Virus record (IMG/VR): IMGVR_UViG_3300028916_000007
Direction: 5' to 3' (one strand)
DNA from: a virus
Length of the DNA: 40,159 nt
Positions 1 through 40,159 of this stretch are shown one piece after another. The notes under the pieces were generated by a model. It was not told the DNA's origin and made no database searches. It saw only the letters and a program-made list of their open reading frames with translations. Positions within the stretch are counted from its first letter, which is position 1. Each line of letters starts with the position of its first letter. Position numbers and translations under genes: made by a program.

Positions 1-77
1 CCATGAAAAGCTGTGTCGAGTGTGGCTTTATGTGGCAATGAGATAATACCGTATTTTCCTAACTGCCTGAAGGTGCA
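1..77. repeat. Terminal direct repeat, copy 1 (contig self-overlap)
   Basis: ccatgaaaagctgtgtcgagtgtggctttatgtggcaatgagataataccgtattttcctaactgcctgaaggtgca is identical to 40083-40159. Confidence 0.95.
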
Positions 78-112
78 TACTTATAAATACCGTATCCGGC
101 ATATAGGACAGC

Positions 113-568
113 ATGCCTGCTGAGAAATATAATAATCGCTGCCTGACACTATACTTTTCTTCCAAAAGTGAGTATGACGCTACCCTGGGCGCCGCCCAAG
201 CCGCCCAGGTGCCGCACTCAAAGTTCTGCCTAGAAATGATCAGGCGAGGCATGGAGCCACGCGAGCCAGTCGTCATCGAAGACAATGCGCCACTTCATCA
301 CGAGATCCGGCGACAGCTCCTCCGAATCCAAGAGCTGGAGAGGGAAGTCTTTGAGCTGCAGGGCAGGAGCCTGAGGAGCGAATGCTCCTTCTCGCCAGAG
401 CTGATCTGCCTGATGCAAGATGGCGGGGTCAGGCGGCCCGCTGAGATCCTGAGGGCGCTGGGGCTTTCTGCCAACGTGGAGACACTATCAGCCCTTTCCT
501 CCCACCTCCACCGCCTCCAGGATCTGCATGTGGTCGAGGAGCGGCAGAATGGATGGAAGTGGCTATGA
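113..568 (+). CDS. DNA-binding protein with RHH-like N-terminus and winged-helix-like C-terminus, upstream of and overlapping the integrase (candidate excisionase/regulator)
   Basis: 151-aa ORF. The N-terminal CLTLYFSSKSEYDATLGAAQAAQVPHSKFCLEMIRRG fits a strand-helix-helix pattern. A central coiled coil is followed by a C-terminal RRPAEILRALGLSANVETLSALSSHLHRLQDLHVV segment that is HTH-like. The ORF overlaps the int start by 16 nt. Confidence 0.4.
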   Translation: MPAEKYNNRCLTLYFSSKSEYDATLGAAQAAQVPHSKFCLEMIRRGMEPREPVVIEDNAPLHHEIRRQLLRIQELEREVFELQGRSLRSECSFSPELICLMQDGGVRRPAEILRALGLSANVETLSALSSHLHRLQDLHVVEERQNGWKWL

Positions 569-1446
569 GCATGCTGGGTGCATTCATAGACGATCTGGTC
601 TTGCGCAGGCAAGCAAAGTCTACGATCGCCGCCAGCCGAACCCGGATCAGGCAGTACCTGGAATGGTGTGCTGCCCAGAACATCGACCCGAAAGCAGTGG
701 ACCATGACAACTTCCTGGCATACCTGCGACATCTCCAGGGCCTGGGCCACAAGACAACCACATTGCAGCGCGAGTTCGTGACGCTCGTATCTTTCTATGA
801 ATTCCTGGACCTGGCGTCCGCTGGCGATCTGAAAAAGATTCGAAAAAAGTACCTCCGGGTCTACAAGCCGGATGGTGAAAAGCGCCAGATAATCAGCATT
901 CCACAGGCCGCTGAAATGGTAGCCGCGACGTGCAGCACCCGTGATCAGGCGATATTGCAGGTGCTCTTCAAAACTGGTATCCGGCGCGGCGAGCTTACGA
1001 CGATCGACGTATCTGATGTAGATATGGATGCCATGAGCATCAGGCTGAAGCCTACCGGAAAAAGGAGCAATCGAACGGTCTATTTCGATCGAGAAGCTCA
1101 AGCCGCTTTGCGCCGGTGGCTCGCGGTGCGGCAGTCCATCGGCTCTACACTCTTCACCACCACGACTGGCGAGCGCCTGGGCGGATTCGGTCTGACGATG
1201 CTAGTAGAGAAGGCAGCCGAACGAGTGGGGCTGCATGAAGCGAAAGGCCCTCTTGAGAGGAGGTTCGGCCCACATTGTTGCCGCCACTGGTTCACCACCC
1301 ACCTTCTCCGGGCAGGCATGAGGCGCGAGTACGTGCAGTGGCTCCGGGGTGACTCGATCCGGGAGGCGGTGGATATCTATTTTCACATTGATCCCGAGGA
1401 CGTTCGCCGGGCCTACCTGGCGCATATCCCGCGCCTAGGCATCTGA
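553..1446 (+). CDS. int: Tyrosine recombinase / integrase, XerC/D-like
   Basis: 297 aa with an N-terminal SAM-like core-binding region. Catalytic motifs are GIRRGEL (Arg I), HCCRHWFTTHLL (H-x-x-R box) and AVDIYFH (Tyr). Confidence 0.85.
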   Translation: MEVAMSMLGAFIDDLVLRRQAKSTIAASRTRIRQYLEWCAAQNIDPKAVDHDNFLAYLRHLQGLGHKTTTLQREFVTLVSFYEFLDLASAGDLKKIRKKYLRVYKPDGEKRQIISIPQAAEMVAATCSTRDQAILQVLFKTGIRRGELTTIDVSDVDMDAMSIRLKPTGKRSNRTVYFDREAQAALRRWLAVRQSIGSTLFTTTTGERLGGFGLTMLVEKAAERVGLHEAKGPLERRFGPHCCRHWFTTHLLRAGMRREYVQWLRGDSIREAVDIYFHIDPEDVRRAYLAHIPRLGI

Positions 1447-1538
1447 TAGGAGCCACCCCTAAGCCATGTGGTTAGAGCGATATCTATATATACTAGCGCC
1501 ACCCTATAGGGTATTGCTGAAATGCGAGGTTGAGGAAA

Positions 1539-1850
1539 ATGGTAACAAAAGGCGCAATGGCCATAATCGAGAATCCAGAAGTTCGAAAGCTGTTGAGTGA
1601 AAAGGGCGAGAAGATCGATCTTCTCAATTCGATTATCGAGGATGCCCTGAATTCCCTGATGGATCAGATATTTGGCTCTAAGCAGTTGATTGGGGAGGGC
1701 GAAAGTGCGTTTGACTGGATGCCCCCTAAAGAATATGTCCCTCTGCCAGGAACTGAAAAACTGGTAGAACTCGCAATCGCGATGAATATGAAGGCATACG
1801 GTGAAATTCGATGTGCCCCGCTACTGAAAATGCAGAAGGAGGCGGCCTAG
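1539..1850 (+). CDS. Hypothetical protein
   Basis: The track ORF at 1530 starts on TTG. The ATG at 1539 is preceded by GAGG motifs, and a TATA-like ctatatatac lies ~45 nt upstream. It is the first gene of a 5-gene plus-strand cluster. Confidence 0.45.
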   Translation: MVTKGAMAIIENPEVRKLLSEKGEKIDLLNSIIEDALNSLMDQIFGSKQLIGEGESAFDWMPPKEYVPLPGTEKLVELAIAMNMKAYGEIRCAPLLKMQKEAA

Positions 1851-2177
1851 ATGGCCATTGATATCATGGAGCGCGATGCCCGCGCTATGGCCGGGGAGGT
1901 ATTTCCCGGAACCCGGATGGAAGTATTTTTCGGGGATGTGGCCCTGCCACTTCCAGCTGAATGGGCTGCCATGATGAGCACCGCGAAAGGTGCCCATAAC
2001 CGGGTTCTCATCCCGGGCAAGGGTGCATGGGCCGTCTGGGTGTCATGCGACCACGGCTCGATGAGTTGTGGAAAATGGAGGCTCTCAGAAGAGGAGATCG
2101 CCACGACGAAATGGGGGGCGCCCCCCATCTGGTCGATCAGAAACGGGCGCGAGATCGCTGAACGGGAGGTGGCCTGA
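1851..2177 (+). CDS. Hypothetical protein
   Basis: 108-aa ORF starting immediately after the previous stop (tagATG). No motif recognised. Confidence 0.45.
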   Translation: MAIDIMERDARAMAGEVFPGTRMEVFFGDVALPLPAEWAAMMSTAKGAHNRVLIPGKGAWAVWVSCDHGSMSCGKWRLSEEEIATTKWGAPPIWSIRNGREIAEREVA

Positions 2178-2180
2178 GCC

Positions 2181-2573
2181 ATGCCCGCCACCTTCGAGGG
2201 TCACGCCTCCCTCGACCAGGAAACGTGGCTCTGGCACCGTGACCACCCCGGCCAGCTCTCGCGTCTGGCGAAAGAAGCGATTCGCCGGGAGATCGCCCTG
2301 GAATCCCTTCCGGACGGCATGAGAGACGATGCCCTTGAGGCGGCCACCGCGGGCTTTTTCTCCATGTATGATCTATGCGGCGACTACGCCGTCGTTGGCA
2401 TGGAGCTGGCCAGGCACAAGGCCACAGACGCGCAGATGGCGCGGGATGCCGAATGGCTCGATGTCCCGTCAGGGCGCCTCATGGCCACTCTCCAGGAACT
2501 ATTTGATCTCGAGTTGGAGACGCAGCTCAAGAAAAGGGCGATTCTTCTGGCAACTAGAAAAGATCATATCTGA
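2181..2573 (+). CDS. Hypothetical protein
   Basis: 130-aa ORF beginning 4 nt after the previous stop. No motif recognised. Confidence 0.45.
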   Translation: MPATFEGHASLDQETWLWHRDHPGQLSRLAKEAIRREIALESLPDGMRDDALEAATAGFFSMYDLCGDYAVVGMELARHKATDAQMARDAEWLDVPSGRLMATLQELFDLELETQLKKRAILLATRKDHI

Positions 2574-2592
2574 AAGAAATGAATGTGGTGGA

Positions 2593-2895
2593 ATGATGAA
2601 ATTGATACTATCGATATTGGCGGCGCTGCTCATGGTAGCGCCATGCATCGCAATGACAGATACTCAGGCGGCCTACCTGAAGGGCTTCCAGGCGGGATAC
2701 GATATGCGCGCCCTCTGGCAGGATGACGTTGCCGCCTACAATGTCGAGGCTTCCGCCTTCAACGCATCCCTCGCGGCCAACCTGAATGAGTCCGAGGCAG
2801 CGGCGTTCATGCTGCCCTTGGCTGCTGAGCGGATCGCCCTGGTGCCTGCCATATTCAATGTCAGCATCCCGATCGAGGAGCTGAGGAAGGCATGA
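2593..2895 (+). CDS. Small secreted or membrane-anchored protein
   Basis: Internal ATG of track ORF 2329-2895. The N-terminus MMKLILSILAALLMVAPCIA looks like a signal peptide. The upstream part of the track ORF overlaps 2181-2573 in another frame. NxS/T sequons are present. Confidence 0.55.
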   Translation: MMKLILSILAALLMVAPCIAMTDTQAAYLKGFQAGYDMRALWQDDVAAYNVEASAFNASLAANLNESEAAAFMLPLAAERIALVPAIFNVSIPIEELRKA

Positions 2896-3308
2896 AGGCC
2901 TTCTTTTTCTTGGTCTGCCTGGCGCTCATCACCACGGCAGCGGCCTATACTCTAGAACAGCAGGCCATGTACGACGGCACACAATTGAGCTGGAAGATGG
3001 CCACGGCCTACGCAGCCCAGGATGTCCCGACCTACAATGGCCTAGTCGATCAGTGGAATGCCTGGGTGCAGGCCAATTTCGGAGAGGATGCCAATATGCT
3101 CATGCAGAAGCTGACCGGGCCGGTGGACCTAAGCAAGCCATACCTGCTTGGCAACAACACAACCAAAGGCGGAATCGTGCACGCCATTGATGGTATGAAT
3201 AATATGAGTGGTGCAAAGTACACCACAAATGACATGAATCTGCTACCTGATCCTGGAAACATCAGCCAGGTAAAGAACGAAGGCGGACAGTGGTTGGGCG
3301 GGGTCTAG
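2892..3308 (+). CDS. Secreted protein, distant paralogue of 2593-2895
   Basis: Signal-peptide-like MKAFFFLVCLALITTAAA. The mature N-terminus is loosely alignable with the previous gene (QAAYLKGFQAGYDM.. vs QQAMYDGTQLSWKM..). ATGA start overlap with the upstream stop. Confidence 0.55.
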   Translation: MKAFFFLVCLALITTAAAYTLEQQAMYDGTQLSWKMATAYAAQDVPTYNGLVDQWNAWVQANFGEDANMLMQKLTGPVDLSKPYLLGNNTTKGGIVHAIDGMNNMSGAKYTTNDMNLLPDPGNISQVKNEGGQWLGGV

Positions 3309-3592
3309 TCCCTGCCCATGCTCGTTTTTGCGACATCCAACAGCAGCCTGATTCTATCTGCCCTCATGCCAGCGAGCCTGTAGGCCCGCTGCGCTTCGGC
3401 CATTTTCGGCTGAAGGTCCTGGAGCTTCTTTTTGATCTGATCTGCTTTTCTCGACCCGTCCTTGAACTCCGCCAGATCCGCCGCGAGTTCCTGTTGCTTG
3501 TCTTCGATTTTCGCCAAATCCTGAAAAGCATTCTCAAGAGCGTCGAATGCCGCGTTTACGTCATCTACTGATATCGTTTTAATCAACTCCAT
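3305..3592 (-). CDS. Coiled-coil protein at the distal end of the tail-fibre operon (possible fibre assembly factor)
   Basis: The ATG at 3592 overlaps the TGA of the upstream fibre gene (TGATG). Heptad-rich, charged sequence. Confidence 0.4.
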   Translation of the reverse strand: MELIKTISVDDVNAAFDALENAFQDLAKIEDKQQELAADLAEFKDGSRKADQIKKKLQDLQPKMAEAQRAYRLAGMRADRIRLLLDVAKTSMGRD

Positions 3593-4293
3593 CAAATTTT
3601 CTGAATGTAACAAAGTGCTATGCAGAAGGGCAGGCTTGCCACCGCGTCTCCCGTGAAGCTCGTGCCTTCTGCTGCGCTGTGGCCGTGTGACGATCCGCTT
3701 CCCGCCGATCCGACGCTTGATCCGGTTTTTGCATAGAGAGCAATCTCGCTGCCACTATAGGCATCGTCCCACGCCGCAGGCCGAGTATCAGAATATGTGT
3801 GCGAGTGTGCCGCCATTTCTCCGATCGTCACTGCATGGCCGTCCACCGCAATTGTTCCGGTCGCGTTGAATGTAGTCGATCCGCCTGTGTCGCCCGGGGA
3901 ATAGGTAGATCCTGCCCCAATCACAAAGCGGTCCCGGAGGTCTATTGTGCCGCCCGAGCCATCGCATAGAGCCCATCCAGACGGAATAGAGGCAATCGAC
4001 CCATACCACATCACCACCAGGCCAACCGGGACGCCTAGGCCTGCGAAACTTGCTGCATGTAGATTGCCCGTGCTCTTGTAGATCAGGTCGGCATCTGATC
4101 CAGAGCCGCTGCCATCATTGCCAGAATACCAAAAAGTAGCTTGCATCTCCGTTTTCGTGTAATAGCTTCCGTCATGCGCATGAGTGGCGAGATAACTAGA
4201 CAACTCTGTATATATAGTCTCGAAGTTGTCCATTTTGCTGGTGGTGATAAGATCATCCTCTGCCCAAGGATCTTCGTTTTTCGTATATGTCAA
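3592..4293 (-). CDS. Tail fibre protein with phage tail-collar domain (paralogue 3)
   Basis: 233 aa. Motifs are SIPSGWALCDG, IDLRDRFVIGAGSTYSPGDTGG and HSHTY, the collar-domain signature G-W-x-CDG...DLR-R...G. Confidence 0.7.
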   Translation of the reverse strand: MTYTKNEDPWAEDDLITTSKMDNFETIYTELSSYLATHAHDGSYYTKTEMQATFWYSGNDGSGSGSDADLIYKSTGNLHAASFAGLGVPVGLVVMWYGSIASIPSGWALCDGSGGTIDLRDRFVIGAGSTYSPGDTGGSTTFNATGTIAVDGHAVTIGEMAAHSHTYSDTRPAAWDDAYSGSEIALYAKTGSSVGSAGSGSSHGHSAAEGTSFTGDAVASLPFCIALCYIQKI

Positions 4294-4305
4294 AACTCAT
4301 CACTC

Positions 4306-5025
4306 CTATGCATATTTCATGATGTAATATAAGCCATGAAACGCCGGGCGGGGATCAATGGCAGCAAAGCTCGCCGTAGATCCTGCATGCGTGTGGGTGC
4401 CATCGCCGGTCACCATCACATCAGTCGTGCGACCAACCGACGTATAGCTATCATCAGGCGTGTCATAATAATCAATCGAATAAAAATAACCATCTCCAGC
4501 CCACACGCCGCTATATTCGATGAATGTATGGGCATGCGTCGGCAATTCGGCGGTCGTGAGGGCATGATCCCCAATCGTAACGCTGCCGGTTGGCGTTATG
4601 GTGCCATTCCACGAAGCCGGGCCTCCTGTATCATTTACTGCATAGGCACTCCCCGCACCAACAACGAACCTGTCTCTTAGATCAGGAGTCGCATAACCCC
4701 CATAGGTTCCACCATCACAGATGTGCCAGTTCGTGGGTACATTCGCATCAGTGCCAGACCATATCATTATACAGCCGAGGGGCATAACGGCGGCTACCAG
4801 ATCGCTGAAATGATTGCCATCCAACTTGTCGGCGTCGAATCCGATATAGAATGACGTGGTAAAAAATGTTGCATCTGATAGCGTTTTCGTGTAATATCTG
4901 GCGTCGTGGTTATGGGCGTCGGCATCAGCTTTCGCTTCATCCCATTGAGTCTCTATCCAGTTAAAGGCGGCTCCGGTCAATTGGTCAGAAGACATCCACG
5001 GATAATTATATTTAATATAGCCCAA
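4306..5025 (-). CDS. Tail fibre protein with phage tail-collar domain (paralogue 2)
   Basis: 239 aa. Motifs are VPTNWHICDG, PDLRDRFVVGAGSAYAVNDTGG, HAHTF and a DADKLDGNH fibre motif. Confidence 0.7.
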   Translation of the reverse strand: MGYIKYNYPWMSSDQLTGAAFNWIETQWDEAKADADAHNHDARYYTKTLSDATFFTTSFYIGFDADKLDGNHFSDLVAAVMPLGCIMIWSGTDANVPTNWHICDGGTYGGYATPDLRDRFVVGAGSAYAVNDTGGPASWNGTITPTGSVTIGDHALTTAELPTHAHTFIEYSGVWAGDGYFYSIDYYDTPDDSYTSVGRTTDVMVTGDGTHTHAGSTASFAAIDPRPAFHGLYYIMKYA

Positions 5026-5060
5026 ATAACCACCCCCTAATTAAAACCGATTCAAGTCGA

Positions 5061-5762
5061 TCACGCCTTTTGGATATAACAAGCCGCGTAATATTGCGGC
5101 ATCTTGGTCTGCCCCGATGTCCCCGTAAAGCTCGCGGTGTGAGAATGCGCATCACCCGAGCCAGTTGAACCGGTAGATAAGCCAGTCACCGTACTCTGCA
5201 GACCGGCCCCGACCAGTCCCGCCCCCCACGTGCCCCATTTGCTATTTCGGTTTCCGCTATAATAATCCGTATATGTGTGTGTGTGCTTTGCTATCTCTCC
5301 TGCCGTTAGCGCGTGCCCAGCAACCGTTATAGTTGCCGTTGTGGTTACGGTATTTGCTCCACCTGTATCTCCTTTCGAGTAGTGGCTTCCAGCTCCCACT
5401 ACAAACCTATCTCGCAGGTCGGGTGTACCGTTTAGGCCATTGCAGAGCAGCCACCCGGACGGGATTGAAGCCTCGCTTCCTGACCACCAAGCGATTACAC
5501 CAGATGGCGATCCGGCAGCTATGATCTGATCGCTCGTGTAGTCATCCAGGGTTGCGGCGATCAGGCCGGAACCAGCGCCGTCGTTGGCTGAGGTGAAATA
5601 GCGGGCGGCGGCTTCTGCTTCGGTATAGTACCGCTCGCTATGGGTGATGGCATCGATATATGAGCATGCCTGAGAGTACATGCCTTCCAGATTGTCCAGT
5701 GCCGTGAGCTTTTGCGCTGTGGTATGGCCGTGCTCCAACCATGTCGTCTTGCTGTAGCTCAT
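5061..5762 (-). CDS. Tail fibre protein with phage tail-collar domain (paralogue 1)
   Basis: 233 aa. Motifs are SIPSGWLLCNG, PDLRDRFVVGAGSHYSKGDTGG and HTHTY. Confidence 0.7.
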   Translation of the reverse strand: MSYSKTTWLEHGHTTAQKLTALDNLEGMYSQACSYIDAITHSERYYTEAEAAARYFTSANDGAGSGLIAATLDDYTSDQIIAAGSPSGVIAWWSGSEASIPSGWLLCNGLNGTPDLRDRFVVGAGSHYSKGDTGGANTVTTTATITVAGHALTAGEIAKHTHTYTDYYSGNRNSKWGTWGAGLVGAGLQSTVTGLSTGSTGSGDAHSHTASFTGTSGQTKMPQYYAACYIQKA

Positions 5763-7561
5763 GCCCCTCCATTCGTATATGTGGCGTTCACCTGATAGCT
5801 TTCCAGCGCGCTCTTGATCCGATTGAAGTTCGCCCTGAAAAGCTCTACCCCGCTACCCCATGCAGCCGAAGCCGAGTCCCCGCCCCAGAAAACTACCTCG
5901 TCAATTTCACCCACTGCTTCCGATGGGCTGATGAAGGAGTAGCTATGGAAGACAGCATCATTTGTGATGTCTGGTGTGCTTGTGTGTGCTTTTCGGAATA
6001 CGCACGCTCCTCCCTGCCAGAACTCGATGTATAGGGCGCGGTCTGCTTCTTCGAAGCAGGGCCAAGAGTCATCCGAAACAGTCACCCCTGGATAGGCAGT
6101 GGTGAAAGGATTGGGCCTATCGGCTGTAGCGAATGTATGAGAAAAATTGTACAGTTTGGTTACGCCAGTCGAATCGCTTACGCCTTCACTGACCGTGTAT
6201 TGTAACTCATACGCTTTATTAAGAAAGTTTTCCCAGTCTTCTTGAACTGGGCCGTACACCGCCTGGACAGCGTACTCTGTGTCCCCGTCTTTCACGCTCT
6301 CGTTCACTGAGCAGATCAGGATATCTTCATCAATGCTCTGGTAGTCCCACGCCTGGAGGACTCCTGCAGCAAGCCCGGCCCGGCGCGTCTTGTAGCTGAT
6401 TTGGATGCCATCGACGCCGTACTCTGTGAGCTTCGCATTGGCATACTCACCGGCAGCGGTGATCGACTTCAGAGACTCATCTACCGTGATGTGCTCGACC
6501 TTGCCACTACCCACGCCCTGGCGGGCAGCATTGGCAGCAATTGCTGTGAGGTCTTCCGCCTTGCTCTTGGATTTCCACAGGCCGTAGTAGACGACCACGA
6601 TGGAAGCTGATTGTGCGGGCGCGGTTTCAAAAGTCAGAGTCTCGCTTTCCACTGCATAGTAGCACTCATAGCTTCCAGCGTCCGTGCCCTTCTGGCCGAT
6701 GGTTTTGGCAGCTCCGGCCACAGCGACGGATGTCACCCGGTTCACAGGATAGCCGAGCGGGAAGGTCTTGGTGGTGCCGTCCCCCAGGAAGGCTTCGGTC
6801 TGCTCGGCAGTTTCTTCGTAGCCGCCAACCACTATCTCAGTATTTCTGTATTTCTCATTGCCCCTGGTGATTGTCAGTGAGTCCTGCAGGATGTCGGCAC
6901 CATCCGATACGCTCCATTCAGCAGCATATAGCGTCCGGCTGTGAAAGTAGAGCTTGAGGTCATAGTCCAGATAGCAGACGAATCCGCAGGCCTCAGCGAG
7001 TTTGGAAAATCCTTCGTATACCGACTTGTTTGAGATGGCGATCTCATCCATGAGGTTGCCGCCTTCGATATAGCCTTCGGTGACGCCTTCCTCCCCCAGG
7101 TACTCACTCAGAATCTCCCGGACAGCGTCACCTGCAAGCTTGTCTTCAGCGGCGTAATCCGCCATCCGCCAATCCAGGATCGAAGAGAGATCAGCCGCTT
7201 CAATCGAATGGAACTTGATGGCCGTGCCTGGTATTCGTATTGTCTGGCAGCTTTGCACCACCCCCATGAAGCGGATTTCATTGTCTAGATTCCTGATATG
7301 CACTAGCTGCCGCTCATAGAAAGTGTATGCCCCGGATGCATCGTACACAGTGAAGCTGGCGGTGGACCTGTGATCGGCATTGTGCTCGATGTTCAAGCCG
7401 GATTCATTCAGCCACAGGTGGCCGATTCCGGCCCAATCGTCATCAAGCAGCACAGAATCATTTTCCAGCAGCTCAGCATCATTCTCCAGGAGAGTGGACG
7501 TATAGAGATCCGTGGTGCCCACAGTGACCAGTGGATCAGGCATTACAGGATCAGGCATCAC
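5759..7561 (-). CDS. Tail-tip / baseplate-like structural protein
   Basis: 600-aa ORF, second gene after the tape measure, with ATGA-type overlaps on both sides. The call is positional. Confidence 0.45.
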   Translation of the reverse strand: MMPDPVMPDPLVTVGTTDLYTSTLLENDAELLENDSVLLDDDWAGIGHLWLNESGLNIEHNADHRSTASFTVYDASGAYTFYERQLVHIRNLDNEIRFMGVVQSCQTIRIPGTAIKFHSIEAADLSSILDWRMADYAAEDKLAGDAVREILSEYLGEEGVTEGYIEGGNLMDEIAISNKSVYEGFSKLAEACGFVCYLDYDLKLYFHSRTLYAAEWSVSDGADILQDSLTITRGNEKYRNTEIVVGGYEETAEQTEAFLGDGTTKTFPLGYPVNRVTSVAVAGAAKTIGQKGTDAGSYECYYAVESETLTFETAPAQSASIVVVYYGLWKSKSKAEDLTAIAANAARQGVGSGKVEHITVDESLKSITAAGEYANAKLTEYGVDGIQISYKTRRAGLAAGVLQAWDYQSIDEDILICSVNESVKDGDTEYAVQAVYGPVQEDWENFLNKAYELQYTVSEGVSDSTGVTKLYNFSHTFATADRPNPFTTAYPGVTVSDDSWPCFEEADRALYIEFWQGGACVFRKAHTSTPDITNDAVFHSYSFISPSEAVGEIDEVVFWGGDSASAAWGSGVELFRANFNRIKSALESYQVNATYTNGGA

Positions 7562-9261
7562 AACTCCGCAGATATCGCTATATATGCCGCCGTGTCGTTC
7601 TCAGCCGCGAACTGGTAGTTCCGCCAATCCGCAAGCGCATCCGTCATGGTGGATATCAGGAGCGTGACATATTTCCCTGCAGTATATCCCTCCAACGAGA
7701 TGGCATTGCATGTGTATATCGTTGTTCCATCATAAAGGCAAAAAGTACCGCTCACATCTATCGATATTGCAGCACAGCGCATTTCAGGATGGAAAACCAT
7801 GATCTGTGCGTTTCCGTCCGCGCTTTTAATTCCGGTACCTAATCGGTGATAGGTCTTGCCCGCCGCGCCATCCTTCCAGTAGAAATACGTGCAATGAGCC
7901 AACTCTTGCTTGTAGTCGCGCGGGAGAAATGGGAGGCACACGGCACCGGCATTAAGCTGCACATCTGAAATATATAGCAAATCATCGACCACTGCATCGG
8001 TATCATCTACCCAGATGAAAACCGCTAGATTCGCCATGCTGGCTGTATCGATGCTGATGTTTTCGATTTTGTGTATTGTCCAGGTATCGGCCACGAGTGC
8101 CATGTTTGCTGGTACGTTCTCCGCCGTCCAGTTTGCCGCCAACGTGGGGTTCGCACCTTCAGCACCCCATGATGCAACTACGTCGCTGGTGACAACATCT
8201 GCAGTAGACGACCAAGACAGCACTGCCACCCGGATATTCTCGATGACCTTCCCCGTCACTGTCCGGGCCTTGAATTGCAGGCTGGCTGTCTTCCCTGCGT
8301 ATCGAATAGAATCCTTACTTTCGATGATTTGCAGAATTCCAAATTTCTTGTTTTGTGTCTCGACTTCGAACTTAGCGGACGCGGCGCCGCCTGTTGGTAC
8401 GACTGATGCATCCTGGCTGACATCAACGATATCATTTCCATCAGAAAGCAGTATCCAGCGATCTATTAGATACGTATCGTCTGAATTGGCTGGCGTAGTT
8501 GCTGAGGTGAACACCGTTGCCCTTTGAGATATCTGGAAAGAGCCGTTTACTAATGCCTGGCGATATACGCCGTCCGTCATCAGATCGGCCCAGGAAAGCC
8601 CCGCGGCCTGGGCTATATCTGCTATGAGAGTCTGCCCATTGGTGCCGACTCCGAGCCTTGCCGGGGTGCTGGCGGCGGTCGCTGCCCACATATCCCCCTT
8701 CGTGGTGAGGTCGGCTTTGAGCGGCATTGCAAGGATTGTTTGGGCCTCTGATAAGGTTTTCTTGACAAATGCCCCTGATTCAGAGGCTACAAGGAAATCA
8801 TTGGCCGCCGTGGCCAATGAGTGTTTCAGGAAGGCCGTGTCATGCAGGCCATCCAGGAGATCCACATTCAGGTTGGCGACTTTCACGGCGCTCGTGATTG
8901 TCATTGGGGCAGCACCGCCATCGGCCAGATCCAGATTCAGAGACTGGGCTCGTATCTCGTAGGCACCGAAATCCACATTGCCGCCCACCGCCGTAACTGG
9001 CCAGACTTGCCGCCACACTGCGCCCCCAGTGGATGCATCCACGCACTCCCAAATGGCCGTCGTAGTGTACCATCTGCTGCCGGTTGCATAGCCTTCGCTA
9101 TCATCGTTGTCTGCATCCGGATCTAGCGCCCCGGCATTCCAATTGCTTTTTGCTAGATAGGCATCTATGATATCGGCATTCGTATTGAAATATGAAATCA
9201 GATTGGCGCGGGTAGAGACTCCCGCGACAAGTTTCTCCAGTGCTATTCGTGTAGTCGTCAT
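7558..9261 (-). CDS. Tail fibre / receptor-binding-like protein
   Basis: 567 aa, immediately downstream of the tape measure. The N-terminal motif DDSEGYATGSRWYTTTAIWECVDASTGGAVW and LNVDLLDGLHDTAF are typical of phage fibre proteins. Confidence 0.5.
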   Translation of the reverse strand: MTTTRIALEKLVAGVSTRANLISYFNTNADIIDAYLAKSNWNAGALDPDADNDDSEGYATGSRWYTTTAIWECVDASTGGAVWRQVWPVTAVGGNVDFGAYEIRAQSLNLDLADGGAAPMTITSAVKVANLNVDLLDGLHDTAFLKHSLATAANDFLVASESGAFVKKTLSEAQTILAMPLKADLTTKGDMWAATAASTPARLGVGTNGQTLIADIAQAAGLSWADLMTDGVYRQALVNGSFQISQRATVFTSATTPANSDDTYLIDRWILLSDGNDIVDVSQDASVVPTGGAASAKFEVETQNKKFGILQIIESKDSIRYAGKTASLQFKARTVTGKVIENIRVAVLSWSSTADVVTSDVVASWGAEGANPTLAANWTAENVPANMALVADTWTIHKIENISIDTASMANLAVFIWVDDTDAVVDDLLYISDVQLNAGAVCLPFLPRDYKQELAHCTYFYWKDGAAGKTYHRLGTGIKSADGNAQIMVFHPEMRCAAISIDVSGTFCLYDGTTIYTCNAISLEGYTAGKYVTLLISTMTDALADWRNYQFAAENDTAAYIAISAEL

Positions 9262-12200
9262 CTTACCGGCACTGCTCCATTCAGTTTCAGTTGTTTCACT
9301 ACTCGATCCATTAGGGCATTAGTGACTTCCTTCCCATCCAGATACCAGCGGTGCTCTGTGTGATCTTCTATGACGATTGGCCGTGATCCTGCGCTACCCA
9401 ATCCGGCATCGGCGAGCGACAGGAACATTCGCGTGAGCTTGGCCGGAAGAATCAGCTCCGGCCCGGCCTCGCCTGCTATCACTTTCTGCGGTCCGTCGTC
9501 TATCAGTGCCCCACGAGCGGCGAAAATCCAGGGCAACTGATAGCCTCCGCCTCCACCGCCTCCACCAATGTAGCGATCATCCAAAGGCATGATCGAATCC
9601 CGAACGGCCCGATTGTAGTCAGGGCATCCGCCCCCCAATGGGCATGGGCCCGTAGTGGTCTGTCTGTATCCATTAGTTGACCAATCCCCGGTTGGCGCTA
9701 GCCAATCGTCATCGCCGCCGAAATTCCAATCCATGTACCCGCCGCCTCCGCCGCCACCGCCATATCCGCTATTGATGCTGGCATTGATGTTCACAGATAC
9801 ATTTATCTTGGCCAGTTCCGTTGCAATTTCAGTGCACGCCTCTTGTATCTGTGTCTGAGCTTCGGATAGATCTGTGAGCATCTGGTCCCAGGTTTCGGCC
9901 CACTTTGTAGCCCAGGCGGTGAGTGCGCCTTCTGCATTGAGAATCATCTGGTTTATCGCGTCAACCGTGCTCGTTCCGGCGTCCGTCATGGCGGATGTTA
10001 GTCCGGTTTTGACCTCATCTACATAGCCCGATATGCTCGGCCACATCTCTGAGAAGGCGGACTTCACACCTGTCAGTATCTCCTGGAAGGAAGTGATTGA
10101 AGTATTGCGGACATCGATGATGGCTTCCCAAGCGCTGTCGCGAAAAGTCGTAACCTCGGCAGTCAGCACTGTATTGATCTGCTTCCAATAGGTCGCGCCC
10201 TCGCTTTTGATTATGCCCCAGGATATCCTGAAGAAATCTTTCAGACTGTTTATGACTCGCTGCACCTGCTTGCTCATGCTGGCCAGGCCCGTGATGCTGA
10301 AATAAGCGGCCATCGCGTCAGGATCTACAGCGGCAGCAGTGCCACCGGTTGCCGTGCCCTCGGCGAAGCCCCTGACCCCATAGGCTCGCAAGGCTGCATA
10401 GAGCAGATCCCACCGCTTGGTTTTGGTGGGGATGACAAATTCGGGATTGGCTGGACCATCCTCACCAATGACGGCCAGCTCCGGCCCGCTGGTCACCGTT
10501 CCGCTGGCGTATAGGTGGCCGAACGGATTCTCTGTGAATAGTTTGGAAGCGGCTGAGCTTACGGCGCTGGCGGCGCTCCGAAGCGATCCCGCGCCCGTGC
10601 TCAGCGCGCTACCTGCATCCGATCCGCCCGACCTGATTGCGCTACCGGCGTTGTAGCTTTTTGTGAGGATGTCGGATGCCCCTAGGCTCAGCTTCGAGGC
10701 AGCGTTCCCGGCACCGTTCTGGATGGCAGAGCCTGCGTATGTGCCCTTGAGCTGAAAATCACTCGCAGCGGCATTAATCTTAGCGGCCAGAGCGGCTCCG
10801 GCACCGCCCGCGCTGGTCTGGATGGCTGAGCCTGCATACTGTATCTTGCTCTGCAGGCCACTGATAGCGGCGGATACCGCGCCGGAAAAGCTTGATCCGG
10901 CCACCTGCACGCGATCGTACAGGATTCCGCCAGCTTCGGCGAATCTCTGCTGAGCCACCTGGCCGATGATGGCTATTTCTCTGCCCGCGCTATCCAGGCC
11001 GATCCTGACGCTTCCCGCCCCTATCTCAGAGCCTATCTTGATGGCGTTGGCAGCTTCTTTTGATCCGCCGATGAGGGTACGATATAGCTCCTGCGCTGCT
11101 GATTTTTCGGTCGACGCGGCATCCTTCGCGGCTTCAGTTGTGGTGGCCGCTGCTTCTTCCGCAGCTTCCGTTTCGATCTCAGCTTCCTCCTCGGCAGCAG
11201 CGATCTCTATCTCTGCCGCTTCTTCTGCGGCGGTCTTGTGGGCTGCATCGTATTCGGCCTGGCCTTTGGCGAACTCTGCCATGATTGGCGCAAGGTCTTC
11301 GGGTCGTATGTATCCGTCTGGAGCGGACTCAGACAACAATTTTTTAGTACTTTCGAAGTTTGCTCCGGTCAATCCCATTTGGTATGCCCAATCTTTCGCA
11401 GATACATCGGGCACAACAGTTTTTATTTTTGGATCTTCCCACGGCTTGAGTTTATACTCGCCGTTCATCCAATAGCCTTTCATTTGGCCGCCGCCTGGAC
11501 CAACCGAACCCGATATGGATTTTATCTTTTCGGTGATGTCCTCGCCGGCGACTGTGGTCACAACGGTTACCGATCTGGTTTCACCATCTTCGGGCAGTGA
11601 ACTCCCGCCGAGCCAGTCCACCGTAGCGGCTATTGTGGTATCAAAGTCCGATGCTTCCCAAATGCCCTCTGCATCTTTTCGCCACTGGGTGGCCTGCTCG
11701 ATGATGCTATCCCCGGCCCCTTCCCATGCAGAGTTCATGGCTCCGCCGATGATCTCCAGGATGGCTGCGCCTATTGTGCCCTTTCCAGCAGTCAGAACGG
11801 TATTGGCGAAGCCTGTCACGAAATCGTAGGCCGCTTTGAGTGCCGTCTTCCCGAAGTCTATTGCAGAGTGGAATAGCGCCGAAAAATTGCTGCCTATTGA
11901 GCTGCCGTTGCTCTTCCAGTAGTCGGCGATCTTGTCATAGATCCATTTTCCAAGATCTACGACCCCCTTCACAACTGAATGAGCGAAGCTCTCGCCGAGC
12001 TTCTTCGGACCGTCCTCTGCTATCCAGCTATCCCATCCAGTCTTGATTTTCTCGTAGATTGACTTGGCATAGTCAGCAACTTTTCCGAGCCCGGCCTTGA
12101 TCTTGTCTCCAATCTCTTTTCCAGCCGTGGCAAAATCCACTGAGCTGATACCGGATTTGAATTCCGTCCAAAATTCTTTCAGCTTCGCTAGACCGGCCTT

Positions 12201-14729
12201 GATCTTCTCGGATATGGAGCTTCCGGCGCCGGACCAATCAGCCGAAGTCAGGTAGTCCCAGACCTTCTGCCCGATGTCAGCCAGGGCGGTGATCGCATCT
12301 CGAATAGCCTGCCCGATCTTGAAGCCGACCGTGCCCCAATCGATGCTATCAAAATATCCTAAGATGGTGCTGCCCACATCGGAGAGCTTCGCTATCGCAG
12401 CGTCCCAGGCAGATACCAGGGAGTCCCAGACTCCGCCCCAATCCACATTCTTGAAATCTTCGTACAGACCTTTGGCAATGTCGGACCCGAACGCGAAAGC
12501 AGATTTCAGAGCTTCCATCGCAGCCGTGCCCGCCGCGGCGGCATAGCCTTTCAGGGCTTCCCATCCGGTCCCAATGGCCTTGGCTATATCAGACCCAACA
12601 CCAGACCAGTTGATATTCTTGATATAGTCTACCGAGCTTGAAAACGCGGCCTTGAGTCGGGTAACTACCGCACTGAAATCACCCTTCTTGGCGGCCTCCC
12701 AACAATCGGATACTACCGATTTCAGGCCCTTCAGCGCGTTCGAACCAATTTTTCCCAGCGTGGTGAACTTCGATGGATCGGCGGCTAATCCAATCGCCGC
12801 CAGGCCTGCCCCGATGAGGAGCAGAGGAGCTGCCAGGGCGGCGGCCATACCAGCAACGGAAGCAACGACGCCCGTCACCATCGACGCGAATCCGGCCAAC
12901 GTCCCGGCGACCATAGCAGCTACAGACGCGAGTGCACCCGCTGCCATTTTCGCATATCCCGCCAGAGTGGCAGTTGTCATCGTGCTGAGTCGCAGGGCGG
13001 CATTCATGGCCATAGAACCGAATGCAGCCGCCACACTGGCAGCCATCGATAACGCTGAAGCCACTGCGCCCAAAGCCATAGCGGCAAACTTCCCTATGGT
13101 GCTGGTTGCCATCATGCCCATGTTGGCGGCAGCGGTAGCAGCCATCGTCGCATATCCTGCCAAGGTGATCTCGACTGTCAAGGCCATGCTAGCCACGGCA
13201 GCAAGCTTCATCGAAAGCCAGGAAGCAATAGCCTGCGCCTTCATGGATGCCCAGGAAGATACTGACGCTGCCACCATCGAGGCAAAGCCAGATACGTGAG
13301 CGGCTACCATAGCAGCGATAGAAGCTGCTGTACCCGCCACCATTGCCGCCGCAGAGGCCACGACACCAGCTGCCATCGAGGCAGCGACGGGGATCAGGGA
13401 TGCTAAGCCCGCCGCAAATACCGCTATTCCTGCCCCTGTAGCAAGCCCTGCTACAGCGGATTTGATTTTTTCCACCGTAATCCCTATCTGAGCGCCGGCT
13501 GCTGAGAAATCGCCTGCTGATAGAGCTTCGATGAAAGAGCGGATGGCAGGTGCGCCCTCTGCTGAAAACCATTCGAAAGCGCTCTTCAGAGTCGGAGCGA
13601 GCTTGCCGCCGATCAGGTAGGCCAGTGAGGAGGCCGCACCCATGGCGGCGTCTAGAGAGCCGCCCAATTTATCAAGCATGAACTTGGCCATTGTCTCTGC
13701 GGCGCCGCCGCAGTTGAGCAGACCCTGCCGAAACTTCTCGATCTGATCGGTATTGGATGCCAGACTGTAGAGCAATCCGCCTTCGGCACCAAATATTTTC
13801 GTGAATGCGGAAAGTCCTTGCCCAGAAGCATCTGCCTGACTTTCCATCTTTGCCAGGATGTCCACAAAATCATTGCTCCTGGGATCTACATCTGCCATGG
13901 ATAGGCCGATAGCATCCAGGCCATCGCTGAGCGATTGGGTGGGCGTGATCAGGGTATTGATCGCCCCCCTCAGAGCGGTTCCTGCCTTTTCGCCCTTGAT
14001 GTTTGACTGACTAAATGTTTCAAGGCAGGCGGTCAAGGTCTCAAAACCGACATTTGCGACACTGGCGACTGGCCCGGCCTGTTGCATGGCATAATTCAGG
14101 TCGCCCATCCCGGCGGCCGAAGCACCACATGCAGTAGTGTAGACATCAGCGATATGGCCGAGATCCTCAACTCCCTTGCCGAAGGTATTCATGGCGGCGA
14201 GGGCCATGTCCGCGGAATCCCCCAGATCATAGTTCGTCGCGGTTGCTAGAGCCAACACGGGCGCGAGATCTTCCGCGCTTGCCGTGGCCACATCGAAGCC
14301 TTGAGCTGCGAGATTGGCGCAAGCCTGGGCTATTTGGGTAGGATCGAATGCGTTTGTGTTGAGCTGGCCCAACTCATCAGCCAGGCCCATCACGTGCTCC
14401 TTCACGCCGGTGAAAGCCTCCTCCATCGACTTGCCACTGGCTTGGGCGATGGCCGAGAGATCCATCTTGGAAGCGGCATCGGCGGCGGCAGATTCGATGT
14501 CCATATAGGTCTTGACACCCACAGTGGCCACGCCAACAAGAGCCGCACCGGCAGCGACCGCTCCGGTAGTCAGAGCCGAGCCGATAGCAGAGCCTACGCT
14601 CTTGGCCTTGCCTTCCATAGCATCCACTGCACTGGAAAACTTGGATTTGGCGCCAGACAACCCAGAGTCTAGCTTAGAGTCATCCAGGCCCAGTGTGGCG
14701 TATGCGCTCCCGACTTCCGCTGATGGCAT
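9258..14729 (-). CDS. Tail tape measure protein
   Basis: 1823 aa and the largest ORF. It has a long Ala/Met/Ser-rich hydrophobic repeat region, repeated W/D-containing ~40-aa units, two GPE-x-VIGE-GPE-xxIP motifs and Gly8 runs near the C-terminus. It is preceded by a chaperone gene pair. Confidence 0.85.
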   Translation of the reverse strand: MPSAEVGSAYATLGLDDSKLDSGLSGAKSKFSSAVDAMEGKAKSVGSAIGSALTTGAVAAGAALVGVATVGVKTYMDIESAAADAASKMDLSAIAQASGKSMEEAFTGVKEHVMGLADELGQLNTNAFDPTQIAQACANLAAQGFDVATASAEDLAPVLALATATNYDLGDSADMALAAMNTFGKGVEDLGHIADVYTTACGASAAGMGDLNYAMQQAGPVASVANVGFETLTACLETFSQSNIKGEKAGTALRGAINTLITPTQSLSDGLDAIGLSMADVDPRSNDFVDILAKMESQADASGQGLSAFTKIFGAEGGLLYSLASNTDQIEKFRQGLLNCGGAAETMAKFMLDKLGGSLDAAMGAASSLAYLIGGKLAPTLKSAFEWFSAEGAPAIRSFIEALSAGDFSAAGAQIGITVEKIKSAVAGLATGAGIAVFAAGLASLIPVAASMAAGVVASAAAMVAGTAASIAAMVAAHVSGFASMVAASVSSWASMKAQAIASWLSMKLAAVASMALTVEITLAGYATMAATAAANMGMMATSTIGKFAAMALGAVASALSMAASVAAAFGSMAMNAALRLSTMTTATLAGYAKMAAGALASVAAMVAGTLAGFASMVTGVVASVAGMAAALAAPLLLIGAGLAAIGLAADPSKFTTLGKIGSNALKGLKSVVSDCWEAAKKGDFSAVVTRLKAAFSSSVDYIKNINWSGVGSDIAKAIGTGWEALKGYAAAAGTAAMEALKSAFAFGSDIAKGLYEDFKNVDWGGVWDSLVSAWDAAIAKLSDVGSTILGYFDSIDWGTVGFKIGQAIRDAITALADIGQKVWDYLTSADWSGAGSSISEKIKAGLAKLKEFWTEFKSGISSVDFATAGKEIGDKIKAGLGKVADYAKSIYEKIKTGWDSWIAEDGPKKLGESFAHSVVKGVVDLGKWIYDKIADYWKSNGSSIGSNFSALFHSAIDFGKTALKAAYDFVTGFANTVLTAGKGTIGAAILEIIGGAMNSAWEGAGDSIIEQATQWRKDAEGIWEASDFDTTIAATVDWLGGSSLPEDGETRSVTVVTTVAGEDITEKIKSISGSVGPGGGQMKGYWMNGEYKLKPWEDPKIKTVVPDVSAKDWAYQMGLTGANFESTKKLLSESAPDGYIRPEDLAPIMAEFAKGQAEYDAAHKTAAEEAAEIEIAAAEEEAEIETEAAEEAAATTTEAAKDAASTEKSAAQELYRTLIGGSKEAANAIKIGSEIGAGSVRIGLDSAGREIAIIGQVAQQRFAEAGGILYDRVQVAGSSFSGAVSAAISGLQSKIQYAGSAIQTSAGGAGAALAAKINAAASDFQLKGTYAGSAIQNGAGNAASKLSLGASDILTKSYNAGSAIRSGGSDAGSALSTGAGSLRSAASAVSSAASKLFTENPFGHLYASGTVTSGPELAVIGEDGPANPEFVIPTKTKRWDLLYAALRAYGVRGFAEGTATGGTAAAVDPDAMAAYFSITGLASMSKQVQRVINSLKDFFRISWGIIKSEGATYWKQINTVLTAEVTTFRDSAWEAIIDVRNTSITSFQEILTGVKSAFSEMWPSISGYVDEVKTGLTSAMTDAGTSTVDAINQMILNAEGALTAWATKWAETWDQMLTDLSEAQTQIQEACTEIATELAKINVSVNINASINSGYGGGGGGGGYMDWNFGGDDDWLAPTGDWSTNGYRQTTTGPCPLGGGCPDYNRAVRDSIMPLDDRYIGGGGGGGGYQLPWIFAARGALIDDGPQKVIAGEAGPELILPAKLTRMFLSLADAGLGSAGSRPIVIEDHTEHRWYLDGKEVTNALMDRVVKQLKLNGAVPVR

Positions 14730-14787
14730 TATTTCTCCTAAAATATATTTCTAATAAATCTATGATCGTTAACAATACAAATAAAAT

Positions 14788-15045
14788 TCAAAAGTGGCCA
14801 AGGGCTTTCGCTGTATTGATCGCCTTGGCCGTTTTGGAATCTACTTTCTGTTTTTTTGTGACCGGATCGGTCTCTGGATAGAAGCGTTCGAATTGTGGCG
14901 CATGGGCCGGATCATGCCAGATCCAGCCTAGCTGATTGACCAGGCGGTAATCTCTGACGGCCTGGTCTCGCCTGGCATCGTTGTAGGCTTCTATCTTCCA
15001 GTTGATTTCCACTGGGGTGGATCGAAGGAAGGCCTCCGCATCCAT
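14788..15045 (-). CDS. Tail assembly chaperone, gpT-like position
   Basis: 85-aa ORF lying in the -1 frame relative to 15057-15614 and directly upstream of the tape measure. Confidence 0.4.
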   Translation of the reverse strand: MDAEAFLRSTPVEINWKIEAYNDARRDQAVRDYRLVNQLGWIWHDPAHAPQFERFYPETDPVTKKQKVDSKTAKAINTAKALGHF

Positions 15046-15056
15046 CCCCAGGAGGC

Positions 15057-15614
15057 CTATGCAGAGCTTTGGGGTTTCTCGGGTCCAGTCGTCCCAGGTC
15101 CAAGTCCCTCTTCCGCCAGTTTCTTGGCCGCCCTGGCCTGAGCCAGAATCCGAGCCTCGTTGATCAGGGAGTACTCTTCCACTTTCTTCTCGTGGCTCTT
15201 CTCCGCTGCTTCCTCCTGGGCCTTCTTCCCCTTCTCCTGGAGCTTTTTTGCGGACGCTCCCAAGACGTTGAGAGCCAGCGCATCAGCCAGCAGCTCCATG
15301 AGGGCTTCCTGCTTTTCGCCTGCATCGGCTTCTCCCTGCTCCAGGTACTCTTGTCTGAGATCGGCGGCCTGGTCGAAGTCGATCTTTTGGACGCCAGAAC
15401 CGTCCCACTCCAGGCCTTTCTCTATGAGGTAGATTTGGACATCCATATCTACCATTAGATCGAGGATCTGTATAGGGCTCTGGAAGCGCTTGACCTTGTG
15501 CCCTTCTGGCAGGAATCGCTTAGGTCCGTTGTTCCTGATGTCCTGCTGCTGCTTGTTCGTATATCTCAACTGGAATTCCTTGTCGCCTACGGCGAACGAT
15601 GTAGATACTGCCAT
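15057..15614 (-). CDS. Tail assembly chaperone, gpG-like position
   Basis: 185 aa with an acidic/charged helical C-terminus. Positioned between the tube genes and the tape measure. GAGGGAG SD and a TATA-like ttaatatatta lie upstream. Confidence 0.5.
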   Translation of the reverse strand: MAVSTSFAVGDKEFQLRYTNKQQQDIRNNGPKRFLPEGHKVKRFQSPIQILDLMVDMDVQIYLIEKGLEWDGSGVQKIDFDQAADLRQEYLEQGEADAGEKQEALMELLADALALNVLGASAKKLQEKGKKAQEEAAEKSHEKKVEEYSLINEARILAQARAAKKLAEEGLGPGTTGPEKPQSSA

Positions 15615-15734
15615 ATTTTTCAGCTCCCTCTAATATATTAACTGATTATTATCAATACGTTTCTGCCATAAAAAGTATAGCTGAGGGAGCCCGGTCAGGC
15701 CCGGTCAGGCCATCATCCCGGATTCCCTCAAATA

Positions 15735-15920
15735 CTAAATGCGACGCATCACGTTTCGCATTACCGCATCGGTTAGCCTTTTTGAATCGATCACGATCTC
15801 CGGTTTGCTGTCTTGATTTCCAAACTTGATCGGATACGAAATATATCCGCCGCATGCCGATGGGTCTAATATATTCGCCCAACGACGCATTGGTCTAGCC
15901 ATCCATGTTCTCATAGCCAC
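15735..15920 (-). CDS. Hypothetical small protein (uncertain)
   Basis: 61-aa ORF starting 2 nt after the stop of 15922-16932. It competes with the overlapping 76-aa ORF 15652-15882. Confidence 0.2.
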   Translation of the reverse strand: MAMRTWMARPMRRWANILDPSACGGYISYPIKFGNQDSKPEIVIDSKRLTDAVMRNVMRRI

Positions 15921-15921
15921 C

Positions 15922-16932
15922 TCAGTTCACGACATGCCAAAGCGGATACTTCGCCCCGACGACAGACAGGCCAGCCTTCAGCAGATCTGCCGGGCCGCCC
16001 TGCCAGTCTATCGATTCGATCTTCCCGAAGCCGACGAACATATCCCCGGTGCTGATGTAGTCCCCGTAGAACCTGAAGGCTACAACTTCACCCTGTAGGG
16101 CGTCGAAGTCGATCTCATCCAGGCCGCCTGCAAGGGTGTACGGGCCAGAATCGGCCACCACACCTGAGCCATTTTCACCAGAGACGAGCTCCGCCCTCAT
16201 CCCGAGGGCCCGGAAATCTGCGTTGTTGTTGAGGGCCGCCACTACTTCCAGAGCGGTGCTGATAGGACTCCCCATGTCGGTATCGAGAATGACGACGATA
16301 TCATCATCAGTCACCGATACCGAAAGTGCGGCTGCGTCCGTGTCCTGGAAGTCGATGGTAGCGCCGTTCCCCGCCAGGCCACCGGGTTCGTGAATCACCC
16401 TGACGTGGCTATTGGCCACGCCGCCAGAGCTGGATATCTCAGCGCACTCCTTCCCGTAGAAACATGAGAGCGAGCTGCTCCAGTCCTGGATAGTGCCCTT
16501 CCTGGCCACGGCAGTATTGCCGAAGATCGTGCATTCCTGAGTGGTGCGCTTTTTGGTGAGCTTATTTTCAGCACAACCGAGTAGCACGGTAGGCGTGAGG
16601 TACTTCCCGCTCAGGCATTGGACGGTATCGTCACTATTGAGCGGCGTTGTAATCTCGATGTAGCCAGCGCCGTACCAGACGGTGTAGCCGGAAGCGGCGA
16701 TCGTGACCCAATCGCCAGCACCGTGCACCTTTTTCTGGATTACAGGCGCAGCGGTATCGATCATGATCCGCTTTGCAGCGGCAGTGATTCGGTAGATTGT
16801 GTATCGAGGCTTGAAGCTCCAGCGGGCCGTGTAGAGATTGACCTCTTGCATGGCCTCGCTGGAGTAGTTGCTCTCCGATCCGGCCCCGTGCAGCACCTGC
16901 ACGTATGAGCCGGGCAAAGGATTGAGGCTCAT
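15922..16932 (-). CDS. Major tail / tail-shaft associated protein (positional call)
   Basis: 336-aa ORF between the small tube-like protein and the chaperones. No diagnostic motif recognised. Confidence 0.4.
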   Translation of the reverse strand: MSLNPLPGSYVQVLHGAGSESNYSSEAMQEVNLYTARWSFKPRYTIYRITAAAKRIMIDTAAPVIQKKVHGAGDWVTIAASGYTVWYGAGYIEITTPLNSDDTVQCLSGKYLTPTVLLGCAENKLTKKRTTQECTIFGNTAVARKGTIQDWSSSLSCFYGKECAEISSSGGVANSHVRVIHEPGGLAGNGATIDFQDTDAAALSVSVTDDDIVVILDTDMGSPISTALEVVAALNNNADFRALGMRAELVSGENGSGVVADSGPYTLAGGLDEIDFDALQGEVVAFRFYGDYISTGDMFVGFGKIESIDWQGGPADLLKAGLSVVGAKYPLWHVVN

Positions 16933-16941
16933 GATCTAGCC

Positions 16942-17322
16942 TCAGCTAATGACGATTCCACCGGACACGGAGAGAGAAACCTCCATGGTCTGCTCATCGC
17001 CAGGCCCTCCTGGGAACGAGAGCTGCGATACTCCGGCAGTGGCGGTGAATGTCATGCTGCCCTTGGTGATGACGTATTGTACCTGAGTATTATTCTGGTC
17101 ACTGGTGATGATCGCCTGCTGACCGGTATCTGCCGGATCATAGACGAATGTCAGGCTCAGATCGGCATCTTCTAGCAGGCCCATCCGGCGAACGGCGCTG
17201 TCATTGTCCACCGTGATCTCTTTCTGATTCCGCTTCTTGACGGGCTTGGCGTCCTTGAGCCCCAGTGCAGTAGTTCCGCCAACCGTTACGCCCAGACTTG
17301 CCCTTTCGGGTGCTAGTACCAT
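16942..17322 (-). CDS. Small tail-tube-like protein, paralogue of 22692-23081
   Basis: 126 aa, directly after the tail terminator-like gene. About 60% identity by eye with 22692-23081 over a ~78-aa gapless core (KRNQKEITVDNDSAVRRMGLLEDADLSLTF vs KRTQKEIIVDDDDVVRRMGTLQDADLSLTL). Confidence 0.45.
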   Translation of the reverse strand: MVLAPERASLGVTVGGTTALGLKDAKPVKKRNQKEITVDNDSAVRRMGLLEDADLSLTFVYDPADTGQQAIITSDQNNTQVQYVITKGSMTFTATAGVSQLSFPGGPGDEQTMEVSLSVSGGIVIS

Positions 17323-17336
17323 ATTTGTATCATCTC

Positions 17337-17693
17337 CTATGTGCTACGTGTTACTTTGAACTCTATTGAGAAAATATGCAGGCCGTTGTCGTCAATCCAA
17401 TAATCCGGCGCCCTTCCATCCCAAATGCAAGTGACCGTTCCAGATATCGCTTCGCTCTTGTGGAGCAGATTCTTGATGGCCTGCGCCCTTGCTTCCACTG
17501 TGGCCAGATCTGCATCCCGCACTTGAATCTGGACGTTGGGCTTCTCGATGTCTCCGCCGCTCACGATATAGGCAGAGCCACCGCCTGGAATGATGCAGAT
17601 TTGAGGGATGGTCGAGCTGTCGAACCGGTAGGCCCTGAGGTTGCTGTATCCGGCAGCAGTCAGGACGGCGGCGATATCAGAAGCAAACGTCAT
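17337..17693 (-). CDS. Tail terminator / tail completion-like protein
   Basis: 118 aa. Size, position upstream of the tube genes and general resemblance to gpU/DUF3168-type proteins. Confidence 0.45.
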   Translation of the reverse strand: MTFASDIAAVLTAAGYSNLRAYRFDSSTIPQICIIPGGGSAYIVSGGDIEKPNVQIQVRDADLATVEARAQAIKNLLHKSEAISGTVTCIWDGRAPDYWIDDNGLHIFSIEFKVTRST

Positions 17694-17932
17694 ACCAGAT
17701 ACACCACCCGCATTGAGTCATTGAGCCGGATGATCTCCCCATTGAACTCCTCTGCATACGCATTTCCAGAATCGTTGAACGCTGTCCTCGCCAGGATCAC
17801 AATCTTATGGGGAGGGGGGGCTACATTGGGAGGCTGAGCGTCATCAGGGCCCGCCTCATCCAGTATCGTCAGACCGAACCCCAGCACCGCCGTAAGCGAT
17901 GCCAGGATGGTCAGGCCTTCTTTCCAGTTCAT
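17690..17932 (-). CDS. Small membrane protein (N-terminal TM helix)
   Basis: 80 aa. LTILASLTAVLGFGLTIL is a TM segment, followed by a Pro-rich linker. ATGA-type overlaps on both sides. Confidence 0.5.
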   Translation of the reverse strand: MNWKEGLTILASLTAVLGFGLTILDEAGPDDAQPPNVAPPPHKIVILARTAFNDSGNAYAEEFNGEIIRLNDSMRVVYLV

Positions 17933-18600
17933 ATTGTCGCATTCTCCGGGATGAGCTTCGCGGGGCCTACACTGGCGGGCAGTGCATCCGAAAACGTAGC
18001 GCAGAAGCCGAGCCAGTCCTCTGGCGTCTTGATCGGCTCCGAGACATTCAGATATGAGCGGAGGATGTACTCGCCTGCCGCGTCCATCTCAGTTTCAGTC
18101 AGAGGCTTGCCAGTCTGACCATTGATGATCCTGCCTCGGAAGGTGGCATTTCCGTCCATGAGCACCAGGGAGTCCAGGCTTTGCACGCCGGTTTCCATGC
18201 TCACGGTAGACTCACCGCTGCCGGAGAAATCGCCGCTGATCTTGGTGGCCTGATAGGTATGCTTGTATCCGGCACCCGATGCCTTCACGACATATTGATC
18301 TTTGTAGCCGCCCTTGGCACCGGATACTATGAAACTGGTTGAAAATGTTTGAGCACTTTCGTTCTGCCAATCCCGGCTCATCTCATAGGCGATCACGCCG
18401 CCGTCGCTCATGGCCCGGTCAGAAGCCGATTTGCTGTAGCTGCTGTGATCGAATTGGCCGATGCCTGAGAACTTCTCCTCGATTAGGTTGGCCTGGCCCG
18501 ATTCGCCGATGGCTATCACCGCCAATATGAGGCAGATGAATGCAAGAAAGCAGGAAGCGTAGAAATACTTTCGAATGTCGTTGGGCGTGAAAAGTTTCAT
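17929..18600 (-). CDS. Membrane-anchored extracytoplasmic protein
   Basis: The ATG at 18600 is preceded by GGAGG with 4-nt spacing. The N-terminus MKLFTPNDIRKYFYASCFLAFICLILAVIAIG is a TM anchor. The track start at 18663 would overlap the upstream gene by 44 nt. Confidence 0.5.
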   Translation of the reverse strand: MKLFTPNDIRKYFYASCFLAFICLILAVIAIGESGQANLIEEKFSGIGQFDHSSYSKSASDRAMSDGGVIAYEMSRDWQNESAQTFSTSFIVSGAKGGYKDQYVVKASGAGYKHTYQATKISGDFSGSGESTVSMETGVQSLDSLVLMDGNATFRGRIINGQTGKPLTETEMDAAGEYILRSYLNVSEPIKTPEDWLGFCATFSDALPASVGPAKLIPENATI

Positions 18601-18619
18601 TCTGCCTCCGTTGGCAGGA

Positions 18620-18808
18620 TCAGTGATTCTCGATGGCGTTCTGGCAGGATTTGAGTGCTTCACGGGTTTGCTGAAGTTCGCTCTGGAGTTTCAGGTTCTC
18701 AGATCGCGTTTTCTGCAGCTCTTCCGTGAGCGGCCCCACTTCCCGGAATTTCAGTGCCAGCCAACAGAAGGCTAGAGCGAGCACAATCAGGGCTATGATA
18801 GTCCACAT
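18620..18808 (-). CDS. Small membrane protein with TM helix plus coiled coil
   Basis: 62 aa. MWTIIALIVLALAFCWLAL is a TM segment, followed by the heptad-like ELQKTRSENLKLQSELQQTREAL. Confidence 0.5.
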   Translation of the reverse strand: MWTIIALIVLALAFCWLALKFREVGPLTEELQKTRSENLKLQSELQQTREALKSCQNAIENH

Positions 18809-19012
18809 TTAGCTCGCCTTCTTCATGACTATCTTCTCGCCGCCACTCCATTTCCGAAGGGCTGCAATCATCGGAAAGAGTACGGTGCCTATCGCAGCTA
18901 TCTGTTCTACAGACAATTGGATCAGGCCGAATGAGGCCGCCAGTGATGCCATTGTGCCCAGGAATGCTATTAGCATAGTCTGAGACTCCCAAGGATATTG
19001 TTCATCTACCAT
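18809..19012 (-). CDS. Two-TM small membrane protein (holin-like topology)
   Basis: 67 aa with two hydrophobic segments (MLIAFLGTMASLAASFGLI and IAAIGTVLFPMIAAL) and a basic C-terminus. Confidence 0.45.
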   Translation of the reverse strand: MVDEQYPWESQTMLIAFLGTMASLAASFGLIQLSVEQIAAIGTVLFPMIAALRKWSGGEKIVMKKAS

Positions 19013-19083
19013 ATCAGTACCTCATGCATCGAGCCACCAATGGCTCACGGGATTTATTATTGACATTATTATGAAAAATATGG

Positions 19084-19434
19084 TTATTTGTTGAGATGCT
19101 TCTCGATATATTTTTTCAGTTCGCCGCTATGCGCCTCTACCGCTTGCGTGATGAATTTGGCATGGCCGGTCGTGTGATTCAATGTCATATCCTGATGCTG
19201 CCGGAAAATGTAGTCTTTGGCCGCGCCACCGCCGCCCACATAGCAGCGAGAGTTCTTGTCGTCGCGCTCCACTCCTAGCGAATTCCTCATAGTGCCGCCG
19301 CGCACCAGTGCCACCGGGCAGCCTTCTTTCGCTTCGGTCAGGATCGACCCGCGGGCCAGCTCCTCTACGCCGTCCATAGCCTTGTCATGCTCCGACTTCA
19401 GGAAGGCGGAGTGATCCCACTTGATGACAGCCAT
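19084..19434 (-). CDS. HK97 gp10-like head-tail joining protein
   Basis: 116 aa. Overall resemblance to the HK97-gp10-like family (..MDGVEELARGSILTEAKEGCPV..GTMRNSLGVE..GGGGAAKDY..HAKFITQAVE), plus position. Confidence 0.5.
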   Translation of the reverse strand: MAVIKWDHSAFLKSEHDKAMDGVEELARGSILTEAKEGCPVALVRGGTMRNSLGVERDDKNSRCYVGGGGAAKDYIFRQHQDMTLNHTTGHAKFITQAVEAHSGELKKYIEKHLNK

Positions 19435-19555
19435 AGAAATATATCCTACGAAATGCTATCTATGCATATGATACTCACGAAAACCGTAGGCGGTAGAGCC
19501 GTAATCGAAGAGATACCAGACTTCACTCACGAACTTGAGGAATTGGGTATAGTGA

Positions 19556-19870
19556 TCACGTATACAGCACAGTTGCATATGCCCCGCCCTTCTCATCCCA
19601 CTTCTTTTCTATCTTCAGGATGGGCGGATTCTTCCCGCCGTATGTGATTTTGGCGCTATCTGCAATCGTCGGATGTCCATCGAGATAGATCTGCAGGGAG
19701 GAAACGGCAGCAGTGCCGTTCTTGTCGATGATGTTTTTGACCACCTCCTTGGCATGGCAGGCATAAGCTACCGCTGCGGAATATACCGGCCCGTAAAGCC
19801 CGGTGCTGCTCACGGCCTGGATGGAAACGGACTGTGCCATTTCGTCCGGGAAGTCATCAGCCAGACTCAT
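19556..19870 (-). CDS. Head-closure / head-tail adaptor-like protein
   Basis: 104 aa. Size and position are typical of a head-closure protein. No strict motif. Confidence 0.4.
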   Translation of the reverse strand: MSLADDFPDEMAQSVSIQAVSSTGLYGPVYSAAVAYACHAKEVVKNIIDKNGTAAVSSLQIYLDGHPTIADSAKITYGGKNPPILKIEKKWDEKGGAYATVLYT

Positions 19871-20069
19871 ATCTGCACCAATCCAACCCCAATACGGTGA
19901 GTATCTCCTCTACGAAAGCCGCTTCTTTGTGGCAGGACCAAATGGGGTTTCCATCGGTATCTTGCAACACGACCCAATCATCCTTGAGGGTCACTCTACA
20001 TTTCTGAAACTCTGGCTTTATGTCGATATTCTTCGCGAGAATATCATCAAAATGATTGAGTGGCCTCAT
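19857..20069 (-). CDS. Hypothetical protein
   Basis: 70-aa ORF whose ATG overlaps the TGA of the upstream micro-ORF (ATGA). Confidence 0.4.
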   Translation of the reverse strand: MRPLNHFDDILAKNIDIKPEFQKCRVTLKDDWVVLQDTDGNPIWSCHKEAAFVEEILTVLGLDWCRYESG

Positions 20070-20215
20070 CCTTCCCCCCGGATGATCGCCTTCCGCCGAA
20101 CCGTGCCCACTGCTATCTGATTGAGCTTTTCATCGCAGATGCTTCGCATGTGGCGGATCTCTGCCTCAGTCCAGCTATTCATGATTGCCCGCCAATCTAT
20201 ATCAGTGAACCTCAT
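20066..20215 (-). CDS. Unannotated 49-aa protein
   Basis: Hand translation gives MRFTDIDWRAIMNSWTEAEIRHMRSICDEKLNQIAVGTVRRKAIIRGEG. ATGA overlaps with both neighbours (20212-20215 and 20066-20069). Confidence 0.45.
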   Translation of the reverse strand: MRFTDIDWRAIMNSWTEAEIRHMRSICDEKLNQIAVGTVRRKAIIRGEG

Positions 20216-20622
20216 GAATCCTCCCAATCCGGCCCGGCCAACTCAGTAGACTCAAACTCGTCTGGATATCCGGCCACATCCGCCACCTGCCCCGCTTCCG
20301 GTGCCGTGAAGCTGGCGTTCTCCATGGCAGCCTCGTCTTCCAGCGCCGCAATCACATTCAGCATGGCCTTGTGGCGCTGGCTCCTGGAGGTCTTCAGGCC
20401 ATCAATGTCCTTGTCGAACTCCTTTGCCAGCTTCGCGGCTGCGGCTTTTGCGGCCTTCAGAGCGCCGCCTAGGAGGTCCGATCCTGCCTGGGCATAGAAG
20501 AAAGCGATGGCCTCATCACTCAGAATGGGATCTGTGGTCACATCCACATCCCCGATCATGCCCCTGATCTGGTCCCGGACCAGGGAGAAGTCGGCGGCGA
20601 AGGTATATGTCGGCGCGGTCAT
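20212..20622 (-). CDS. Head-tail connector-like protein (gp6-like position)
   Basis: 136 aa and acidic. SLVRDQIRGMIGDVDVTTDPILSDEAIAFFYAQAG resembles connector/adaptor N-termini. GAGG SD upstream. Confidence 0.4.
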   Translation of the reverse strand: MTAPTYTFAADFSLVRDQIRGMIGDVDVTTDPILSDEAIAFFYAQAGSDLLGGALKAAKAAAAKLAKEFDKDIDGLKTSRSQRHKAMLNVIAALEDEAAMENASFTAPEAGQVADVAGYPDEFESTELAGPDWEDS

Positions 20623-20752
20623 AAAACCTCATGAAAACGTATAGTGACGATTAATCTTCTTTATTGCAGATAAAAACGGCAAATGTGATTCATATCTCTT
20701 CAACTGGTCCATCAGTACGGTCGATCCAGTGAACGTGACATGTTGCTTGGCG

Positions 20753-20868
20753 TCTGTGACTGCGTGGCAACTGATATTCGAATTCGTATCCGACTGCTGA
20801 TTATTCGCATTACGTGCCTGCGAACTGCAATTCGTGGCATTATTCCAATTGCTGCCTGCAATAACTGC
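20753..20868 (-). repeat. DGR template repeat (TR): adenine-rich donor copy
   Basis: Gapless match to 20932-21047 (offset 179). All but one difference lie at positions where this copy has A on the minus strand. Its translation is Asn-rich (SNWNNATNCSSQARNANNQQSDTNSNIS). It lies ~54 nt downstream of the target gene's stop. Confidence 0.85.
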
Positions 20869-20921
20869 TCGACTCGCCCAACCTATTACCGGCCTACGCT
20901 TCACATAGGCACGAATAACGA

Positions 20922-22025
20922 CTACTGTGGCTCCGCGACCGCGCGGCAACCGACAGCCGAACCCACATCCGACCGCCGATTAGACGCACCACGCGCCCGC
21001 GAACCGCAATACGCGGCATTACTCCAAACGCCGCCCGCAATAACCGCAGCTTGTGCCTGGTATGTCCCTTGGCCATAATGAGATCCTCTGGTGCCAGAAA
21101 TATTTTCGTATCCGAACGCGATCGCCGCTGCATAATCCGCGCCTGCTATGTAGCTCTGCTGATTCTGAAGCCAAGTCCACCAGACACCGGACATGTCTTC
21201 CAAGCCGATATTGCTAATCATGCGACGGCCCGTGGTTGATATATGCCCACCCACGGTCGTTGGGTTTGTCGATCCTGCGATATTGACTTCTTCTTCTTGA
21301 CCTGCGTGTAGCTGAGCAAACTCCCAGTCGTCCATCATCCGGGCACCGATGTTCTTCAGGTCATCGGCGAAATCATAGAAATTCCTGGAAACGGACGCGA
21401 CTGCTCCGAATACGGATGCGATAGATGCCCCAGTCCCACTGAGGAGGTAGATCGATGCCCAGAGGGGTGCATAATTCAGGCTGTCGAAGTCGGTAGGGCC
21501 GCCCCACGCAAAGCCTGGAAGGAAGCGCCCATAAGGCCGGTGCAGGAGATCCTGGATGGAGCGGGGTAGGACGTCCCCGGCCAGGTATCCGGTCAGGGAG
21601 TGCCCGCTGATCGTGCCCACTGCCACGCATTCGCAATGAAACATTCCAATTTTCCGGCTGGTGCTGGTCGTGTAGCCAGCCGGAGCAGTGGCGTTGGCAG
21701 ATACCACGAAATCCGGCACCCGTCCGCTTGTTGGCTCGCAGGCGTAAAGTCTGAAGTCCTGCCCGGCCCGATTAGCAGCGATCCTGTAGTCGGTAGCTAC
21801 GGAGTCCCATGCAGACTCATCTGAGAGGTCTAGCTCAACCTCCTCCGGATTGTAATATCCCAGACCATTGATCGAGAGCCGCATCTCGGGAATTATGAGG
21901 AGATACCGATCTGCCCCGGTAGTGCCGCCTGGATATGGCGGCGTCTCGCGCTCGTATGCGCCTAGCCCCTGGGCAGCATTCCGATGCACCAGGGCAGGCG
22001 TAAGGAATTGCCCAGGGATTTTCAT
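20922..22025 (-). CDS. DGR target (variable) protein with C-type-lectin / FGE-sulfatase-like C-terminal domain
   Basis: 367 aa. The C-terminal signature GGVW....YCGSRARG.......VGCRAV matches DGR variable proteins (compare GGSW..N.CRSA.R.......GFR..). The VR lies in its last codons. Confidence 0.8.
   Translation of the reverse strand: MKIPGQFLTPALVHRNAAQGLGAYERETPPYPGGTTGADRYLLIIPEMRLSINGLGYYNPEEVELDLSDESAWDSVATDYRIAANRAGQDFRLYACEPTSGRVPDFVVSANATAPAGYTTSTSRKIGMFHCECVAVGTISGHSLTGYLAGDVLPRSIQDLLHRPYGRFLPGFAWGGPTDFDSLNYAPLWASIYLLSGTGASIASVFGAVASVSRNFYDFADDLKNIGARMMDDWEFAQLHAGQEEEVNIAGSTNPTTVGGHISTTGRRMISNIGLEDMSGVWWTWLQNQQSYIAGADYAAAIAFGYENISGTRGSHYGQGTYQAQAAVIAGGVWSNAAYCGSRARGASNRRSDVGSAVGCRAVAEPQ
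20932..21047 (-). repeat. DGR variable repeat (VR) forming the C-terminal ~38 codons of the target gene
   Basis: Same alignment as the TR. It encodes AGGVWSNAAYCGSRARGASNRRSDVGSAVGCRAVAE. The GC-rich 3' end (GTTGCCGCGCGGTCGCGGAG on the coding strand) is a candidate IMH. Confidence 0.85.
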
Positions 22026-22337
22026 CTAGGCCGCCTCGTAGCGATCTAGCATTCCCTGGAGATCTACCTGATCAGCGAATCCGTATCTCTGCCACGTCGG
22101 TATCCAGTTGGGATCTATGCTCGTGATCGGGACATCGATATAATTTTCAGACCCCTCTGGAGATTCAATCTGAGTGGTCGTTGGCTCCACGAGCATGTAC
22201 TGCAGGAGTCCGATGCCTTTCGCAATCAGCTGATCCTTTGCGTTGCGTTCCCTGCGAGTCTTTGTCGGAAGCTCCAACACATTCTCAAAGTCTTGTCTTG
22301 TCGCAAATCCCATATCAGATGTTGATTTCAGTATCAT
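22026..22337 (-). CDS. Hypothetical protein of the DGR-target module
   Basis: 103-aa ORF whose stop abuts the start of the target gene. Confidence 0.4.
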   Translation of the reverse strand: MILKSTSDMGFATRQDFENVLELPTKTRRERNAKDQLIAKGIGLLQYMLVEPTTTQIESPEGSENYIDVPITSIDPNWIPTWQRYGFADQVDLQGMLDRYEAA

Positions 22338-22345
22338 TTCATCAC

Positions 22346-22687
22346 CTACGTAGTATAATAATAGCTAATTCCCTCACCATCGATGTCTGCATCTATGTAG
22401 ATCTCGGAGAGGTTGACGTTTCCTGCAGGCAGGATTCCCCCCGGTGGGAGCTTTGCGCCGGTTGAGTCCACCGCGCTGTCACCTATGTAGACGTTCCCGC
22501 CATTGTCTGGATCGGCCATGATGATCACTTCCTTCGCGTCGATATCTCCGCCGACCGCCACAGCCGTCCCGGCTGTAGTCACAGTTTTCTGACCAGACGC
22601 AGGCGTAGATCCTCCTCCAGCCACGCTGCCAGCTATCGTATCCAGATCACCCCGGACTTCTTGCGTCCATGTGCCCATTTTTTTCAC
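22346..22687 (-). CDS. Hypothetical Gly/Asp-rich protein of the DGR-target module
   Basis: 113-aa ORF containing GGNVYIGDSAVDSTGAKLPPGGILPAGNVNLSEIYIDADIDGEG, which is beta-rich in character. Confidence 0.4.
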   Translation of the reverse strand: MKKMGTWTQEVRGDLDTIAGSVAGGGSTPASGQKTVTTAGTAVAVGGDIDAKEVIIMADPDNGGNVYIGDSAVDSTGAKLPPGGILPAGNVNLSEIYIDADIDGEGISYYYTT

Positions 22688-22691
22688 CTGC

Positions 22692-23081
22692 CTAATACAA
22701 AATCGCTATGTCTTTGCTTGTGCTCAGCATCACATCTATGGCATTTTCGTCTTGCACAGCACTCGAAAATCCGATCTGCGCCACCCCGGCCACAGCAACA
22801 AAGACTATTGAGCCTTTCACGACCACGTACTCGCATTGAGTGTTGTTGCGATCGCTGGCCAGTATTGCGGCCTGCCCGGGATCGCCGGGGCTGCGCAACA
22901 GTGTCAGAGAAAGATCGGCGTCCTGGAGTGTGCCCATTCGGCGGACCACATCATCGTCATCTACTATGATCTCTTTCTGGGTTCGCTTCGTCACAAATTT
23001 GGCTTGGAGTACGCCCCCAATGGCGATATCATCGATCACCACCCCATCGAATGCAACGCGCTCGAACGCCACCCGCATCAC
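22692..23081 (-). CDS. Tube-like protein, paralogue of 16942-17322
   Basis: 129 aa. See the alignment under 16942-17322. Confidence 0.45.
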   Translation of the reverse strand: MMRVAFERVAFDGVVIDDIAIGGVLQAKFVTKRTQKEIIVDDDDVVRRMGTLQDADLSLTLLRSPGDPGQAAILASDRNNTQCEYVVVKGSIVFVAVAGVAQIGFSSAVQDENAIDVMLSTSKDIAILY

Positions 23082-23086
23082 CTACT

Positions 23087-23791
23087 TCATGTTCGGTCCC
23101 AGTACCATATGTCGAGCTGGTTGTCGGTTTCGTTGGTCCCGGCTGCTTTGGTCAGCTCACCGGCGCCGATCGCATATTCGGCGGTGCGGTCAGTGATCGT
23201 TGCCACGGCTGCTTTGGTGGCCTGTGAATGGACGGATATCAGCTCATCCCCCACGGCCATCCCAGCTACGGTAACGGCGGTAGCGGCGGCGGTGCCATCG
23301 GCGAGGACATGCTTGAGTGCAGCAGCCTTGACTTTGACTCCGCTCGCCCCGACTACCAGGGAGGCATCTTCGGCCAGCACAGCGGCGACACCCGCCGAAT
23401 CCGTGAGGCCATTTCCAGTCAGCAGCGCCACGATATCAGAGAATAGATCCTTGTGCGGCGCTCCTGCTGCGTTCTGCGTCAGGAGATAGCCAGTAGACGG
23501 CACAAGGGTTTCATCGGCAGGCGCTACCTTCAGCACCCCATCGACTTCAGTGAGGCCGGATGAGGCCTGAGTTCCGGCTGCCGTCTCGCCAAGGATCTTG
23601 AGTATGTTGGTCAGAGTCATGATCACCGATGCGTCGCTAGCTTCCGAATCGATGCCTGCCACGCTATCAGCCATCACCGGCGCGGTCTTGGAGTCTAACT
23701 CAGAGAGATCTACATCCAGGGTGCCGCCGGAGCCGGTTTTTAGGCCGACTCCCGCATGACGCCCCATGAGGCTTCTTGGTCTGTTGGCCAT
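23087..23791 (-). CDS. Ala/Gly/Thr-rich structural protein downstream of the capsid gene (possible head fibre/decoration)
   Basis: The internal ATG at 23791 (MANRPRSLMG...) lies 8 nt after the capsid stop. The track start at 23908 would overlap the capsid gene by 110 nt. Confidence 0.4.
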   Translation of the reverse strand: MANRPRSLMGRHAGVGLKTGSGGTLDVDLSELDSKTAPVMADSVAGIDSEASDASVIMTLTNILKILGETAAGTQASSGLTEVDGVLKVAPADETLVPSTGYLLTQNAAGAPHKDLFSDIVALLTGNGLTDSAGVAAVLAEDASLVVGASGVKVKAAALKHVLADGTAAATAVTVAGMAVGDELISVHSQATKAAVATITDRTAEYAIGAGELTKAAGTNETDNQLDIWYWDRT

Positions 23792-23798
23792 GAGAACC

Positions 23799-24713
23799 TC
23801 AGTTGATGCCGATCGGCACAATGAAATCGTTGGTGTGCATCTCGATCCCAATCCATCCACCGACTTCAGCATAGATGTTCTGCCCCTTCTGCCGGGGATA
23901 GTTGGCATCTACATTGTAGTCCTCTGGGATTACCAGCTCAGCGGCCTCGGCGGACTTCAGCACGAGATAGACATAGTTGGCCGGGAAGTAGTCGCTCTTC
24001 ACCATCCAGCTATTGTCCCCGGCTGGCCGTCCGAAGATCCTCGGGCCGATCTTGTCTGCGAAGATTTTTCCAAGGTCGTCTTCCTGGAGAAGATAGTTCA
24101 TGTACGCGGGCCTGCCCGCCAGGTAGAGCGTGCCGATCAGGTCAGGATCGATGTAGTTGAGCGCCTTTCGTAGGTCGTCGTAGGGGTCCATGACGGCATC
24201 GGTCTCGGAGCCATCCCATGCGCCGGCGTTGGTGCCTGAGGTGATTGAGCCCAAAGAGTTGGCTGCTGAGGCACCAACCAGGCCGGTGATGCCCAGGGTG
24301 CTGTCACCGTTGATGATCGTGTAGTTCTCGCGCCTGAGGCATTCCATCATTGCCAGGGAAGTATCCCGATTCCAGAGAGAGGGATCGAGGGCAACCTCAT
24401 CCTCATTCCTCTGGATAGCATCGTCTATCCGGTAGATCTGGAAGAGCTTGTCCTTGGCCTTGTTTCCGACGATATCCGGGGAAGTTCCGCCCAGGCTGAT
24501 CCTGGCGTGGGATACGCCGTCCTGGGGGGTGGACATATCGATGTGCCTGATGACATCCTTTCTGATTTTAGGGGCCACGCCGGGCCGCTGCTCGATGAGC
24601 TGGCGGCCTATGTAGCCGTCCTTGTATCGCTGCTGGAAGTCGAGAATAGTCTTCTGCATATTCTGAATGACTTCCGGGGGAATGGAAGAGCCGAAATTGG
24701 GATCTAGAGTCAT
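23799..24713 (-). CDS. Major capsid protein (positional call, lambda gpE-like arrangement)
   Basis: 304 aa. Gene order is portal, MuF/scaffold, decoration-like, this ORF, then connector genes. No strict motif recognised by eye. Confidence 0.6.
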   Translation of the reverse strand: MTLDPNFGSSIPPEVIQNMQKTILDFQQRYKDGYIGRQLIEQRPGVAPKIRKDVIRHIDMSTPQDGVSHARISLGGTSPDIVGNKAKDKLFQIYRIDDAIQRNEDEVALDPSLWNRDTSLAMMECLRRENYTIINGDSTLGITGLVGASAANSLGSITSGTNAGAWDGSETDAVMDPYDDLRKALNYIDPDLIGTLYLAGRPAYMNYLLQEDDLGKIFADKIGPRIFGRPAGDNSWMVKSDYFPANYVYLVLKSAEAAELVIPEDYNVDANYPRQKGQNIYAEVGGWIGIEMHTNDFIVPIGIN

Positions 24714-24725
24714 CTTGAATACCTC

Positions 24726-25430
24726 CTAGAGCACCAGAGCCTTGATCTGGAAGACCTTGTACACCAGATCTGTGGCCGCCACTATCTGCACAGTTGATGC
24801 AAGCTGCATGGTTATTACGGTGCTTGTTAGCGATTTGACCCGGTTGAGCTGACCGTTGCCGTTGACATCTTCCAGAAGGATGTAATCGCCTTCCTTGAGA
24901 TTGAGAAGCGTCAGGTTGGCAGATGAAAAAGTCGCAGTCTTGTCGCCAATCTCGATGTTGCTGGCAGGGGTCTTGTAGCTGGCATCTGTGAGAGTGCAGT
25001 CCTCAAGGGCCTGAGCCAGGACGGTCGTGAGCATCGTTTCGCCAGCGTTGCTTCCGGCCTCGTTGAGAACTCCTAGGTAGCTGGCTGCATTTCCGACAGG
25101 CGCGGCCTCAAGGAAATCACCGTCTACGATGGAGGTGTTGGCCTTGGCGATTACCAGAGCATTGATAATGGCGCCTTTGCGGGCTACCCTGACGATATCA
25201 GGAACGCCAGCATCATTGCTCGCCTGGTAGAATCCATCCTCATCCAGGGTTACGCCGTTCTGGGGCTGCACGGAGAAGCCCAGGATAGTGTCGTCGTTGT
25301 CATCCTTCGAGCCTTTGCATGTCCTCGCAGCAGACCGAACCAAAGCCACGCCGAAGGCCACGTTTGCACCGGCAGCGTAAGGCGTGACGCCCGCCGGACC
25401 CTGCTCTATGAGAGTATCCTTCAGAGCCAT
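24726..25430 (-). CDS. Head decoration-like / auxiliary capsid protein
   Basis: 234 aa, between the scaffold and capsid genes (gpD-like position). Confidence 0.35.
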   Translation of the reverse strand: MALKDTLIEQGPAGVTPYAAGANVAFGVALVRSAARTCKGSKDDNDDTILGFSVQPQNGVTLDEDGFYQASNDAGVPDIVRVARKGAIINALVIAKANTSIVDGDFLEAAPVGNAASYLGVLNEAGSNAGETMLTTVLAQALEDCTLTDASYKTPASNIEIGDKTATFSSANLTLLNLKEGDYILLEDVNGNGQLNRVKSLTSTVITMQLASTVQIVAATDLVYKVFQIKALVL

Positions 25431-25431
25431 T

Positions 25432-25812
25432 TCAGATCACCTTCCCTTCAGCCTTGAGCTTGGCCCTTTCCTGCTCCAGATCGAATCCGCCTTGGCCGCC
25501 TTCTGTGATGGCCCTGCCCTGCAAGCCCCTGGCCTCGCGTGCCTGGACGAACTTGTCCGCGTTCTCCAGCACCCACTTGGCCGGATCTTTCTGATATGCT
25601 TCGAACAGTTCCTTGGACTTCTCCTGATGGCCGGGTTTGAGCTTGCTTTGGAAAGCCTCAAATACCTGGGCCTTCTTGTCAGCCTCGGCCTGAGCCTTCC
25701 AGCTCTTCAGCCCCCCTTCCAGAGCGGTATTTTTCTGCTCCAGGGTAGCGAGCTTTTCCGTGAGAGGCGCTAGGGCCTCGTCAATTGCTTGTTTCATTTC
25801 TTCAAATTCCAT
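25432..25812 (-). CDS. Possible nested in-frame scaffolding protein (internal start)
   Basis: An in-frame ATG at 25812 is preceded by GGAGGAG with 5-nt spacing. It would encode the 126-aa coiled-coil tail only. Confidence 0.3.
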   Translation of the reverse strand: MEFEEMKQAIDEALAPLTEKLATLEQKNTALEGGLKSWKAQAEADKKAQVFEAFQSKLKPGHQEKSKELFEAYQKDPAKWVLENADKFVQAREARGLQGRAITEGGQGGFDLEQERAKLKAEGKVI

Positions 25813-27231
25813 ATCGGCTCCTCCTGGAGCGGATGATCGTGAATGTGAACTTTTGCAGTTTTTGCATTCCATGTTGAATCCTGCACCATCGGCCGGTGTA
25901 ACTAGTCCTTCCCGGACCATAGAATATTCATAGAATACGTACGGTCCGCGCTCAATGGCCTCGTAGTGCTGACCATTCCAGTCACCGGAAGTGTTCTCAA
26001 TATTGTATGAAAGTGATAGGGATCCGTGCAGCGGTTCGCCGCTAGTAATCTTTTCGATCTCCCTTTGGGTGAGATCGAGCTCGTAGAATTGTGTGGTAGC
26101 GGCTACGTCTTTAGTGCCCGGCCGGGGGATCGGGTTCGCCAGTTGCCCTATGCGCCGGGATGACGGACTCAGATCCTCATGATTTGTCAGCACCGTAAGC
26201 CCTTGCAGCCATTTGGCATCTTTCGAAAACTCTTCGTACAGTCGTAGAACCGGAACGCCCAAGCCCCAAAATACCCCCTCCACCAATGGCACAGTAGGAC
26301 AGTATATGACGCCATCCTTCCGCTTGAGGGATTTGGCCTCAAAAACGACATCTGTAGATGTCTTGCCGGACTCTTTCATCTCTTTCTTTTTCTTCATAGA
26401 TCTTAGCCCCTCACAGCACCTGCAGCAAGTATGTACCTTCGCCGTATTCGATCCAGTAGATTCATATGTCCCGTCCGGGATCCGCCGGGCTTCGCCTGCT
26501 ATCGGAGCGCATTGGGAGCAGAGCCGTTCGTCCGGAGTGACAATTCGGAAGCCTTCATACTCGTTTGGATCGAGGACGCCTCTCTCACATGCGCTTTTGG
26601 TACTCCAGTATCCAGCCTGAGCTGAGGCCTCGCTGGTCTCGTTCACGGCGATAGTCAGCGCCCGCGAGTTGAGAAGCGCCCGGCCCCTCTTTTCGACAAG
26701 CTCCCAGACTCGCGCTTCGGACAGGCCCTTCGAAAACAGATTCTCGCTGTACTTCCTCAGCGTCTCGGCCCGGCGCTCATCGAGGCCCACAAGCTCCCGG
26801 ATCTGCCGAGCCTGGTTCCGTGGTGTGATTCCGGACTCGTAGCCTTCCCGGACTATGTTTCGAATTGCTCGCTTCGTACTGGCATCGATGTCTACTACAT
26901 CCTCGACCCCGTACTTCTCGATCCATTCCAGGGCACGCGGGTCTACGTAGTCGAATTTCGCCCCACCGGCGACCTTTCCGATGTACTCGCCGTCGATGTC
27001 CAGGCAGACAGAGAAGAGATCCTTCAGCCGCTCTTTGGGGTCGAAGTCTTCCCATTTTACGCCGCCGACAATGGCATCACCGTTGGCATGAGTGGCCAGG
27101 TCGCGTTCCAGTTGCGCCCAGTCGGTGTTTTGGACTGTGACCTTAACAGACTTCAGAAAGTCCTTCTCAATGTCCTTGGCGGCATCGGCCTGGGCTGATA
27201 GGAGATCATCGACGAATTCGGGAACGGACAT
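25432..27231 (-). CDS. Minor head protein (SPP1 gp7 / Mu F-like) fused to a central domain and a C-terminal scaffold-like coiled coil
   Basis: 599 aa. MuF motifs are RALTIAVNETSEASAQAG and DERLCSQC...VHTCCRCC. The C-terminal ~125 aa are charged coiled coil (MEFEEMKQAIDEALAPLTEKLATLEQKNTALE...). Confidence 0.7.
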   Translation of the reverse strand: MSVPEFVDDLLSAQADAAKDIEKDFLKSVKVTVQNTDWAQLERDLATHANGDAIVGGVKWEDFDPKERLKDLFSVCLDIDGEYIGKVAGGAKFDYVDPRALEWIEKYGVEDVVDIDASTKRAIRNIVREGYESGITPRNQARQIRELVGLDERRAETLRKYSENLFSKGLSEARVWELVEKRGRALLNSRALTIAVNETSEASAQAGYWSTKSACERGVLDPNEYEGFRIVTPDERLCSQCAPIAGEARRIPDGTYESTGSNTAKVHTCCRCCEGLRSMKKKKEMKESGKTSTDVVFEAKSLKRKDGVIYCPTVPLVEGVFWGLGVPVLRLYEEFSKDAKWLQGLTVLTNHEDLSPSSRRIGQLANPIPRPGTKDVAATTQFYELDLTQREIEKITSGEPLHGSLSLSYNIENTSGDWNGQHYEAIERGPYVFYEYSMVREGLVTPADGAGFNMECKNCKSSHSRSSAPGGADMEFEEMKQAIDEALAPLTEKLATLEQKNTALEGGLKSWKAQAEADKKAQVFEAFQSKLKPGHQEKSKELFEAYQKDPAKWVLENADKFVQAREARGLQGRAITEGGQGGFDLEQERAKLKAEGKVI

Positions 27232-27234
27232 GGC

Positions 27235-28608
27235 CTACACCGTCTTCTGGGAAGGGTTGAGGACGTTGCCTTCTGCGCCCATGTTCCCGAAGATGAGCTT
27301 GTGCTCGGCGGCGAGCTTCTCAATCTCTTCGTCGGAAAGTTCGGTCAGTCCTTCCAGCTTGCGATATTCGTTTAGGGTGATTGAATGTGATCGGAAGTTC
27401 TCAAGATTCTTCTGGTGTTCGGCTTTCTGGTCGGCAGGAGTCCAGCTCCACCAGGCGAATTCATCATACAGCTCGAATCCGTTGGCAGTAAGCCACCAAT
27501 CCCAAAGACCTTCATATGGCCTTCCAACTTTCTCCTGTTCCTTGGTGATGACCATATCGATTATTTCTTTTGCAGGAGCAGCGGAAACTGATATGGCCTG
27601 ATTCAATTGCTCAAGGACATCTTTCAGGAAGAAGAAAGATATTATTTCCTCTTTTAGATATTTATCAGCCACCCATGGGTCCAACGGCATCGAGACGTTG
27701 GGATACTCGATACGGGTTCCTGGAAGGGCAACCTTCTTGTTGGCGCTGCTCTGGTTCTCTGCCAGGTCGTCACAGTGGTCTATGAGGTCCTGGACTTTCA
27801 CCGGAATTTTCGCCGCGATCATGGCGACAAGGTCCTTGGCGTCTATCCTTTCTGTCTCGTTTGGCACCGCTACCCTGCGCTCCGCTGTCATGCTATACTT
27901 GCGTATTTCCTTCCAGGATTCGATAGTTGGATTGAGCGCCTTCAAGACAGAAATGTCATCTGGGATCGATACATCCTCGATGTAGATGATGTTCTCGCCG
28001 TCGATCTCTTTCGCCAGGCCGCCTCCGATGGTGCCCGCGTTCTGGAAGAATCTCGTGAGATCCTGCTTGCTGTCGTAGACCACGCCCAGCAGGATCTTGT
28101 CTGCCAGGTAGTCATTGCCGCCAAGAGAAGAAGCGGTGCCGAAGCTCTGAGCAGGTAGATGCTGCACCTCCGCGAAGTTGAGCCAGTTGCCTTCTTGGAT
28201 AGTCGAGTATTCAGCCAATGCCTGCCGGAAACTCCACACGTCGAGAGCCGCCGCGCGCACAAGACCCAATGTGCCGTATTTCCGGGCCTTTCCTACCCGG
28301 CCTATCCTCTTCTCTTGGATCCGGATCTGAGCCAATGCCTTCTCGATGTTCGGGCCTTGCTTGTCGTCGCTGCTATCGATTGGCCGGAGCGTGTGGTCGA
28401 ATCCTGAGAAGCACAGTCCCGACAGACCAGACAGGGATTCAAGGACGATGGGTATAGAACGGTTCGCTGCTATGCGATCGGCTGAGACTACAGTAGATCG
28501 ATCCTGATAGCCGTAGGGCGAATTGTAGCGGACCACCGGACGGCCTTGCATCTCAGGAGCGGCGGCTTCGCTCTGCTTCTTTCCGAAGAATCGATCTAAG
28601 AATTTCAT
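27235..28608 (-). CDS. Portal protein
   Basis: 457 aa, between TerL and the MuF-like gene. Typical size and position. Confidence 0.7.
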   Translation of the reverse strand: MKFLDRFFGKKQSEAAAPEMQGRPVVRYNSPYGYQDRSTVVSADRIAANRSIPIVLESLSGLSGLCFSGFDHTLRPIDSSDDKQGPNIEKALAQIRIQEKRIGRVGKARKYGTLGLVRAAALDVWSFRQALAEYSTIQEGNWLNFAEVQHLPAQSFGTASSLGGNDYLADKILLGVVYDSKQDLTRFFQNAGTIGGGLAKEIDGENIIYIEDVSIPDDISVLKALNPTIESWKEIRKYSMTAERRVAVPNETERIDAKDLVAMIAAKIPVKVQDLIDHCDDLAENQSSANKKVALPGTRIEYPNVSMPLDPWVADKYLKEEIISFFFLKDVLEQLNQAISVSAAPAKEIIDMVITKEQEKVGRPYEGLWDWWLTANGFELYDEFAWWSWTPADQKAEHQKNLENFRSHSITLNEYRKLEGLTELSDEEIEKLAAEHKLIFGNMGAEGNVLNPSQKTV

Positions 28609-29220
28609 CTAAGTCCTCTTGCCCTTCAAACGAGACTGCCCCCAACCACAATCTACCGCGCCCGCGTTCTGTTCTGCCCACCAGGCCGCCATAGCCACCG
28701 ATAGCACCAGATCATCATGGTCTGCCTCTCGCCAGGCCGAATAAGAATCGTGTGCGGTGACCGGATCGATTTTGACCTTGAAATTCAGAAGCTCGTTCTG
28801 CAAAACCGATGCCAACGGCAGCTTCTTAGAGATCTTTAGCCTGCCGCCCTGAAAGAGCACTTGTAGGCTGCCCACCAGGTCGCGCTTGGGAACCCGCCAG
28901 GTGTCGCCCTCATGAGATGCCTTGTCACCACCATGAATTAGCACGCCCACCGGATCGAGCCCCGCCTGCCTGAAGAGATCGACCACCGGCGCGCCCACCC
29001 CCGTCTGATCGACCACAAGGGCAGCCTGGCCCGCCAGGGCAGGAGATCTCATGATCTCTGTGACTTTGGACACGATCTGAGGATAGGGCACGCCCCGGAC
29101 GCGCTCCAGATGCCTGACCTGATAGGAAGACTCGCTGCCTGGGGCCACCTGATCAAGCACAGAAAGGGCTGTATAGTCGCTGCTCTGGCCGAGATCGAGA
29201 CCTACGTAGAATTTTGACAT
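28609..29220 (-). CDS. terL: Terminase large subunit, C-terminal RNase H-like nuclease domain (separate ORF)
   Basis: 203 aa. It starts MSKFYVGLDLGQSSDYTAL (first catalytic Asp motif) and ends with READHDDLVLSVAMAAWW. Its ATG shares one nt with the TGA of the ATPase ORF. Confidence 0.8.
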   Translation of the reverse strand: MSKFYVGLDLGQSSDYTALSVLDQVAPGSESSYQVRHLERVRGVPYPQIVSKVTEIMRSPALAGQAALVVDQTGVGAPVVDLFRQAGLDPVGVLIHGGDKASHEGDTWRVPKRDLVGSLQVLFQGGRLKISKKLPLASVLQNELLNFKVKIDPVTAHDSYSAWREADHDDLVLSVAMAAWWAEQNAGAVDCGWGQSRLKGKRT

Positions 29221-30002
29221 CAGAACAACGGCTCCACATCATCACTAATTGCTTCTGCTATCATATCGTAGCTGAAGACACTATCTATATTTTCAGTGAA
29301 GGCACAATGATATTCCTGCTCGAACCAGGGGTTTGTTCGCTTCTCTTCTGCTATGAACTCTTTCGTTATGCGTGGGCACATTTCCGCCGGGATTTCATGT
29401 GCTTCCCACAAATCCCGCTGCTCGCTCCAGATATTCCAGAAGTGCCCCCGCTTGCCAAAAGGAGTGCTCATCAGGATATGCCTGCCATTGGACACGGCGA
29501 GCATGGGCCTGACCGTATTGTAGAGCACATCCAAAACCCGGCTCGCTTCGTCTTCCAGCAGCAGAGTCACTGCCGAGAAGGATCTTGCGCTCTTCTCGGA
29601 CCCCGGACGAGCTATGAAGCGATTGCCATTCGCGAATCGGACTGCAAGTTTTGTGTCGGTGCTCAGATAGTCGGAAGGTAGTTCAACCGCGCCCCGGAAC
29701 TCATCGAACTTGAGCATCAACTCAGAGCTCTGGTCTTGAGTGGGAGCGATCACAAGCCCGAAAGAAGGCCTGCGATAGATGGACTCATGAAGCCCCAGGG
29801 CGGCGCATGTTGTACTTTTTCCGCTCTGACGCGAGCAATTGAGGATGATCTTCCTCGAGCGGCTGCGGAGGAGATCGGCCTGCCAGGGATCAGGATGATA
29901 GCCCAGGACTTCCTTGCACCATAAGACAGGATCGGCCCCGTAAACAAGGTCATCGGCCACGGATGGCATTGACAACAGCCGCCTTTGCTTCGGGATACGC
30001 AT
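29220..30002 (-). CDS. terL: Terminase large subunit, N-terminal ATPase domain (separate ORF)
   Basis: 260 aa. Walker A is CSRQSGKSTT and Walker B is VTLLLEDEAS. Confidence 0.85.
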   Translation of the reverse strand: MRIPKQRRLLSMPSVADDLVYGADPVLWCKEVLGYHPDPWQADLLRSRSRKIILNCSRQSGKSTTCAALGLHESIYRRPSFGLVIAPTQDQSSELMLKFDEFRGAVELPSDYLSTDTKLAVRFANGNRFIARPGSEKSARSFSAVTLLLEDEASRVLDVLYNTVRPMLAVSNGRHILMSTPFGKRGHFWNIWSEQRDLWEAHEIPAEMCPRITKEFIAEEKRTNPWFEQEYHCAFTENIDSVFSYDMIAEAISDDVEPLF

Positions 30003-30435
30003 CTAGCGCCGTAATGACCACTGTTCGCAGCTCCACCCATTCGGGATTATTGATAATCGTGATTTGTGGGCCGTCCTTGATCTGCCCCTCTGCCTTCAGA
30101 CAGGTTTCAAGGCAGCCCCTGGCCTCCCTGATGCCAAGCAGAGCAGTCTTAAGATCACCCGACTTTTCAGCTTTCTCCAGGATGGACAAAGCCTTGGTCT
30201 TCAATTGTCGTACTTCGGCCAGAGTATCTGTGCCTTTGATGCTTTCCACTTCAGACTTTAAATCATTCGATTTTGATATTATTTCTGGTAATTTTTTCTG
30301 TTTATAATAATCCAAATCCTGCCAACGAATATCCGGATATTCTTCGATTATCTTCGAATACTCCTCACCAGCCGCGAGCTTGGTTATGATTTTTTTCGAG
30401 TTTGGATGAGATTCGATCTTGGACTTTCGGCCCAT
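29950..30435 (-). CDS. terS: Terminase small subunit (positional/HTH-like)
   Basis: 161 aa, immediately upstream of and overlapping TerL. N-terminal HTH-like KKIITKLAAGEEYSKIIEEY followed by a helical oligomerisation-like region. AGGAG SD upstream. Confidence 0.55.
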   Translation of the reverse strand: MGRKSKIESHPNSKKIITKLAAGEEYSKIIEEYPDIRWQDLDYYKQKKLPEIISKSNDLKSEVESIKGTDTLAEVRQLKTKALSILEKAEKSGDLKTALLGIREARGCLETCLKAEGQIKDGPQITIINNPEWVELRTVVITALDAYPEAKAAVVNAIRGR

Positions 30436-30542
30436 CTAGTTCTCCTGAATATAATTTGGATGGTGGCCGGGATGGCTACCGGCCCGTTGGTCTGACGCAT
30501 CAAGGCTCAATTCAGCCACAAGAGCCTCTTATCATCGCCGAT

Positions 30543-30623
30543 GATCCAAGGCAGGAGTCGAACCTGCGTGCGCTTGGTAGCGCAACCGGAAAGCCAGCCG
30601 CCTCACCGTTCGGCCTCTTGGAT
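30543..30623 (-). tRNA. tRNA-like element with canonical acceptor, D and T arms but a non-canonical anticodon region (isotype not assignable)
   Basis: The minus strand reads ATCCAAG AG GCCG AACGGTGAGG CGGC T GGCTTTCCGGT TGCGC TACCAA GCGCA C GCAGG TTCGACT CCTGC CTTGGAT C. It has a 7-bp acceptor stem, a 4-bp D stem with GG in the loop and a 5-bp T stem with a TTCGACT loop. No 5-bp stem with a 7-nt loop can be drawn in the middle. Confidence 0.45.
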
Positions 30624-30693
30624 CGAATAATTATCAGGCTGCCCGAATCACGATATCCGCTCATTGGTTGGGCAGCCGGTGTATAGTCGATCA

Positions 30694-30846
30694 TCATGAT
30701 TGCTTGATCCACCCACCCAGGATCAGGCAGAGCCGATCAAACTCTTTCGGCTCGCCCTCGATTCTTAGCCCCTGGCCGGTGATTGTGATCTTTGGGAGGC
30801 TTTCCGCTACACCGTCTGCCCATAGATCGATATCAACTGATCGCAT
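30694..30846 (-). CDS. Unannotated 50-aa protein, first gene of the late block
   Basis: Hand translation gives MRSVDIDLWADGVAESLPKITITGQGLRIEGEPKEFDRLCLILGGWIKQS. GAGG lies 4 nt upstream of the ATG, and a TATA-like aaatataac lies further upstream. Confidence 0.45.
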   Translation of the reverse strand: MRSVDIDLWADGVAESLPKITITGQGLRIEGEPKEFDRLCLILGGWIKQS

Positions 30847-30936
30847 AAAACCTCGATAAAATAGTTATATTTCCGAGCCACCCGGTCAGTAGCCGGATGT
30901 CTGCCCAGATGTAAGATAAAATATAGATTATGTTAT

Positions 30937-31263
30937 TTAAGACTTTCGTTGACATCCGGCCCGAAATTTATTTTCTGCCATTTTCTTTTCCCGTTTGCTC
31001 ATTTTCTGCCCTTCCGGATTTCCATCATTATAGATTGTCCCGCAGCTTTCGCACGCAGCAAAACCTCTTTCATCCACCCTCACGATTTTTTGCACATGCA
31101 GACAGTACCGACACTGAAAATGTCCGGCAGGAAGATCAAACATCTTCACGTTTCCGTATAGATCCTCAGCCATCACCTGCACGCTTCCAGCCCGCCATGC
31201 CTGCCCGACGCGGTTTTCTGTGCTGTGTGCGAGCCTGCCATGTGGCTTGCATTCATCTTTCAT
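30937..31263 (-). CDS. Zinc-ribbon protein
   Basis: 108 aa with CRYC...(17 aa)...CESC and a basic C-terminus. ATGA overlap with the upstream gene. Confidence 0.5.
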   Translation of the reverse strand: MKDECKPHGRLAHSTENRVGQAWRAGSVQVMAEDLYGNVKMFDLPAGHFQCRYCLHVQKIVRVDERGFAACESCGTIYNDGNPEGQKMSKREKKMAENKFRAGCQRKS

Positions 31264-31460
31264 CGCCCACCCTCTTTCACCCGATAGAGCCAGATCCCAT
31301 GAGGTCCAGCCTTGTATTCGACTTTCTTATTTTTTCGCATACGACGGCAACCATCATATACCACGTTTGGCTGATCCGCGCCAATTCCGACGACGATTTC
31401 TTTCACCGGATGCCAACCAGGATTCTCCTGGAGCCAGGCTTTGATTTCGTCCTGGCTCAA
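31260..31460 (-). CDS. Small winged-helix-like DNA-binding protein
   Basis: 66 aa with a TTG start overlapping the upstream TGA (TTGA). HPVKEIVVGIGADQPNVVYDGCRRMRKNKKVEY is wHTH-like. Confidence 0.4.
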   Translation of the reverse strand: MSQDEIKAWLQENPGWHPVKEIVVGIGADQPNVVYDGCRRMRKNKKVEYKAGPHGIWLYRVKEGGR

Positions 31461-31618
31461 TAGATCACCTCATCAGCGCACGGACAGGCACCCCGCTTCC
31501 AGAGCTCGCTACATAGGTTGCATCCATTTTCATCATTGTATGTGCACACGATTGCCGCCTTTCCGAGCTTCGCGGCTTCTGTATTCAGGCGCATCCAAGC
31601 GCATGAGATCAGAGTCAT
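31457..31618 (-). CDS. Unannotated 53-aa Cys-rich protein
   Basis: Hand translation gives MTLISCAWMRLNTEAAKLGKAAIVCTYNDENGCNLCSELWKRGACPCADEVIY. ATGA overlap upstream and TTGA overlap downstream. Confidence 0.45.
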   Translation of the reverse strand: MTLISCAWMRLNTEAAKLGKAAIVCTYNDENGCNLCSELWKRGACPCADEVIY

Positions 31619-31749
31619 TCAGAACCATCCACTTCTCGCAGAAGCCGCCGAATTTCGTATATGCGTTGTGCCGGGGTTCTGTTTGCATCATGACAAAAAT
31701 CATGTATCTGTATCATCAGGGCTTCGGACGACATTGATGCATGAGTCAT
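31615..31749 (-). CDS. 44-aa protein (internal start of track ORF 31615-31857)
   Basis: The ATG at 31749 overlaps the TGA of the nuclease gene (ATGA). Sequence MTHASMSSEALMIQIHDFCHDANRTPAQRIYEIRRLLREVDGSE. Confidence 0.4.
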   Translation of the reverse strand: MTHASMSSEALMIQIHDFCHDANRTPAQRIYEIRRLLREVDGSE

Positions 31750-32522
31750 GCCGTTACCTCCTTCGCTTTCGCTTTGCTCTTTTTTGGCCTGATGATATTT
31801 GTGCACGGTACGAATCGAGCCATCGACATAGCCAACTTTTCGCCGATGCCCGCGCAATCCGTCAGATACATATCGCCTTTTTTCGGCATCAGGCTAATCG
31901 AAAATTTTTCTAAGACTGCTTTTGCCTTTGCCGGTCCGATGCCCTTCCCAGCCAGGATGCACAGCCCGACTGTCTGTCTTTCTCCTTCGGATGGCGCTGG
32001 CGCAAAACCACTCAGGTCGCCGCCTTCCAAGATCTTCCGGACCCTGAGGAGCATCCTCTTCCAGGGATCTGTCTTGAACCGCCAGACCTGGACATTTAGG
32101 GCGATGCAGTTGGCCTCGAAGCCTTCCACCATCCTGTAGTACTCCATCAGCTTATCGAGATCGACCCCATGGCCCGCCGTGGCCCGACTAGCGGCCTTTC
32201 GGATAGCAGCGCCTACGTCATTGTCATCTCCCAACACAACGACTGCAAGAGGCTGCTGTAGTTCCCTGGCGGAGAGGACCTGCTCCCAGAGGTGGCCATT
32301 CAAGATCGATGCCAGGTAGTCGCTGCCCGCGTCCTCGGAGAAGTCCTTGAGCTCGACATGGAAAACGTTCTCGCCGTGATTGAAACGAAGATCAAAAAGC
32401 AAAGCTTCTGATGCTTTCCAGAGGAGAAAGCGATCGTCTGCCTCTACGGCTTGCTCGATCTTCTCGGCCCTCGGCCTGGCCGCTTCGTTGTGGTCGAGAG
32501 AGGCGAGGATGGGAGAGATCAT
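31746..32522 (-). CDS. XPF/ERCC4-family (PD-(D/E)xK) nuclease with two C-terminal helix-hairpin-helix motifs
   Basis: 258 aa. Nuclease core FHVELKDFSEDAGSDYL. HhH motifs GKGIGPAKAKAVLEKF and CAGIGEKLAMSMARF. Confidence 0.55.
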   Translation of the reverse strand: MISPILASLDHNEAARPRAEKIEQAVEADDRFLLWKASEALLFDLRFNHGENVFHVELKDFSEDAGSDYLASILNGHLWEQVLSARELQQPLAVVVLGDDNDVGAAIRKAASRATAGHGVDLDKLMEYYRMVEGFEANCIALNVQVWRFKTDPWKRMLLRVRKILEGGDLSGFAPAPSEGERQTVGLCILAGKGIGPAKAKAVLEKFSISLMPKKGDMYLTDCAGIGEKLAMSMARFVPCTNIIRPKKSKAKAKEVTA

Positions 32523-33404
32523 CTACCCCTCCACTGGAACGAGCGCGCCTGCCTGCTCCATCTCAGCTCTGTCGTACATTCCTCCCAAATTTTGCGGGAA
32601 AGCTTCCCTGAGCGCCTGGACGAGGGCCACTTTCCTGATCATTGTGCCCGGCATCTTCATCCAGTTTTTCTTTCCAGTATTGTACTCAGCCAGGACAACC
32701 TCTGCTTTGGTGGGCACCTTCCGATCCTTTCGATGGACACTCGCCCATCCGCCCAATAGCAGCTCCTCGGATGGCAGATAGAATGTGCCTTCCCGGTGGA
32801 TCAGCTCACCGCCCTCTTTCAGCCGGACTATGATGCCCGCCTCGAAGCCGTCGAATTGTGGATGTGTCTCTGCTTTTTCGGTGAAATACTCTTTTCCGGC
32901 GATGAAAGAGACGTTGCGGTCGCCCTTCTCGTTCTCGAATATCGCGAGATAGACCTGCTTTGTCATCGGGTCCGCGCCCTTTCTCCGGCAGAACTCTGCG
33001 AAGAGGTAAGCCTCTTGCTCCGTCGCCTTGGGATTGATGTAGTTGATGATATCCTGGGGTGTCAGGCCCGCCAGACCTTTGCCGCTTGGTGGGATTTGGC
33101 CAGATCTCTGAGTTGCAGGCACATTAGGACGTTCCGACTTAGCCTCGTTCCTTGGGGCTCTGGCGGGCTCCTGGGGCGTTTCCATGATGATCTCTATGAG
33201 CTTTTCGTGGATGCTCTGCATGAGCGGTGCGTCCGGGGAGGATACCTGCAGCCTGCCTTCCGGGCTGCATGATACCAGCACATCGCCAGGCATCAGAGTT
33301 ATGCCGCCGTTGTCTGATAGGGATTTTGTGTATTCAGGATGCAGCTCACAGAAAGTCTTTACGGCATCAACGACTTCCTGTCTGCGGAGGACCCGGGCGG
33401 CCAT
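32523..33404 (-). CDS. RecT/Bet-family single-strand annealing protein
   Basis: 293 aa. The C-terminal signature is KNWMKMPGTMIRKVALVQALREAFPQNLGGMYDRAEM, with KGADPMTKQVYLA upstream. Confidence 0.75.
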   Translation of the reverse strand: MAARVLRRQEVVDAVKTFCELHPEYTKSLSDNGGITLMPGDVLVSCSPEGRLQVSSPDAPLMQSIHEKLIEIIMETPQEPARAPRNEAKSERPNVPATQRSGQIPPSGKGLAGLTPQDIINYINPKATEQEAYLFAEFCRRKGADPMTKQVYLAIFENEKGDRNVSFIAGKEYFTEKAETHPQFDGFEAGIIVRLKEGGELIHREGTFYLPSEELLLGGWASVHRKDRKVPTKAEVVLAEYNTGKKNWMKMPGTMIRKVALVQALREAFPQNLGGMYDRAEMEQAGALVPVEG

Positions 33405-33838
33405 CAGTTGTCGCCTCCGATCTTGACTTCCATAGTAGCGTCATGCTCTTTCAAGAACTGCTTTATCTCCTGGACTTCGGCGAACTCGTTCAGAGAGCGG
33501 TTTGTCTGCGCTTTCTTGATCGCCTCGGCCACATCCAACGAGCCTTGAGATCTACCTTTCAGGCCCATCGATGCATATTCCTTGATTGTGCCAAGGGCAC
33601 TTTCGCATACAGAGAGCTTCATGGCGCGCTCTTCTGGGGTATCTGCCCAATCCAGGAGATTCTTTTTCAGGGTCTCGAGATTCCCCTCGATCATGCTCAC
33701 GGCCATTCCCAAAGCGTCCACCGGATCTGCTTCGGTTCGGAGCTGGATGATAGCAGACTGTACGAACGTCTTGATATCCTCAGGAGAGGACATGCTCATA
33801 GCCGTGCTCAGCTTCGATAGTGCTTTTTCTTTGCTCAT
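33404..33838 (-). CDS. Hypothetical helical protein
   Basis: 144-aa ORF whose stop shares nt 33404 with the RecT start. Confidence 0.4.
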   Translation of the reverse strand: MSKEKALSKLSTAMSMSSPEDIKTFVQSAIIQLRTEADPVDALGMAVSMIEGNLETLKKNLLDWADTPEERAMKLSVCESALGTIKEYASMGLKGRSQGSLDVAEAIKKAQTNRSLNEFAEVQEIKQFLKEHDATMEVKIGGDN

Positions 33839-33918
33839 TTCTTCTCATCTCCTTCCACTGCTTCAGGTTCTATGTCTACCATCGATTCCTCTACCAGTTT
33901 CTTTCGCGCATCTGACAT
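33835..33918 (-). CDS. Possible 27-aa acidic peptide
   Basis: The ATG at 33918 lies 2 nt after the helicase stop, with GGAGGG 8 nt upstream. Sequence MSDARKKLVEESMVDIEPEAVEGDEKK. Its stop overlaps the next start. Confidence 0.25.
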   Translation of the reverse strand: MSDARKKLVEESMVDIEPEAVEGDEKK

Positions 33919-33920
33919 TT

Positions 33921-36074
33921 TTATTCCCTCCGTTTGATTACATTTTCTAAGCAATTTTGACAATAAATTGAAATTCCCTGCACCCTCTGCCAGCTCGGCG
34001 GGAGAGGCAGTCCGCACAGTTCACAGTCTTCCCAATCCCCGGCTTCGTCTAGATTCCTGCCGTCTGGGGCGAAATGGGACAGATCGCGGGACAGATTTGG
34101 GACAGATGAATCAGTAACATGGGACACATGGACAGATGGGACAGATATTTTCGACTTGTTGTCAATGTAAGAGTATATTTTCTCTAAAATCTGGACAGGG
34201 TATTTTTGCGTTTTATCTGTCCTAGTGTCCCTTGTTATTTGTTTATCTGTCCCTTTATCTGTCCCAATCTGTCCCAAAGAGAAAGTATCTGTCCCATTTA
34301 TAGTATAATTAGATATAATTGTATCAAACGCTTCTTTGTCAAAAAACAATCCATAATATCCTCTCTTCCGTGATCCCTGCTCATAAGTCCGGTCTGCCTT
34401 TCGGCCAAGAGTATTCTTGATGTAGTTGGCCATCGAGCGATCGCTTTCAGGAGCTGCATTTATTACCATGCAATATTTTTCATACTTCTCCCTAATATCT
34501 TCAAATGCAGTAAACACCTTCCAAGTATCTTCTTCTTGGACAGAGTAACAATCACTGAAGAATGAGCTAATACTATGGCTCTGTCTGTCGTATTCCTCCG
34601 TTAGCTTTGCGCCCGTGGTTCTCCGGTGTATGGTTTTGGACTGGACAATATTCCTTGCTCTGAGTACGACTAGGTTTAGCAGTCCGGAAAGCTCAGACTC
34701 AGACGTTATTTTCTGGAGTAGTTGAGGGTCTCGTTTCCTCTCCCATACATGATCGGCATTCGGTTCGTCTACGAATGAAAAACGAAAGTCCAGTTTCACA
34801 AGTCTCCGCTGAAATCCAAATGTATGGTCCCAGAACTGTGGCGGGCTGTTGGTATCGAATATCTGCAAGCACGTCGGCCTGAAGTGTATCCGGTCCCGGT
34901 TTTTCAGGTCAGAGTCTATCATCGTGCCGCCCGATATCATCTTGATCCAGCGACTCTCCATCTTCGTGCCCTGCACCTCGGAGTTTATGAGCGCTCTTTT
35001 TCGCCTTATGGCGCCCCTTATGAACTGATTCGAATTCAGCTCGGACAGCTCGACCTCTGTCACCTGATCTGGCCCGAAGAATGCAGAGATTGCAGACTCC
35101 AACACTGATTTCCCGTTGCTGCCTGGCCCGATCATGGCCACGAAATATTCCCATGTGGCCATTGTGGCCATTGCGACAAAGCAGTCAAGGACCGTCAGGA
35201 TATCGTCTATACTGGACAACGACTCCCACAGAAAATTGATAAATCTTGGGCACCCTGCCTTAGGATCATACTTTACCGGGCTCTTCAAGGAGAGCAGAAA
35301 GTCCGGTGAATGGCTGAAAAACTCGCCGGTCTCCAGGTCGATAACCCCGTTGGCCACACAAAACAGGTTTAATTTTTGGTCAAAGATGTTGGGCACGCAT
35401 AGCGTTCTTGCCCTAATCTTCTTCATGACTTCTTTTGATTGATGAATAGTGTAGAGGTTTCCGCAAAGAGCATCCAGAATGTAGTCTATTGCTTCTTCAC
35501 CGTAGGGCTCATAGATTCCGTTTCTGTAGCACCAGATCGTCTTATCATCGCTCGTGGTTTTCAGATGCAGCGACTTGATACACGCATCTGCCGCCTTCGA
35601 CGGATCAAATGCAGCCTGCTTAGTGCCATCCTTCCCTACTGAAATGCTTGTCACGTCATCGGCAACGAGGGGCTTTGCGCCGCTTCGCCAGGCCCGCGCC
35701 GGCCTGCCACTCCTGGGATAGTCGCATAGCCTCTCCTCGCAATACTTCCTGACATACGAGGCTCGTAGGATGTCGCAACTCAGTCTATCTGCCTGGCCAT
35801 ATACATCTTCGACCAACTGCCCTATCACTTCAGCCGATGGATGGAAGATAAGCCGTGCTGCCCACTCGGTGATAATGCGCTTGGTATCGGTTTTCCCCAC
35901 CGAAGCATCCCGGAAATATGCGACGTAAGCCTGGATTAGCGTGCGTGTCTCGTCAGCATCTGCTGGCCCGGAAGTCTCCCAGGCATCGATCAGGCAGACA
36001 GGCATTTTCTGCTCATCATGGCCTGCCAGCTCAGGCAGGAGGGCAAGCTCGGTCAAGCTTCGCCCCCAGGGCAA
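33921..36074 (-). CDS. Replicative SF3 helicase, D5 / phage-plasmid primase P4-family type, with C-terminal Zn ribbon
   Basis: 717 aa. Walker A is MIGPGSNGKSVLE and Walker B-like is RALINSEVQ. There is a D5_N-like region upstream and CELCG...YCQNC at the C-terminus. No primase catalytic motif recognised in the N-terminal ~130 aa. Confidence 0.8.
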   Translation of the reverse strand: MPWGRSLTELALLPELAGHDEQKMPVCLIDAWETSGPADADETRTLIQAYVAYFRDASVGKTDTKRIITEWAARLIFHPSAEVIGQLVEDVYGQADRLSCDILRASYVRKYCEERLCDYPRSGRPARAWRSGAKPLVADDVTSISVGKDGTKQAAFDPSKAADACIKSLHLKTTSDDKTIWCYRNGIYEPYGEEAIDYILDALCGNLYTIHQSKEVMKKIRARTLCVPNIFDQKLNLFCVANGVIDLETGEFFSHSPDFLLSLKSPVKYDPKAGCPRFINFLWESLSSIDDILTVLDCFVAMATMATWEYFVAMIGPGSNGKSVLESAISAFFGPDQVTEVELSELNSNQFIRGAIRRKRALINSEVQGTKMESRWIKMISGGTMIDSDLKNRDRIHFRPTCLQIFDTNSPPQFWDHTFGFQRRLVKLDFRFSFVDEPNADHVWERKRDPQLLQKITSESELSGLLNLVVLRARNIVQSKTIHRRTTGAKLTEEYDRQSHSISSFFSDCYSVQEEDTWKVFTAFEDIREKYEKYCMVINAAPESDRSMANYIKNTLGRKADRTYEQGSRKRGYYGLFFDKEAFDTIISNYTINGTDTFSLGQIGTDKGTDKQITRDTRTDKTQKYPVQILEKIYSYIDNKSKISVPSVHVSHVTDSSVPNLSRDLSHFAPDGRNLDEAGDWEDCELCGLPLPPSWQRVQGISIYCQNCLENVIKRRE
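34076..34295. promoter_or_regulatory. Putative replication origin: inverted arrays of 9-bp iterons flanking an AT-rich spacer, inside the helicase ORF
   Basis: GGGACAGAT occurs at 34076, 34088, 34099 and 34138, with variants at 34121 (GGGACACAT) and 34129 (TGGACAGAT). ATCTGTCCC occurs at 34245, 34257, 34267 and 34287, with variants at 34215 and 34223. The AT-rich spacer is 34147-34214. Confidence 0.6.
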
Positions 36075-36158
36075 AAGCTAAGTAGAACTAACTCCGATGT
36101 CATTGTGCACCAAACCGCTGCCTATCGGATGTTAGCGCATCCGGTGGGCAATTCTCAC

Positions 36159-36296
36159 TTATTCTCTCTCTTCGATTCCCGCTATTCTGAGAATCCACTC
36201 CTCCCAGGTGAGGCCGGAAGCATCCTTTTTCTTCTTCAGCTTCACGAACTTCTCCTCTGGGAATCGCAGATTCACGGCCTTGATTCCTTCTGCCAT
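36159..36296 (-). CDS. Unannotated 45-aa ribbon-helix-helix (CopG/Arc-like) protein
   Basis: Hand translation gives MAEGIKAVNLRFPEEKFVKLKKKKDASGLTWEEWILRIAGIEERE, a strand-helix-helix pattern. A repeat/palindrome and a TATA-like box lie directly upstream. No SD. Confidence 0.55.
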   Translation of the reverse strand: MAEGIKAVNLRFPEEKFVKLKKKKDASGLTWEEWILRIAGIEERE

Positions 36297-36300
36297 GCTT

Positions 36301-36328
36301 CTTAGATACTATCTTAGATAGTATATTA
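36301..36328 (-). promoter_or_regulatory. Promoter/operator: 12-bp tandem repeat, also a 9-bp-arm palindrome, plus a TATA-like box
   Basis: cttagatactat / cttagatagtat sit in tandem. ATACTATCT-t-AGATAGTAT is an inverted repeat at 36306-36324. TAATATAC on the minus strand lies at -32..-25 from the ATG at 36296. Confidence 0.45.
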
Positions 36329-36413
36329 GCCTTTCCCTTGCTCCTGAAGTCCGGGCACATCCCCGGCTTGCACAGCGCTGGATGAGTCAGGCACCCGGGC
36401 GTCTTGCATTGCC

Positions 36414-36578
36414 TCATGCTTTCACTCCCTTCCGTCGCCCCTTGCCCCTGAGCTTCTTCATTTTCCACGCGCTCGTGCCGTCTGCCCGCTGGAACTGGCA
36501 TTTTTCCTGCTCAGGCGTCACAAAACAGGACCGGGTCCGGCACTGTCGGAACCAGTCACATCCACCGCAGGCTCTCAT
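36414..36578 (-). CDS. Unannotated 54-aa Cys-rich (Zn-binding-like) protein
   Basis: Hand translation gives MRACGGCDWFRQCRTRSCFVTPEQEKCQFQRADGTSAWKMKKLRGKGRRKGVKA. ATGA overlaps at both ends. Confidence 0.45.
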   Translation of the reverse strand: MRACGGCDWFRQCRTRSCFVTPEQEKCQFQRADGTSAWKMKKLRGKGRRKGVKA

Positions 36579-36766
36579 GCTCGCCTCCATGCTCGTAGCG
36601 CATTGGCAACGGTGGATGGTTTCGCGCCATACAGCGCGCCTATGTCATGATTCGTCCACCCTTCGGCAGACAGCCGGGCAACCTCATCGTAGTCCTCTCT
36701 CGGGATGAGTGTCCGGACTTTCCAGCTACTCCGTCCCCTCTGCTTGATTTTGTAGCGGCTGCTCAT
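36575..36766 (-). CDS. Small HTH DNA-binding protein
   Basis: The internal ATG at 36766 is ATGA-coupled to the upstream micro-ORF. Sequence MSSRYKIKQRGRSSWKVRTLIPREDYDEVARLSAEGWTNHDIGALYGAKPSTVANALRAWRRA, in which GWTNHDIGALYGAKPSTVANAL is the HTH. Confidence 0.55.
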   Translation of the reverse strand: MSSRYKIKQRGRSSWKVRTLIPREDYDEVARLSAEGWTNHDIGALYGAKPSTVANALRAWRRA

Positions 36767-36891
36767 GCCATCCGCTCCCACTGCTTCCGGATCGCTTCCT
36801 CGGTCCGCTCCAGAGCGAGCAGATGGTATTCCCGCTCAGCCGCCAGCTCCTGCAAGCGCTTGGTGGGATGCTCTCGCTGCCAGGCGTTCAT
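36763..36891 (-). CDS. Unannotated 42-aa helical protein
   Basis: Hand translation gives MNAWQREHPTKRLQELAAEREYHLLALERTEEAIRKQWERMA. ATGA overlaps at both ends. Confidence 0.4.
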   Translation of the reverse strand: MNAWQREHPTKRLQELAAEREYHLLALERTEEAIRKQWERMA

Positions 36892-37007
36892 CGCCGCACC
36901 CTCCTGCTCAGCGCCTTCCCGGCCTGCCAGACCTCATCCCGCCTGGGCACGTAGTGCCTCGGAAAAATGATGAGCGGCCCCAGCCACTTCCTGCGAATAT
37001 TCCTCAT
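36888..37007 (-). CDS. Unannotated 39-aa basic protein
   Basis: Hand translation gives MRNIRRKWLGPLIIFPRHYVPRRDEVWQAGKALSRRVRR. ATGA overlaps at both ends. Confidence 0.35.
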   Translation of the reverse strand: MRNIRRKWLGPLIIFPRHYVPRRDEVWQAGKALSRRVRR

Positions 37008-37255
37008 GTGATCCCTGCCCACGCCCGATGCTTCAGCCAAGCGCAGCACTTTTCATAACTCTGGTCTGCCTGATATTCCAGCCAGAGACGCTGACACTCC
37101 CCCCACGCAATCAGAGTTGACAGATACATTTCAAACATCCTCCAACAGTGGACTATCCCGAGGAATGCTTTCCGCTCCTCAGCTCCGAGAATAACAGCCT
37201 CAGGTGGCTTCGGCGTGGCCTTGATGAGATTGCTCTTGGATCGCTTGGTCGTCAC
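37004..37255 (-). CDS. Hypothetical protein
   Basis: 83-aa ORF with a GTG start overlapping the upstream TGA (GTGA). Confidence 0.4.
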   Translation of the reverse strand: MTTKRSKSNLIKATPKPPEAVILGAEERKAFLGIVHCWRMFEMYLSTLIAWGECQRLWLEYQADQSYEKCCAWLKHRAWAGIT

Positions 37256-37572
37256 GTTCCCGCCTCCCTGACATTTTTTAGAACTCTTTCCAGACTTTCA
37301 ATGCAAGCCCCCCAAATCGGCCTGGGATCCGACTGCAAGGCAAAGAGAATAGTATCCAGCCTGTCCAGGTCACCTGGCTGAATCTTCTCCAGCGGGATCC
37401 GGTCGGTCGTCTCGATGAGCGCGGCCTGTAGGGAGATGGTCCGGTTCTTCTCTGCGATCAGATCCATCTGCGCATCGCAGCGTGTCGTCAGGATCTTGAT
37501 TACGGCCTCGGCACTCATAGCTGGCATCTGCTCAGCCATGCCCTGCATGGCGGCGGCTTCGGCGGTGATCAT
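37252..37572 (-). CDS. Hypothetical protein
   Basis: The internal ATG at 37572 (MITAEAAAMQG...) is ATGA-coupled to the stop of 37569-37814. The track start at 37665 would overlap by 97 nt. Confidence 0.45.
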   Translation of the reverse strand: MITAEAAAMQGMAEQMPAMSAEAVIKILTTRCDAQMDLIAEKNRTISLQAALIETTDRIPLEKIQPGDLDRLDTILFALQSDPRPIWGACIESLERVLKNVREAGT

Positions 37573-37814
37573 GTCGACCAGTACCCCGACTTCCGCTGCG
37601 CCTGCTCCCACTCGGCCCGCTGCGCTATGCGATCGATATTGTGTATTTTTTTCGATTTCACCCACGGGTCGTCAAAAAACCCGCATGTACTGCCGCCCTT
37701 CGCGCCTTTCTTTTGGCTCATGCTCTCGCCTTCCAGTAGTACATTTTCAGAAGCACTTTCAATGGTGTAAAGTAAATTGTACAGTCGCTCACTCGACCAC
37801 CTCGACCCGCTCAA
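37569..37814 (-). CDS. Hypothetical protein (start uncertain: 37814 or 37721)
   Basis: 81-aa track ORF. The alternative ATG at 37721 (MSQKKGAKGG...) avoids a 26-nt overlap with the upstream gene. Confidence 0.35.
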   Translation of the reverse strand: MSGSRWSSERLYNLLYTIESASENVLLEGESMSQKKGAKGGSTCGFFDDPWVKSKKIHNIDRIAQRAEWEQAQRKSGYWST

Positions 37815-38028
37815 TTCCTACAATCTGCCAGCCGCCGCCTCTCCGATAGCGTCGGTAGTGGCCGGAAATCTGCACCCGCTGCCCGACTCTGGCAGCCATT
37901 CCTGGCCCGTACTCCCTGGGCAGCCACACATGATCTCTGCTCATCCCATTCGAGCAGGTGACCTCATGCAGGATCGGATGGCCTGCTTCCGAAACGCCGG
38001 AAACGAGGCCGGTAAAAATGAGGGTCAT
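37789..38028 (-). CDS. Hypothetical protein
   Basis: 79-aa ORF whose start overlaps the upstream stop. Confidence 0.4.
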   Translation of the reverse strand: MTLIFTGLVSGVSEAGHPILHEVTCSNGMSRDHVWLPREYGPGMAARVGQRVQISGHYRRYRRGGGWQIVGIERVEVVE

Positions 38029-38246
38029 GGCAGCGCCCCCGTCACATTCCAGAAGCAGCCAAAGGTATTCGCCAGGATGCTAACATTTAGATCATCACCT
38101 GCGAACGAAAAATTTTGGAAGCCTTGCCCGGTCGAGCTGCCAGTGATGGACAGCGAGACTGCCCCGGCGTGCGTGCAGACGACTGCAAAAATTCCGAAAA
38201 CGATAGCCATCACAGCAAACCAGATATGCAGAGGATCGATCCTCAT
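38025..38246 (-). CDS. Small membrane protein
   Basis: The internal ATG at 38246 is ATGA-coupled to the upstream stop. MRIDPLHIWFAVMAIVFGIFAVVCTHAGAV contains a TM helix. Confidence 0.45.
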   Translation of the reverse strand: MRIDPLHIWFAVMAIVFGIFAVVCTHAGAVSLSITGSSTGQGFQNFSFAGDDLNVSILANTFGCFWNVTGALP

Positions 38247-38482
38247 GCAGTGCACCTTCCGACTCGGACCCGCCCGGTGATGCACGCGATGATAGTCCGC
38301 TGCCCGATCAGGCCCCGCAGCTCGTCATACATCTCAGCCGAGGCTTCGTATCGATTGCCATCGATTTGAGCGATGGCCGCGCCGTCTTCCAGCTCAGCAG
38401 ACTCCAATATCCCAATGCAGCCACGGCATTCCGGCAGAATGATAGGAAAATTATTTGTAGAAGTGGAAACAGTTTCAATCAT
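38243..38482 (-). CDS. Hypothetical protein
   Basis: 79-aa ORF that overlaps the end of the upstream wHTH gene by 8 nt. Confidence 0.4.
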   Translation of the reverse strand: MIETVSTSTNNFPIILPECRGCIGILESAELEDGAAIAQIDGNRYEASAEMYDELRGLIGQRTIIACITGRVRVGRCTA

Positions 38483-38759
38483 GCTGCCCGGCCCCCTTGG
38501 GTTGGGCGGTTTTCCGTCCCTCTTTCAGAACGTCCCTGCCGTATCCGGTTATGGTTACGAAAACTTTTCCTCGGGACTTGGCCCGATCTTCCAGCACCGC
38601 CCCGAGCACATCGAGTCGATCAATTCGGTGCCTGATGGCGCTATCTTTCAGCCCCGTTTCACGTTGGCAGCTTTCCGAAATGGTGGATAGCTGTGATCCT
38701 GAAAAAGTCTCTACGTTTTCAAGTATCTGTCTATCGATTTTATCAAATACTTCTTCCAT
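38475..38759 (-). CDS. Winged-helix transcriptional regulator
   Basis: 94 aa. IDRQILENVETFSGSQLSTISESCQRETGLKDSAIRHRIDRLDVLGAV is Lrp/MarR-like wHTH. Confidence 0.55.
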   Translation of the reverse strand: MEEVFDKIDRQILENVETFSGSQLSTISESCQRETGLKDSAIRHRIDRLDVLGAVLEDRAKSRGKVFVTITGYGRDVLKEGRKTAQPKGAGQHD

Positions 38760-38987
38760 ATTTCCCGTCCCAGAAGGCCGGGAAGGCTACAAAAGCGATT
38801 AGCATGCAAAGCTTGATATGCTTGCAACGCTCTATCCTCTGTAGCCTGGGTTCTTCCCTCCCGCCTGCGAAGCATGAGGTTGAGCCCTGGCCTTCTTCTG
38901 ATATTCTTTGCGGCCCGGTTGGGGCCGCGAGCCTAAATACTTTCTGATGTAGTCTATGCTACTTTGCCGTGCGTGCGGCGAAAGTGA

Positions 38988-39359
38988 TTAGTCTGATTTG
39001 AAGTGGAACGATTGCCAATCGATCTCCGCTCGCTCGTTCCTGATCAGCCACTGCAGCTCCTGAACTCGCATGCTGGCCAGATCCATCCTGAGCTGTGCCT
39101 CACCTTTCTTGACTCGCGCAGCTTCAACGGCTGCCAGTTCCATCGTGCAGCCATTTTTCAGCTCTGCTGCTCGCGTTTCCGCGTTCTTCCCGAGTATCGC
39201 GCCGGAAAGCAGCAGTTCTACCTCCCTGATTTTCAGGGCTTCCCGCGCCTTCAGATCCTCTTCTGAGACTTCATGGAGTTCTATCCTGGCCGTCCGAAGA
39301 TCCTCGAAAGCTCTCTGGATCTGATCTTCTCTGGTTGGTTCTGTAGATTTTTCGCACAT
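38988..39359 (-). CDS. Coiled-coil protein
   Basis: 123-aa ORF, heptad-rich and charged. Confidence 0.4.
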   Translation of the reverse strand: MCEKSTEPTREDQIQRAFEDLRTARIELHEVSEEDLKAREALKIREVELLLSGAILGKNAETRAAELKNGCTMELAAVEAARVKKGEAQLRMDLASMRVQELQWLIRNERAEIDWQSFHFKSD

Positions 39360-39360
39360 T

Positions 39361-39600
39361 TCAATTCACCTTTTTCTGAAGTGCCGAGATTGCCGCGTAT
39401 GTGCCGCGAATCTCGACAACAATCTCTCTTCTGCTATCCGATGCCCCGGCCACGAAGGGGAAATCAATCTCATACGGAACGCCCAGAGCGTCTTCGATCC
39501 TGCTGACCCGAAGCCCCAAGCCCAATAACCGCCTTGCGGCTTCTTCGACTGAGAAAACGTGCTCCAATCCATTGATGATTTTCACCTTCGCGTCTGGCAT
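39361..39600 (-). CDS. Hypothetical protein, first gene of the minus-strand early operon
   Basis: 79-aa ORF with AGGAG 10 nt upstream of the ATG and TATA-like sequences further upstream. Confidence 0.45.
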   Translation of the reverse strand: MPDAKVKIINGLEHVFSVEEAARRLLGLGLRVSRIEDALGVPYEIDFPFVAGASDSRREIVVEIRGTYAAISALQKKVN

Positions 39601-39753
39601 CTTATTCTATCTCCTGGCTATATGCATGCATTGCATACTATATATGTTTTGCGGTGTTGGCATATAACGGCTATCATCGATACAATATAGGTTATATACG
39701 TCGATTGGCGAAAGTATATATAGTAGCATGTGCAGCTAGTCAATGTGGTGTAT
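39601..39753. promoter_or_regulatory. Divergent AT-rich promoter/operator region between the minus-strand early operon and the plus-strand RHH-integrase arm
   Basis: TATA-like ctatatatg (39638-39646) and gtatatatag (39714-39723). Inverted repeat TATGCA(39621-39626)/TGCATA(39632-39637) within the atgcatgcat palindromic tract. Confidence 0.5.
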
Positions 39754-39912
39754 ATGGCAGCGAAAGCAACGACATCAATCAGACTATCGAAGGATACAAG
39801 GGACCGGATAGCCAACTTTGGAAAGGCAGGTGAATCGCTAGAGACTGCCTTGATTCGCGTACTGGAAGTCGCCGAGGACTGTGAAAAGAGGCGAGTAGCG
39901 AAGTCTATCTAA
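39754..39912 (+). CDS. Ribbon-helix-helix (CopG/Arc-like) regulator
   Basis: ATG at 39754; the track start at 39730 is GTG. Sequence MAAKATTSIRLSKDTRDRIANFGKAGESLETALIRVLEVAEDCEK, a strand-helix-helix pattern. Confidence 0.6.
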   Translation: MAAKATTSIRLSKDTRDRIANFGKAGESLETALIRVLEVAEDCEKRRVAKSI

Positions 39913-39940
39913 AACGATTATATACTATTACTAGCAGCAG

Positions 39941-40123
39941 GTGAAAATAATGAAATGTCCGAAATGTGGATCACATAACACCAAAGGCGGCCCACTTGGG
40001 TGGGTGAAATGGGCAATAGTTGTCATGGGATGTTTTCTGTTCTTTGTACCGGGGCTCATCCTCTATCTGATCTGGAGGCATCCCATGAAAAGCTGTGTCG
40101 AGTGTGGCTTTATGTGGCAATGA
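39941..40123 (+). CDS. Zinc-ribbon membrane protein
   Basis: 60 aa with CPKC...(TM helix WAIVVMGCFLFFVPGLILYLIW)...CVEC. Its 3' end lies within the terminal repeat. Confidence 0.55.
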   Translation: MKIMKCPKCGSHNTKGGPLGWVKWAIVVMGCFLFFVPGLILYLIWRHPMKSCVECGFMWQ

Positions 40124-40159
40124 GATAATACCGTATTTTCCTAACTGCCTGAAGGTGCA
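40083..40159. repeat. Terminal direct repeat, copy 2 (contig self-overlap)
   Basis: Identical to nt 1-77. It cuts through the 3' end of CDS 39941-40123. Confidence 0.95.

Follow-up and report, generated by a model that had tools for sequence, protein, structure and literature searches.

The window, by which is meant the whole 40,159-nucleotide stretch of viral DNA that was analysed (IMG/VR record IMGVR_UViG_3300028916_000007), carries on its minus strand the target gene and both repeats of a diversity-generating retroelement (DGR). The target gene (20922..22025, minus strand) encodes a 367-aa Mtd-like protein, matching Pfam mtd_2nd (2.4e-14) and the tail protein family phrog_11262 (6e-37), with 43-45% identity to the target protein of Caudoviricetes sp. 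vir525 and 28% to BPP-1 Mtd. The variable repeat (VR; 116 nt, 20932..21047, minus strand) lies at its 3' end, where the protein has a weak match (0.03) to Pfam FGE-sulfatase (C-lectin-type). Downstream, the template repeat (TR; 20753..20868, minus strand) is intact, contains 37 adenines, and aligns to the VR without gaps over 116 nt, in a register of 179 nt. The repeats differ at 28 TR adenines (23 A>G, 3 A>T and 2 A>C), and at one non-adenine position (TR C20786 / VR T20965). Hence two of the features by which a DGR is recognised, adenine-limited TR/VR differences and a VR at the 3' end of a known type of target gene, are present. The strong A>G bias in the window VR (23/28) compares with 12/28 in the related locus L010 and 15/30 in L023, both of which are intact, and 17/27 in L008, which has no reverse transcriptase (RT); several TR adenines are G in all VRs examined, including at synonymous GCA>GCG changes.

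A third feature, the target-site elements, was found at positions conserved among relatives. The VR ends in an invariant, IMH-like GC-rich stretch (GGTTGCCGCGCGGTCGCGGA; 20932..20951, minus strand), which is near-constant in about 25 related VRs, with single-base variants in only four of them (L004-type, L007, L030 and L035), and at three positions of which the TR has A. It is followed by a hairpin read off the sequence (GCCTATG-TGAAG-CGTAGGC; 20892..20910, minus strand), with a 7-bp stem that includes one G-U pair. The position of this hairpin is kept in relatives, although its stem differs, being GCCTATG-CGCAG-CATAGGC in L010 and GGGGTGCG-GAAGT-CGCACCCC in L052. By analogy with BPP-1, where the hairpin acts in target recognition (PMC3240598), these elements may have the same roles here.

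The cassette is bounded upstream by a gene of the conserved backbone (22026..22337, minus strand; 103 aa). Its counterpart at the same place in L052, likewise 103 aa long and lying before the target, is 49% identical, and those in L063-L065 are 82-89% identical. Downstream is the next gene of the structural module (20212..20622, minus strand; 136 aa), which had been labelled head-tail connector-like but matches phrog_1732, a family of unknown function, whereas the connector and Neck1 matches are in genes further downstream. The target gene is itself mosaic in comparisons of L005 with L033 and L011, its N-terminal third being 30-58% diverged and the last ~600 nt before the VR 97-99% identical, a pattern suggesting that the C-terminal domain and the cassette may move between backbones via recombination.

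Genome context and the search for a reverse transcriptase

The window begins and ends with a 77-nt terminal direct repeat (1..77, plus strand, and 40083-40159), the two copies of which are 100% identical. It encodes an integrase, RecT, a D5-type primase-helicase, terminase, portal, capsid and a Mu-F-like protein, together with tail terminator, tail tube, tape measure and tail-collar proteins. On the basis of the terminal repeat and this set of modules, the window therefore looks like the complete genome of a temperate siphovirus; the same virus is present in NCBI GCA_029216075.1 as two contigs that sum to ~40.0 kb. Neither megablast nor blastn matched the structural region and terminase to GenBank phages. 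A Methanothrix-type methanogen is the most likely host, because vir525 is likewise assigned to Methanosarcinales. Bins holding relatives of the family (L026 and L061; proteins P0002, P0022, P0066, P0107 and P0132) are labelled Methanosaeta/Methanothrix, and also Deltaproteobacteria, Bacteroides, Desulfobacterales and Pacearchaeota, the non-methanogen labels looking like binning noise.

Several other features of the genome were observed. The large terminase (28609-30002, minus strand) is divided into two ORFs with an ATGA overlap at 29220, corresponding to Terminase_6N (29220-30002, 260 aa) and Terminase_6C (28609-29220, 203 aa). The same split recurs in two other assemblies (L059 and L060), and is therefore no random sequencing error; L052 and vir525 give no useful comparison at this point, their terminases having diverged too far from that of the window. 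Three adjacent paralogous ORFs of ~235 aa (3592-5762, minus strand) have a phage tail-collar domain, one above the Pfam cut-off and two weakly, share repeated DNA (4150-4189 / 4882-4921), and look like a small family of tail-fibre genes. The tape-measure gene (9258-14729, minus strand; 1823 aa) contains diverged internal repeats of ~49 nt at 12839-13382, at spacings of 33 to 396 nt.

The preliminary description of this DNA had reported that neither an RT nor an Avd gene was recognisable, and systematic searches of the window bore this out. Pfam found no RVT and no Avd family among about 50 ORFs, and no small basic helical ORF of the Avd (PF05635) type lies by the TR. The best tblastn E values were 0.27 for the vir525 RT, 0.13 for BPP-1 Brt and 1.4 for BPP-1 Avd. 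When a profile built from five DGR RTs was run, unfiltered, by hmmsearch against every segment of 15 aa or more in the six frames, the best E was likewise 1.4, while the positive controls were detected, with the L010 RT at 2.5e-201 and an RT remnant of just 22 aa in L003 at 2e-4. Hence the window has neither the RT nor the accessory protein expected of a DGR, and g52, the gene linked to RT in this clade, is reduced to its last ~40 codons. The expectation that an Avd should be found was, however, misplaced: about a quarter of known DGRs are without avd (PMC5758913), the intact relatives of this DGR clade have none either, and lacking Avd is characteristic of the clade as a whole.

The cassette of related viruses and the deletion junction

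Among GenBank records, the closest is that of Caudoviricetes sp. vir525 (BK063673.1), a virus assigned to a Methanosarcinales host, in which the target and VR are followed by the TR, a spacer of ~100 nt, the RT and g52 (vir525_00052, 95 aa), the start of g52 overlapping the RT stop. Its TR is 68% identical to that of the window. The same succession of RT then g52 is found in L010/L024, L013, L014, L020, L022, L023, L025, L048, L052, L053, L061 and L062, with L061 sitting in a MAG named Methanosaeta sp. In L052 (JBINOF010002582.1, 40.5 kb), the gene order of the window is matched from portal to tape measure, and the locus reads 103-aa gene, target, TR, spacer, RT (RVT_1), g52, and then a homologue of 20212-20622 directly after g52 (10296-10694; 37% identity); in L020 and L022, this homologue comes after g52-g51. 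The RT of the intact relatives is 35% identical to Brt and has the IGxxxSQ motif. No genome that was more than 90% related to the window and had an intact cassette was found, and we infer the ancestral state from relatives at 44-83% target identity. RT-less loci were ruled out as the ancestral form, as loci with RT and g52 span the deepest branches (41-45% target identity) and RT-less loci retain fragments of TR, RT or g52.

Two parts of this cassette are characteristic of the clade. Firstly, the spacer between the TR and the RT start (Sp) has conserved blocks, CUCCURGCUGG... and GGCAAAAYACACAACGGAG, in ten relatives, and a consensus fold of 25 pairs, 14 of which have compensatory changes. In its layout, a CUCC/GGAG helix surrounds one hairpin together with the block GGCAAAAYAC, and after these comes another hairpin rich in compensatory changes (L010 3422-3524; L001 20660-20762; L052 ~8880-9009). 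Rfam had no family for the window or L010. In BPP-1, template-primed synthesis of cDNA depends on almost the full length of the spacer (PMC6182149), and although those experiments involve Avd, which is absent from this clade, the conservation of Sp suggests that it would be essential here too. Secondly, g52 is always directly 3' of RT in this avd-less clade, overlapping the RT stop (L001 21775-22062; L010 4537-4821; L052 10001-10288), and the two are lost jointly. The g52 family, which comprises 47 protein clusters, has no Pfam match. The AlphaFold model of g52 (pLDDT 78.5) has a beta1-3/alpha/beta4-5 topology and is not a helical bundle, and its Foldseek matches were weak and to OB-type folds only (best E 0.035). 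The OB-like fold is a prediction of topology, not a family assignment, and we hypothesise that g52 is a candidate new DGR accessory protein that may bind nucleic acids. Both Sp and g52 are likely to be needed for function in this clade.

In the window, Sp is missing from downstream of the TR: its core had no matches at three or fewer mismatches, and the alignment to relatives breaks at the TR end. The ~130 nt at 20623-20752 had been taken for a non-coding spacer, but are instead the last ~40 codons and stop of the 95-aa g52. This remnant (20629..20751, minus strand; last 40 codons AKQHVTFTGSTVLMDQLKRYESHLPFLSAIKKINRHYTFS plus stop) was identified by tblastn, with 85% amino acid identity to the C-terminus of vir525_00052 (3e-21) and 75-82% identity to L010, L020 and L022; the translation of 20632-20751, which is followed directly by the stop, aligns with the invariant FTGS..Q..Y..PF..K core of the family. 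Folding of this stretch had been proposed as a check; the 150 nt after the TR fold no better than shuffled sequences (z = +1.14).

The boundaries of the missing DNA can be mapped against L010. In a blastn comparison, window 21683-20753 corresponds to L010 2491-3421, and window 20748-20626 to L010 4705-4827. What is absent, L010 3422-4704, is 1283 bp comprising Sp, the entire RT and the first ~55-56 codons of g52. The junction, at which the TR 3' end (..CACAGA) meets the interior of g52, was placed by blastn and alignments at 20749..20757 (minus strand), to within a few nt, and 2-3 nt of microhomology are possible at ..CACAGA|CGCC... Hence the locus has both of the marks of a degenerate DGR, a full cassette at the same position in L052, L010, vir525 and others, and a scar that corresponds to L010 3421/4705. 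The TR frame continues across the junction into the g52 remnant, giving a 106-aa ORF (20629-20949, minus strand) with a TTG start, which overlaps the end of the target gene, has no family match, and is probably a by-product of the deletion.

Recurrent RT loss among relatives

Reading the DNA after the VR in about 40 related loci revealed at least 14 different RT-destroying lesions, made up of microhomology deletions and IS605/TnpB replacements. Besides the window, in which the TR is joined to g52, these comprise L008, where RT and g52 have been removed between two TCATGA motifs with TR and Sp retained; further deletions of the L008 type in L006/L032 and in L007; two classes, the L004 group/L037 and L011/L027/L033/L044, with just ~20 nt of g52 left; L003/L029, where 11 nt of TR are joined to RT codons 31-52; L026, where an RT reduced to about 100 codons is fused to g52; L047 and L063, where an IS605-type TnpB gene replaces most of the cassette; and L028/L035, L030, L065 and L066, which are cut at or near the VR or at the TR start. 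A scan of genome contigs yielded one distant locus, the RT-truncated L026. The IS605-family TnpB/OrfB genes (L047 370-1494 and L063 2289-3455; 374 and 388 aa) stand in place of TR-Sp-RT-g52 or RT-g52, with fragments of RT and g52 on both flanks, and are two independent replacements. Site-specific excision was ruled out by endpoints that vary between cases.

The sublineage to which the window belongs, whose members have 80-87% target identity and upstream genes in common, accounts for four of these lesions (window, L063, L065 and L066). Within it no intact cassette was found, the sequence of L064 stopping inside Sp.

Origin of the locus

We consider it very probable that the locus is a recently inactivated DGR, from which the RT and Sp were lost by a deletion of ~1.28 kb. 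The ancestral cassette would have consisted of the Mtd-like target with its VR, a short gap with the hairpin, the TR, an Sp of ~100 nt, a DGR-type RT, g52 overlapping the RT stop, and the next structural gene. A single deletion, reaching from the final bases of the TR on the left to a point inside g52 on the right, possibly at 2-3 nt of microhomology, would have taken out Sp and the RT in full, along with ~55 codons from the start of g52. It would have spared the VR with its GC-rich end and hairpin, the TR, which is intact, and ~40 codons at the end of g52. Without an RT and a priming RNA the TR could not be copied, and the VR would therefore be frozen at the variant present when the enzyme was lost. 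Very recent RT loss was one of the options originally raised for this locus, and it is the one supported by the comparison of Sp-RT-g52 in relatives with the g52 end fused to the TR here.

The repeats also record past activity. The window TR differs at four positions from the TR common to L008, L010, L023, L025 and L048 (112/116 identical), and no JGI metagenome contig contains the TR string specific to the window. Two of the four are lineage-specific changes at non-adenine bases, each giving C (TR positions 18 and 33), and both are mirrored in the window VR; therefore the DGR worked in this lineage before it was lost. Since the last homing, no more than one or two substitutions have arisen. 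A single non-adenine TR/VR mismatch is no mark of decay, as it is also seen in the intact L010, and it is from the lack of drift that the loss is judged likely to be recent, in a loose sense. The VR is identical in four assemblies, at the level of consensus sequences from samples that may be related, and the target protein is the sole member of its 90%-identity cluster; judged from these sequences, the VR looks frozen.

That the VR might nevertheless still be rewritten is raised by loci that share a scar but not a VR. In such groups (L011, L027, L033 and L044; L004 vs L037), the VRs differ at 15-21 sites corresponding to TR adenines and at 0-4 sites elsewhere (Fisher p 1e-7 to 1e-11). Hence the DGR could be a shared good among these putative Methanothrix/Methanosarcinales viruses, with the VRs of RT-less genomes rewritten in trans by RT-encoding co-infecting relatives that have a near-identical TR, a proposal we regard as unlikely; most genomes of the family are RT-less and yet retain the VR, the GC-rich end and the hairpin. 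In that reading, the window could take part through its VR only, not its TR. Applied to this locus, it would mean that the TR is dead while the VR remains an acceptor, into which cDNA made from a near-identical TR of a co-infecting RT-encoding relative homes. The VR-side elements are indeed intact, but the window VR mirrors the lineage-specific bases of its own TR rather than the common TR, and is invariant across assemblies. Furthermore, the same-scar, different-VR pattern is explained equally well by recombination: when these loci, their flanks and their 90%-identity protein clusters were compared, the flanks were mosaic (upstream 97-99% and downstream 60-100% identical), clusters mixed loci with and without an RT, and RecT is encoded. 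Recurrent deletion or chimeric contigs could yield the pattern too. We therefore judge continued homing into the window VR to be improbable.

A still less likely explanation is trans servicing of the cassette, in which this TR is copied and the VR rewritten by an RT that is supplied by the host, by a co-resident provirus or by a co-infecting relative, as envisaged when the locus was first described as carrying only the cis parts of a DGR. There is a precedent, in that a plasmid-borne avd-TR-brt can diversify a VR in BPP-1, according to the account of Guo et al. given in PMC5758913. The TR is intact, the VR retains its GC-rich end and hairpin, and an RT-encoding locus (L052) and an RT-less one (L063) occur in one assembly (GCA_043955465.1). 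However, the covarying Sp that follows the TR in every intact relative is deleted here, and BPP-1 priming needs nearly all of its spacer (PMC6182149), leaving this proposal unsupported for this TR. The VR, moreover, is the same in four assemblies and belongs to a single-sequence 90%-identity protein cluster, and retention of the TR is explained simply by the position of the deletion endpoint, every other endpoint being seen in relatives.

That the RT was dropped in assembly or lies outside the contig is scarcely credible: metagenome assemblies may collapse or mis-join repeats such as the VR and TR, but the junction, where the end of the TR meets an internal site of g52, does not lie at a repeat, recurs base for base in three other assemblies made with different pipelines, and sits in a sequence with an exact 77-nt terminal repeat and a full module set. 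The early suggestion of an incomplete or chimeric assembly is thus unsupported. Junction, TR and VR are 100% identical, with no difference over 20600-21100, in JGI/IMG 3300028923, Logan SRR21915714 and NCBI GCA_029216075.1, the contig of the last differing from the window at seven sites in 20259-20310; this is therefore a real allele.

Compared with known systems, the window locus is a degenerate DGR of a known kind. It is similar to that of BPP-1 (mtd-avd-TR-brt) in its Mtd-homologue target, the VR at the target 3' end, the TR downstream, adenine-specific mismatches, and a GC-rich VR end followed by a hairpin. By contrast, this clade is without avd, has the TR directly after the target and a 95-aa g52, predicted to be OB-like, after the RT, while the RT and spacer are deleted in the window. 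The cassettes of vir525 and L052 are of the same family and order as that of the window, L052 also having the same gene neighbourhood, but both are intact, with Sp, RT and full g52, whereas the window is without 1.28 kb. In Nostoc PCC 7120, all3226 has a TR/VR pair with no RT gene or pseudogene nearby, which its authors read as removal of the machinery after fixation of a variant (Vallota-Eastman et al. 2020, PMC7517822). Both are TR/VR remnants without an RT, although all3226 is a chromosomal cyanobacterial paralogue, whereas the window is a complete viral genome with a mappable scar, and its relatives record a series of independent losses. In remote or trans DGR targets (Wu et al. 2018, PMC5758913), the TR and RT that diversify a VR are found elsewhere. 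Such systems also differ, in that an RT and a spacer-bearing TR are still encoded in their genomes, whereas the window genome has no RT.

In annotation, a clean TR/VR pair is no proof of an active DGR. Search pipelines that start from the RT are blind to RT-less cassettes, and DGR loss is consequently poorly documented; here, a series of at least 14 independent lesions has been mapped in viruses linked to methanogens, along with two conserved parts of an avd-less DGR clade, the structured Sp RNA and the 95-aa g52. The recurrent, family-wide loss is more interesting than the single locus, which is ordinary once explained. It suggests that viral DGRs are short-lived tools, dropped after a useful receptor-binding variant has been fixed.

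Follow-up and report, generated by a model that had tools for sequence, protein, structure and literature searches.

The DNA that we call the window is a single viral record of 40,159 nucleotides. On its minus strand a gene of 367 amino acids (20922..22025) carries near its 3' end a variable repeat (VR; 20932..21047), recognized by its alignment to a second, non-genic copy of the same sequence, the template repeat (TR; 20753..20868), which lies just beyond the gene on the same strand. A hairpin stands between the two copies. The TR is followed by the remnant of a small open reading frame and then by a gene of 136 amino acids.

The window opens with an exact terminal repeat of 77 nt (1..77, identical to 40083-40159). 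The assembly is therefore circularly closed, and the whole replicon comprises 40,082 bp. A tyrosine integrase is encoded on the plus strand (553..1446; Pfam Phage_integrase 7.9e-22, PHROG 1), which points to a temperate phage. Further genes encode RecT, a primase, a terminase, a head morphogenesis protein, connectors, a tail terminator, a tape measure protein of 1,823 aa and tail fibres, and the genome is that of a complete temperate siphovirus-like phage. Searches of GenBank phages found nothing related to this genome or to its 336-aa protein, and no Rfam family matched within the window.

The repeat pair

The two repeats align without gaps over 107 nt (20762-20868 against 20941-21047, an offset of 179), with 81 identities and 26 mismatches. 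Read on the minus (coding) strand from TR to VR, the changes comprise 20 A to G, three A to T, two A to C and one C to T. The last of these, at 20786 versus 20965, is the sole mismatch at a non-adenine position, and 25 of the 33 TR adenines within this core are altered. The gap-free alignment extends to 116 nt (20753-20868 for the TR and 20932-21047 for the VR), giving 29 mismatches with 28 at TR adenines. There are 37 TR adenines in the 116 nt on the minus strand, and with that composition the binomial probability of finding at least 28 of 29 mismatches on A is 2.6e-13. Fisher's test on the adenine bias of the mismatches gives 5e-18. The TR/VR pair is the largest repeat family found by a repeat search within 19000-23000, and the adenine-masked TR pattern occurs in the window at two sites alone, the TR and the VR, with none expected in 100 shuffles.

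In the reading frame of the VR, the TR contains nine AAT codons. Its adenines are distributed with 17 at codon position 1, 14 at position 2 and five at position 3, and no adenine-containing TR codon is able to mutate to a stop codon. The initial annotation had reported the figures for the 107-nt core, an extension of about 9 nt with three more adenine-only differences, an AAY/Asn-rich donor copy, the translations of both copies and the position of the VR at the last codons of the ORF, and all were reproduced here. Its proposal of an adenine-specific template and variable repeat of the DGR type is supported by the tabulated mismatch classes, with their bias to template adenines.

The two copies share their orientation and reading frame at an offset of 179 nt, and could also have arisen had the 3' end of the gene simply been duplicated in tandem and then diverged through point mutation, with no involvement of a retroelement. 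That would leave 28 of 29 differences on the adenines of just one copy to chance, against the probability given above. Moreover, the homologous TRs of related phages precede a DGR-type reverse transcriptase (RT), and the sites at which twelve VRs vary are exactly those of the TR adenines. A simple duplication is already refuted by the spectrum of mismatches and by the homologues that have an RT, and we attach practically no probability to it.

The target protein

The 367-aa ORF is, by its sequence and its modeled fold, a homologue of Mtd of the Bordetella phage, a protein of the receptor-binding type. It matches Pfam mtd_2nd (PF21916) with 2.4e-14 and PHROG 11262, a 'tail protein', with 6e-37. 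In tblastn comparison it is 28% identical to Mtd of BPP-1/BIP-1, and phmmer aligns residues 81-363 with residues 99-374 of Mtd in the PDB (1YU1; 2e-10). A profile built from 24 sequences detects PDB Mtd with E = 7e-21 over Mtd residues 95-376, including the VR-bearing lectin domain. When AlphaFold (AF2) was supplied with the 24-sequence alignment the pLDDT was 42, and an alignment of 75 sequences was required; the model based on 75 homologues has a pLDDT of 76.9 and a pTM of 0.79. Foldseek comparison of this model with the PDB places five Mtd variants at the top (full-length TM 0.63-0.67, with E from 1e-17 to 5e-16; the alignment to 1yu4 spans 376 columns with E = 1.3e-17), followed by formylglycine-generating enzymes (FGE) and the Thermus DGR variable protein TaqVP.

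The homology to BPP-1 Mtd, in sequence and in fold, thus covers both the second domain and the C-terminal domain. The CLec/FGE fold that had been predicted for the C-terminus is confirmed by the profile search and by the modeled structure, and it is at the C-terminus of this domain that the VR lies, in codons 327-365 of 367. At 90% identity the protein forms a cluster with one member among 15 billion sequences. A related protein cluster has 103 members, and its variable columns are those of the VR.

Elements of the target site

The 3' end of the VR contains the GC-rich, IMH-like sequence GCCGCGCGGTCGCGG (20933..20947, minus strand), and its counterpart in the TR (20754-20768) is the IMH*-like GCCACGCAGTCACAG. 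GCCGCGCGGTCGCGG is unchanged in 10 of 12 distinct VRs; at a single position there is T in one of the others and A in another. By analogy, the 3' ends of VR and TR would resemble IMH and IMH* of BPP-1 (PMC12875486).

Between VR and TR, starting 11 nt past the stop codon, the sequence can form the hairpin GCCTATG-TGAAG-CGTAGGC (20892..20910, minus strand). The position of the hairpin is shared by four variants whose stems differ in sequence, those of the window and of the related contigs L011, L023 and L029. The stems of the relatives are GCCTATGC/GCATAGGC, GGTATGCG/CGCATACC and GGAGTACG/CGCACTCC, and the changes are compensatory. The target hairpins or cruciforms of DGRs have stems of 7-10 bp located 4-34 bp after the VR (Guo et al. 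2011). The hairpin of the window fits this description, with a loop of 5 nt and not a GRNA tetraloop. Both elements of a DGR target site at the 3' end of the VR, a GC-rich IMH and a downstream hairpin or cruciform, are present.

A search for the reverse transcriptase

None of 48 ORFs of the window scanned against Pfam matches RVT_1, while the RT of Caudoviricetes sp. vir525 (BK063673), used as a control against the same library, scored 3.4e-20. The motif [YF]xDD, sought in all six frames of the window, occurs three times, in each case in surroundings unlike those of an RT. When Brt and the RT of vir525 served as tblastn queries the best E in the window was 0.27, compared with about 4e-57 for the control of Brt against the vir525 RT. 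An RT elsewhere in the window is thus ruled out by Pfam, by the six-frame motif scan and by tblastn, and one lying beyond the window edges on the same replicon is ruled out by closure of the circle on the 77-nt terminal repeat. The complete genome of 40,082 bp contains no DGR-clade RT, in or near the cassette or elsewhere.

No accessory gene, either avd or HRDC, was found. A tblastn search with Avd reported no match up to E = 1000, and Pfam was blank for the flanking ORFs. This is not decisive, since RT-bearing relatives also lack avd. The gene beyond the TR (20212..20622, minus strand; 136 aa) was considered as a candidate for Avd and rejected; it has no Pfam match and no match to Avd by tblastn, and belongs instead to PHROG 1732, of unknown function. 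It is neither Avd nor an RT.

Intact relatives and the deletion junction

Contigs of relatives, which are given L-numbers, come from IMG/VR and from metagenome and genome collections. An exact 45-mer of the TR retrieved relatives whose TRs are identical to the window TR in its central 45 nt, and a spacer and an RT follow the TR in them. A search of IMG/VR with the adenine-masked TR pattern gave no match. In vir525 the Mtd-like gene is followed by a TR and then by an annotated RT, and the usual order among the relatives is VR, hairpin, TR, a spacer of about 120 nt, an RT of 339 aa and an ORF of 95 aa, with no avd. In the RT-bearing relatives the spacer RNA has a conserved structure, for which 27 pairs are predicted, 10 of them compensatory, and it is present beside every RT-bearing TR. 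The spacer motif is absent throughout the window, and the window TR has no flanking spacer RNA of the kind defined for BPP-1.

Homology between the window and its relatives continues through the TR and ends at 20753. It resumes at 20748/20749, within the last 39 codons of the 95-aa ORF. The segment missing from the window measures exactly 1,283 nt in L011 (3422-4704) and 1,282 nt in vir525 (9353-10634). It takes in the spacer, the RT and the 95-aa ORF as far as its codon 55. Alignment to L011 and vir525 places the junction at 20749..20752 on the minus strand, reading CACAGA / CGCC / AAGCAACAT. The remnant beyond it (20629..20748, minus strand), made up of the last 39 codons and stop of the 95-aa ORF, has 75.6% nucleotide identity to L001 (10635-10757), and tblastx gives 63% over 60 aa. 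It is fused in frame to the TR, creating a mechanical ORF (20629-20949).

The 1.28-kb gap might be an artefact of assembly, or belong to a rare defective variant of a population in which the dominant genome retains the RT. TR/VR repeats are generally known to trouble assemblers, and metagenomic contigs represent consensus populations. The junction, however, joins the end of the TR to a point inside the small ORF, two sequences that are not repeated. Three other assemblies (L003, L033 and L034) agree with the window in this junction and have identical TRs and VRs, so that four assemblies, possibly from related samples, have it, drawn from JGI, NCBI and Logan. Over 11.5 kb the contig of an NCBI metagenome-assembled genome differs by eight substitutions, all outside this region; a JGI contig (sample 3300028923) has one difference in 2,888 nt, and a Logan contig (SRR21915714) is identical over 1,789 nt. 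In addition, the window closes into a circle, and a search of IMG/VR found no RT-bearing sibling with the right flank of the window lineage. It is therefore very improbable that the gap is an artefact or marks a rare variant.

Truncated cassettes among the relatives

The window is not the only member of its clade to lack an RT; among the relatives the cassette has been truncated independently at least eight more times. L009 has kept the TR and spacer and has lost the RT and small ORF, with the cut exactly at the start of the RT. In L029 the TR, the spacer and 86 codons of the RT are kept, followed by a TnpB of the IS605 type. L024 lacks an RT and has an insertion of 0.4 kb that separates TR from spacer. 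In L004 only some 26 nt remain of the start of the TR, and RT codons ~29-52 follow them directly; the TR of L031 breaks off after ~35 nt. No TR at all is present in L005/6/10, L007, L008, L012 and L032. All the relatives that have lost the RT have an intact VR, and these VRs are individually different.

RT loss is thus recurrent in the clade, with endpoints that differ between lineages. Such repetition suggests that these phages often tolerate, or gain from, fixing a receptor-binding variant that works or discarding the RT. The clade forms a natural series with at least nine different junctions, extending from the intact cassette to complete loss, which could be used to ask how often and why phages freeze a receptor-binding variant.

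The history of the locus

Three non-adenine alleles of the window TR (20851 C, 20836 C and 20790 G) are private to it or rare outside it, and each of them is mirrored by the VR, which must therefore have been written from the window's own TR lineage. The TR has no private change that is not mirrored. With this, and just one non-adenine difference between TR and VR, the deletion must be young.

The locus is the genuine footprint of past mutagenic retrohoming on a protein of the Mtd family, and we consider it probable that it is now an RT-less relic of a DGR. The past retrohoming is shown at the level of sequence by 28 of 29 mismatches at adenines and by the mirrored private alleles, and to that extent the classic footprint described in the initial annotation is borne out. 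Its further statement, that the ligand-binding surface of this protein is hypervariable, finds no support in a closed genome that has no RT and a deletion of 1,283 nt, in a VR that is identical in four assemblies, or in the single-member cluster at 90% identity. The phage would at present be unable to diversify the protein autonomously, lacking both RT and spacer, and the VR is most likely frozen. Identity of the VR across assemblies is weak evidence of inactivity and not proof, because a single VR is also common to five contigs that have an RT and were obtained from different samples.

The probable sequence of events begins with an ancestor carrying an Avd-less cassette, in which an Mtd-like gene with a C-terminal VR was followed by the target hairpin, the TR, a structured spacer RNA of ~120 nt, a DGR RT of 339 aa and the 95-aa ORF. 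The mismatch pattern and the shared private alleles show that this cassette rewrote the VR from the window's own TR by adenine-mutagenic retrohoming. Alignment with the relatives shows that a single deletion of 1.28 kb then took away the spacer, the RT and the small ORF up to its codon 55, joining the end of the TR to the tail of the ORF. Any TR RNA would now have neither RT nor spacer, no further copying would occur, and the VR would be fixed as part of an ordinary gene. In BPP-1 the spacer recruits the RT and primes synthesis of the cDNA, a need for the spacer that is known for BPP-1 only.

An RT may nevertheless be supplied by a co-infecting relative or by the host. The locus would then be a non-autonomous DGR, whose TR and VR are retained without an RT because related phages of the same community, with an RT that is 90-95% identical, service them in trans. 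This could occur by copying of the window's TR, or by homing of cDNA derived from a helper's TR into the window's VR. The target-site features, both the IMH-like end and the hairpin, are intact, the TR shows no decay, and RT-bearing relatives with near-identical TRs are common in similar samples. However, the window has lost the structured spacer that flanks every RT-bearing TR, and its VR carries the private alleles of the window TR and not those of the relatives. An intact TR is equally expected from a recent deletion and from a TR that is still in use. L009 retains its TR with the whole spacer in the absence of an RT, which speaks for such servicing; the nested deletions that remove the TR in many relatives argue that a TR is dispensable once the RT has been lost. 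L023 and L024 share a common junction after the TR and have VRs that differ at adenine sites, yet their hairpin regions differ too, and recombination explains the difference between the VRs. Finally, the VR is the same in all four assemblies and the 90% cluster has a single member. Servicing in trans is thus an unlikely explanation. It is similarly doubtful that RT-less TR/VR cassettes form a class of non-autonomous DGRs sustained by the RT of related co-circulating phages, in the manner of SINEs and LINEs.

Comparison with known DGRs

The RT-less relic that we favor can be compared with the DGR of BPP-1, which has the order mtd-VR, avd, TR, spacer, brt. The target in the window is a true homologue of Mtd (28% identity, profile E = 7e-21, TM about 0.65), and both systems have a C-terminal VR in a CLec domain, adenine-specific mismatches and a TR rich in codons of the AAY type (AAT in the window). 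Both have a GC-rich 3' end of the VR set against an A-containing TR counterpart, and a hairpin downstream of the VR, and both phages are temperate. Unlike BPP-1, the window genome has no RT, spacer or avd, and its TR follows the VR at a distance of 63 nt instead of following avd. In intact relatives of the window the RT is only about 36% identical to Brt. The loop of the hairpin has five nucleotides (TGAAG) in place of the 4-nt GRNA loop. The Mtd-like gene is located between head and connector genes in a siphovirus-like genome, whereas that of BPP-1 is part of a podovirus tail-fibre module. The initial annotation had invoked the mtd paradigm of BPP-1. The parallel holds for the Mtd-family target and the hairpin 3' of the VR, but not for the arrangement of the cassette, where there is no avd and the TR directly follows the VR.

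The Avd-less order target-TR-RT is that of architecture A1 (Wu et al. 2018, PMC5758913), represented here by vir525 and by the IMG/VR contig 3300002219_000010 (L011). In common with these relatives the window has the order Mtd-like gene with VR, hairpin, TR, and retains the tail of the small ORF. Its TR is ~95% identical to that of L011, and its Mtd-like protein is 70% identical to that of L011 and 43% to that of vir525. It differs from them in the absence of the 1.28-kb segment that holds the structured spacer, the 339-aa RT and the small ORF down to codon 55. The locus has the workings of an Avd-less DGR with a target of the Mtd type, from which it descends, and what it lacks of a complete DGR is the RT and the spacer.

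DGRs have been scored as 'inactive' on the absence of VR polymorphism (Roux et al. 2021, PMC8144416). The window resembles these in having a DGR-type locus with no sign of current diversification. They were, however, found through an RT that they have kept, whereas the inactivity of the window is structural, a deletion of the RT. The literature searched contained no description of RT-less DGR relics, only general remarks on DGR loss or inactivity. Such relics are invisible to DGR surveys because these start from the RT, and the locus in the window would go unreported by RT-anchored pipelines. Conversely, an adenine-biased TR/VR footprint alone is not proof of current hypervariability, and the engine needs to be checked too. 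The main interest of the locus lies in this caution and in the natural series of decay to which it belongs.

Two classes of template adenines

Comparison of the 12 distinct VRs of the clade reveals that the template adenines do not all behave alike. At 22 TR-adenine sites, located in AAT codons and in ATT, GAT, ACG and ATC, three or four different bases occur, and variation elsewhere is almost nil. A further 13 adenine sites, all within C-A-G or C-A-C, read G in 11-12 of the 12 VRs. These always-G sites include silent GCA to GCG positions, and also codons of residues that are invariant or nearly so among 75 homologues (Gly341, Arg343, Arg351, Gly359 and Arg361). At one more CAC site (20835) the 12 VRs have A or G alone.

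CAG and CAC sites account for 14 of the 28 A-site differences of the window, which explains the strong bias to G in its mismatches. Since 13 of them are G in 11-12 of 12 VRs, they represent fixed differences between TR and VR and not random mutagenesis. Half of the A-site mismatches of the window are therefore clade-wide fixed differences. The same trend from CAG or CAC to G is seen in vir525, L014 and L015. Over 11 TR/VR pairs, which are not independent, CAG is read as G 87 times and as A twice, and CAC as G 26 times and as T once.

For the RT of BPP-1 the error profile is known to change with the base that stands 3' of a template adenine (PMC12875486). Near-complete conversion of A to G would still need an explanation. 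On an unlikely reading, the near-deterministic A to G change at adenines before G or C, which extends to codons of invariant scaffold residues, could mean that RTs of this lineage recode the template in a second layer that is programmed. This might come about through insertion of C dictated by context, repair of a G:T heteroduplex or A-to-I editing of the TR RNA. The existence of two classes of adenine, hypervariable and always G, bears on how sequence context shapes the error spectrum of the RT.

The last four of the always-G sites may be differences of the IMH type that are not transferred. The remaining always-G sites are interspersed among the hypervariable ones.

Two classes of template adenine

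We compared the adenines of the template repeat (TR, 20753-20868) with the corresponding positions of the variable repeat (VR, 20932-21047) in the window, and did likewise for TR/VR pairs from ten related contigs (L001, L009, L011, L014, L015, L018, L023, L025, L029 and L030). The comparison divides the TR adenines into two classes. Those of the first, at ~22 sites, are truly hypervariable. The second comprises 13-14 sites that always lie in the context CAG or CAC, and is represented by G in nearly all VRs of the clade. These G-fixed sites cover both silent third-codon positions and codons of invariant Gly or Arg residues of the scaffold, so that at the latter the TR encodes Ser, Gln or His where every VR encodes Gly or Arg. 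Selection acting on the protein cannot account for the silent sites.

Comparison of 11.5 kb of the window with the near-identical contig L003 placed seven of the eight substitutions within 52 nt (20259-20310), inside a 136-aa ORF downstream of the TR. This cluster exhibits no adenine specificity, and may be a recombination patch.

The DGR cassette and its surroundings

In L001 (10468-10755) and the reverse transcriptase (RT)-bearing contig L011 (~4537-4824) a 95-aa ORF straddles the 3' end of the RT gene, lying partly within the gene and partly beyond it. Its C-terminal part is also present 3' of the RT in L014 and L015, and the last 39 codons remain in the window as a remnant at 20629-20748, fused in frame to the TR. 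The ORF has no match in Pfam. Its product is a candidate accessory protein for this Avd-less DGR lineage.

The cassette of relatives has been invaded by IS200/IS605-type elements. In L029 a TnpB gene (OrfB_IS605 / Cas12f-like TNB, 2181-3455) breaks the RT after ~86 codons, while in L024 a 0.4-kb element with hairpin ends (~230-640, reverse strand) lies exactly between TR and spacer. TnpB-like genes were also found in the examined flanks of L001 (15196-16344), L010 and L018.

The Mtd-like gene that carries the VR has head-morphogenesis genes on one side and head-tail connector/neck genes on the other (region 19084-25430), and the tail-fibre genes (5759-9261) do not adjoin it. The gene is similarly placed in vir525 (Caudoviricetes sp. 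BK063673), an RT-bearing relative.

Genome and host

The ends of the window are identical, forming an exact terminal direct repeat of 77 nt (1-77 and 40083-40159). Such a repeat is the hallmark of an assembly that closes into a circle, and the window is a complete genome of 40,082 bp. No relative of this genome was found among GenBank phages. Labels of the related sequences examined (P0060, P0127 and L001) point to methanogenic or anaerobic communities. Some labels on relatives name archaea, namely Methanosarcinales as the host of vir525, a Pacearchaeota MAG, and a Methanothrix MAG with the annotation 'phage major tropism determinant'; others name bacteria.

The large terminase subunit is apparently encoded by two adjoining ORFs, 28609-29220(-) and 29220-30002(-), overlapping in TGATG. 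The 260-aa ORF matches Terminase_6N, and the 203-aa ORF weakly matches the PHROG 5909 terminase. The split may be genuine, or it may stem from a frameshift or a sequencing error. Within the tail-fibre region, the adjoining ORFs 3592-4293(-) and 4306-5025(-) differ little in length (233 and 239 aa), and the 40-nt repeat that they have in common (4150-4189 and 4882-4921, 75% identity) suggests that they are tandem paralogues.

Follow-up and report, generated by a model that had tools for sequence, protein, structure and literature searches.

A probable iteron-type replication origin within the helicase gene of a putative methanogen virus

Positions 34076-34295 of a complete viral genome probably form its iteron-type replication origin, lying across the gene of the initiator-helicase that would use it. 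Comparison with related sequences identifies the segment as a selected cis-acting DNA element and shows the DNA motif, not the peptide, to be the conserved unit, whereas we infer its function as an origin from its architecture and by analogy with characterized systems. The genome is a circle of 40,082 bp, analyzed here as a window of 40,159 nt (the whole stretch of DNA under study). Relatives of its integrase in Methanothrix MAGs suggest that the virus infects this methanogen. A Dehalococcoidia host was rejected: the sole MAG contig match, probably mis-binned, and an IMG/VR viral contig are both 56,669 nt long with the same match statistics, and are judged alike by those figures. Over the window, Rfam at gathering thresholds gave no match and no tRNA genes were found. 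A diversity-generating retroelement near the gene with an Mtd domain was also dismissed, as no reverse-transcriptase ORF appeared among the Pfam-scanned ORFs (several ORFs fell outside the scan) and no pair of template and variable repeats was seen.

Opposed repeat arrays in the helicase reading frame

The 9-mer GGGACAGAT occurs in the window in eight exact and three near-exact copies. All eight exact copies fall within the 220 nt of the element, where any given 9-mer is expected by chance ~0.002 times, and they form two opposed arrays (Table 1); elsewhere in the whole window, one-mismatch copies number seven, as many as chance would give. In a k-mer scan per 250 nt, ten copies of one 8-mer were counted in the element, as compared to at most three elsewhere in the genome and at most four in shuffled genomes, making this the sole such cluster on the complete circle. 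Successive copies are spaced by 12, 11, 22, 8 and 9 nt in the gene-distal array and by 30, 12, 10 and 20 nt in the gene-proximal array. The preliminary description had reported two facing arrays separated by an AT-rich spacer of ~68 bp, and this layout was confirmed, with five to six copies per side. We propose the spacer as the DNA unwinding element. The tract beside the right array, more AT-rich than the spacer itself, encodes ..DKEAFDTIISNYTIN, is nearly identical at the nucleotide level in the four closest relatives and could serve as an auxiliary unwinding element or as a TATA-like promoter.

Table 1 Features of the helicase gene and the embedded element (window coordinates)
Feature	Position	Strand	Details
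Initiator-helicase gene (putative initiator)	33921..36074	-	717-aa open frame
RFX-like winged-helix coding region	34299..34625	-	aa 484-592; H3 545-554, beta-hairpin wing 560-574
Flanking AT-rich tract	34296..34350	.	20% GC, beside right array
Gene-proximal array	34215..34295	-	GGGACAGAT at 34287-34295, 34267-34275, 34257-34265, 34245-34253 (exact reverse complement ATCTGTCCC from 34245, 34257, 34267, 34287)
Gene-proximal array variants	34225-34231, 34215-34223	-	GGGACAC (GTGTCCC at 34225-34231, weaker core copy); AGGACAGAT (one mismatch, ATCTGTCCT at 34215)
AT-rich spacer	34147..34214	.	68 bp, 31% GC (genome 54%)
Gene-distal array	34076..34146	+	GGGACAGAT at 34076, 34088, 34099, 34138; one-mismatch variants GGGACACAT at 34121, TGGACAGAT at 34129
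C-terminal CxxC...CxxC zinc ribbon coding region	33924..34070	-	aa 669-717; pLDDT 82-95

Both arrays are in frame, 150-370 nt 5' of the helicase stop codon, and are followed by the conserved zinc-ribbon coding segment. A six-frame check over 34040-34330 found the helicase frame alone to be free of stops, and the repetitive linker peptides, the CxxC...CxxC ribbon and the uninterrupted frame are as first described. The gene-distal array is read in two codon phases, yielding SVP/SVH and LSH/LSR/VSH, and the gene-proximal array yields GTD, GQI or RTD.

The sign of the local skew flips across the element, where the G-rich motif faces its C-rich complement. Cumulative GC skew, put forward earlier as a check on the origin, changes course only at ~3 kb and at the circular junction and passes 34.2 kb without inflection. 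These turning points are the edges of the + strand gene block; because nearly all genes between 3.6 and 39.4 kb lie on one strand, the skew is confounded and uninformative in this genome.

Concerted change of the repeat unit among relatives

Since a search of phage records with the nucleotides 33400-36600 returned no match, relatives were sought via the protein. In eight close homologues from independent metagenomes the positions of the copies are kept, with offsets of 0, 20, 30, 42 and 72 in the proximal array. Of the five relatives with a reliable automated measurement, four have a spacer of 66-68 bp and the fifth (L015) has one of 56 bp. In relatives down to 54% identity the in-frame segment keeps its position, for which reason we rejected a MITE or other insertion as its source.

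While the positions are kept, the unit itself switches, in concert in both arrays: the window shares GGGACAGAT/ATCTGTCCC with L012 and L015, L010 and L016 carry AAGACAGAT/ATCTGTCTT, and L013 and L014 carry TGGTACCGA/TCGGTACCA. In L010 even the inner GGGACAC copy has become GTGACAC on both sides. Some of these changes are purely synonymous (GGG ACA GAT to GGT ACC GAT; TCT GTC CCA to TCG GTA CCA). One and the same 9-mer is read in differing codon phases, as GTD or GQI and as SVP or LSH, which argues that the unit is a DNA and not a peptide sequence. Synonymous codons are likewise far more often identical in the region of aa 575-666 than in that of aa 150-560 (0.83 versus 0.42, p = 7e-11; 0.78 versus 0.40; 0.85 versus 0.54). 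Recent recombination as the cause of this low synonymous divergence was rejected: the segments between the repeats still differ and contain in-frame indels, pointing to constraint rather than recent transfer. The co-variation of linker and repeats that the preliminary description had asked homologues to reveal was thus borne out, and no homologue was found in which the linker peptide is kept and the repeats are lost.

These observations leave very little room for a low-complexity peptide linker that arose by slippage and has no function at the DNA level. Slippage easily yields tandem repeats in linkers, and the two array-encoded segments (aa 595-622 and 645-665) are predicted to be disordered in the AF2 model of the helicase. 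However, such an origin of the repeats fits poorly with one array being the reverse complement of the other, with the differing codon phases of the motif, with a joint switch of both arrays that includes purely synonymous changes, and with a conservation of synonymous sites far above that of the remaining gene.

An alternative at the DNA or RNA level is that the segment acts by folding, either as a large DNA cruciform or single-strand hairpin, akin to the stem-loop origin of pRN1, or as a hairpin in the mRNA that modulates how the zinc ribbon is translated, rather than as a set of protein-binding iterons. A segment of 251 nt folds at -48.5 kcal/mol (z = -8.4 against shuffled sequences), with arms of 39-46 nt that are 72-82% complementary; compensatory changes are seen between the two sides, and the inner 18 nt in L010 are a perfect palindrome. 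Selection for a hairpin or cruciform would also yield concerted change of inverted arrays. Moreover, pRN1 is a plasmid whose SF3 primase-helicase bears a winged helix, and its origin is a ~100-nt stem-loop downstream of the gene (PMC4234260). A stem, however, needs no five or six tandem copies of one 9-mer at intervals of 8-12 or ~20-30 bp, and the segments between the repeats vary freely among relatives. The best fold is also full of internal loops, because the order of spacings on one side does not mirror that on the other (12, 11, 22, 8, 9 as against 20, 10, 12, 30). We consider folding as the primary function unlikely, noting that it partly overlaps with the iteron reading, because extrusion could help melting.

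More distant relatives place other repeats at the same site. The Methanosarcinales virus vir515 carries an unrelated unit, TCTCAGGTA/TACCTGAGA, and the group L024-L028 has GGACCATC/GATGGTCC around an AT-rich spacer. At the corresponding place in some relatives of 38-39% identity (L020-L023, L007), arrays were not recognizable. In the P0010/P0011 group, many units give way to a long imperfect palindrome, an inverted repeat of 59 nt with only two tandem units, which speaks for the folding alternative.

The helicase and the likely reader of the repeats

The preliminary description had assigned the host gene of the element to the D5/P4-type helicases, and profile searches upheld this: D5_N (5e-13) and DUF5906 (1e-8) from Pfam and phrog_864 (8e-48) matched, and TIGR01613 scored 119.8 bits against a cut-off of 108.7, placing the region in the P4-family C-terminal class. 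The database gene call (P0001) has 711 aa and would put the start 18 nt downstream. From the N-terminus, the protein (AF2 model, pLDDT 85.6) comprises a helical domain, D5_N, the SF3 ATPase (DUF5906), a winged helix, the origin-encoded linker and the zinc ribbon. The best matches by structure and sequence were SaPI5 PriRep5 (7OLA), poxvirus D5/E5 and ASFV C962R; among solved structures, 7OLA was the top match by sequence (E 7e-13) and second in the ranking by fold, yet with the highest TM-scores (0.64-0.76). No primase domain was detected in the helicase. Its first 135 aa, like the zinc ribbon, had no match in Pfam, primase families included, even at E <= 10, and two longer relatives (P0012 and P0019) carry Prim-Pol PF09250.

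The winged-helix segment matched the DNA-binding domains of RFX5 and RFX1 by profile (E 5e-5 and 2e-4) and, marginally, the PriRep5 CTD 683-759 (E 0.23). In the model it adopts the order H-S-H-H-S-wing-S with high pLDDT (aa 501-578). The embedded element sits between this domain and the zinc ribbon, whose cysteines C684, C687, C705 and C708 are nearly invariant, and is translated as an inter-domain linker. Within this linker, the spacer encodes a short conserved helix, KYPVQILEKIYSYIDN (627-636 in the model).

Two groups of relatives separate the arrays from the zinc ribbon: P0010 combines the same ribbon (84% identity) with arrays that are unrelated, and P0006/8/9 pair related arrays with another ribbon. 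By this pattern, inheritance ties the arrays to the helicase/winged-helix core and not to the zinc ribbon, and the repeats do not have the ribbon as their specificity partner. Since the arrays travel with the winged helix, this domain (aa 484-592), and not the ribbon, likely reads them. Ten alignment columns track the repeat type, six of which are encoded by the origin itself. In one column of the wing, Q goes with type B and R with types A and C, a suggestive correlation drawn from two sequences and absent in the protein of the window, which we do not count as evidence.

Sites for some other process, be it partition (a centromere), packaging, integrase or excisionase arms, or operators for a regulator encoded elsewhere, would be a quite improbable explanation of the arrays. 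Opposed arrays of short repeats also occur in centromeres and pac/cos regions, N15 has a centromere site inside repA (PMC2847241), and the majority of the viral genes lack a functional assignment. Against this, gene neighbourhoods otherwise differ among relatives, yet the arrays stay attached to the 3' end of the segment that codes for the winged helix of the helicase. The terminase genes are 4-5 kb distant, and the integrase is ~6.4 kb off, on the other side of the circular junction; a partition ATPase did not turn up, and the layout matches the experimentally characterized origin of the nearest solved homologue.

For the iteron origin, we propose the following sequence of events. The 9-bp repeats would be bound by the RFX-like winged helix of the SF3 helicase, encoded immediately upstream, so that subunits on opposite arrays face one another and form hexamers, probably paired head to head. 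With no need of a separate loader, these would open the AT-rich spacer of 68 bp and go on to unwind the DNA outwards, in the manner described for the Rep proteins of SaPIs. Priming and copying would fall to the host (Methanothrix) or to other viral factors, as the helicase has no recognizable primase domain. Because the gene reads through the origin, the arrays would become two disordered linker segments and the spacer a short helix, and the translated linker would join the winged helix to the C-terminal zinc ribbon.

Relation to known origins

The proposed origin follows a known design, that of lambda, N15 and SaPI, in a lineage of archaeal viruses. Its closest analogue is Rep/ori of the Staphylococcus aureus pathogenicity islands, SaPI (PriRep5, Rep1), in which a C-terminal winged helix binds 6-12 iterons, opposed on each side of an AT-rich centre and directly downstream of rep (PMC9371898). 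In that class, Rep is a self-loading SF3 helicase that binds its own short iterons specifically and melts the origin without ATP, and the element replicates autonomously. The viral system shares the SF3 core, the winged helix C-terminal to the ATPase, at least two opposed iterons on each side of the AT-rich centre and the location at the 3' end of the rep gene. It differs in that the SaPI origin, with units of 5-6 nt, lies just after the stop codon, whereas the 9-nt units here lie in frame upstream of the stop codon and are read through into a zinc ribbon. In addition, the host here is archaeal, a fused or adjacent recognizable primase is lacking, and the winged helix is RFX-like by profile.

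The preliminary description had likened the element to the lambda origin, and the parallel holds for its position within the initiator's own gene, though SaPI Rep/ori is a closer analogue than lambda O. In lambda and Stx phages, the origin inside gene O is translated as an inter-domain linker, to which extra iterons add residues (PMC7466680). Iterons and an AT-rich tract thus lie within a translated initiator gene in both cases, but the lambda units are direct repeats of 19 bp, flanked by the AT-rich tract on one side, as opposed to inverted arrays around it, and O, which belongs to an unrelated protein family and is no helicase, relies on P to recruit DnaB. Bidirectional replication of N15 begins inside repA (PMC2847241), and RepA and P4 alpha share the P4-family helicase core with the viral protein, but have an N-terminal primase domain, which was not detected here. 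The likeness to N15 is one of in-gene position, and the P4 origin lies outside the alpha gene. The C-terminal winged helix of P4 alpha reportedly binds repeated octamers (Ziegelin 1995 and Yeo 2002, as cited in PMC4234260).

Among archaeal replicons, chromosomal origins have inverted, repeated ORB sites for the initiator on both sides of an AT-rich unwinding element, close to the initiator gene. Their geometry is similar, but the sites are longer and intergenic, and the initiator is the AAA+ protein Orc1/Cdc6, which loads MCM. ORF904 of the Sulfolobus plasmid pRN1 is likewise an archaeal SF3 helicase with a C-terminal winged helix and an origin on the 3' side of its gene; its stem-loop, however, is free of iterons and lies beyond the stop codon, and ORF904 includes a prim-pol domain (PMC4234260).

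Comparative evidence alone places this probable origin to ~250 bp and points to a probable reader domain. To our knowledge, hardly any replication origin of an archaeal head-tailed virus has been mapped. The three natural specificity types (A in the window, B in P0003 and C in P0008), which differ by two bases, together with the candidate wing residue, offer testable predictions, and the element is a natural case of overlapping protein and DNA codes that evolve in concert. If the helicase gene and its internal origin are a self-contained replicon, they could seed vectors for Methanothrix, for which we know of no genetic tools, and for related methanogens.

More tentatively, and with the odds rather against it, the embedding of the origin in the reading frame might itself be functional, favouring loading in cis and linking origin firing to helicase expression. 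In an archaeon, where transcription and translation are coupled, the winged helix of the nascent initiator would appear at a time when ribosome and polymerase are positioned over the very sites that it binds. Were this so, SF3 helicases of methanogen viruses would in general have the origin as a translated linker, and the helicase gene by itself would make up a minimal replicon for Methanothrix. The dual code would further channel the evolution of specificity to wobble positions in both arrays, as in the switch from GGGACAGAT to GGTACCGAT.

Opposed repeat arrays inside the helicase gene

The preliminary description had recognised two opposed repeat arrays facing each other across an AT-rich spacer, within the frame of a D5/P4-type helicase. 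Both arrays, including their variant copies, and the spacer were confirmed at the positions tabulated below. All eight exact copies of the repeat in the window are confined to the 220-nt element, and the number of one-mismatch copies outside it (n = 7) equals chance expectation. In a whole-genome sliding scan, one 8-mer reached 10 copies within 250 nt at the element; the maximum was three copies elsewhere in the genome and four in shuffled genomes. Repeats are spaced by 8-12 nt, or by approximately two to three times that distance.

Coordinates of the repeat element, the helicase gene and the domains of its product
Feature	Position	Strand	Remarks
GGGACAGAT, exact copies	34076, 34088, 34099, 34138	+	
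GGGACAGAT, one-mismatch copies	34121, 34129	+	
Spacer between facing arrays	34147-34214		68 bp; 31% GC (genome, 54%)
ATCTGTCCC, one-mismatch copy	34215		
Weaker GTGTCCC core	34225-34231		in the reverse-complement array
ATCTGTCCC, exact copies	34245, 34257, 34267, 34287		reverse complement of GGGACAGAT
Helicase ORF	33921-36074	-	717 aa; houses the repeats
Winged helix, then helix	aa 501-578, aa 580-591		C-terminal to ATPase; AlphaFold model
Disordered stretch 1	aa 595-622		AlphaFold model
Short helix	aa 627-636		AlphaFold model
Disordered stretch 2	aa 645-665		AlphaFold model
Zinc ribbon	aa 667-717		confident in AlphaFold model

The protein encoded by this ORF is a P4-family SF3 helicase (D5_N + DUF5906), with SaPI5 PriRep5, poxvirus D5/E5 and ASFV C962R as its nearest solved relatives; no primase domain was detected in it. 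Only one of the six reading frames, that of the helicase, is stop-free across the element. In an AlphaFold model (61 sequences; pLDDT 85.6), the arrays coincide exactly with the two disordered stretches and the AT-rich spacer encodes the short helix. A profile of aa 484-594 matched the DNA-binding domains of RFX5 (E 5e-5) and RFX1 (E 2e-4) and, marginally, the PriRep5 C-terminal domain (E 0.23).

Just upstream of the arrays (in gene sense) and still inside the helicase gene lies a second AT-rich tract (34296-34350; 20% GC), whose nucleotides are nearly identical across the four closest relatives and include TATA-like runs (TTTATAGTATAATTAGATATAAT). This tract is a candidate internal archaeal promoter or second unwinding element. 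The GC minimum of the genome (14710-14820; ~18-20% GC) falls at the start of a 1823-aa gene (9258-14729), contains no repeat cluster and is probably a promoter or intergenic region.

Variation of the repeat unit among relatives

We compared DNA from eight relatives sharing 54-80% identity at the protein level, each recovered from an independent metagenome. The positions of the two opposed arrays are the same in every one, and the frame runs open through them; the arrays are separated by 66-68 bp in most relatives and by 56 bp in L015. The preliminary description had proposed examining homologues for co-variation of linker and iterons; indeed, the unit varies between relatives, changing in step and identically in both arrays of each. 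Type A (gene-proximal/gene-distal, GGGACAGAT/ATCTGTCCC) is shared by the window, L012 and L015, with a degenerate form in L009 (AGGACAGA/GTCCCA); type B (AAGACAGAT/ATCTGTCTT) occurs in L010 and L016, and type C (TGGTACCGA/TCGGTACCA) in L013 and L014. In L010, an inner degenerate copy is also switched on both sides (GGGACAC to GTGACAC). Repeat type does not track how closely the proteins are related overall: L010, at 80% identity to the window protein, is of type B, and L015, at about 58-59%, is of type A.

The codon phase of a single motif varies, giving GTD/GQI in one array and SVP/LSH in the other. The switch from type A to C is synonymous in both arrays, since in the predominant phases positions 3 and 6 of the motif fall on codon wobble sites. 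Switching to type B replaces residues in the encoded peptides (G to K and P to L). For pairs of type A or B, synonymous-codon identity rose from 0.40-0.54 across the remainder of the gene to 0.73-0.85 at aa 575-666 (p between 1e-3 and 7e-11); in A-versus-C pairs it was not raised there. The concerted unit change, together with the raised synonymous-site conservation, excludes a repeat maintained for its peptide only. Segments between the repeats diverge and carry in-frame indels among relatives, which argues for constraint on the repeats themselves and rules out a recently shared segment as the source of similarity. Sequence comparison thus reveals a DNA element that acts in cis, is under selection and overlaps a translated linker. 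A structural hairpin or cruciform is a less likely candidate for the selected feature: structure would likewise yield compensatory change, the segment folds strongly (z = -8.4) and the pRN1 origin is a stem-loop. However, a stem explains neither the tandem repetition of one 9-mer nor the non-mirrored spacings, although such a structure could contribute to melting.

More distant relatives carry unrelated units at the same place, namely TCTCAGGTA/TACCTGAGA in the Methanosarcinales virus vir515 and GGACCATC/GATGGTCC, flanking an AT-rich spacer, in loci L024-L028. In the P0010/P0011 helicase group, the place is taken by a long imperfect palindrome containing just two tandem units, and no arrays are recognisable here in loci L020-L023 and L007. 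Compared domain by domain with the window protein, P0010 (locus L002) is 84% identical in the zinc ribbon, 52% in the N-terminal domain and 25% in the winged helix, with unrelated arrays; conversely, helicases P0006, P0008 and P0009 combine arrays related to the window's with a different zinc ribbon. These mosaics split ribbon from arrays, indicating that the arrays travel with the helicase/winged-helix core; core and terminal domains appear to have been exchanged as separate modules.

Predicted origin function

The element is most likely a replication origin, a prediction in line with the iteron-origin interpretation in the preliminary description and supported by the comparative data and by analogy to SaPI Rep, the nearest characterised homologue system. 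SaPI Rep is a self-loading helicase whose C-terminal winged helix binds 6-12 iterons; these flank an AT-rich centre where the rep gene ends, with opposite orientations on its two sides (PMC9371898). The window element shares this geometry of opposed repeats around an AT-rich centre, and its placement inside the gene resembles that of the origins within the initiator genes of lambda (O; PMC7466680) and N15 (repA; PMC2847241). By analogy, the winged helix would bind the repeats, opposed hexamers would assemble on the two arrays and the 68-bp spacer would melt. Covariation between the wing and repeat type gave a weak hint, and GC skew changes direction only at the two edges of the + strand gene block. 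That the arrays serve as partition, packaging or integrase sites is less likely, given that they stay joined to the winged-helix coding end throughout and lie at a distance from the terminase and integrase genes. The element would add an archaeal virus lineage to an already known origin type.

The virus and its probable host

Both ends of the window carry the same 77 nt (1-77 and 40083-40159), so the assembly is complete, 40,082 bp long and circular (or circularly permuted). The virus is head-tailed, encoding a terminase, a Mu-F-like head protein, a tail collar protein, a tyrosine integrase and RecT. Named relatives of the integrase (553-1446, +; 47-55% identical) all derive from Methanothrix/Methanotrichaceae MAGs, some on ~150 kb contigs, and two Methanosarcinales viruses are the only detectable relatives among deposited phage records. 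These affiliations make a temperate Methanothrix virus the most likely identity; neither a tRNA gene nor an att site was detected.

Two ORFs encode the large terminase (28609-30002, -), an ATPase (29220-30002) and a nuclease (28609-29220) overlapping at TGATG; the arrangement reflects either a frameshift or a true split of TerL in which translation is coupled. A further protein (20922-22025, -) contains an 'Mtd second domain' (major tropism determinant fold). Neither a template/variable repeat pair nor, among the ORFs scanned against Pfam, a reverse transcriptase was seen, so this gene is probably not part of an active diversity-generating retroelement. The 'Dehalococcoidia MAG' contig JBAZEO010000009.1 (L033) equals an IMG/VR viral contig with a related helicase (L006) in length (56,669 nt) and match statistics and, judged on these, probably represents a virus binned in error.

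Directly downstream of the helicase gene lies that of the RecT-family annealing protein (32523-33404, -). The ORFs on its two sides (33404-33838 and 31746-32522, -) matched no family, and the second possibly encodes an exonuclease partner. This region (31746-33838) suggests recombination-dependent replication in an archaeal virus.
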